Source of the DNA: Eledone cirrhosa
Lineage: Eukaryota
Direction: 5' to 3'
DNA: 64,000 nt
Assembly: GCA_964016885.1 (NCBI GenBank)
Contig: OZ024754.1
Span: 42,656,001 to 42,720,000 of the forward strand
Shown piece after piece: positions 1 to 64,000 of this stretch. Made by a program: the position numbers and the translations under genes. Position 1 is the stretch's first letter. The number at the start of each line of letters is the position of its first letter. The notes beneath the pieces were generated by a model. That model made no database searches and was not told the DNA's origin. It saw nothing but the letters and a program-made list of their open reading frames with translations.

Positions 1-919
1 TCTTTCGAATGAAACAGTTCTAGTCCTGTAGAAGCCATTTCTATATTAAATCTTGTATATACTCTATGTATTGAGTACCTTAGCGAGGACACTAAGACAC
101 TGGAACAACCAAGCACCCTGGCGGGCAGCAGTTGTATCTATGAATAGACCTGTAACTCCCGAGGGAATCGTAGAGGTGCCATATTGACATACAGCGCTTC
201 TAGGGCATTTTTTAAAATCTGGCAGAGTCTCATCTCTCCAGGTCTGAATACAACATATTTCTTCCTGAGAAGGATACAGGGTGAGAGAATGGAATTGAGA
301 AAGATATATAGAGGAAGAATTCACCCTAGCACTTGACTGGTGCTTTTTTTTTATCGACATTGAATGGATGAAAGACAAAGGTGACCTCGGCGGGATTTGA
401 ATAGAGCCGAAACGAATACCGCAAGGCACTTTATCCGACGTTCTAAGGATTCTGCCAATTCGCTGCCTAGGAGTATCATCTGATACATTGGTAAAACTAG
501 TCGTCAAAAATGACAAGAACTTCCAAAATATCTCGAACCACAGGCTGAAAAAAAAAATATATATATACTGTGCTGATAATTGTTAGTAATTGTTAATTTG
601 ATTCTATTTGGCTACGGTTTCAGTGACCCTATCCCTTTCCGGCAGCGGGAAGGGGTAAAATTCTACAGCAGATTTGATAGATATTTAATACGTTATACTG
701 AGAGAATATGCTGAGTTTTTGGTTGTGAAACTGCATTGAATAAAATTAACACGTATATCAATGTGAACTAATATATGTATATAAATGTGTGCTGTTTCAC
801 CTGGCTTTATCAGTGATTTTATATCTCTATAAATGAGGGGGTAAATATAGCTGAAAATACTATAAGGGTATGTTTTTATTTGGGTCAGCTTGAATAAAAA
901 CAAGTCGCACAAGACGAAA

Positions 920-3900
920 ATGGCAGCGACAGCATTGAGTAAAACTCTGCTCTACGCAAGATTAGGTTTCAGGGTTCATTCAGGCTTTAAATGTAGTCTT
1001 CCTCGACAATACATTGAAACCTGGTCAACAGAGCGTACCAGGTAAGTGTCTCAGGTGATTAACCTTTGTTAATTACGTTACATCCATAACGTAATATTTA
1101 CCAGCTGTAAACCACTCATTGCTTCATTAGTATAAATATAACAGCATGATCTCTCGAAGACAATATTTTTTTCTTATTCTGCCTTTGAAACCTTTTATTT
1201 ATTTAATTTTTACAAAGTTGTAATATTTTATAAATTCAATTTTATATAGAAATATCAATATTTTCTCGTCTCTTTAATATATTATATATATATAATGCGC
1301 AGTTTCGCAACACATGCTTTCGATTCTCTTTTGTTACTAGAGCAATAATCATTATTTTTCTAAATAAACATTTACAATTTTTGTTATTGAAATAACTAAA
1401 AATACATAAACGAATTAATGTTCGTAAGAACAACAGCTTTTTGCAGAGTTCACACTAACAAATTCGAAAGTATATATTTACGCTGTGTTAAATATTTCGA
1501 GTATAGTATTTACATTTGATTGTTGTTGTTTTTTTTTTTGTTTTTTTTGTTAATAAATGTTGAATAATTTCATTATTTATTAAAATATTTCTTCAACTGA
1601 AGTACTGAACTTAATTTTAACAAAGCAGTCACGACGAAACGACACAATTTATAATATAATTTGATAACATTGTATAGACTATGTAAGCCGATATAACGGA
1701 CCCACTATATCTGCTTATGTTTATCTACGAGGAAAAAATGAGTTTGGCTAATATGTCTAGAGGAGAGGAAATACGTTTCATTTAAGATAGGCTCGTTCAA
1801 ACAATATCTAGTCTTTATCAATTGTAATATTTTCAATGCTTCATTCACTGTCGTAAAACATTTCATTTGAACAAGTCGAAAGAGAGTACTCTCCCTTTAT
1901 AAATCTTATCACCGCGACTGATATAAATAAATAGGAAGTCGTTAAATGTCCGATTTCAAATTAAAAGTGCTAAAGAAAATCGGACATTTCATACTTAAGG
2001 ACCCAATACCTTTTGTTAATATATATAATATATACATACACCTTTTGTTAACGTTGACCTCTTATAAATGTTTTTATAACTATGTGGGCGTCCTTTTTTT
2101 TTTATTGAATGTCTAGCAGCATATTTTTATTGTTTATTACTATTTTTATAAGTTGCATAACATTAAATTTTATACAATAAAGTTTATTATAAATGTTTTA
2201 GTTATAATTTTATTTTGTATTTAGAATAATATAATAATTAATGTATATAATAAATGTCTTATATATACACACACACATATATATATATATACATATATAT
2301 ATACAGTACTAAAAAGGAAACATGGGTGGAGTATTAAAAGAATAAAACGAGGGCAGCAGATCCTCCACACACTCAACCCTCAAGGGCAGCAGGAGCTTCC
2401 CTCTAATAATTTTTTAGGCAAGTCAATACACTCCTTGCAGCATTGCTGCTGTGATGGCGTGGCTAAGAAGCTGGAATAACCAAGCGCCCTTACAGGCATT
2501 ACCTTGTATATGAGTAAGGTGAGGAGAGGCTCCAACAATGACCTGAACATCGTGTCAGCGGCCTACTGACTAAAAAGGTTTGTTAGTGAATCCCAGTGTT
2601 TTGTAGTAAAATTATATATCATCGTCATCATCATCATCATCGTTGAATGTATATCCTGCATGGGTTAGGGTTTGCAAAAGGAACAAATCAATAAAAAAAA
2701 AAAGTAGTCAGAAAAAAAGAGAAAGAAAAAGATGTTTACAGTCAATTGAATATTATAAGAGGGAACATTGGTGTTTCCCTTTTGTTGTGGCAAGCAAGGT
2801 GTTGTAGGTGATGGCGAGGCTAAGGTACTGGAATAGTCAAGCATCTTCACGAGCATCACCTATTTCTCCAGTAAGTGAAGCTGATGATAGTGATAGTGAT
2901 GGTTATGGTGGTGGTGGAGGTGATGTTGGTGATGGTTATGATGATGATGGTTATGGTAGTGGTGATGATGATGATGTTGTTTCACTCAATGTTACTTTCT
3001 TGTTTCTAAAAGTCTCCACCTTCACTATCCATCAATTGTTTTTTTTTTTTTTCTTATATTTTTTCTTGTAATTTCATTTTATAGTTCCAAAAAAGAATTT
3101 GACATTGTTATCGTGGGCGGTGGAATTGTTGGCTTGGCCACTGCAAGAGAATTGATTCTTCGACATCCAAATCTATCTTTTGCTGTTTTAGAAAAAGAGA
3201 AAGAATTAGGTACGGTGCTCAGGTCTTCGATTTTCTCAGTTTATATTGTTTTTATATTGTTTATATTCTTTCAATACTAAATTGGTCTTAAATAATTCCA
3301 GCTTAAACAGTGATTAAGTCTATGTTTTTCTGACTTGTAGCAATCCACCAGAGTGGCAACAATAGCGGTGTTGTACATGCTGGTATCTATTACACTCCTG
3401 GCTCTTTGAAGGCCAAACTGTGTGTTGAGGGCTTCCACAAGGCATACAAGTACTGTGATGAAAACAATATACCTTACAAGAAATGTGGCAAGGTGAGTGA
3501 CCTTTAGAAATGGTGAAACAGATTCACTGATTATCTTGAAGGAAAAGAAGGAAAATCAAATTTAACTCTGGGAGGATTTGAACTTAGAATATAAACGGAC
3601 ATACTTAAATACCACAAGGTATTTCGTCTGGTACTCTGTCATTTGTGACTTTCACTGCTCTACACTTTCATGATCTGTTCTTGTGGCACCAGCATTACCA
3701 CCTTACAAGGTGGACTGGGTGCTTTTTGTTGTGACACCTCTACAACCACCTTACAAGGTGGACTGGGTGCTTTTTGTTGTGACACCTGCACTACTATTTT
3801 ACAGGGTGAACTGGATGTTTTTTTGTCATACTAAATTTTGTATAATTCTTATTGTTGTTACTAATTATACTTAAAGAAGATAATTTATTTTTCTGGCAGT

Positions 3901-4137
3901 TGATTGTAGCAACAAACCCTGAGGAACTTACTAGACTTGATAATCTCTTTGAACGAGGCCAGAAAAACAATGTGAAAGGTATGAGAATGGTTGGCCCTGA
4001 AGAAATACGAGACATTGAACCAAATTGTGTTGTAAGTTGAACTAAACAAATTGTAGGTTTGTTTATATAGAGATTTATTTTTTTTAAAAACTAAACTTAA
4101 AATATGGTTTTACATACGGTTTTAGAGAGAGAATTTA

Positions 4138-4176
<39 letters not shown>

Positions 4177-7080
4177 TCATCATCATCATTTTGCCTTTCA
4201 TCCCTTTGGCATCCAGCCGTAGAAAACCAGCCAGAAACAGTCCTATATGAGCAAGACACGGTCACCCGACCCAACTTGCCTCTAATGGTAAACTCGTTTA
4301 ACCCATGCTAACGTGGAAAATAGACATTAAACGATGATGATGATGATGATGAACATAAGACCCAGCATGTAATAATTGTTTCTACTTTTGGCACAAGGCC
4401 AGCAATTACCCAGTGTATTACTGGTACTTTATTTCATCGACCCCGTAAGGATGAAAGGCAAAGTTAACCTCGGCGGGATTTGAACTCAGAATGGCAAGGG
4501 CCGTAACTCTATGCGTCAAAGCATGGCGTCCGACCCTCTACCGATACTGCCAATCCATTCTAATTTAGGCACAAAGTCAGCAGTTTGTATAGAGAGGGAA
4601 GTTGATTAAATCAACCCCAGCACTTTACTAGTATTTATTTTATAGACTTCTTCCAGAAGGATGAAGGGCAAAGCTGACCTTGGCAGGATTTAAATTTAGA
4701 ACATAAAACACAGTATGTAATAAAAACTGGATACCATCCATCTTTATTGCATTCTGTTAACCGAGGTCACTTTTCTAAAACGTTTGGTCAGTTGAAGATC
4801 TTAGTTAAAGATGATTATGTAACTAAAATATTTCAGTGAAAATTGATGGTTTATTTCTCCATTTTATTATTAGGGGCTGAGAGCTATTCATTCCCCTCAC
4901 ACAGGAATTGTGGATTGGAGACAGGTTGCTCTCAGCTATGGAGCAAACTTTGAAAAGGTTGGCGGTCATATCTTCACTAATTTTGCAGCAGACAAATTTG
5001 TAATGTCAACAGATAACGTGAAATATCCAGTAACAGTTATGGGCGATGTGAAAAAGGTAATTTCTAGAATATATTTTAAATAAAAGACTTTTTTTTTAAA
5101 AATATTTTTAAAGTGTGATCCCTAATTTATTGATCTTTTTGTTGAACCACAAGATAACAAGGCATAAACAATTACAGACATAAACAACATGCACACACAC
5201 ATATACATATGCACATGCATACTTACACATATATATACATAACACATGCACACACATATATACACACACGTATATATACACATGTAAACACATACATACA
5301 CACACAAACACATATATATTTATATATATAAATCAGGCTTCTGCTCGTTTTATCTGTCATATTCCACTGATAAGGAATTGGTTGACCCGAGACTGTAGCA
5401 GATGACACTTGCCCAAAGTGACACACATTCTGATTTAACCCTTTAGCATTTACATTATTCTATATATACTATTGTATTATCACAGTAAAGGCTTTACCTC
5501 ACATAATATCTCACATAACATTTACATTACTCTATATATACTATTGTAATTTTGTGGTAAAGGCTTTATCTCACATAATATTGAATCTATGAGATTTTGA
5601 TATTATTTATTTTGAAAACAATACCTTAACATCAGTATAAGTGGCCAGGAAGAGGCGAGAGAATTCTGGTTTAAATGCTAAAGGGTTAACCCAAAACCTG
5701 ACAGTTCTCAAGTGAACACCTTTACCACCAAGCCATACCAGTAGCTATATATTCATTATATAAACTATGTTGTTGTTGCAGGGTCAAGTTATACAATGTC
5801 AGTATTTGATAACCTGTGGTGGACTTTATTCTGATCGTCTGGCTGAAAAATCTGGTTGTGATAGAAAACCTCGCATTGTACCGTTCCGCGGTGACTACCT
5901 GCTGTTGAAACCCCATAAAAATGATATGGTCCGAGGGAACATATATCCAGTTGAGTACTTTTTCTTTTACTCCTCCCAGGGTTAATAAAATTATAAACCA
6001 ATCAAGTCCTGGGGGTCAAGGCAATTGACTTTCACCCCTTAAACTAAATTGCTGGCTTTGTGCCTAAATCAAAAATCCTTATTTACGGTAGCCAAAGAAA
6101 ATCTATTTGGGGTCTTTAAATACTGTGGGCCCTAAATAAAACCCAGTTACCCCCTCCAAGTGACATCTGGGGGTCAATAATATCCTCTCTCTTTTGTTTT
6201 AACGTTTCAACATATTTGTATTGACAGGTTCCAGACCCAAGGTTTCCATTCCTTGGAGTCCATTTCACCCCCCGTATTGATGGTAGTGTGTGGTTAGGAC
6301 CAAATGCTGTTTTAGCTTTCAAAAGAGAAGGTTACACATTCTTCAGTTTCAGTGCCAAAGACATGTTAGATGCTCTTTCTTACAGGTGAGATTAGCATTC
6401 TGTCTTCTTTTACAATTCCATTACCACTACCACTACTACTGCTGATACTACTTCTACTACTACTACTACTTCCACCACTCTCTCTTCCACTCATCAAGGT
6501 CCTTCGTTATGACACTGTTGTATCATTAAGTCATTAACAGTAGAAAGTTTGATAATATTTCATAATCTAATTAATTAATTTAATTAATGTAATTAATGTA
6601 ATTAATTTACAGTGGCTTAAGGAAAATTGCGATGAAGAACCTAAGTTTTGGTCTCAATGAAATGTATCGAGGTCTTTTCATCGGTGCTCAGGTGAAACAA
6701 CTACAGAGGTTTATTCCTTCTTTGAAACTAGAAGATGTCACCAGGTAATATTCCTTGTCATTACCATCATCATCATCATCATCACTATTGTCATCATCAC
6801 CATTATCAACATCATCATCATCGTCATCACGAAAAAGCATAATTTATAATAATTGTTTCGCTTTTTAATTTCTATCCTCCGAAGGGGCCCATCTGGAGTG
6901 AGAGCTCAAGCTTTGGACAAAGATGGTAACTTGGTAGATGATTTCGTATTTGATAATGGCACTGGAGATATGGCTAAACGTATCCTACATGTCCGAAATG
7001 CTCCATCTCCTGCAGCCACATCATCTCTGGCAATATCAAGGATTGTAGCTGATCAAGTCGACAATATGATCAACTTATAA
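920..7080 (+). CDS. L2HGDH: L-2-hydroxyglutarate dehydrogenase, mitochondrial (9 coding exons, 455 aa)
   Basis: Exons 920-1041, 3085-3209, 3341-3492, 3900-4031, 4874-5056, 5782-5949, 6228-6385, 6613-6744, 6885-7080. All introns GT-AG with matching phases; total 1368 nt. Motifs: FAD-binding [77 protein letters not shown]. The N-terminus is basic and resembles a presequence. Confidence 0.96.
4374..4556 (-). mobile_element. tRNA-derived SINE family A (Meta-domain-like core)
   Basis: Head GGATTGGCAGTATCGGTAGAG, B box GAGTTCAAATCCC, core TTGCCTTTCATCCTTACGGGGTCGATRAAAT, tail GTGCCAAAAGTAGAAACAATTA. Many near-identical copies in the window. Confidence 0.85.
5439..5685. mobile_element. Non-autonomous piggyBac-type MITE
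   Basis: TTAA|CCCTTTAGCATTTA ... TAAATGCTAAAGGG|TTAA: TIRs start with CCC and both flanks are TTAA. Confidence 0.82.
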
Positions 7081-7198
7081 TAATGAAGAATTCCAAGAAA
7101 TATCAAAGAAGTTTTATTTTTGCTTTTACAAATTTTAAATTTTTGTTAAAAAAAAATTATTTATTTTTTATTGAATTTCTGGTGTTGTGTCATTATTA

Positions 7199-7387
7199 TG
7201 GATTGGCAGTATCGGTAGAGGGTCGGATGCCATGCTTTGCAGCATAGAGTTACGGCCCTTTATGATCTGAGTTCAAATCCCGTCGAGGTTAACTTTGCCT
7301 TTCATCCTTACAGGGTCGATAAAATAAAGTACCAGTAATACACTGAAGTAATTGCTGGCCTTGTGCCAAAAGTAGAAACAATTATTA
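7199..7387 (+). mobile_element. SINE family A, just downstream of the L2HGDH stop
   Basis: Full head, core and tail as at 4374-4556. Confidence 0.85.
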
Positions 7388-8233
7388 TGAAAAAAAAAAA
7401 AAAAAAAAAATGAAGAGAAATTGGCTGTTCGCACCTATTTAGGTTTGGCTGGTCTCCTAAGAGATTGTATCTCTTGTATCTCAAGAGGTTTCTTGTGTTT
7501 TAATGGTAAGGGCCCAACTCCTATCATGTTGTTGTTACAGCTCAGCTGGCCTCCTACAATGTTGTATCTCTTAGGAGGTTTCTTGGGGGTTTTAATGATA
7601 GGGGGTCCCAGGTCCCAGTGTAGTGTATTGAGATAAAAGTAGTCTAAAGATGTGTATTTAAGTAATAATTGTTTCTACATTTGGCACAAGGCCAGCAATT
7701 ACCCAGTACATTACTGGTACTTTATTTTATCAACCCTGTAAGGATGAAAGGCAAAGTTAACCTCAAATGAAAGCGTTAGTAAACAGATCATTTGCTTACT
7801 TTATTGTTCTGTAAGAGACAGTGTACTGGCAGAGTCATTAGGACATTGTATTTGTTCTAGTTCACTACACTCTGAGTTCGAATCCCGCTGAGGTCAACTT
7901 TGTCTTTCATTATTTTGAGGTCCATAAATAAAGTACTCGTCCAGAGCTGGTGGATTGCCAGAATTGTTAGATCAGATACTACCATGCATCTAATTTAACA
8001 CTGACTGTGTATTCTGAGTTCAAATCCCACCTTCTACCAAGAGTTGTGACTGACAAATAGTAACCAACACAAAAAACCCCCCCAAAAAACAGGTTCCATT
8101 GGTCTGATCTGACAATCCATTCCTTATGTTTCTATAACACCTCACTCTTTTATTTTTGATTCAGAGGAAATTTTGAAGCAAAATAAAAATGATATAATTT
8201 ATTATTTTATTTAAAATAAAAATTAAAATGTTC

Positions 8234-23140
<14,907 letters not shown>

Positions 23141-26100
23141 TATATACTCTAGATGTTATACAGCCTAGAATTAAGAGAGATAAACTAGAAATAGTTTTTT
23201 CCCCCCATTTTTAGGGAGTATTTTTCCAAATATTTTCAGCTATTATTTATAACAAGTGACTGTGGTTACAGTTATTTTCTGTGTTTGGGATTTCTACATT
23301 ATCAAAGAATTTTAATCCACCAACATCTACTATTACATCTGTCTATGGGACTGGTGTAGTACTAAACTACTATTACACCTGTCTCTGGGGTAGGTGTAGT
23401 ACTAACTTCTATTACACCTGTCTCTGGGACTGGTGTAGTACTAAATGTTTACCAAACAAATTAACACGGGACAATTGAACTTCTTATTTCAATCATAGAC
23501 CAATAAAGACAATCTTTATTATAAAACTAATAGAATGTCGATGTGACATACACGTGGTTTTTTAACCTACAAGAAATATCCCTCAAATCACACACTGTAG
23601 TCTTAAAATAGGGAAAACAACATACGATGCTTGAATTAAAAAAGAAAGATGGGGTGGTCACCACTAGAAAGCTTTTGATCATAGGTTTGTTCGATAAGAG
23701 CTGGCCTGGGGTTAAACAACAGAATCGTAAGTAAACACAAGGAAATGCAGTGTATTTAGACCAACATAATCTTTTTTAAAATAGACTTTATATATTTATT
23801 TTATGTTAGCAGCAATCTTTAGAAGGATATATAACTTTCGGTTGCTTCAGGATATTTATTTTATTGAGTAGGTACAAGTTTAACTCGTCTAAATAAGAGA
23901 TATGTCCAATTTTAGTTTTAACCTTCAAGGTGACCGATCGTAAAAGAAAATATAAGCAACAAAATGAAACACTGTAAAACAGCTTTGAACACTGGTGTCT
24001 TCTGAAATACTTTCTATTACCATAAATAAATCCGATGAATTAAAAAAAAATTATTTTATCAAGAAACTAAAAAAAAAAACAACGAAACTTTACCGAATGT
24101 TTATCAACGATTTATATAAACATCTATTGGTATTTCGTTTTCCAGGAATAAAATCAATTCATGTTATCACAGTAATAGGAATAGAAATCAAATTAGGGTT
24201 TTCTAAACAAATTATATATTATGTCACTATAATGGTAACAAATCCAAATCTGGTTACATTTACGGGATACGAAAAAACGTGCTGTCAACTGGGAGTAGAC
24301 ATTTTGCTAATTTAAAGACGGTGTTAACTCTTAACAAGTCCCGTCTTTATATTTTGTTGAAGCAGGAACGGTTCGCCCAAGTGCGTAGTTAAGTATGAAA
24401 TTAATTGTTTCTACATTATGATAATGTGGAATGATTATTTACATATAATAACTTCTTCTGGTCAATAAATAAATCACAAAACATTTTTGTGAGTGTGGAC
24501 TGTGTAGTAGAAAATGCAGGTTTAGTAATTTTCTTCGTGTGGTCAAAGCAGAAGTGTCAAAGAATATGTTTTACAACTTACCAAAGTTAAAGTTAAAACT
24601 ATTTTTTGGGGGAGAATGAGACTCATAACTGGGAAAAGGAGTGCACACTATAGTGTACTAAATACCCAGGTACCAGCTCTGATTAAAGTACTTAAAACAG
24701 TTTATAACTGATTAGTTCTCTCAGTTGGTAAACCAGTTTTCTCTCAAATCAGTTATGTGTAGTTCTCTAAAACCTCTGCTAATAAACAAGAACACATTAC
24801 TACATGGTCTTACATTGACAATTACACCCTCTGCTCTGACTATTGTTTCTAATAGCAAGCAACAATCTAATCAATTTTGGAAGATCTACAAAGGGCATGG
24901 GTCCCAGAAGCAGATAAAACTTTCTTGGACACCAGAAGCTGACTAAGATTCTATGGGTATCAGAGACAGACTAAAGTTCTTTGGGCACCAGAGACAGACT
25001 AAATTTCTTTGGGCACCAGAGACAAATAAGGTTCATTGGGCACCAAAAGCAGACTAAGGTTCCAAGGTGTCCCTGGCTGAAAATTCCATTGGGGCCCTTG
25101 CATATTATTTATGGTAGCAAACTAATTGATTTGGGGTTCTTTAAATATTGTGAGGTCCCAGGTTACAGTGGTCCCTTTCAAAGATTTATGCAGTTCTTAA
25201 ATTTTTTGTAAGCTCTTATCCAGATCATTGATAAGGTATGGCTGCCATTACTGAAACAAATATAATTTACATCAAACACCTTCTTCTTGCTCTTGCTCAC
25301 CTCAAATTTTTATTTTCAAAATTATTTGAAGATCAAATTGAGAGATCACAGCTCCGATACTATGGGAATGTGGTTAGAATATCTTAGGAAAGAATTGCTG
25401 GACAGATTTTACAGGTAAAACCAACAGGTAGTAGACCTTGAGCAAGATGGTTGGATAACATCTATGAGCTTGGCTAGTCTTTCTTGGGGATCTAGCTGGA
25501 TTAGTTGGAGACAGTTGCTTCTGACAGGACCCACTGGAAGGTGTGTTTGAGGACTCTACCCCCATGACCCTCCCAGGAATAAGAGGAAGAAGATACAGTG
25601 TCTTTTATGATAAATATGGCGACAAAAGGGTTAATATTGCATTGTTTCAGTTTACCTAACAATATAGATTACACATTAGATATTCCTGGTAAAGTAACTA
25701 GAAATAAATATACTACTAGCAGCCTATTTACCATTTATAAAGAGTTCAGTTAAGCAGTGAAGCAAAAGCTATAAAATCCAAGTGGCAGAGTCATTAAAGC
25801 ATTGAATTAAATGCTTTGCCCTGTTTGTTCCGGCTTTTTACGTCCTGAGTTCAACGTTGCTTTTCATCCTTCGGTTCTTCTTCTATATCTCTCGATCGCT
25901 CAATATATTTCTCTGAAAAAGATTGCCTTTGTTCAGACCATTAGAGGCATAGGCTCTGCCATGTCTAAATGCTTTAGACACGCCGTATACCATGACCGCG
26001 CCCCTACGACTTCAACAGGAGTTAAGTGCCCATGGATAGATGGATACGATAATCCACATTTAATTATGTTCATATTCACGGAACAAGAGATAGCAACAAA

Positions 26101-26549
26101 TACTGGTGGTTGGAAGAAAATATTTACATTTTAATAATAAGAAGAGTAATTTTAAAGAAATTAAAATAAACGGAATAAAAACAATCAGCTGTTTTATAAT
26201 TAATATTTTTCTTAAAATATATTGAGACAAAAACATATTCAATTATAGATATTGAATAAAATTTTGTCCCTAGAATATTATCTAACTAAAATAATATTCT
26301 ATTAATTATAATCTAATAACTTTTAAGAATGCAACCACAAAAAATCGTCTGTTTCCGACTAGAAAATTTAAAAAAATGTTTAAAGACGTGTAATTATTTT
26401 TAAGATTACAAAATATATTTATTTATATCTACAGAAGGAAATATCTTAACAAAAAAAGTATTGAAAATTAAAAAATTAAAAAAAAATTAATAATTAAGTT
26501 GGCGCTTTTCAAATCGATGATCGAGAATTAATTGGCGGCAGAAGAAACA

Positions 26550-29500
26550 ATGGAAGGTAGGTTATTGATATTGCTCTGGAATAACTTCTGTCTTTTGTTA
26601 GGAATAATACGTGGGAATGATAATACTTTCGTTATTATTTAAATCAGGGATAAATCTATTTATATTGAAGTTTTTAAGTAGAAGTAATTTTAATATCATT
26701 CCATAAAGATTTAATTATGTAAAAATGATGAGTTTTGTTAGTTTGGAGTTTGAAAGTCTTTTAATCTTGGACATGATCTAGTTTTACAATTTTACTTGAT
26801 AATATCTAAATATTTCTTCAACATTTAACAAATATCTATATCTATATATATATTATTTACTTGTTGAATAAAATATGTTTAAACAAACTTCGACATTAAT
26901 CCCAGATATATTTAATGAACCCTAGAAAATCTAAGATTATATAACAATATAAATTCGTGTATAAAATATATCTGGTCAGTAATAACATCCAAATGTTGCT
27001 TCATTGATAAATTTCCTATCTTTGTAAATATATAATCGTTTAATATATAAAGTTTATTAATATAAGTTAATATATAATCGTTTAATATATAAAGTTTATT
27101 AATATAAGTTAATATAAATGGTTAACAATATAAAAGGTTATTATAAAAGTCTATAAATAAAAGTTTATTAATATAAAAGGTTAATAATAATATAAAAGGT
27201 TAATAATATAAAAGTTTATTAATATAGAAGTTTATTAATAATAAAGGTTAGTAATATAAAATGTTATTAATAATATAATTTATTAATATAAGATCACTGA
27301 CTAAAGCCATTTTGGGCAATGAGAGCCATGTTGGAAATTAAGAACAGTTTTTATAGTAATTCTTTATTTTTATCGTTCAAACTGTTATATTAATTTTAGT
27401 TTTAATCAAGAAATAGATCCCCAAAGTATAATTTTCTAATAAAACCAAACATTAAATAGCAATTAGTCCTATAAACTGCATCAAAATCTCTCAGTATTTT
27501 TGCAATTGGCGCGCTTCCACTCCATTGGACTCGCGTTCAGTTTCTTTCAACTAATTAACTTTTTTCTAACCATTTATATATATTTCACAATTTATTAACT
27601 ACTTTATTTAAATATTTTATTTTTATATTTATAATTATAATTCCTTTTCTTTTTTATTCTTTATTTTACCATTGGGAAATGGTTTAACACGGGGAAGAGT
27701 CAATTTAGTCATCACTCCTTCCTCTGAAATTTACATTTCATTAAATAAATATTTTGTTGGGGGTCAAATTAAGTCGATCTAAATAATAAATGTCAAGTGA
27801 ACTTAAAAGATATTGTTGCTTTCAGAGCTGTATTACTTATAAGACTTTATAAAGTACCAGTAATACACTGGGATAATTGCTGGCCTTGTGCCAAAAGTAG
27901 AAACAATTATTTATAAGACTTTATTTTATCGACCCCGTAAGGATGAAAGGCAAAGTTAACCTCGTTCAAATCCTGCCGAGGTTAACTTTGCCTTTCATCC
28001 TTACGGGGTCGATAAATGAAGTAGCAGTAATGCACTGAGGTCGATAAACTCAACATGCCCCTCTCCCTAAATTGTTGGCCTTTTGCCTATATAAGAAATC
28101 ATCATCATCATAATTATTATTATTATTAAACACAATTTGTAAATGCGAGACTTGGTCGGTCTTTTTGTGCCAGTCGTGGTCGAGACTTCTGCTGTCCTTC
28201 GTCTACCAACTGTCATTTCCCTCCGCAAAATCGAGAGCAATGTATCTCGCTTGAGGAAGAAAGGTAGCGTGGCTGATGTAGCGGGTGTCGCTGGCTGTTC
28301 TCTGCAGCAATACCCTCGCCATTTTGTTCGCAGAGTACAGCTGAGCTAAACCCACTTAGACTATGGTGTACTCCCTGCTTCTCCCTGGGATAAACCCATT
28401 TAGATTAGGGTATACTCTGCCGTTCCCTGAGATATACCACTTAGCCTAGAGTATACTCCCTGCCTTTCTCTGAGATATACCATTTAGACTAAACTACTAC
28501 CACTTAGACAGATAAACCCACTTAATGTAGGGTCTACTCTCTCTTTTCTCTTCTATTTTAAATTTTTTCTTAATATGCAAAAATTGATAAATTTCTTTCT
28601 TTTATTCTGAAATAAAATCCCTTCATTTGCTGACTTAAAATAAATTATAAAATAAAATAAAATTTAATTAAACGATAAAAAGATTAGCTTCGCCCACAGG
28701 GGGACTTGAACCCACGACCCTCAGATGACTTGTAGATGACGTCATTAAAAGTCTGATGCTCTACCGACTGAGCTATGCGGGCTAACTTACTTTCATAGGT
28801 TAATAATACTTATTGATATTTAGTTTCTAGAGGACAGAAGACTTGTACTGTGTTGTATACGAGATTCAATGGTTTTTGAACCACCGCCCCTCTCTCCTTT
28901 ATTGATCTTTGTTTTACAATGATGTTACTGTCGTTTAGTTTACATATTGAGACCCCTAATACTCGCTCTATTTATTTTATAACATATGGGATTTCTAGTA
29001 ATGGTCCCTTTTATTATTATTTTTTTTTTTTTTGTCGTGTGTAATGGTTTTTTTTTTTTTAATGTCTAAAAAAAATTAATTGTCGCAGGAATGCTACCAC
29101 TTAAAATAAAATTTCGTCGGAGATAGATCAACAAAATTTAAAAAACGGGGTCGGGTGGCGGTGGAAAAACACCTGCAAAATAAATCAGCGGTGTGTTTGG
29201 GGGTTATTAGAGACACGAAAGTAATAAATAATAAGATTAAACTAAATTTATTTATAGTTTTTAATAGCTAACTTTGTGTATAAATGTAATTTACCTCATA
29301 AACAAGCTAAGATTATATAATTTCGACTGAATTTTTTAAAAATTATATATTTTTTAGATTTTACTATGTGGGTATTTTGTGGTGTTTTTTTTTTTTTTGT
29401 TTATATATATATATAACGAAGGAGTTGTGGTATGGAACCAGATGGACCATAACGCACCAGAGTACTCAATACTTAGGGTAGTAGAGTGGGTAATAGGAGA

Positions 29501-29609
29501 AAGTATGACCCCGACGGCAGAGCTCAAGCCGTTTCGACGGCTATTCCTGGACGCCAGAAATAGCCGTCGAAACGGCTTGAGCTCTGCCGTCGGGGTCATA
29601 CTTTCTCCT

Positions 29610-29648
<39 letters not shown>

Positions 29649-32600
29649 CGGTGGTTTTTCTCATGGACCCATTAAAAACGTGAGTCTTGTAACAAATAAA
29701 TATCAACACAACTTTCCAATCGTGACCACCTCGTCTGTTAACTCCTAACACTAAACTTTAACCAACAATATCTATCATAGATAAATGAATAAGTTCTGAT
29801 TTATTGTCAACTGTTTCTAACAACCTTCGTTGTTTCTACCTGAAAAATGGAAGTATATTTACCATAGCTACGACTAAAGTTCGTTAATTAAAATATCTTG
29901 TATATATAAAGTTAAACAGTGATGATGATGATGATATAAACTGAATTTATATAATGAATATGTAAAAGATAAATCAGTAGAAATTACATTACTATATATA
30001 TACTGTTACATTACTATATATATACTATTACATTACTATATATATACTATTACATTACTCTATATATACTATTACATTACTATATATATACTATTACATT
30101 ACTATATATATACTATTACATTACTATATATATATACTATTACATTACTATATATATACTATTACATTACTATATATATACTGTTACATTACTATATATA
30201 TACTATTATATTACTATATATATACTATTATATTACTCTATATATACTATTACATTACTATATATATACTATTACATTACTATATATATACTATTACATT
30301 ACTCTATATGTATACTATTACATTACTATATATATACTATTACATTACTATATATATACTATTACATTACTCTATATGTATACTATTGAATTTTCCTGGT
30401 AAAGGCTTTACCACACTATAAATAGAAGGACTTGAATTATTTTGAATTATTATAAAATCTGTACTATACTATAACATCTGTACTATACTATAACATCTAT
30501 ACTATAATAATATTTGTACTATACTATAACATCTGTACTATACTATAACATCTGTACTATACTATAACATCTATACTATAATAATATTTGTACTATACTA
30601 TAACATCTGTACTATACTATAGTAACATCTGTACTATACTATAACATCTATTCTATACTATACTATAGTAACATCTGTACTATACTATAATATAACATCT
30701 GTACTATACTATAACGTAAATTATTATATTATAGTACAGTCTCTACTATAATATAATAATTTCCTTATTGGCCACAAGGGTCGATATATAATAACATCTA
30801 TAACTTATATGAAATCACATGCAAACTTTTTATAGTTCTCATTTCAGATATTGGTCTCTCATCAGTTCCATTTCAGTGTCTTGATGAATTTAAAGCTGAA
30901 CCACATTTAGTTCATGAAGACCAGACAGTTCCAGAATATATCGGTGAGATTCCAGTGAACAGTTCTGACAATTTTGAAGAACAAAATGGACTTTGTCACT
31001 CAAACCAGCAGAGGTTTAGTCCTATTTCTAATAACCAATTGAGGCACTTTAAAAGAAAAGTTTTCAAGAAGGTAACAACAAATATCTTGATTTTTATTTT
31101 TATTTATTAATTAATTTATTTTTGGCTGAGTGGTTAGAGAACTGGATTCACAATCATGAGGTTGTCAGTTCTATTCTTGGACCAGGTGATGTGTTATGTC
31201 CTTGAGCAAGACACTTTATTTCACGTTGCTCCTTCTACCTGGAGTTGCAACCGATAGATAGTATTTGCAATTGGAAAGACCAACGGAAACATTGTTCCCT
31301 CGGTCCGATTTGACGAAAGTGGATCAACTCCTTTCTGTTGGTTCTTAACCTTTTTGGGGACCATATTTTGAACACTTGGCACCAACCTAACCAAAGCTGC
31401 CCCTGTTTCTATGAGACTAAAACCACTCATTTTAAAGGGTTTGATTAAAAGGTGGTGAATTATCAGAATTGTTACAGGTATTAGATTAAAAATGTCTCTG
31501 TATTTATTTCGGCTTACTGCATTCTGAGTTCAAAGCATGCCGAGGGCAACCTGGCCTTAAATGCTTTTGAGGTTGATAAATAAAGTAACTGTCAAATACT
31601 GGAAGTTGATTATTCTTCTCTCTGGAGGAAATCGGCCGTGTTCTGACCTGGAAAGAAATGGACTCCATCAGGTTTAAAATATTCCTCTGACTCCATCAGA
31701 ACTTAACGGCCATTTACCAATTTAGATGAAGATCTTCGAACATGTAAGAACCATATGTTAAGTTACTATCTTGATAATGAAACGGTTTATAATTTTAGTA
31801 AATCCCTCAAAATTCTTAATTGACTGAAATATAGAGTTTTCATTACAAATATGGTAACGAAAGAGTTAATAAAATACACTGTATTTCAATTAATGAAAGA
31901 TTTTGAGGGATGTACTACATTCACCACCCATGTTTCAGCACCATGTAACAGTACACCATACACTATATTCACCACCCATGTTTCACTACCATACAATACC
32001 ACACATACACTACATTCACCATCCATGTTTCAGCACCATGTACATCACACATACACTACATTCACCATCCATGTTTCAGCACCATGTACATCACACATAC
32101 ACTACATTCACCATCCATGTACATCACACATACACTACATTCACCACCCTTGTTTCACTGCCATGTACATCACACATACACTACATTCACCATCCATGTT
32201 TCAGCACCATGTACATCACACATAAACTACATTCACCATCCATGTTTCAGCACCATGTACATCACACATACACTACATTCACCATCCATGTTTCAGCACC
32301 ATGTACATCACACATACACTACATTCACCATCCATGTTTCAGCACCATGTACATCACACATACACTACATTCACCATCCATGTTTCAGCACCATGTACAT
32401 CACACATACACTACATTCACCACCCTTGTTTCACTGCCATGTACATCACACATACACTACATTCACCACCCTTGTTTCAGCACCATGTACATCACATCAT
32501 AAAATAATTATCTCTAAACTATCTTTATGTTAAACACTTTCTCTCCCAAGACTCAGTTTTCCATAGAATAATGTAATGTTTAATAAGAATTGACAAATGT

Positions 32601-35600
32601 TTTCAATTAAAAATGGAAAACAAACTAATTTCTTTATCATAAACCACTTCCCTTTTCCCCTAGATTTTACTTATTTCTTTGTTTGAAATACTTTCAGTCT
32701 TCAAAGAAACGAAGACCTCGTGGTAATTACCCACTGCTTGAATCTCCTGTTGTCTTACATCATACACATTCAAATTGTGTTCAGTTTCAGTATTCCAAGA
32801 GAGAACAGCTACAAAAATCTTCACAGAAACTCATGCAAAAACACAGAGAAAGTGAAAGGTATTCTCATTTCTTCTCATACTATGTCATCAAACTAGGCAC
32901 ATGTCTTTAGTTTTTAGTATCAAACAAGGCATATGATTTTATCTTTTATGATCAACTAGGTACATGTCTTAAATTTTATTATAAACTAGCTATAGGTTAA
33001 AGACATAGACTGTGTCTTTCATTAGAAATATGGTAATGAAAGGGTTAATGATATAGACAGTGTCTTTCATTAGAAATATGGTAATGAAAGGGTTAAAGAC
33101 ATAGGCAGTGTCTTTCATTAGAAATATGGTAATAAAAGGGTTAAAGAGACAGACAGTGTCTTTCATTAGAAATATGGTAATGAAAGGGTTAATGACATAG
33201 ACAGTGTCTTTCATTAGAAATATGGGAATGAAAGGGTTAAAGACACAGACAGTGTCTTTCATTAGAAATATGGGAATGAAAGGGTTAATGACATAGACTG
33301 TCTTTCATTAGAAATATGGGAATGAAAGGGTTAATGACATAGACAGTGTCTTTCATTAGAAATATGGAAATGAAAGGGTTAATGACATAGTATCTTTCAT
33401 TAAATTTCATTAAATCACATACAGTTACAAAAGAATTAATATTGTTTTCCTCTCTTTCTAGAGTTCGCCACCGTACGTTAAATGAATTAATGAATAAATT
33501 ATATAAACAGATCCCTGGATATTCAAAATATTCTAAAGGAACCAAGGTTTTTAATCTGATTTTGTTCTTTCTTTCTCTAATTTTATTCTTTATTTGGAAC
33601 TTATAAAAGTACTGAAGTAATAAAGAGAAATGGGAGACATCACAGTATGTCATGAACATGTTTTGTGGTCCCTACAGATAAAATGTTACTGTAACTCCTT
33701 GAAGATGGCAAGGTACTGAAAGTGCCTGACTAGACCAAGAATATTTACTCCAAATACAAAAACTGTAATAAGATATGAAATTATGACAATCTAACCCCTT
33801 ATCCTGTACTTCAACCCTTATTATGACAATGTCACCCTTTATCCTGTACTTCAACCCTTATTATGATAATGTCATCCCTTATCCTAGACTTCAACCCTTA
33901 TTATGACAATGTCACCCCTTATCCTGTACTTCAACCCTTATTATGACAGTGTCACCCCTTATCCTGTACTTCAAGTCTTTTAATGATAAACTGCCATTAG
34001 TTTTATAACATGAAACCCTATAATTTTAACCCTTTAGCATTTAAACCGGCCACATCTGGCCAGAATTCTCTCATCTCTGTCTGCTTAAACTGGTTGGAAC
34101 TGGCCACTCATACTGATGTTAAGATATTGTTCTCAAAATAAATATCAAAATCTCATAGATTTGATATTATTTGAGATAATTATGTAAGATAAAGCCTTTA
34201 CCACAAAAATACAATAGTAGACATAGAAGAATGTAAATGCTAAAGGGTTAAAGTGTTCATATCCAAATTCAAACTTATTTTAATTCTATGTAAGAAACTT
34301 GTAATGGGTCATGTTCTGAACTCTAGCTTAATCAATTAAAAGATGGTTTATTTTACTGAATCCTTCCTAATTTGAAACACATGTAGTCTAACCCATACTA
34401 GCGTGGAAGGTGGATGTTAAATGGCGATGATGATGATGTAGTATATTTTATGTTCATGGGAGAAATAGTGTCATAGAAGAGATAATCTCAGTTATTCTTG
34501 AAAACTTTTTATATAACCAAACCAAACATATTTCCTGTTTATGATGCTTTTCATTTTAAATATTGAATTAATTTTAGGTAGTGACGATGCAACGAGCGAT
34601 TTGCTATATTGTATATCTGGAGAAGATGATCAGTCAAGTTTGTAAAGAACTTAAAGTAACGATGGACATAACCAAAATGTTCCTAACTGTCAGACTCAGT
34701 AGAGAAGGTTAGTTAACCAAAATATTCCTAACTTAACACATTTCTTCAACTCACGTGTAGATGAATGAAAGTGACTGGGTGAGAGGAGTGATAGGAAGGA
34801 AGTAGAGGAAGTGGAAGACCAAGAAAGATATGGCTGAAGATGATGGATGAGGAGAGGAAATGAAAGCCAGTGGGTTGGTGAGTAGAGTGCAGATGGTAGT
34901 AGGACAAAATAGAGAAGTTTGTCATGGGGTCTGCACGACTAACCCCTGCTTTGTCAGGAAAACCCTTATTATTGTTGTATATCTTGTATCTAGTAGCTTG
35001 CAAATGCTGTTCTTTGACAACTTCAAATTGTTTAATTGCAGATTTAAAAAGAGCCTTGTGGGGTTATGACCCATATGAACAGTGGAAGAATCAATGTTCA
35101 ACTTTTGATGTGGTAAGATTTTTAAAGTCTTGAAAATAATGTTTTCTTACACTGGCACAGGTTGATATATTTCTAGAAGAGGGTTACTGTTGCTTGAATG
35201 TTGAGCTCTTTAAGTACTTAAAAGATTATGGTGTCCCTCATGTCATCGTGTTCTTATAGAAACAAGAATTATATATAAAACACCCAGTCCACACTGTAAA
35301 GTGGTCGTGTAAATGACACGGCAAAAAGCACACAGTGTAAATGTGGTTGGTGTTAGGCAGGGCATCCGGCTGTAGAAACCAAGCCAAATCAGTTCTGTGT
35401 GAGCAAATCATGGTCCCCCGACTTGATCCCTCACAAAGGGACAGCCTGTCCTATCCAAGCTAGCGTGGACAATTGACGTTAAATGATGATGATATATGTA
35501 AAATTCTGACCGTGGCAAAAAGGCTTGCTGAACACAAGCTGAAACCACTTGGCACCGCAGTCGGGATTTTATATCTCTATATCCACTCTACATCTCCCCA

Positions 35601-38600
35601 TGTATTGAGTACTCCCATGATTAGTGGTGTCCCTGGTCCCAGCACTGCAGAATCTTTCTCTCTCTCTCACGGAGGAGATGACGAAGGACCGTGATAAGTG
35701 GAGAGATGCTGTGCTGAATAAGACCCGTCCCACCCTTGCAAGCAGGGAAAAGCGGATGTAAAATGATGATGATGATGATATCACAGAGAGTACCTTTGAA
35801 AAATGGTTGGATTTTGCTACATATGACTGGCAGAATATTGACCATTGCTCAGGTCGGAAAGTAACTATAAATAGATGAAATTCTTAATGAAGGCATATTC
35901 AGTTGACAATGAGCTTCAAGTCTTTTGTGAGCTGAATTCCTGTCAGTATTTTAAAAGATTGCTATTGTGGTCTTATTTTTCAATGTTTTCCATATTTTCA
36001 CCAGCAGATTTGATTTGTGTGGGGTTGGCAGAGTTGTGAGGATTTCAGATTAACCCCTTAGCATTTAAACCGGCCGTATCCGGCCAGAATTCTGTTCAAA
36101 TTGACTGTATCTAGCCATTCATACTGATGTGAAGGTATTGTTCTGAAATAAATAATATCAAAATCTCATAGATTCAATATTATGTGAGATATATGCGATA
36201 AAGCCTTTACTGTGAAAATACAATAGTATATATAGAGTAATGTAAATGGTATGTGAGATATTATGTGAGGTAAAGCCTTTACTGTGAAATACAATAGTAT
36301 ATATAGAGTAATGTAAATGGTATGTGAGATATTATGTGAGGTAAAGCCTTTACTGTGACAATACAATAGTATATATAGAGTAATGTAAATGCTAAAGGGT
36401 TAAATATCTTGGTATATGTTCCAGCTTTCTGCACTCTGAATTAAAACTTCACCTCAGAGGCCCACTTTGCCTTTAATCTTTTTTGGGGGTTGATAAAGTA
36501 TCATCCAAGACGTGGTGGGTTCACAGAATTGTTAAAGAGTCAAGCAGGCTAATTTGCAATATCCTATCTATCTCTGTACATTCTCAGTTCAAATCCCGCC
36601 TTTTCCTGCCAGAAGTTGCAACTGGCAGATCATTTCTTTGGTCCAATCTGACAATCAGCTTCTTATAGCCTATTTTTTGCATTATTTCAAGGCTCCATAT
36701 ATAGAGGGTATTTCAAATGAAGTTGTGACAGCTTGTTCCACAGTGATCGACACGGAAGGGAGCCAGTTTTCTCCAGATCTTAACATTACTTGTGAAACTA
36801 ATGATGACAATTCAGTAAATATTTATCTTCCCAATAATGGATTGATTGTAGACACCTACACCTTTAGTATAGTCACTCCAACCTCTGAAGCAGGTTAGTA
36901 TTAACCCTTTTGATACCAATCTGCCCTGTCTTTGGTTCTATGAAATAAGACCACCCATTTTAAAGGGTTCCTATATAAATTTAAATCTTTCAATATAATT
37001 TGATATAAGAGTCTCGATAAGTTATGTTACAAATGTCACCTTAATAATTAGATACCGTATTTCCCTGCATTGAAATTGCTACTTTTTTCCTAAAATAAGT
37101 CCCCAAAATCAACCATGCGTCCTGGAGGCCAAAGGTTTATTATTATTTTTTTCCAAATTTTTGGCCTCAAGGACAAATCGTCTCTGGCGCCGGGGAATAC
37201 GGTGACTAATAATTTTAGTAAATCCCTCCAAATTCTTCATTAATTAATTCAGGTACATTTTATTCCATTAGAAATGTGGTTAGGAAAGGGTTAACCCTAT
37301 CATTACTGTATTTCTAATAAAAGATACTGAGTTTCAAATCATTTTGAAAATAATGAAAAATTTGAAGGGATTTAGTAAAATAACTAACTTTCTCAGTATT
37401 TAGTTAGTGTTTGTAACCTTTGCTAGGTTCTTGCTTCAGTCTTTTAGAAGGAAACACCAGAATTCCCTGTTGTAATTCAATGTGCACATCTCCCATTTCT
37501 TTTCTTTTCTTTTTTTTTTCCTCTAATTAATTTCATTGTTTATTATGTAAATCATATTCTATAAATTGTGTTTATACTAACGCTATCTGTTCAGCTACTG
37601 TAACTAGTCTAATACTTAACTCTTTAGCATTTAAACTGGCTGTATCTGGCCAGAATCCTCTCACCTCTTTCTCTTTAAACTGGCCATAACCAATTGCTCA
37701 TACTTATATTAACCTTTTAGCATTTAAACTGGCCATATCCGGCCAGAATTTCTCACCGCTTTCTGTTCAAACCAGTTGTAATCGGCCACTTATACTGACG
37801 TTAAGGTATTGTTCTCAAAATAAATAACATCAAAATTTCATAGATTCAATATTATGTGAGATAAAACCTTTACTATGAAAATACAATAGTATACAGAGAG
37901 TAATATGAATGCTAAAGGGTTAAGGTATTGTTCTCAAAATAGATAACATCAAAATCTCATAGATTCGATATTATGAAATAATTATGTGTTACCATGAAAA
38001 TACAATAGTAAATATAGAGTAATGTAAATGCTAAAGGGTTAAATATATTTTCCATTTTCTGTAGAATTTCCAAATCCAGAACTAAATTCAGAGGAACCAA
38101 AAATGTTTTCTGGTGATCCTACAGTAAGTTTTGGGGGTTTTTTTAACATCTATGTGTAGTATTGTATATAATTGTCATGTAGGGAAGGTACATGGTTTAG
38201 CATTTAAACCGACTGTATCCGGCCAGAATTCTCTCACTTCTTTCTGTTCAAACCAGCCATAACTGGCCACTCATACTGATGTTACCGTATTGTTCTCAAA
38301 ATAAATAATATCAAAATCTCATAGATTCAATATTATGCGAGATAAAGCCTTTTCTGTGAAAATATAATAGTATATATAGTCATGTAAATGTTAAAGGGTT
38401 AAACATTTCATTACCAAAATACACTGATAACATGCTTCATTTAACTTCAAAAATAATAAGTTTGAGGAATTTAGTAAGGTAACTTTTTTATTCCTAAACT
38501 GGGGTTTATATCATATCATCATCATCATCAACATTTAACTTAATAAACGTATGGTAACGAAGGGGTTAATTATATTTCTTACAAAATTTTCAGTTGGTGA

Positions 38601-41600
38601 GCTCTCCTGCTGGTGAGGTAGTAACAGTTACAGAAACACCATGTTTGATATCGGAATTAAAACATCCAGCACTTCTTACAGGTGATCCAATGCTGCCCCA
38701 GGTAACTTTTCTTTTTTATATAATAATAGTTGTTTCTAGTTTGGGGAGGGGAAAGTCGATTAAATCACTCCCAGTGCATTACTGGTACTTTATTTTATCG
38801 ATCCCATAAGGATAAAAGACAAAGTTAACCTCGGCGGGATTTGAACTCAGAACATAAAGGGATGTACCTATATGCCCCAAAGCATAGTGTTCGTGGCTCT
38901 ACCAATACTGCTAATCCACCGTCTTTTTTTTATAATAATAATGAAAATTATTGTGTACAGTGCTCGGGTGCACTACAACTCATCAAAGGTGCATGTATAG
39001 TACATAGTATAATGTAGAAATGTCAGGAAAGTGAACAGTATATGAGTCATGATATACATACAGACACACACACACACATATGGGTGCCTGTGTATGGAGG
39101 GGGAATATCAGGTGTAGTGATGGTGAATTTCAGGAAACATGGAACTTTTGAGGGATGCAGTGTCCTGACAGCTAACAACTTATTATCAATGTTTTTAGAA
39201 TAATTTCTTTAATATTGTATTTTTGTGGTTTAATTAATTAATTGGGTTTTTTTTAATTGTAACTTTATTTTTTAAAACTAGTGTTTTATATTGTTTAGGC
39301 AGGCATGGTTGTGTGGTTAAGGGATTTGGTTGGGAACCAGATTATAAAACTGTTCTTGTCGATTCTATAATAGATAAATTTTATTTTTACGAACTGAATT
39401 GTGGTCTAGCTTCTGAAACAATTGTAAACCAATAAATATATTTGTTCAAGAATTTGGTACTGTATTCTATAACAATGTATATATATATCATTCATCATTT
39501 TTCATCATTTCACTTTACGTCCACTTTTTCCCTGCTTGCAAAGGTGGGACGGGAATTGATTCTGGCTTGATTTCTACAGCTGGATGCCCTTCCTAACACC
39601 AACCTCATTTACAGTGAGTGCTGGGTGCTTTTTTGCCGTGGCGCCTACACGTCCACTTTGCAGTGGAATGATATGGACCCCAGTCCTTATCATCTCATTT
39701 CTACAGCTGAGTTAACTGGAGCAATGTGAAATAAAGTGTCTTGCTCAAGGAAACAACACATCACCCGGTCTGAGAATTGAACTCACAACCTTTCGATTGC
39801 AAGGCCAATGCTCTAACCACTAAGCCATGTGCCTATATATGTGTGTGTGTGTGTTTTTAGTGACTGGTCTGCGCAGACCCATTCAACCCTTGTTAGCAGG
39901 ACAAGTGGATAGTAACTGAAAATGATGATGTATATATGACAGACATTTACTAAGTCGACATCTGCCAAATTTCACTCAAGATATATAGTAAAGAACACTT
40001 TACATTTTCTGAATAAATTTCATCTGTAACTTTATTTTCTAGATGCAGATCTTTGAAAATTTTAAAGGAGTTCAAGGAGAAGATTTAAAGTTTGAAGCCC
40101 CTGAAGTATCTGGAGAGGAGCTGAAGTTTGTCTATTCCCCTGCCACAGTATCTTCTCCAGTCACTTATATGAAAGTCACTAGACAACCATCCATTGTTTC
40201 AAACCCTAGTGATTTGTCATACAAAGACACCAATCAACCAACTAAGCTTTCAAACCTCAGAGACCAGTTATGCCAAGTCACTAGACAACCAACTAAGTTT
40301 TCAAGTCCCAGAGAGCAGTTGTACGAAGTCACTAGGCAACCATCCATGCTTTCAAACCCCAGAGACCAGTCATGCGAAGTTACTAAACCTACTATGCTTT
40401 CAAACCCCAGAGATCAGTCCTACGAAGTTACTAGACCTACTATACTTTCAAACCCCAGAGACCAGTCCTACGAAGTTACTAGACCTACTATGCTTTCAAA
40501 CCCCAGAGACCAGTCCTACGAAGTTACTAGACCTACTATACTTTCAAACCCCAGAGATCAGTCCTACGAAGTTACTAGACCTACTATGCTTTCAAACCCC
40601 AGAGACCAGTCCTACGAAGTTACTAGACCTACTATGCTTTCAAACCCCAGAGATCAGTCCTACGAAGGTACCCAACAACATACTATGCTTTCAAACCCCA
40701 AAGATTTGTCATACAAAATCACTAAACAGCCATCCAAGCTATCAGACTCCCGAAATTTATCCTACAAAATCACCAAACAACCGGTCATATTAAGTCCTAA
40801 TGATCTGTTGTTCAAAGAGACAGCATTAGTAAACCCTGCAAACTGTGATTACCCAGATAAATCTACACCAGATGACTGTGGCCAGCCACTCAAGTACCGC
40901 TTACAGAGGCAGTTAAGGAGCGCCATTGGGAAAAAAGGTGAATTTTCATTAAATAGGGTGTTTTTTTTCCTTTCTCAGTCGAGCCATTTGAAATGTGCAG
41001 GGATATTATACAATCTCATCTCTTTTCTTCTACTACCATCATCTCCCTTCCCTTTTCTTGCTTCTGGCTTCTTAACAGACAAGACAACTCCTCTAGTCAT
41101 TGATGCCACTATAAAATGCACTTAGTACACTTTGGTGTTAGGGAAGGCATCCAATTGTAGAAACGATTTTGTTACCAACCCGGCCAAAACAGGCTCTGGT
41201 TCTATGAAATAAAGTCGCCCATTTCCAAGGTTTCCAATTTATATTAAAATCTTCCAACATAATTTTATAGAAGAACCTTACATTAAGTTACTATCCTACC
41301 ATCCCAGCCAAAACCAGCTCTGCTTTTATGAAATAAAGTTACTATCTTAGTAAATCCCTCAAAATACTTTGTTAATTAATTAAAATAATAGTGTATTTCA
41401 GTAGATATGCAGTAATGAAAAGGTTAATTTAATTTTTGTTATAAATTCTTCCAGATGACGACCAGTTTGAATCATATGAGTGGAAGTTCCATCAAGTGGC
41501 CAATATACGGCGCCAAAAGATGGATAGAAGATCTTGTGATAAGAAATTACCTGTTACAGTTGAGCAACCATTTGAGATACAGGAAAGGTTTGATCCTATT

Positions 41601-44600
41601 TCCTTTATAGTTTACTATTTTATTCTTTTGCTGTTGGTGATCTATACAAGAAATGCTCCCACTACACTCTGTAAAGTGATTTTTTCTATTTTTACAGTAA
41701 AATAAAGACAGATAAGAATGAATGTAGACCGAAAATAGACCACAGGCGTGTTTCTTGGATGAATGGGTTTATGATGTTCAGTCAGATGAATAGGAGAACA
41801 TTTATTAAGTAAGTTAATTGTTTCTACTTTTTGGCACAAGGCCAGCAATTACCCAGTGCATTACTGGTACTTTATTTTATCGACCCCGTAAGGATGAAAG
41901 GCAAAGTCAACCTCGGCGGGATTTGAACTCAGATCGTAAAGGGACGTAACTATGCTGGAAAGCATGGCGTCCGACCCTCTACCGATACTGCCAACCCACC
42001 GCCTTTATTAAGTTAGTTAACCCACCTTGATTTATCTTATTGATCTGAGATTTGGTCTTGTAAAGTATTGATTAATATTCCCCTTTGTCAAATTGTGTGA
42101 GGGTATGGAGGGGAGGGTCTTGCTTGAGAAGAAAGGATACCTGTGAGGTGGAAGGGCTGATATAGCAACTATCATTGGTTGTTCTGGACTTGTCACCATG
42201 GTGGGGGTGGCTGATGTAGTGGCTATCAATGGTTCTGAACCTGTCACCATGGTGGGAAGCTGTGGAGAGGTCTTGCCTGAGAAGAAAGGATCCCATTGTA
42301 GCAGCTATCATTGGTTGTTCTGGATCTGATACCATGGTGGGGAGCAGGGTAGTGGTGACAGTAGCTGGCACTCACTCCCATCCATACTTTTCAATGGTGC
42401 ACCTGCAGATATTTAGAATAAATTACAGCGATGTGCTTACTCCAAAACTCTGCCTTGGAATTATTGCAAGTTCTAGGGCTCACCCAGAATGTTCTGAAGT
42501 CTCACCAAAGCCTGGCGCTAAGTCTGGGCTATTCCCTGTGTCGCAATGTTTCCACCATCTTGACCACTGATGAGTCAGCTGAAATATAATCACCCTCACC
42601 AAAAACATAGAAATTCTCCCTACTATTTACTTTCTTTTCTTTGTTTTTTGTTTTTGTCATCTGTTAAATGTATTAGTTACACTGTTGTTTTGTTAATGTT
42701 AAATACCTGGGGTATTTTTTTTTCATTGTTTAATCTTTAGAAGATTATCTAATTTACAATGATTGTTAATCATGAAATTATAATACTTTGTTTTAACCCT
42801 TTAGTATTTACATTACTCTATATATACTATTGTATTTTCACAGTAAAGTTTTTATCTCTATAATATCGAAGATTTTGATATTATTTATTTTGAGAACATA
42901 AGTATGAGTGGCCAGTTATGGCCGGTTTGAGCAGAAAGAGATGAAAGAATTCTGGCCAGATATGGCTGGTTAAAATGCTAAAGGGTTAAATAACAGAAAC
43001 TTCTAACTGCAGTGTTTCTTGTCGAAGTGGATCTGTTTTCAGAACTTATATATTTTTTATAACAAATATGTTGCAGTTTTGAACTTACAAATTATGTTTA
43101 AATATATATATGAAGGATCCGGTACCCCAACAGCTGAGCTACTGTGGTTTCAACAGTTATTTCCAAACAGTTTGGAAATAACTGTTGAAACAGCAGGAGT
43201 TCAGCTTCAGCCGTCAGGGTCCTGAATCCTTCATATTACCACATTCTACTACCCCAAGTATCAAATACTCTGGTGAGTAATGGTCTACGTGGAAAATGGA
43301 CGTTAAACGAAGATGATGATGATTATCTATTATTAAAGCTGTTACACTGCCAATTTTGTCATGACCTCACTGTGATAATAGTTATAATTTGATATCTTCC
43401 AGTGCTAACCCTGGTTTTCACACATCTCACATTAGTAAAATGATGGGACATACTTGGAGGAATATGCCTGAAGATAAACAAAGACCTTACAAGTAAGTCT
43501 TTTTCATTTACCATATATGCCAGTGTACAAGTCGACTTTTGGAGCCTAAAAATATCTTTCCAAAACCAGGGGTCGACTTGTCTGCCAAATATAAAATGTG
43601 AACCTTTACCACTGAGGGGTAAACAGTGAAACTGCCTAACACTCGTTGTACACCACTTACCATAACTCTAGCCGTCCACTACAATTATTTCCTACTGAAT
43701 CTCATATTTGTTAAGTTTATTTAACGTAGAGATTATAATAATATCAATGACTTGCTGTAGCTCATAGGGTAGGTTAGCATAGCTTCGTTAAGGTTAGGCT
43801 AGGCTGGTTTACCCAGTGAGTTAGAACTGGCTTACAACTGAAGTGTTTTAGGAAGAAGTGTCTCTTAGCCTTTTGTGCAAATAAAGAATGGCAAGCACAT
43901 CTAGGGCTGGGGAGATGGTACTGCCTTATGTGGGGGGAGGGGGGTCCTCTTATCTGGCGAATATAAGCCTAAATCTGAATTACACCTCAGAATTTTAGGG
44001 GTTGATCTATGTGCCAGATCGACTTGTATGCTGGCATATGCGGTAATGTTCGCCCCAATAATATATTATGTATAAATTAGCAAAAATAAAGGAGGCAGTG
44101 AATTGTCAAAGTTGAAACAACATAGAATACCTTGCAGCATTTGTTTCTACTCTCTATACTCTGTTAAGATCCCATCGGGTCAGTTTTATCTTTTATTCTT
44201 TCCAGGGTTGATTATAAAAGTACCAGTTTAATACTGGGGGGTTGATTCTTCCTCTATATCTCTGACGTAAAATGGTGAAGTAGATGATGAGTATTTATTT
44301 GTTATTTATTTAATGTTATTTCCAGGGAGAAGGCTCAAAAATATGCACAAAACATGCAAGATGCTCTTCTCATGAACATTCCGGAATCATTTGAAAGTCT
44401 TCCCACAGCTGATGCTGAACAACATAGCTCAGATAAAGACCTTAACTTTACCAATACAGCATATATTGAACAACATAGCTCAGATAAGGACCTTAACTTT
44501 ACCAATACAGCAGATATTGAACATAGCTCAGATAAGGACCTTAACTTTACCAATATAATATATATTGAAGAACATAGCTCAGATAAGGACCTTAACTTTA

Positions 44601-45682
44601 CCAATACAGCAGATATTGAACATAGCTCAGATAAGGACCTTAACTTTACCAATACAACAGTTATTGAACATAGCTCAGATAAGGACCTTAACTTTACCAA
44701 TCCAATAGTTATTGAACATAGCTCAGATAAGGACCTTAACTTTACCAATCCAATAGTTATTGAACATAGCTCAGATAAGGACCTTAACTTTACCAATCCA
44801 ATAGTTATTGAACATAGCTCAGATAAGGACCTTAACTTTACCAATACAGCAGATATTGAACATAGCTCAGATAAGGACCTTAACTTTACCAATATAACAT
44901 ATATTGAAGAACATAGCTCAGATAAGGACCTTAACTTTACCAATACAATAGTTATTGAAGATAGCTCAGATAAGGACCTTAACTTTACCAATACAGCAGA
45001 TATTGAACATAGCTCAGATAAGGACCTTAACTTTACCAATCCAATAGTTATTGAACATAGCTCAGATAAGGACCTTAACTTTACCAATCCAATAGTTATT
45101 GAACATAGCTCAGATAAGGACCTTAACTTTACCAATCCAATAGTTATTGAACATAGCTCAGATAAGGACCTTAACTTTACCAATCCAATAGTTATTGAAC
45201 ATAGCTCAGATAAGGACCTTAACTTTACCAATCCAATAGTTATTGAACATAGCTCAGATAAGGACCTTAACTTTACCAATCCAATAGTTATTGAACATAG
45301 CTCAGATAAGGACCTTAACTTTACCAATACAGCAGATATTGAACATAGCTCAGATAAGGACCTTAACTTTACCAATATAACATATATTGAAGAACATAGC
45401 TCAGATAAGGACCTTAACTTTACCAATATAACATATATTGAAGAACATAGCTCAGATAAGGACCTTAACTTTACCAATACAATAGTTATTGAAGATAGCT
45501 CAGATAAGGACCTTAACTTTACCAATACAGCAGATATTGAACATAGCTCAGATAAGGACCTTAACTTTACCAATAGAGCAGATATTGAACATAGCTCAGA
45601 TAAGGACCTTAACTTTACCAATACAATAGTTATTGAGCAACATAGACCAAATAGTGACCTTAACTTTACCAATACAGAATGA
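26550..45682 (+). CDS. bHLH + HMG-box transcription factor, MEIOSIN/BHMG1-like (14 exons, about 1210 aa)
   Basis: Exons 26550-26556, 30848-31071, 32698-32858, 33462-33546, 34578-34707, 35042-35112, 36692-36893, 38065-38123, 38594-38701, 40043-40937, 41455-41587, 41698-41808, 43403-43492, 44326-45682. All GT-AG with consistent phases; total 3633 nt. bHLH: HRESERVRHRTLNELMNKLYKQIP..KGTKVVTMQRAICYIVYLE. HMG box: WMNGFMMFSQMNRRTFINANPGFHTSHISKMMGHTWRNMPEDKQRPYKEKA. The 7-nt first coding exon (ATGGAAG|gtaggt) is the least certain part. Confidence 0.85.
28691..28782 (-). tRNA. tRNA-Lys(UUU) with a 19-nt intron (28727-28745)
   Basis: Minus strand reads GCCCGCATAGCTCAGTCGGTAGAGCATCAGACTTTTA[ATGACGTCATCTACAAGTC]ATCTGAGGGTCGTGGGTTCAAGTCCCCCTGTGGGCG. 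It gives a 73-nt cloverleaf after removing the intron at 37/38. A and B boxes are intact and a T5 terminator lies a few nt downstream. One T-stem mismatch (U50:C64). Confidence 0.92.
29494..29610. repeat. 117-bp near-perfect inverted repeat (foldback element) with TA at both ends
   Basis: 57-bp arms with one mismatch and a 3-nt loop (acg). Confidence 0.9.
29983..30720. repeat. Two adjacent AT-rich minisatellites (22-24-bp and about 19-bp units)
   Basis: Unit ttacattactatatatatacta (29983-30388) matches the MITE subterminal sequence; unit catctgtactatactataa spans about 30458-30715. Confidence 0.85.
31123..31320 (+). mobile_element. CORE-type SINE variant, second copy
   Basis: Near-identical to 12134-12330. 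Confidence 0.75.
31912..32497. repeat. 46-bp minisatellite
   Basis: Unit tacactacattcaccatccatgtttcagcaccatgtacatcacaca. Confidence 0.9.
32994..33402. repeat. 48-bp minisatellite containing an AAAGGGTTAA MITE-like terminus
   Basis: Unit gacagtgtctttcattagaaatatggtaatgaaagggttaatgacata. Confidence 0.88.
33780..33974. repeat. 40-bp minisatellite, about 5 copies
   Basis: Unit ttatgacaatgtcaccccttatcctgtacttcaaccctta. Confidence 0.85.
34030..34247. mobile_element. piggyBac-type MITE
   Basis: Same TIRs and TTAA flanks as 5439-5685. Confidence 0.82.
34750..34975 (+). mobile_element. RTE-like LINE 3' fragment
   Basis: Encodes GSRGSGRPRKIWLK, the RTE C-terminal GRP..W motif. A similar decayed remnant lies at about 25330-25600. 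Confidence 0.55.
36054..36399. mobile_element. piggyBac-type MITE with an internal tandem triplication
   Basis: Same TIRs and TTAA flanks. An internal segment of about 67 bp is repeated three times. Confidence 0.8.
37620..38038. mobile_element. Nested pair of piggyBac-type MITEs (inner copy 37713-37919)
   Basis: The inner copy sits in the outer copy's internal TTAA, which appears at both 37709-37712 and 37920-37923. Confidence 0.8.
39510..39833 (-). mobile_element. CORE-type SINE family B
   Basis: Near-identical to 21955-22276. Confidence 0.85.
40170..40790 (+). repeat. Coding tandem repeat (51-54-bp unit) in exon 10 of the bHLH-HMG gene
   Basis: Encodes TRPT(M/I)LSNPRDQSYEV: about 6 near-perfect copies with degenerate flanking copies. 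Confidence 0.88.
41815..42003 (-). mobile_element. SINE family A
   Basis: Full-length copy directly after the exon-12 donor of the bHLH-HMG gene. Other copies or fragments lie near 16757-16920, 21065-21168, 38726-38922, 50058-50182, 61245-61437 and 63959-64000. Confidence 0.85.
42797..42985. mobile_element. piggyBac-type MITE
   Basis: Same TIRs and TTAA flanks. More copies near 17903-18250, 38197-38398, 50216-50600 and 55628-55830. Confidence 0.8.
43108..43236. repeat. Degenerate foldback element related to 29494-29610
   Basis: atatgaaggat..gtttcaacagttatttccaaac|ag|tttggaaataactgttgaaac..atccttcatat. Confidence 0.7.
43509..44045. mobile_element. Non-autonomous Tc1/mariner (pogo/Tc2-like) DNA element
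   Basis: TA|CCATATATGCCAGTGTACAAGTCGA ... TCGACTTGTATGCTGGCATATGCGG|TA: imperfect TIRs, TA flanks and subterminal AGGGGTCGACTT motifs. A similar small element lies at about 37054-37203. Confidence 0.7.
44405..45679 (+). repeat. Coding tandem repeat (48/51-bp unit, about 26 copies) forming the C-terminus of the bHLH-HMG protein
   Basis: Encodes IEHSSDKDLNFTN(TAD/PIV/ITY..). Confidence 0.92.
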
Positions 45683-47302
45683 CCATAGGTCAATTTTCTG
45701 TAGATTATCAATATGATTTATTTAACCATAGTCAAATGTGTTAGTTAAAAGTTATAAAGGAATTATTGAAATCTAAATTTATAAAAATGAAAGACCAAAA
45801 AAAAAAAAAAAAATTCTGTTATTTAGGAAATTAAACTGACTGAAATTTCCAATTTTGTTTTGTTTTTTTTTTCATTTATTTTATTTATTATAGTTCTAGA
45901 GTTTAGCTTTGCCTTTCATCCTTACAAGGTTAATAAAATAAAGTACCAGTAATGCACTGAGGTCAATTTAATTGACTTTTTCCTCTCCCAAAAATTGTTC
46001 TTGTGCCTGAATCAGAAACCATATTTCAAAATGTTTAAAACTTATAGATAACGAAAATGATTGTGAAAGGTTTAAACCTTTTATTATATTTCAAATGAAA
46101 GGCACTATTTGAATTAATTCATGTAGAATTTTGAGGGATTTACTAAATTTATTATTTCATTATTAAGAAACTATGTGCATTTAGTTTAGAACAGAAAACT
46201 CTAACTTTAATTTACTATAAATTTTCACAAGTCTCTCTTAGTAAAAATACTATAAACATATGAATTAACCAATTTTTTTAGATATTTACTGCAATCAGTA
46301 TTAATACTTCATATACTCCTGGGTCCCAAATAATGAGGGGGGAGTCAGTCATTTTTCTAGGTCGTCTCTATTGGTGTGTTTTTAAAAACCAGAATTAGTT
46401 GTTTAGTTTACACATAGACTCCCAACCCATCCTATTTGTTTCATAACGTATGATATTTTTGGTAATGTACTTTTGTTGTCATGTATCATGTTTTTTTAAT
46501 ATATAAAGAAAATGAGCAAAATTTGATAAGTGAAGGGGAGACAATTATTTGAGAGTACTGTTTATGTCCTGGTTTTTAGAATTGGTACAGCATATCCCTG
46601 CATAACATCAGGAAGAGCATCTAGTTGTAAAACAGATTCAAAAGGCTCTCTCCAACCCATGTCATGGAAAAGCAGGCATGAAAACAAAAATGAGAATGAT
46701 GATATAAGTAATTTTATCATCCTCTCATAATTTTGAAAATAACCATTCTTGATTATTTAAAAAATTATATGAAAATTATAGGCAGTGTCTTTTATTATAA
46801 ATATCATTAAAAAAGGGTTAAATATAAGCCAGAAAAGATTGTGATCCTAAACTTTGTCACAAGAGATATGTGCCAAGGGTTAAATAAATGTGAAAAAGAA
46901 AGCTCTAGAAGGCAAACGTGTTTAAGGTTAATACGATTATTTTTTTAATTTAAACACTTTTAAGCTTTTGTTTATTTTAGTTTCAATATTTATAACACAT
47001 ATTACAAATGAATCTGAAGTACTTCTAAGCAAATAAATAGAGTTTATAGTTGATTAAAATATAAATACATGTTTTAAAAAATGTATGTAAGAGGAGTAAA
47101 AAGGGTGACATACCCATTGTTAGTTTGAAATTCAATGAACATATTTTCACAAAGACTACAAAAACAAAGCCCAACATTAAAATAATAATCTTAGATCTAT
47201 TGTAATGATTTACATTTCGTTTGTAATTCTTTTCTGTTAAGAAAAACAAGATCCTTCTTGAATTCTGTTAGTTTTTAAGCTTCCCTCTTTGTATATTTCT
47301 TT

Positions 47303-47929
47303 TCAAAGCAAATGTGGGGCAAAATACTTGACAAATGGGTTGTTTTTATCTTCTCCAAAAATAAAATCTAGCCATGCATTTACATATTCATCCTGGCTCA
47401 TTTTACCAACGTGATTTTTCACCATACATTCAAAAACTTTCTGAATTGTCTCCTTGTTATCATATCCGAAACAAGCCAAACCCTTTTCAAGTTCCTCGCA
47501 TGTTATAAAGCCATCTTTGTCAAAGTCAAATATTTGAAAAAATAAAGTGACAGCTGACTTAAGACTGTTCCGAGCTATAAGGGGGTCGGCTGTCATAAGC
47601 TGTCCAAGGGCACCAATATATTCATCCTCAGAGATTTTGGCACCGTTTTTAATGGCTTCTGCCATTTGTGCTACCATTGGCATAATGTCACCACTATGTT
47701 CACTGTCAACTTTTTTAAACCCATCAACAAGCCATCCATAAATTTCTTTTGCTCTTTCATCATCTAAGTTATATTGCACAGCAAAGCGATTAGCAATCAG
47801 TTCAAAGTCTTCTTTAGCCATGAATCCATCTTTTGTGGTATCCATCATTTTAAACCAAACTCTTATTTTTTCCTTCACAAAATCAGAAAAATGAATGTTA
47901 TCAGTTGAAATTTCTTCTATATGTGACAT
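47303..47929 (-). CDS. Sarcoplasmic calcium-binding protein (SCP)/calexcitin-family EF-hand protein, 208 aa, uninterrupted CDS
   Basis: First ATG at 47929 (MSHIEEIST). EF loops DTTKDGFMAKED and DFDKDGFITCEE are canonical; EF2 and EF4 are degenerate. N-terminal SDFVKEKIRVWF and C-terminal AWLDFIFGED..F.P.L fit the invertebrate SCP pattern. Confidence 0.85.
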   Translation of the reverse strand: MSHIEEISTDNIHFSDFVKEKIRVWFKMMDTTKDGFMAKEDFELIANRFAVQYNLDDERAKEIYGWLVDGFKKVDSEHSGDIMPMVAQMAEAIKNGAKISEDEYIGALGQLMTADPLIARNSLKSAVTLFFQIFDFDKDGFITCEELEKGLACFGYDNKETIQKVFECMVKNHVGKMSQDEYVNAWLDFIFGEDKNNPFVKYFAPHLL

Positions 47930-47959
47930 GATGTGAAAGTAGTTAGCACTGGAGAGGGA

Positions 47960-48130
47960 GAGATAGATATAGAGTGTTGTTACCACTGGACAGAGAAATA
48001 GATGTAGTGGGTGTTGTTACCACTGGACAGAGAAATAGATGTAGAGTGTGTTGTTACCACTGGACAGAGAAATAGATGTAGTGGGTGTTGTTACCACTGG
48101 ACACAGAGAAACAGTGTAGAGTGTGTTGTA
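47960..48130. repeat. 37-39-bp minisatellite upstream of the SCP-like CDS
   Basis: Unit gtgttgttaccactggacagagaaatagatgtagtgg. Confidence 0.8.
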
Positions 48131-49481
48131 TGAAAGATCACAGATGAAATGTTTATATTTCTCTGTAGAATTTGTCCTTTTAAATCAAATCTTGATCAGA
48201 TTATCTAAATTAAGCTGATTAACAATTTCACCAGCAATAAGATTAAGTATTTAATCTCTGAAATAGGCAGAAAAAATTACATTATTCATTTGTTAATTGT
48301 ATCTGGGGAAAATATCTTATTTCAAAGCTAAAAATAGCATCTATACCAGTTATGGGAATTTTCTCCATATGTGTGATGGGTGAAGTGGATGAGGTGTTGG
48401 AGTAGACCTCTATATGAAACAAGTTCATGAGTTCAGATCTTTGTATATTTTATTGCCATTTGGGTCTTGGAAATATGTGTTGCTGTTTGTATCCCAGTTT
48501 TTAGAATAAATACATTCTATCCCTTAGACCAATTACATCAATTGTCAAGTCAAGAGTACTCAAACTATACAGTCATATAAAGTAGGTTATGCTTGGAAGG
48601 AAGGTTGGCTGATAAGAGAAGCAGAGGCCGGCAGCCAAAACGATGGCTTGACAATGTCAATTCAAGAGGTCCCTGCATGTCATAAGAGTCAACTAAAAGG
48701 GTTGGTGTCAGAAAGGGCATCCAACTGTAAGGATGAAAGGCAAAGTTAACCTCGGCGAATTTGCACTCAGAACATAAAGGGCCATGACTCTGTGTTGCAG
48801 AGCATGGTGTCTGATGGTAATGTTGAATATATTTAATTAGTTTACATATTACTGGATATATGAACAATCATACAAACTGGGAAATTTGAGTTTTGGTAAA
48901 TTTATGGTTTGCATAAAAGAAACCCTATAGTTTGTGATGATTGCATGGTCCAGTAATTTCTAAGGGAGTTGTATTGATGCAGCATTTCTTTGGCAATTTT
49001 AAACCTTGTGGAGCCCATCTTTCCAGGTCAAAATACAGCAGATTTCTTCGATAGAGAGTGAGAGAATGGAAGAGATATAGAGGAAGAATCAACCCCAGTA
49101 CTTGACTGGTACTTTTTTTATTGATCTTGATCTTGAATAGCTGGAAAGGCAAAGTTGACCTTGGTGGGATTTGAGCAGAGAGTGAGAATTAACACCACAA
49201 AGTATTCTATCCGATGCTCTGCCAATTCACCGCCTTATGATAATTACTGATATGTGAAAGCAATTAAAGAAGATATTTTAATAATTTATATCTAGGATAT
49301 AATTACATATTCAGAAAATATGTACAAATGACTTACGGGATTAAATGTAGGAGAAATAACTGTTTAGAGGGGCAAATGTTGGACATGATTAGAAAGCAAC
49401 CACTTCTTATTGTAGCAACATGACTGACATAGGAAACGCATTTATGTTTGTGTGTGTAAATGTTTAAAGAGTTACTGATGG

Positions 49482-49516
<35 letters not shown>

Positions 49517-50380
49517 GGTAGGTAAAAGGTAAACAGAAATAACAACACAATCGGTACAGTATATGGAAGGTATATATTAGGTTAAGGCTTGATATAGCAG
49601 GAAGTGGGTCTTAACATTTAGGATGCTAGTCCTTCATCAGAAGAAAGAATGTGAAATAAGATAGATTAAAGGGACGGGCGGGTTATATATATATATATAT
49701 ACAAACACGCATGGCATATTATTATGGCTGTTACTTGAAAAATATTTACAGGGACAAATGTAGGGTTAGAATCCCCAACCTTGTGACAGGAAAGCAAACT
49801 TATTGTATGACTGACATAGGAAATGCATTGTGTGTGTGTACATTTTTAAAGAGTTACAGATGTATATATATATATATACAAACACGCATGACATTACTAG
49901 GGCTGACACTTGAAAAGATTTACAGGGACAAATGTAGCGTTAGAACCCACAACCTTGTGACTAGAAAGCAAACTTATTATTGTAGTAACATACATGACTG
50001 AGATTATGTGTGTGTATATAAATAGATATACAAACACACGATGTATTATTACGGTTGAAGGGCAGTGGATTAGCAATGTCAGTAGAGCATCAGACACCAT
50101 GCTTTGCAGCATGGAGTTATGGCCCTTTACGTTTAGAGTTCGAATCCCGCTGGGGTTAGCTTTGCCTTTCATCCTTACGGGGTAAATTTAATCAACAATA
50201 AGAACCTTACATTAACCCTTCAATGTTCAAACCGGTCAGAATTATCTACCTCTTCCTGTTGAAACTGGCTGTAACCAGCCACTCATACTGATGCTAAGGT
50301 ATTGTTCTCAAAATAAATACTTTCAAAATCTCATAGATTCGATATTATGCGAGGTAAAGCCTTTACCATGAAAATATAAT

Positions 50381-50553
50381 TGTTTCTACTTTTGGCACAA
50401 GGCCAGCAATTACCCAGTGTATTACTGGTACTTTATTTTATCGACCCCGTAAGGATGAAAGGCAAAGTTAACCTCGGCGGGATTTGAACTCAGAATGGCA
50501 AGGGCCGTAACTCTATGCGTCAAAGCATGGCATCCGACCCTCTACCGATACTG
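50381..50553 (-). mobile_element. SINE family A inserted in a MITE, with a 15-bp TSD
   Basis: ccatgaaaatataat at both 50366-50380 and 50554-50568. Confidence 0.88.
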
Positions 50554-50947
50554 CCATGAAAATATAATAGTATATATAGAGTAATGTGAATGCTAAAGGG
50601 TTAAGTTACTATCTCAGTAATGAAATGATTAATAATTTTAGTAAATCCCTCAAAATTATTCATTAATGAATGGAAATATAATGTATTTCATAAGAAATAG
50701 TCGTGGAAGGGTTAATTATGGTGATTGATGTCTACTTAAAATGAAAGAATGCCTAGAAAACATATTTAATAATCAGTTATTAAAACAACCTGCTCATGTT
50801 TGTTGATCAAAGTCAAAATAAAACTTATCCTTGTTAATCTTCTCAAGTTTAAAGTATCTCTTTAACACTTTCATTACCTTGTTTTCAATTGATGAAACAC
50901 TAGAGAGGTTTACTAATTACTACACTATTAACCTTTTAACATTTACT

Positions 50948-51269
50948 GGCTTAGTGGTTAGAGCATTGGCCTTGCAATCGAAAGGTTGTGAGTTCAATTC
51001 TCAGACCAGGCGATGTGTTGTTTCCTTGAGCAAGACACTTTATTTCGCATTGCTCCAGTTTACTCAGCTGTAGAAATGAGATGATAGGGACTGGGGTCCC
51101 TATCATTCCACTGCAAAGTGGACGTGTAGGTGCCACGGCAAAAAAGCACCCAGCACTCACTGTAAATGAGGTTGGTGTTAGGAAGGGCATCCAGCTGTAG
51201 AAATCAAGCCAGAATCAGTTCCCGTCCCACCCTTGCAAGCAGGGAAAAGCGGACGTAAAAATGAATGAA
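50948..51269 (+). mobile_element. CORE-type SINE family B nested in a TTAA MITE (about 50932-51458)
   Basis: Full copy. It interrupts the MITE terminus (..acatttact | SINE | ttactctatatatactatt..). Confidence 0.82.
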
Positions 51270-51880
51270 TTACTCTATATATACTATTATATTTTCATGG
51301 TAAAGGCTTTACCTCACATATCGAATCTATGAGATTTTGATATTATTTATTTTGTGAACAATACCTTAACATCAGTATGAGTGGCCAATTATGGCTGGTT
51401 TAAACAGAAAGAGGTGAGAGAATTCTGGCTGGATACAGCTGGTTTAGATGCTAAAGGGTTAAGAAGTTATTTGTGATAATTGTTTCTACTTTTGGTCGGT
51501 GATAGGAAGGGTATCCAGCCATAGAAATCTTGTCAAACAAAAGGTTGGGAGGACCGTCAGTTGTGTCAAGGACATGACAACCTCTCCTGTGCACCCGATG
51601 GAGTGTTGACTGTACATAAAGCGAGACATCCCTGGCTTGTCCGGGAGATCAGTAGCTTCGCTTCAGTACTGACTTGGTCTATGTAGACACATCCAACCCT
51701 TGCTAGGAGGGAAAGCAAACATGATAACGATATATATATATATATATACACATACACACACACTGATGGATGTCCAACAATAAAATTAGAATATCTTAAA
51801 TAACTTAGATAGCATGAAAGTTGTCCTTGATTCACAGATCTAATTAAAATATTTGTCAGGGATGTGTGTTGTGTTGATTG

Positions 51881-52219
51881 GTATTATGGAGTCAAGTTAC
51901 CTACTAGAGGTGTTATGGAGTCAAATTACCTACTAGAGGTGTTATGGAGTCAAATTACCTACTAGAGGTATTATGGAGTCAAGTTACCTACTAGAGGTGT
52001 TATAGAGTCAAGTTACCTACTAGAGGTGTTATGGAGTCAAATTACCTACTAGAGGTGTTATGGAGTCAAGTTACCTACTAGAGGTGTTATAGAGTCAAGT
52101 TACCTACTAGAGGTGTTATAGAGTCAAGTTACCTACTAGAGGTGTTATAGAGTCAAGTTACCTACTAGAGGTGTTATAGAGTCAAGTTACCTACTAGAGG
52201 TGTTATAGAGTCAAATTAC
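51881..52219. repeat. 29-bp minisatellite, about 11 copies
   Basis: Unit gtgttatrgagtcaagttacctactagag. Confidence 0.9.
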
Positions 52220-52427
52220 TTGTTAATGACAAAATAATTATATTTTAAATACTACTTGAACAGATTTAATATAAAGGAACAAAAGTGATTAGGAATCCTT
52301 ATAGGATTAGTTTGTTACAGATTATTGTAGCTTCCATAGTTAAGATTCTGTGGAGGGGTTCCATGTTAAAATGGCAAGGAGAATTCTCTATCATCATTGT
52401 TGCAACATATATTTAACTATGGCATCA

Positions 52428-52689
52428 ATTGGACAATACTGTAGTACTGACAGTAATGTCTCTGTGTTTGGTAGGGACTTGGTGATTGGACAATACTGTA
52501 GTACTGACAGTAATGATGTCTCTAACAGTATTTGGTAGGGACTTGGTGATTGGACAATACTGTAGTACTGACAGTAATGATGTCTCTAACAGTATTTGGT
52601 AGGGACTTGGTGATTGGACAATACTGTAGTACTGACAGTAATGATGTCTCTAACAGTATTTGGTAGGGACTTGGTGATTGGACAATACT
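52428..52689. repeat. About 66-bp minisatellite, about 4 copies
   Basis: Unit attggacaatactgtagtactgacagtaatgatgtctctaacagtatttggtagggacttggtg. Confidence 0.85.
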
Positions 52690-53960
52690 ATTATATGAAA
52701 GATGACATTAAAGATTTTTAAAAATAGAGATCCATCAGCCTTTTGTCTTGTATAAACTAGACCTATCACCCTTCTGTCTTGTGTTAACTAGACATCTATC
52801 ACCCTTCTATCTTGTGTAAACTAGTAATCTATCACTCTTTTGTGGTCATGAAAGGGTTAAAGAAAAATAATATATAAAAATTTACATTAACAACTAAACC
52901 ACTTATTTATTGCTGAACAGAATAAGGTGTAAAACAAAAATAAAACTAGATTCTAACAATTCACAGAAATTGTAATGATAAATGTTGAATGTCAGCCTAA
53001 ATTTAACTGAAAAATAGTCAAGCCAACTGGACAAAAATGTCCCTGGAAACAGAAAAAATGTTGAGAGTAATGGCTATCCACTTTTTTCCATCTCCAGGGG
53101 CCTATATGCTCAATTCGTTTGATTATTTTTCAGTCAAAGGCCCGAGTTGAAGCAGTTAATTTTATCCTAACATACATACAACATCTATAACTTGCTCAAT
53201 ACTTCTTTAAATCTTAAAAATATGATTGTTTACAGTAATAATAAAATACACAAATTCAGCTCAAATAAATAACACATAAAACATTTGAAAAGATCTTTAA
53301 GTTTCTTATTTTTATTTAATCGAAAGATATGTTAACAACAACAATTAAAACAAAATAGAGAAAATATGTACAATTATTGGTTGATAATAGATTTTTTTTA
53401 ACCCTTTAAACACCAATTTATCCCAAAACCACCTCTATTAAAATGTTCAAAATAAAATCTCATTATTACCTGACAGACAATATTAGTTTATTATTAAGGT
53501 AAAAGTTGTTGGCCTTATGCCTAAATCAGAAACCATTATTATGGTAGAAGTTATTTAAACTTCTCAGGGTTCTTAATTGTGATAAAATGATCACAAAAGA
53601 GTGAAACCAGTCATTTTCAGCAGTGACAAATGGACTCTGAAATACAGAATATTGTGAGATTCCTGTACAGTGTAGATTACAGCATTGATATATATATGTA
53701 CAAGTAAAATTTTGTTATAACAAATTTTTCAGTATAACGAAATATTTTTTAATCCCCGAGGTAATAGCAAACAAACGCTTGATTTGTATCAGTCAATCTT
53801 GTTATAACAGAATTTCACTGTATTATATATATATAAACCTTGACACCAAAATTGGTCCCTCTCAGTCATTTGTTCAGGTAGCTTGGCTCCAGAACATGAA
53901 CTTGATATAATTGTTAATTCACTGCTAACCAGTAACATTTACCACATATAAACTATTCTA

Positions 53961-54322
53961 ATTGTAATATTAAAGGTTTGTTTAAAAAAAAACCACATTG
54001 TAATATTAAAGGTTTGTTTTCAAATGAAACCACATTGTAATATTAAAGGTTTGTTTCAAAAGAAACCACATTGTAATATTAAAGGTTTGTTTTCAAATGA
54101 AACCACATTGTAATATTAAAGGTTTGTTTTCAAATGAAACCACATTGTAATATTAAAGGTTTGTTTCAAAAGAAACCACATTGTAATATTAAAGGTTTGT
54201 TTTCAAATGAAACCACATTGTAATATTAAAGGTTTGTTTCAAATGAAACCACATTGTAATATTAAAGGTTTGTTTCAAATGAAACCACATTGTAATAAAG
54301 GTTTGTTTCAAATGAAACCATA
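53961..54322. repeat. 36-37-bp minisatellite, about 10 copies
   Basis: Unit attgtaatattaaaggtttgttttcaaatgaaaccac. Confidence 0.9.
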
Positions 54323-56206
54323 TTAGCAAGACACTGGAAAAGTACAAAACAATACTATGACTGCATCACATTTAAAATTAAAGTTGTTACTTTAATACAA
54401 ATTTTTGCAATGGTCTGTCTACTAATAAAGATACTATAAACATTTGAATTAACAAACCTGTATTCAGATATTTTCTACAAAATCACTAGAGGATGTTAAG
54501 AGTTAATGTAGCATTTAAGGTTGAAATGGATGATGTCACGTTTTATAAACACTGTTGAACTACAGGCCACAAGGTCATCAGTCTGTATACTACTTTAGCC
54601 ATTATGGACAAGGCACTAGACTCAATCTATCAACAGATTTTACACTCACAGTTGAGTGGTCACTAACTACAACTGGCCAATATATAGAGGTCCACATTTC
54701 AATAAATCACTTCACACCTACACAAACAAGAGAGAAAAAAATAGCTGTGTAGTTAATGTATCTTAATTTTGGTCATAGTGAAGTAGAAATTGAACCTGTG
54801 TTTTGTTAGTCAAGTAAACTGGATGAACACAATGGCCATTGTAGTAGAAACCAACCAGTACCAAACCCTCACAGCCATAGTGCCTCTCCCTCTACAGGGT
54901 TTTCTCCATTAAGGCTATTTTCTCAACTATTATTTATTGTGATCAACTGTTATTACAGTTTTTTCTACATTTGGGACACTCACCTTTTCATATATATATA
55001 TAAGCAGAAATATAAATATATGGTGGAGAAAGCAAGACTTTTAATAACAAAAATATTCCTTACACAGTGTTTTGTCTTTTAGGTACATTTGATAATTCAA
55101 CGGAAATACATGAGGTTTATATATATATATATATATAGATAGATTGATATATATATAAGCGCTCAGCCCACACTGTGAATGTGGTTGGTGTTAAGAAGGG
55201 CATCCAGCCATACAAACCAAGGCAAAATCAGTTTTGTATGAGCAAGACATGGTCACTGGACATGGCTTGTCTCACCCATGCTAGCATGGAAAATGGACGT
55301 TAAAGGGTGATGATATATATATATACACTGGAGTGTTTTAAATGCTAGTGTGTATAAAATGTCCAAACATTGACTGAATGAGGACTCAATACACATGAGC
55401 AGGATATAAGATATATTTTCTGAAGAAAAAAAAGTGGCAGTGACTTCAAAGTTTGTGTGTCTTCTCTCTCTCTCTATATATATATATATAATAGTAATAT
55501 TAATGAGGGGAAATTTTACTCATTCACTAGGTGTTTTTTAGCTCCATGCAATGATACGATCATGCAGAGCTGTTATATAGTTACAATTTGTTTATAGACC
55601 AAAAATTTAAAAGTTCAAGGCAATTACCCCTTTAGCATTTAAACTGGCCATATCTGTCCAGAATTCTCTCACCTCTTTCTGTTCCAACTGGCCATAACCG
55701 GCCTTTCATACTGATGTTAAGGTATTGTTCTCAAAATAAAAAATATCAAAATCTCATAGATTCGATATGTGAGGTAATGCTTTTACCATGAAAATATAAT
55801 AGTATATATAGAGTAATATAAATGCTAAAGATTTAATGCCTTGAATTCTTAAATTTTTGGTTTGTAAGCAAATTGTAACTATATATATTCAATGAGTATA
55901 GAGAGGCTAAACCATATTTAACTGTAACCCTAACTAAAATTTCTATAACAAAATGTCTTTAGAGAGGACCTCACCATTTAACTATCACAGATATGTTGTA
56001 TTAACTAATATTACAACCAGGCTGTAATCTTGTTACATTATTTCATGAAACTGCAGTAATCTTCTCGTTACATTATTTCATGAAACTGCTGTACAATCTG
56101 CTGAAAGTAACTCTGGCTTTCATATTCCTCCCTCCCAGCTTTGGAGTGCATAAAATGGAGTTTGAAAAAATATACATGTGTACATATACATATGTATGAA
56201 TGTCTG

Positions 56207-58669
56207 CTACTTCAGAAGTAGAATGTATACACCCATCATTACACAACTTAGTGCAACAGGAATGTGAAGCCGTATTCCAATCACTGAAGCTGTAAATAAA
56301 AGAAGATAGAGGTTTGGGAATTAACCCTTTAGCATTTACATTACTTTATATATATAAACTTATCTATATATTAATTTCTGCAATTCTGTCACAACATGTA
56401 AAGAGAGAGGAGTAGTTTGACTACCTCATACTACTCCTCTCTCTTTACCTCTGCTGCCTGCGTGCATATATGTGCACCACTGCTTTACAGAGTGTACTGG
56501 ATGCATTTTACAGTGGCACTTGCATGTTTCTCCAGTCCACTTTGCTGAAAATAGGTATCAGCTAAGCTACGAGTTATCTTTGCAATGAAATGGCTTTCTA
56601 TTCAGTGAAGAATTTTGTACTCTCAGTTGCTCAATGTCAAATTAAACCAGGATAACGTTGTGGGTTTGCTTCCCAGCCTGGGTGGCATGTTATGTCTTTG
56701 ATCAAGGCATTTCATGTCATGTTACTCTAGTCTACTAAGCAGAGGGTGACAAGAAACAGTAACAGCTGGGGGTTATCCTTGTGATGAGAGACCTGTACTG
56801 TCAGTGTCACCTAACATATGAAGCCAAGATAAGCTACCGTCTCTGCGCAGTCTGTGCCAACATGGAGAAATAGATGTAAAAACCAATCATGAGGAATAAC
56901 AAAGAGGACAAATGAGATGAGAAGAAGCATGTTTGGAATAAATAGAAAATTTTTACAAACCTTTATAAAAGATTCCAAATACTCCTTTCTTTTCTGAGAG
57001 AAACCAATTCTTCAGGCGAGGAACTCGGCTCATATAAGCACAGGTACAAATGATCAAAAGCCCAAACACCAACAAGCCATCAAATGAGTAAACTGAAAAA
57101 GCAGTGAAGAAAAGAAAAATCATTTTATAATCCTATTTCATGTAAAGCTTATGGCATGTATTAATGGTTCATTTAGATATCTCATCCGACAAGGGACCTG
57201 GGCCCGTATATATGAAATGAAACTGATGGATAGGATGAAATATATTATCTTCAAAGGAGATCTATTAGTCAATGATACTCTTAAAGATTCATTATTTTTC
57301 TCAGGTACCTCTTCATTACTACCTTGTATTTCAAATGAGGGTACTTAGCTATTCCAATGTTTTAGCCTCTCTATCACATACACCAATACCGCCAGTGTCT
57401 AGATTTGCTTCCAATCATTTTGTTTAGAAGATAACACCAACATTCCCTGTTGTTGTGTGTAATTAAATGTAATTAGATGTTCACGTCCTCTCACTGATCT
57501 TTTTTTTTTTTTACGTTTTATTCATTTCTATTAATATTTCTTTTGTAAATTTTGAATCCAATATTACTTTATTCAGTTGTATAAAGGACATTACAAATTA
57601 CTCACAGTTCTTTCAGAATTAAAATATAAGCACATGATAAATACAATTTTGTAAATTATATCCATTATATAAATTATTTCAAATTAAAACAAACATAAAC
57701 TAGGATTAAACTTAGAATATGTTTGAATGTCAACTGTGGGATAACAAAAAACAAGCTCCTATAACAGACCTGCCAACCTCTAAAAACCCCCAACCGAGAG
57801 TACCATGACAGAAAGTGCCCCAAAACGGGTAAAATGAGACAAAATTGGGAGGTTTTACATAACGAAAGCTATACCCATTGTCACAAGAGAAGACACCCCA
57901 AAGTGGGTGAGAGATCTCTCTCGGGGAGAGTTGACAAGTCTGACACAAGTTTATATACACCTCCAATAAACTCAGTCCTGGTACTAACAGAAACTTCCTT
58001 GATCTGTTAATAAATGACAGTGACCAAAGCTGCCAGGTAATTTACGTAAATATTGAGAAAATACATGAAGTAGTTCATCTATCGATACTCCACCAAATAT
58101 AACCACCTATGTATGTTGGGTTTAAAAAAACACCAAGATATGCTGACAACTTTCATTTAAACGTCGTCTTTACGTAAAATATTTGTTTGAGACTAACATT
58201 ACTTTAAACACGTTACTTATACAAATGTTGATGTTTACAATATAGGATCGTATAAACACATTAAAGAGATGATAGCCAAATATTTATAACACCTGATTAG
58301 AAAGGTAATTAAAGGTGTCTCGTTTATAATAATAATAATTGTTTCTACTTTAGGCACAAGGCCAGCAATTAACCAGTACATTACTGGTACTTTATTTTAT
58401 CGACCCCGTAAGGATGAAAGGCAAAGTTAACCTCGGCGTTTATAATAATAATAATAAAGGGAATTAAAGTAGCTTTCTTCTATCCCGGGGAGGAGGGGGG
58501 AGAGAAAATAAAAGTAAAACATACGTGGGTCTATAAAAAGTTACAACTGTCCTGTCAATATGAATGGATTGAGAAATGGTGTACTGGGATAAACGGTTAG
58601 ATTACAAGAGTTTAGTTGGATAGCAACAAGAGACGGAACAAATGTCTTAATAAACTTACCGTTTGTCAT
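56207..58669 (-). CDS. TMEM167B: Protein kish-B / transmembrane protein 167B (3 exons, 74 aa)
   Basis: Exons 58669-58660, 57092-56961, 56289-56207 (225 nt) translate to [74 protein letters not shown], which matches the kish-B signature end to end. Confidence 0.95.
58339..58436 (-). mobile_element. 5'-truncated SINE family A with TSD
   Basis: cgtttataataataataat on both sides; lies in TMEM167B intron 1. Confidence 0.8.
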
Positions 58670-58862
58670 GTTGGGGGAAAAATATATCTGAAGAGTTGAA
58701 GAAATATCAAAACACTGACAGCGTGTCAAAATGAAATTAATGTCAAATGCGCATGACAGGTTTTCCTGAATTATCTCCCCTGTTTTTTTTATAAATTCCT
58801 TTACAATATTCAGAGTGTAAAAGCTACATTTTATGTATAAAGAACATTATAAATACGTAAAA

Positions 58863-58993
58863 GGGCGGTGAATTGGCAGTATCGGTAGAGGGTCGGACGC
58901 CATGCTTTGACGCATAGAGTCACGGGGTCGATAAAATAAAGTACCAGTAATGTACTGAGTAATTTGCTGGCCTTGTGCCAATAGTAGAAACAA
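58863..58993 (+). mobile_element. Internally deleted SINE family A with TSD
   Basis: attataaatacgtaaa on both sides. The head is joined directly to the core (agt|cacggggtcg). Confidence 0.8.
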
Positions 58994-59965
58994 TTATAAA
59001 TACGTAAATAACTTAATAAAGTGCTCGCAATTCGTTCAGAACTTTATAAATATAATGTCGTTGATAAACATAAATAAAAACACATAAAAGAGAGAAAGAA
59101 GGCAAAGCAAAACCCAAAACGACCATCAATTCACCACCAAGTGCGACAATCGGCCGCACATCACATCATAAGGGTTAACTAAAGAATTTGAAACAAGCCG
59201 ATACGTTCGCAACATTGCCACGGGTTATGGCGAAGCTAAGGTGTTGAAACAACCAAGCACCCAAATAAATTTTTATTCTCGATACATGTGATTGAGCTCA
59301 CAAAGTTTGCTTAAAAAAAACCATTAATAATTTTTTTCTTAATTCATTATCATCATCATCACCATTTTACGGTCGTTCTTCCACGCTAGCATGGGTTAGA
59401 CGGGTTGTCCTGTTGTGGGCAGTGCCCGGTCGGCTGACCTTGTCTTGCTCATACGGGAACTGATTCTAGCTTGATTTCTACGGCTGGATGCCCTTCCTAA
59501 CACCAACCACGTTTACAGTGTGGACTGGGAGGTTTTTACCGTGTTACCTACACGGCCACATTACAGCGTGGACTGTGTGTTTCTTTTTGTCGTGACACCT
59601 ACACAACCTCATTTATTTAGGACTGGATGTTGTGGTACCAACATAACTTTACATCAAAAGGGGGTGGTGTGGATGGGGTGGGGGTAGTGGGACGGGGTGT
59701 ATTTTGGTTAAGAGGTGCCTACTGACTGTAGGTTTCGCTTTGTACTTAGGCAAGGCGGGTCTTCTGTATTACTGTGTAGTGCCAAAGATCTCAGTCCAGT
59801 GACATTGTCTTGGAGAGGTGTAAGTGTGTGACGTCGGAATTTACCTATTTGCATTCTAAATTGGTGAACACATTGCTACCTCTCACCTTAATGTATATCT
59901 ATATATAAACTGTACATAGTTTGCTCTGATCTCACAAACCATTCATCTGCATCTAGTTTTCTTAA

Positions 59966-60173
59966 CCCTTTAACATTTACATTACTGTATATTTACTATT
60001 ATATTTTCACAGTAAAGGCTTTACCTCACATAATATCGAATCTATGAGATTTGGATATTATTTATTTCGAGAACAATAACTTAACATAAGTATGAGCAGC
60101 CAGTTACAGCAGATTTGAACAGAAAGAGGTGAGAGAATTCTGACTGGATATGAGGGGTTTAAATGCTAAAGGG
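59966..60173. mobile_element. piggyBac-type MITE
   Basis: TTAA|CCCTTTAACATTTAC ... AAATGCTAAAGGG|TTAA. Confidence 0.8.
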
Positions 60174-61611
60174 TTAATGACTACCAAGCTACAGAGTGGA
60201 GTACCCTGTCAAATGCCTTCCCCAGGTCAACAAATGCTGGAGACAATAACTTAATTGTCCCTGATAGTCCAGCTGCCTTTTCTACCTTAATATCCCCAAT
60301 CATACGTTTCACTGTATAGCTGTCAACTTCTATAGCTGGTCCCTTTATTGGGTCTACTTTACAGAGGTTCTCCCATGCTGGTCCCTTTGTTGGGTCTACT
60401 TGACAGAGGTTCTCTCATGCTGGTCTCTTTTTTGGGTCAACTTGACAGAGGTTCTCTCATGCTGGTCCCTTTGTTGGGTCTACTTGGGAGAGACTCTCTC
60501 TCTCCCCCATGCCGGTCCCATTATTGGGTCTGCTTGGGAGACTCTCTCGCATGCTGGTCTCTTTCTAGAGAGAGTCTCTCTCTCTCTCCCAAGCATTATT
60601 TTTATTCACCATCCCTTTGTAGTAATATTTCCACACTCTAAAGTGGTCGTTTTGGTGTCACAAGAAAAAGTGCCCAGTCCACACTATAAAGTGGTTGTTT
60701 TGGACCCACGATGAAAAGTGTTCAGCCCACATTGTAAATGTAGTTGGCATTAGGAAGGGCATCCAGCCATAAAAACCAAGCCAGAAACAGTTTTGTATGA
60801 CAAAAACACGATAATCTGACCTGACTTGTCTCACAGTGGGATTTGTCTAACCCATACTAGCATGGAAAAATGGATGTATTAGTGGTGGTGATGTAGTAGT
60901 GGTGTAGTGGTGGTGGTGATGTAGTAGTAGTAGCAGCATTTTCACCCTCCATAAAACTTCCATTTTCTTTCCTTACATTCTAAATGATATTTGTATCATA
61001 AACTTAATCTGTTGCCCGTTTCAGGCCACTAACTGGGCCTTTGGCACCTTCAGCAAAGGCTTTTGGTTTGAAGATACCTTCCGTCCTTTCTTTAATCAGT
61101 CTCAGAGGCCCAGTGGCCCAGGAAAGGGCAATGTCACATCCCATGTAATGTAGACACATTCATATTTTTCCACATTTCCTCTATTTTTATGTTTGTTTAA
61201 TTATGTTTTAGTAAATCATAAAATTATAACTGAGATTGTAAACGAAGACCAACAATTTTGGGGGAGGGAAAAGTTGATTAAATCAACCCCAGTGTATTAC
61301 TGGTGCATTAGTTTATCAACCTCTTAAGGATGCATGCTCACCTCGGCCGGATTTGAACTCAAAATGTAAAGGGCTATAACTGAATGCCACAAAGCATGGT
61401 GTCTGACGCTCTACCAATTACTGCCAATCCACCATCCTTGAGATTGTAAATAATATTAGACAATACACACATGAATAAAATAATGTTTAGAAGGTATTAG
61501 AGAAAAAAACATCTTTATTTGGAATTGAACCAGGTATTTGCTGACTAAGCATATATGAGTGTTATTTTAGGGTTTAGTTTATTTTTATTAGGAAAGATTC
61601 TCATTTATACA

Positions 61612-61752
61612 TCAAACCATGACACAACAGTTTCAAACCATGACACAACAGTTTCAAACTGAGACACAACAGTTTCAAACCAAGACACAACAGTTTCAAA
61701 CTGAGACACAACAGTTTCAAACTGAGACACAACAGTTTCAAACCAAGACACA
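61612..61752. repeat. 21-bp minisatellite
   Basis: Unit gacacaacagtttcaaactga/cca. Confidence 0.85.
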
Positions 61753-61965
61753 ATACAGCTGACAAACACTTAACCAATGAACAGTTGAATTACAGAATAA
61801 ATCTTAGCTCTTCTTGTCATTTCTTTGAAGTAAGCACAGCAGTCACATAACATAAACTTCTCTTTGTATTTCCATTGAAGTCTAGCATGGTCCTTTGAGG
61901 TGTAAAGTTTGGGTAACAGAGAGCCAAAAGACAATGCTCCATCAGTCTGGTTTACTTCTCCACAT

Positions 61966-62030
<65 letters not shown>

Positions 62031-62189
62031 CATACATACAAATGGTGTTCATATAACAACTTTCCACCTCCCCACAAAGCTTTTTTTATTTTCATTGAAG
62101 TCTTGTAAGGAATTTTGAGTTGGATGGGTTTGGTAGCAGCAGAGAGCTGACAAGGCAGTGTTCAATAGTCTGTGTTTCTCCGTATTAGC

Positions 62190-62575
62190 AGGTGGCTGAG
62201 TCAGTCTTGTAGCTCCAACTGACCAAAGCAGCTTTGATCACTCTGTTCTTGATCTGAGGTGGCTGAGTCAGTCTTGTAGCTCCAACTGACCAAAGCAGCT
62301 TTGATCATTCTGTTCTTGATCTGAGGTGGCTGAGTCAGTCTTGTAGCTCCAACTGACCAAAGCAGCTTTGATCACTCTGTTCTTGATCTGAGGTGGCTGA
62401 GTCAGTCTTGTAGCTCCAACTGACCAAAGCAGCTTTGATCACTCTGTTCTTGATCTGAGGTGGCTGAGTCAGTCCTGTAGCTCTAGCTGACCAAAGCAGC
62501 TTTTGATCTCAGGTGGCTGAGTCAGTCCTGTAGCTCCAGCTGACCAAAGCAGCTTTTGATTGCTCTGTTCTTGAC
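62190..62575. repeat. 67-bp minisatellite, about 6 copies
   Basis: Unit aggtggctgagtcagtcttgtagctccaactgaccaaagcagctttgatcactctgttcttgatctg. Confidence 0.9.
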
Positions 62576-63215
62576 CTCTGGTTGTAGAACCAGTCCAGTA
62601 GCTCTATTTGACCACAGCAGTTTTGGTTAATTTGTTTTTGTTTTTGATGGCTATCTATCTATTTATCTATCTATCTTCCAACTGAGTCCACAGTTTTTCT
62701 GAGCCAGAAGGTAAATTCTAAAGAAGCAGAAAAACGCACTTACTTCTAAGATGGACAGAGAGTGAAATGGTTATCAGGTTTGCCTGGACAGCAAGAGGTT
62801 TCTGGTTCAATTCCTTCCAGGGAGGCATTTTTTTCTTTCTTTTAGATTTATTGTTCACATATGTATACTAATTTATAAAGACACACACACACATACATAT
62901 GTATGTATAAACACACACACACACACATATATGTATCTATGTGTATGTGTGTATGTATCTATGTGTGTGTGTATCAAATGCATGTTTTTTTTTAATGTGA
63001 CTGTAATTTCAAAATAAAAAAAAAAGGCCAAACCAAAACACTAAAACGTGTTTTTCTAGGTAAACAAATTTTTGATAAAATAAATTTCAGTCAATGAAGG
63101 TTGGGTGGGGTGGATAAAACTACTGAGTTACTAGAAGTGTCAGAACTGTTATTATTAATGTTATTATTTATATTATTATTATCTTTTCTTCTTTTAACAA
63201 TACAATTCTTACAAA

Positions 63216-63636
63216 TTAATGATAATTCTCTTTTTCAAATACTAATTTGACAGCTTCTAAAACATTTTGGGTAACATAAGTTGGTTTCTTCAGTTCACTA
63301 TCAAGTACAAAGTCTCGGTGATTGTGGTTTGAGATTTCTTTTCCTCCGTACGTTACAAAATCACTATCAGTCGTATAGACTCCTGTACAGACTAATATAG
63401 ACACAGATTTATCAGTAAGAATAATACTTTCATCTGTCCCTGGTGACATCAAATCTACTACTGTATCATCCTCAGTGTCCAGATCATCAGCACTGGATAC
63501 GTCTGAGTTGAGACTAGAATTACTTGTGTTGGCTAACTGTTGAAGCTTCTTCGCTTGTTGCCTTTGTTTTGCAGATCGTGAATGCAAATATCGGTTGTAT
63601 AGATTCCCTCCATATATGTCAGTCTCTGGATTATCT
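63216..63636 (-). CDS. HDHD5: HAD-like hydrolase domain-containing 5 (CECR5), terminal exon only; gene continues beyond the window
   Basis: Acceptor ttgtag| then (G)DNPETDIYGGNLYNRYL...SILVCTGVY...NHNHRDF...NVLEAVKLVFEKE*. This is HAD class IIA motif IV (GDN..TDI.G) plus the HDHD5-type HRD tail. Confidence 0.88.
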
Positions 63637-64000
63637 CTACAATAAAAAGAAGAAAAATATCAATTAGTTAGTTAAATATTTTATCTTTACAATACATTTC
63701 TTAAAAAACAATATGTTCATTTACACTTTGCCATTCATCTATATTACTATTACACATCCATCAGAGCATGCAAGCTTCATTTTTTTCTTTCCAGTCTTCG
63801 CAGAGCCTCTACCCACAGTGCCCAGGTCCCATGACCATGTAACATTGCTATTTGTATACATCATACAATCTGCCCTTCATTTTAAGGGGAAAATAAAGTA
63901 AATGGAAAGAAAAGAGCAAAAATACAACCAAACCCCATTTCAGAAATAGTAATAGTAATAGGTAGATTGGCAGAATCGGTAGAGCGTCGGACAATATGCT

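Follow-up and report, generated by a model that had tools for sequence, protein, structure and literature searches.

A bHLH-HMG gene of the octopod Eledone cirrhosa: a member of the LtcHLH/BHMG1 family and likely orthologue or pro-orthologue of vertebrate MEIOSIN

The window analysed here, a stretch of 64,000 nucleotides of Eledone cirrhosa (assembly GCA_964016885.1, contig OZ024754.1, positions 42,656,001 to 42,720,000), holds at 26550..45682 of its forward strand a single-copy, spliced gene in which a bHLH domain is joined to an HMG box, and which by homology is the octopod member of the LtcHLH/CgBHMG1 family. As an explanation of the whole, we lean slightly towards an octopod LtcHLH/BHMG1 gene that is a likely orthologue or pro-orthologue of vertebrate MEIOSIN and acts as an activator of meiotic genes. 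Whether the MEIOSIN-STRA8 pair is ancestral has been asked by Shimada et al. 2026 (PMC13637641), who dealt with vertebrates only and called for more distant species; the text and 10 supplements of that article contain no invertebrate terms.

The 14 joined exons amount to 3,633 nt and encode 1,210 amino acids without internal stop, with GT..AG borders at 13/13 introns. The features of the gene, with identities to the O. sinensis protein LOC118765447, are as follows:

26550..45682, + strand: complete coding region, 14 exons and 1,210 aa, of the bHLH-HMG gene (LtcHLH/BHMG1, MEIOSIN-like) (spliced frame, GT..AG introns, O. sinensis alignment)
26550..26556, + strand: exon 1, start codon, 7 nt (first 2 residues as in O. 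sinensis)
30848..31071, + strand: exon 2 (53/75 identical)
32698..32858, + strand: exon 3, ends in bHLH basic region, with His126 and Glu130, the intron splitting Arg131 (45/52 identical; domain map)
33462..33546, + strand: exon 4, helix 1 and loop, phase 0 end after helix-2 Thr-Lys (28/29 identical; 4/5 junction in RNA run X5)
34578..34707, + strand: exon 5, helix 2 and following helix (38/43 identical; 4/5 junction in X5; 1 genome match)
35042..35112, + strand: exon 6 (18/24 identical)
36692..36893, + strand: exon 7 (acceptor picked for its frame, its pyrimidine tract and the fit to homologues, while others would keep the frame too; donor confirmed in X5)
38065..38123, + strand: exon 8 (both junctions in X5)
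38594..38701, + strand: exon 9 (both junctions in X5)
40043..40937, + strand: exon 10, linker with repeat array (both junctions in X5)
40196..40830, + strand: coding array in exon 10, 13 units of 48 or 51 bp, Ser/Thr/Pro-rich (repeat analysis, octopod comparison)
41455..41587, + strand: exon 11, motif common to bivalve homologues (10/11 junction in X5; homology)
41698..41808, + strand: exon 12, HMG helix 1, domain start 41756 (32/37 identical; 1 genome match)
43403..43492, + strand: exon 13, HMG helix 2 and start of helix 3 (27/30 identical; Pfam HMG_box E 1e-06)
44326..45682, + strand: exon 14, end of HMG helix 3, acidic tail, stop (O. sinensis alignment; outside X5 coverage)
44423..45682, + strand: acidic (net -64) coding array in exon 14 of 26 units, whose 25 complete spacings each measure 48 or 51 bp (repeat analysis)

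A sequence-only reading of this DNA had proposed the same 14-exon gene, with the bHLH in exons 3-5 and the HMG box in exons 12-14, and the model stood: both domains lie in one open frame, and LOC118765447 (601 aa) is a single protein aligning with all 14 exons in order. Pfam HLH and HMG_box both score above cut-offs in 3/3 octopod homologues. When 12 exons of the window were scanned one by one, HMG_box was matched by exon 13 only and HLH by none, so that the two domains, split over small exons, are hidden in the ORF track, as had been remarked. The motifs quoted in that reading are present, the basic one being split by the exon 3/4 intron within Arg131, and the vertebrate HMG motif that it cited agrees with MEIOSIN sequences. 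Contigs of run X5, which is taken as RNA from its spliced contigs (depth 2-5), carry the junctions 4/5, 7/8, 8/9, 9/10 and 10/11, five of the ten within the two stretches compared; junctions 1/2 to 3/4 lie outside these stretches, those of exons 6 and 12-14 are absent among the matches listed, which at this depth does not speak against them, and no single contig spans both domains. Exons 5 and 12 each match the genome once. A word-index search with bHLH queries returned three octopod proteins only. An Argonauta database record is already named BHMG1, and LOC118765447 is absent from the O. sinensis gonad paper and its supplement.

The sequence-only reading missed two in-frame arrays of 48/51-bp units which make up about half of the E. 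cirrhosa protein. These coding arrays, which double its length, are new here; that of exon 10 has grown from a single native unit, which other octopods also have, and that of exon 14, found at this locus only, from the native C-terminal 16 codons. Pfam matches in the exon 14 array, TssR among them, were discarded as repeat artefacts. The long Ser/Thr-rich and acidic arrays might provide a disordered linker or an activation surface. Apart from these expansions, the octopod gene is an ordinary family member.

The LtcHLH family was described by Bao, Xu and Shimeld 2017 (PMC5381572), and the oyster gene CgBHMG1 (LOC105327228) is attributed to Yue et al. 2021 where PMC12111275 cites it; elsewhere CgBHMG1 is termed 'a factor involved in meiosis' (PMC8945556). 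BHMG1 had been published from a mollusc before, so that of the candidate meiotic initiator outside vertebrates claimed from the letters the kinship held and the novelty did not. With LtcHLH accessions matched against the Bao 2017 supplement, the bHLH of the window forms a clade with the oyster, Lottia, Lingula and Capitella members (support 100/91), and a profile of the four members named by Bao scores it at 82.9 bits, the runner-up among the bHLHs of the same genome reaching 29.7.

From sequence comparison, the E. cirrhosa gene is very probably an orthologue or pro-orthologue of vertebrate MEIOSIN. With a profile of 88 vertebrate MEIOSIN HMG boxes, 45 spiralian rows including the window score 43-59 bits and the other HMG boxes compared at most 39.8; within its own genome the window reaches 54.6 bits versus 27.7 for the next of 24 HMG matches, 13 of the 37 other matches there being left unscored. 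In the HMG tree, the invertebrate bHLH-HMG family and MEIOSIN form a clade supported by 90/90 (77 in a first tree made by quick search only). The MEIOSIN clade reaches 99/98, and 96/97 under a mixture model, when the long-branch ambulacrarians and Priapulus are left out, a removal decided after the first HMG trees had been seen. The outgroup labels (SoxB, CIC, SOHLH-like and others) are our assumption, based on motifs. In the ESM Atlas the first cluster after the protein's own bears the name 'meiosis initiator protein' (score 0.90, over 192 features). Used as whole-genome queries, a platypus MEIOSIN fragment or a Saccoglossus protein missed the small exons of the window and gave Sox/BBX-like or spurious matches. 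The kinship with MEIOSIN put forward earlier is thus backed by a reciprocal best HMG match and a 90/90 clade, whereas AU tests, on alignments of 62-71 columns, rejected 0/6 alternative groupings (p 0.098-0.33). It also counts against this kinship that ambulacrarian HMG boxes, once spiralians are taken out, group with MEIOSIN in only 21/300 trees. Among these, the forced union of spiralian and Sox HMG boxes was 14-19 log units worse, yet not rejected (p 0.098 and 0.187). Membership in Sox itself was discarded: the signature is missing and the best trees place the box with MEIOSIN. The mollusc origin and non-Sox box of the earlier reading agree with homology and trees.

The bHLH trees recover the same clade, with weak support (92/75, 92/64 and 87/69, with 7 redundant or long rows removed from one of them) and place the window among group A genes, not with the PAS-type. 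A vertebrate-only MEIOSIN bHLH profile ranks it 10th of 31, or 13th of 42 with added outgroups, below SCL-like and achaete-scute-like genes (11 of 57 HLH matches not scored). A phase-0 intron after the helix-2 Thr-Lys is apparently common to E. cirrhosa and vertebrate MEIOSIN: the exact break occurs in 5/81 vertebrate gene models, positions being read from gene-model breaks rather than genomic DNA and one regex artefact removed, and in 0/43 other bHLH matches of the same genome. Four introns interrupt the two domains, in Arg131, after Lys159, in Asn729 and in Lys759; that of Arg131 is not diagnostic, because it is shared with an E-protein-like gene.

Regarding function, the E. cirrhosa protein is likely, by analogy, a testis-enriched transcription factor that turns on genes of germ cells and of meiotic prophase, no STRA8 having been detected; granted orthology, a role as activator of meiotic genes is fairly probable. 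This germ-line role is proposed by extension from mouse, zebrafish and oyster, and is probably not exclusive to germ cells. The intact His-x3-Glu-Arg-x-Arg basic region would read an E-box-like site, and the bHLH would dimerise with itself or with another bHLH, such as an E protein or SOHLH. The Asn and Phe-Met wedge of HMG boxes serve in minor-groove binding and bending; since both are kept, aligned with SOX2, the box is predicted to bind and bend DNA in the minor groove. In oysters, the orthologue of C. gigas reaches 44-63 in mature testis, 1.1-1.9 in ovary and 4-10 in resting gonad, and that of C. sikamea 36-60 in males and 1.9-3.6 in females, i.e. a testis-over-ovary bias of about 35-fold and 16-fold, respectively; the oyster gene falls in the same cluster as PRDM9 and is low at all embryo stages. 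The strong mature-testis signal is as compatible with later stages of spermatogenesis as it is with entry into meiosis.

Ubiquitous or somatic expression had been named beforehand as evidence against a meiotic role, and the oyster data go part of the way there: oyster LtcHLH is detected in 9/9 tissues and in the Bao table is highest in haemocytes (27.4 FPKM versus 5.1 in male gonad, the testis marker SOHLH2 standing there at 0.17 and 77), and it is testis-biased in the data given above. The gene might accordingly be a MEIOSIN orthologue broadly used in molluscs, in haemocytes and later spermatogenesis, with meiotic entry a task taken on in vertebrates, along with STRA8 and the erosion of the basic region. 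This account, which we hold unlikely on the whole, draws on that spread over tissues, on low levels in mature oyster ovary, on intact invertebrate and eroded vertebrate basic regions, which imply different DNA targets, and on the fertility of zebrafish males lacking meiosin (PMC13637641). It has to face the testis bias in both oysters; moreover, a mature ovary holds arrested oocytes, in which an entry factor would be expected to be low, and a preprint which lists Meiosin in sea anemones reports its loss in sexless ones, if its orthology is taken as given.

As to the partner, PF23175 (bHLH_STRA8) gave no match over the cut-off in the E. cirrhosa genome (best E 2.4), where a gene of small exons could be missed, and none at E 0.1 in three octopod homologues or in a set of 31 proteins scanned. 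An ESM feature score for STRA8 of 0.77 is a lead only, and STRA8 entered none of the trees. Zebrafish and hagfish have MEIOSIN and no STRA8, and mouse and zebrafish MEIOSIN are active partly or wholly without it (PMC13637641).

Among the matches listed, homologues are found in molluscs, annelids, a brachiopod, a nemertean, a priapulid, echinoderms and a hemichordate, and bHLH and HMG box stand in one protein in molluscs, Owenia, Lingula, Priapulus, five echinoderm classes and Saccoglossus; amphioxus, cnidarians, arthropods and fish are missing from the best 120 of 346 HMG-profile matches, a mammal-rich set, which is not evidence of absence. Five basic-region residues are invariant in 30 invertebrate proteins, and in vertebrate MEIOSIN (a mostly mammalian set) His is absent from 75/75 rows and Glu kept in 7/75. 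The two-domain protein seems to go back to the bilaterian ancestor, together with a basic region of intact E-box type which mammals have eroded, a view which is new here. An improbable variant would have two ancient paralogues, the spiralian gene on the MEIOSIN side and that of echinoderms and hemichordates separate, possibly on the STRA8 side, rather than simple one-to-one or pro-orthology. It takes up a conflict between domains: the HMG box joins spiralians to vertebrates in 353/500 trees and the bHLH joins them to ambulacrarians in 488-492/500, and ambulacrarian HMG boxes share 13-15/58 residues with the window versus 20-21/58 for vertebrate MEIOSIN. Rate differences, however, account for this conflict; no species was found with both types, a Saccoglossus query revealed no second gene in E. 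cirrhosa (a weak test for small exons), the ambulacrarian proteins lack a bHLH_STRA8 match, and the break in one sea-urchin isoform falls on the codon of the exon 13/14 junction. Very improbable is a convergence in which a lophotrochozoan bHLH (for Bao 2017 a duplicate of cranky/NPAS4) acquired a Sox-like HMG box by a separate fusion, for although AU tests do not reject the Sox grouping or bHLH with cranky-like (p 0.22), bHLH profiles do not single out MEIOSIN and the nearest solved structures are SOX HMG boxes (no MEIOSIN chain being listed), both domains point to the same clade and stand in the same order, with an apparently shared intron and reciprocal HMG scores, deuterostome invertebrates and a priapulid have the family, and its bHLH is of group A.

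With descent shared with MEIOSIN as the preferred reading, the bHLH-HMG family is the outgroup called for in PMC13637641. Its presence in protostomes and ambulacrarians implies that the two-domain layout likely predates vertebrates, supports a secondary loss of the bHLH in hagfish and zebrafish, and shows the bHLH kept where no STRA8 is detected; three separate names, LtcHLH, CgBHMG1 and MEIOSIN, are tied together. One may tentatively go further and picture a bilaterian ancestor with one homodimeric bHLH-HMG meiotic switch, its DNA-reading basic region intact and its bHLH ancestral rather than a later addition, of which MEIOSIN and STRA8 would be split descendants and with which, undivided, octopods and oysters would still start meiosis. 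The question can now be put to the test in an oyster, a sea urchin or an annelid, and it also concerns the sterility of triploid oysters.

Compared with known systems, the E. cirrhosa HMG box resembles Sox in its helix-1 wedge and helix-2 start, and differs from Sox, TCF, BBX and CIC in lacking the Sox signature, in its two introns, in the bHLH of the same protein and in its place in trees; several family records are nevertheless auto-named 'Sex-determining region Y protein' or Sox-17-like. The linkage of LtcHLH to cranky is not kept, the exon which we take to be cranky-like lying on C6 and the bHLH-HMG gene on C14. The box of oyster CgBHMG1 is 39/58 identical, and the E. cirrhosa protein is twice as long because of its repeats. 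LtcHLH is lophotrochozoan-only in PMC5381572, whose main text leaves the HMG box unmentioned, whereas the present comparison adds a priapulid, echinoderms, a hemichordate and, probably, vertebrates. STRA8 has a similar layout of bHLH and HMG-like domain (PMC13637641), but its bHLH_STRA8 domain found no match in the homologues scanned. Finally, vertebrate MEIOSIN/BHMG1 differs in its eroded basic region (mostly mammalian set), intact in E. cirrhosa, in that the oyster orthologue is not germ-cell restricted and in that E. cirrhosa gave no STRA8 match, and is alike in its N-terminal bHLH, its C-terminal HMG box and its place in the same clade of both trees, with weak support for the bHLH.

The gene joining a bHLH to an HMG box was rebuilt on the plus strand (26550-45682) as 14 exons of 3,633 nt in all, encoding 1,210 aa with a single stop at the end, and its 13 introns are all GT..AG. 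A query with exon 5 recovered three octopod proteins with 88-91% identity, the one from Argonauta already carrying the name 'basic helix-loop-helix and HMG box domain-containing 1-1'; the three homologues pass the Pfam cut-offs for HLH and HMG_box, and the O. sinensis protein aligns collinearly with all 14 exons. Exons 5 and 12 have one genome match each. Contigs of X5, an RNA run recognised by its spliced contigs, join exons 4/5, 7/8, 8/9, 9/10 and 10/11, that is, five of the ten junctions in the stretches examined. Since no X5 contig was found to span both the bHLH and the HMG box, the single transcript is argued from the open frame and from the homologues' gene models. The splice-consistent 14-exon gene proposed by the sequence-only reading is real and adds a member to a family already known. 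The features of the protein and of its surroundings are the following:

Protein residues 125-174, bHLH
Protein residues 712-770, HMG box
2975-3280, plus strand, exon of an FAD-dependent oxidoreductase (Pfam DAO), presumably similar to L-2-hydroxyglutarate dehydrogenase
9332-11959, minus strand, exons encoding translation initiation factor IF-2 (Pfam IF-2 at 10262-10546), probably the mitochondrial form
28691-28782, minus strand, tRNA gene in intron 1 (Rfam, 58.3 bits)
47303-48016, minus strand, EF-hand protein encoded by a single exon (237-aa frame), presumably like sarcoplasmic calcium-binding protein, in convergent orientation to the bHLH-HMG gene
63216-63659, minus strand, 147-aa frame with no Pfam match, presumably like the terminal part of a HAD-family hydrolase, for example HDHD5

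The protein contains two repeat arrays, with 13 units in exon 10 and 26 in exon 14, and without them would measure about 617 aa, similar to its relatives. All spacings are 48 or 51 bp, while spacings not divisible by three are present in seven of eight non-coding control arrays. Each array has expanded from one native 16-codon segment, single-copy in other octopods, and the exon 14 unit matches at its own locus only (one candidate region scored). The predicted C-terminal tail is acidic (net -64); X5 contigs do not cover exon 14. The opposite strand of the exon 14 array is open as well (44335-45717, minus, 460 codons), probably a by-product of the stop-free unit.

As regards the neighbourhood, the IF-2 gene is oriented away from the bHLH-HMG gene and the two may have a common upstream region. 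The intron-1 tRNA reads TTT (Lys-type) in its anticodon and carries 19 inserted bases behind position 37, where tRNA introns usually sit. Elsewhere there are 40 or more copies like it, many in tandem on C2, and it is either an intron-bearing tRNA-Lys or a tRNA-derived repeat. Intronic high-copy repeats (38720-38860, 39500-39800, 41820-42010 and 42790-43000), heavily covered by X5 contigs and by DNA as well, are likely transcribed mobile elements.

A HMMER search of 1.84 billion representatives, with names looked up for 30 of 150 matches, recovered two-domain proteins from bivalves, gastropods, Owenia, Lingula, Priapulus, five echinoderm classes and Saccoglossus, single-domain models from Capitella and Tubulanus, and the newt and platypus 'meiosis initiator protein'. 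Among the matches listed (120 of 346), an HMG-profile search added a chiton and 86 further vertebrate rows, of which almost all are mammalian. The members from oyster, Lottia, Lingula and Capitella make up the LtcHLH family of Bao et al. 2017 (PMC5381572), who described it as lophotrochozoan-only and whose main text does not mention an HMG box. A profile of these four members gave 82.9 bits for the window bHLH, 35-56 for ambulacrarian bHLHs and 29.7 for the next own-genome bHLH. Automatic annotation has labelled some database members (P0017, P0008, P0013, P0186) as Sox-17-like or as 'Sex-determining region Y protein', which may inflate mollusc Sox counts.

The gene is very probably an orthologue or pro-orthologue of MEIOSIN, as judged from sequence comparison. 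With a vertebrate-only HMG profile, 45 spiralian rows outrank every other HMG box compared, and the window scores 54.6 bits, or 36.7 when cut to the first 45 residues; the highest of 24 matches from its own genome, among them several partial exons, reaches 27.7. The HMG tree joins the invertebrate family with MEIOSIN at 90/90, and at 99/98 (mixture model, 96/97) once long branches are removed, which was decided when the first trees had been seen; bHLH trees join them at 92/75, 92/64 and 87/69. The 'meiosis initiator protein' cluster ranks next behind the mollusc cluster in the ESM Atlas. The window has a phase-0 intron directly behind the helix-2 Thr-Lys, exactly where 5 of 81 vertebrate gene models read through, skip or shift; of 43 other bHLH matches in its own genome, none breaks there. 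On the other side, AU tests (62-71 columns) rejected none of six alternative groupings, with the vertebrate bHLH profile the window came 10th among 31 and 13th among 42, several ordinary group A genes outrank MEIOSIN in the reverse profile, and the Arg131 intron is also present in an E-protein-like gene. Ambulacrarian and Priapulus HMG boxes fall below some Sox boxes with the vertebrate-only profile, and the ambulacrarian ones, without the spiralian bridge, joined MEIOSIN in only 21 of 300 trees.

Of the proposed meiotic initiator outside vertebrates, the gene stands as a likely MEIOSIN orthologue, and the headline itself is partly in print already. The oyster gene LOC105327228 is labelled BHMG1, citing Yue, Li and Yu 2021, Gene 790:145692 (PMC12111275), and oyster BHMG1 is reported to take part in meiosis and to be misexpressed in the gonads of triploids (PMC8945556); Meiosin is listed among genes lost in deep-sea anemones (bioRxiv 2025.09.17.676462), and a vertebrates-only MEIOSIN study calls for more distant species (PMC13637641). 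The available parts of PMC11202624, PMC12722230, PMC12000136, PMC11879061 and PMC10267585 add nothing on this gene. Neither an equation of LtcHLH with MEIOSIN nor a bilaterian-wide tree was found in the openly searchable literature, the name CgBHMG1, subscription journals and preprint supplements lying outside its reach. The gene is valuable as an outgroup for the open question of the origin of the MEIOSIN-STRA8 switch.

As to expression, LOC105327228 stands at 44-63 in the testis and 1.1-1.9 in the ovary when these are mature, and at 4-10 in resting gonad, with the same testis bias in C. sikamea; it is detected in nine of nine tissues (PMC12111275). Haemocytes rank highest in the organ table of Bao et al. 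(27.4 FPKM; male gonad 5.1, others 1.5-4.8; PMC5381572), where the SOHLH2 values rule out testis contamination of the haemocyte sample. The oyster gene is therefore testis-enriched at maturity, yet not restricted to germ cells. A role of the window gene as meiotic initiator is about as likely as not.

The search for a STRA8-like partner gave no match above cut-off in the E. cirrhosa genome, where small exons can be missed. Candidate bHLH partners would be the protein itself, an E protein, or the following gene, whose label we assume from its motif:

G000:C19:339245-339700, SOHLH-like germ-line bHLH gene of two exons (L084, L090), candidate partner

By the general bHLH code, which we take to apply to the invertebrate basic region, an E-box-like site should be readable, and the invertebrate protein may read it through its intact basic region, while the mammalian bHLH would have turned mainly into a STRA8-binding surface. 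This latter role is the one given to mammalian MEIOSIN in PMC13637641, whose mouse motifs are not E-boxes. Unlike vertebrate MEIOSIN, where the His occurs in none, the Glu in 7 and the second Arg in 4 of 75 rows scored, the invertebrate proteins keep the five basic-region residues (His, Glu, Arg, Arg, His), invariant in the 30 aligned.
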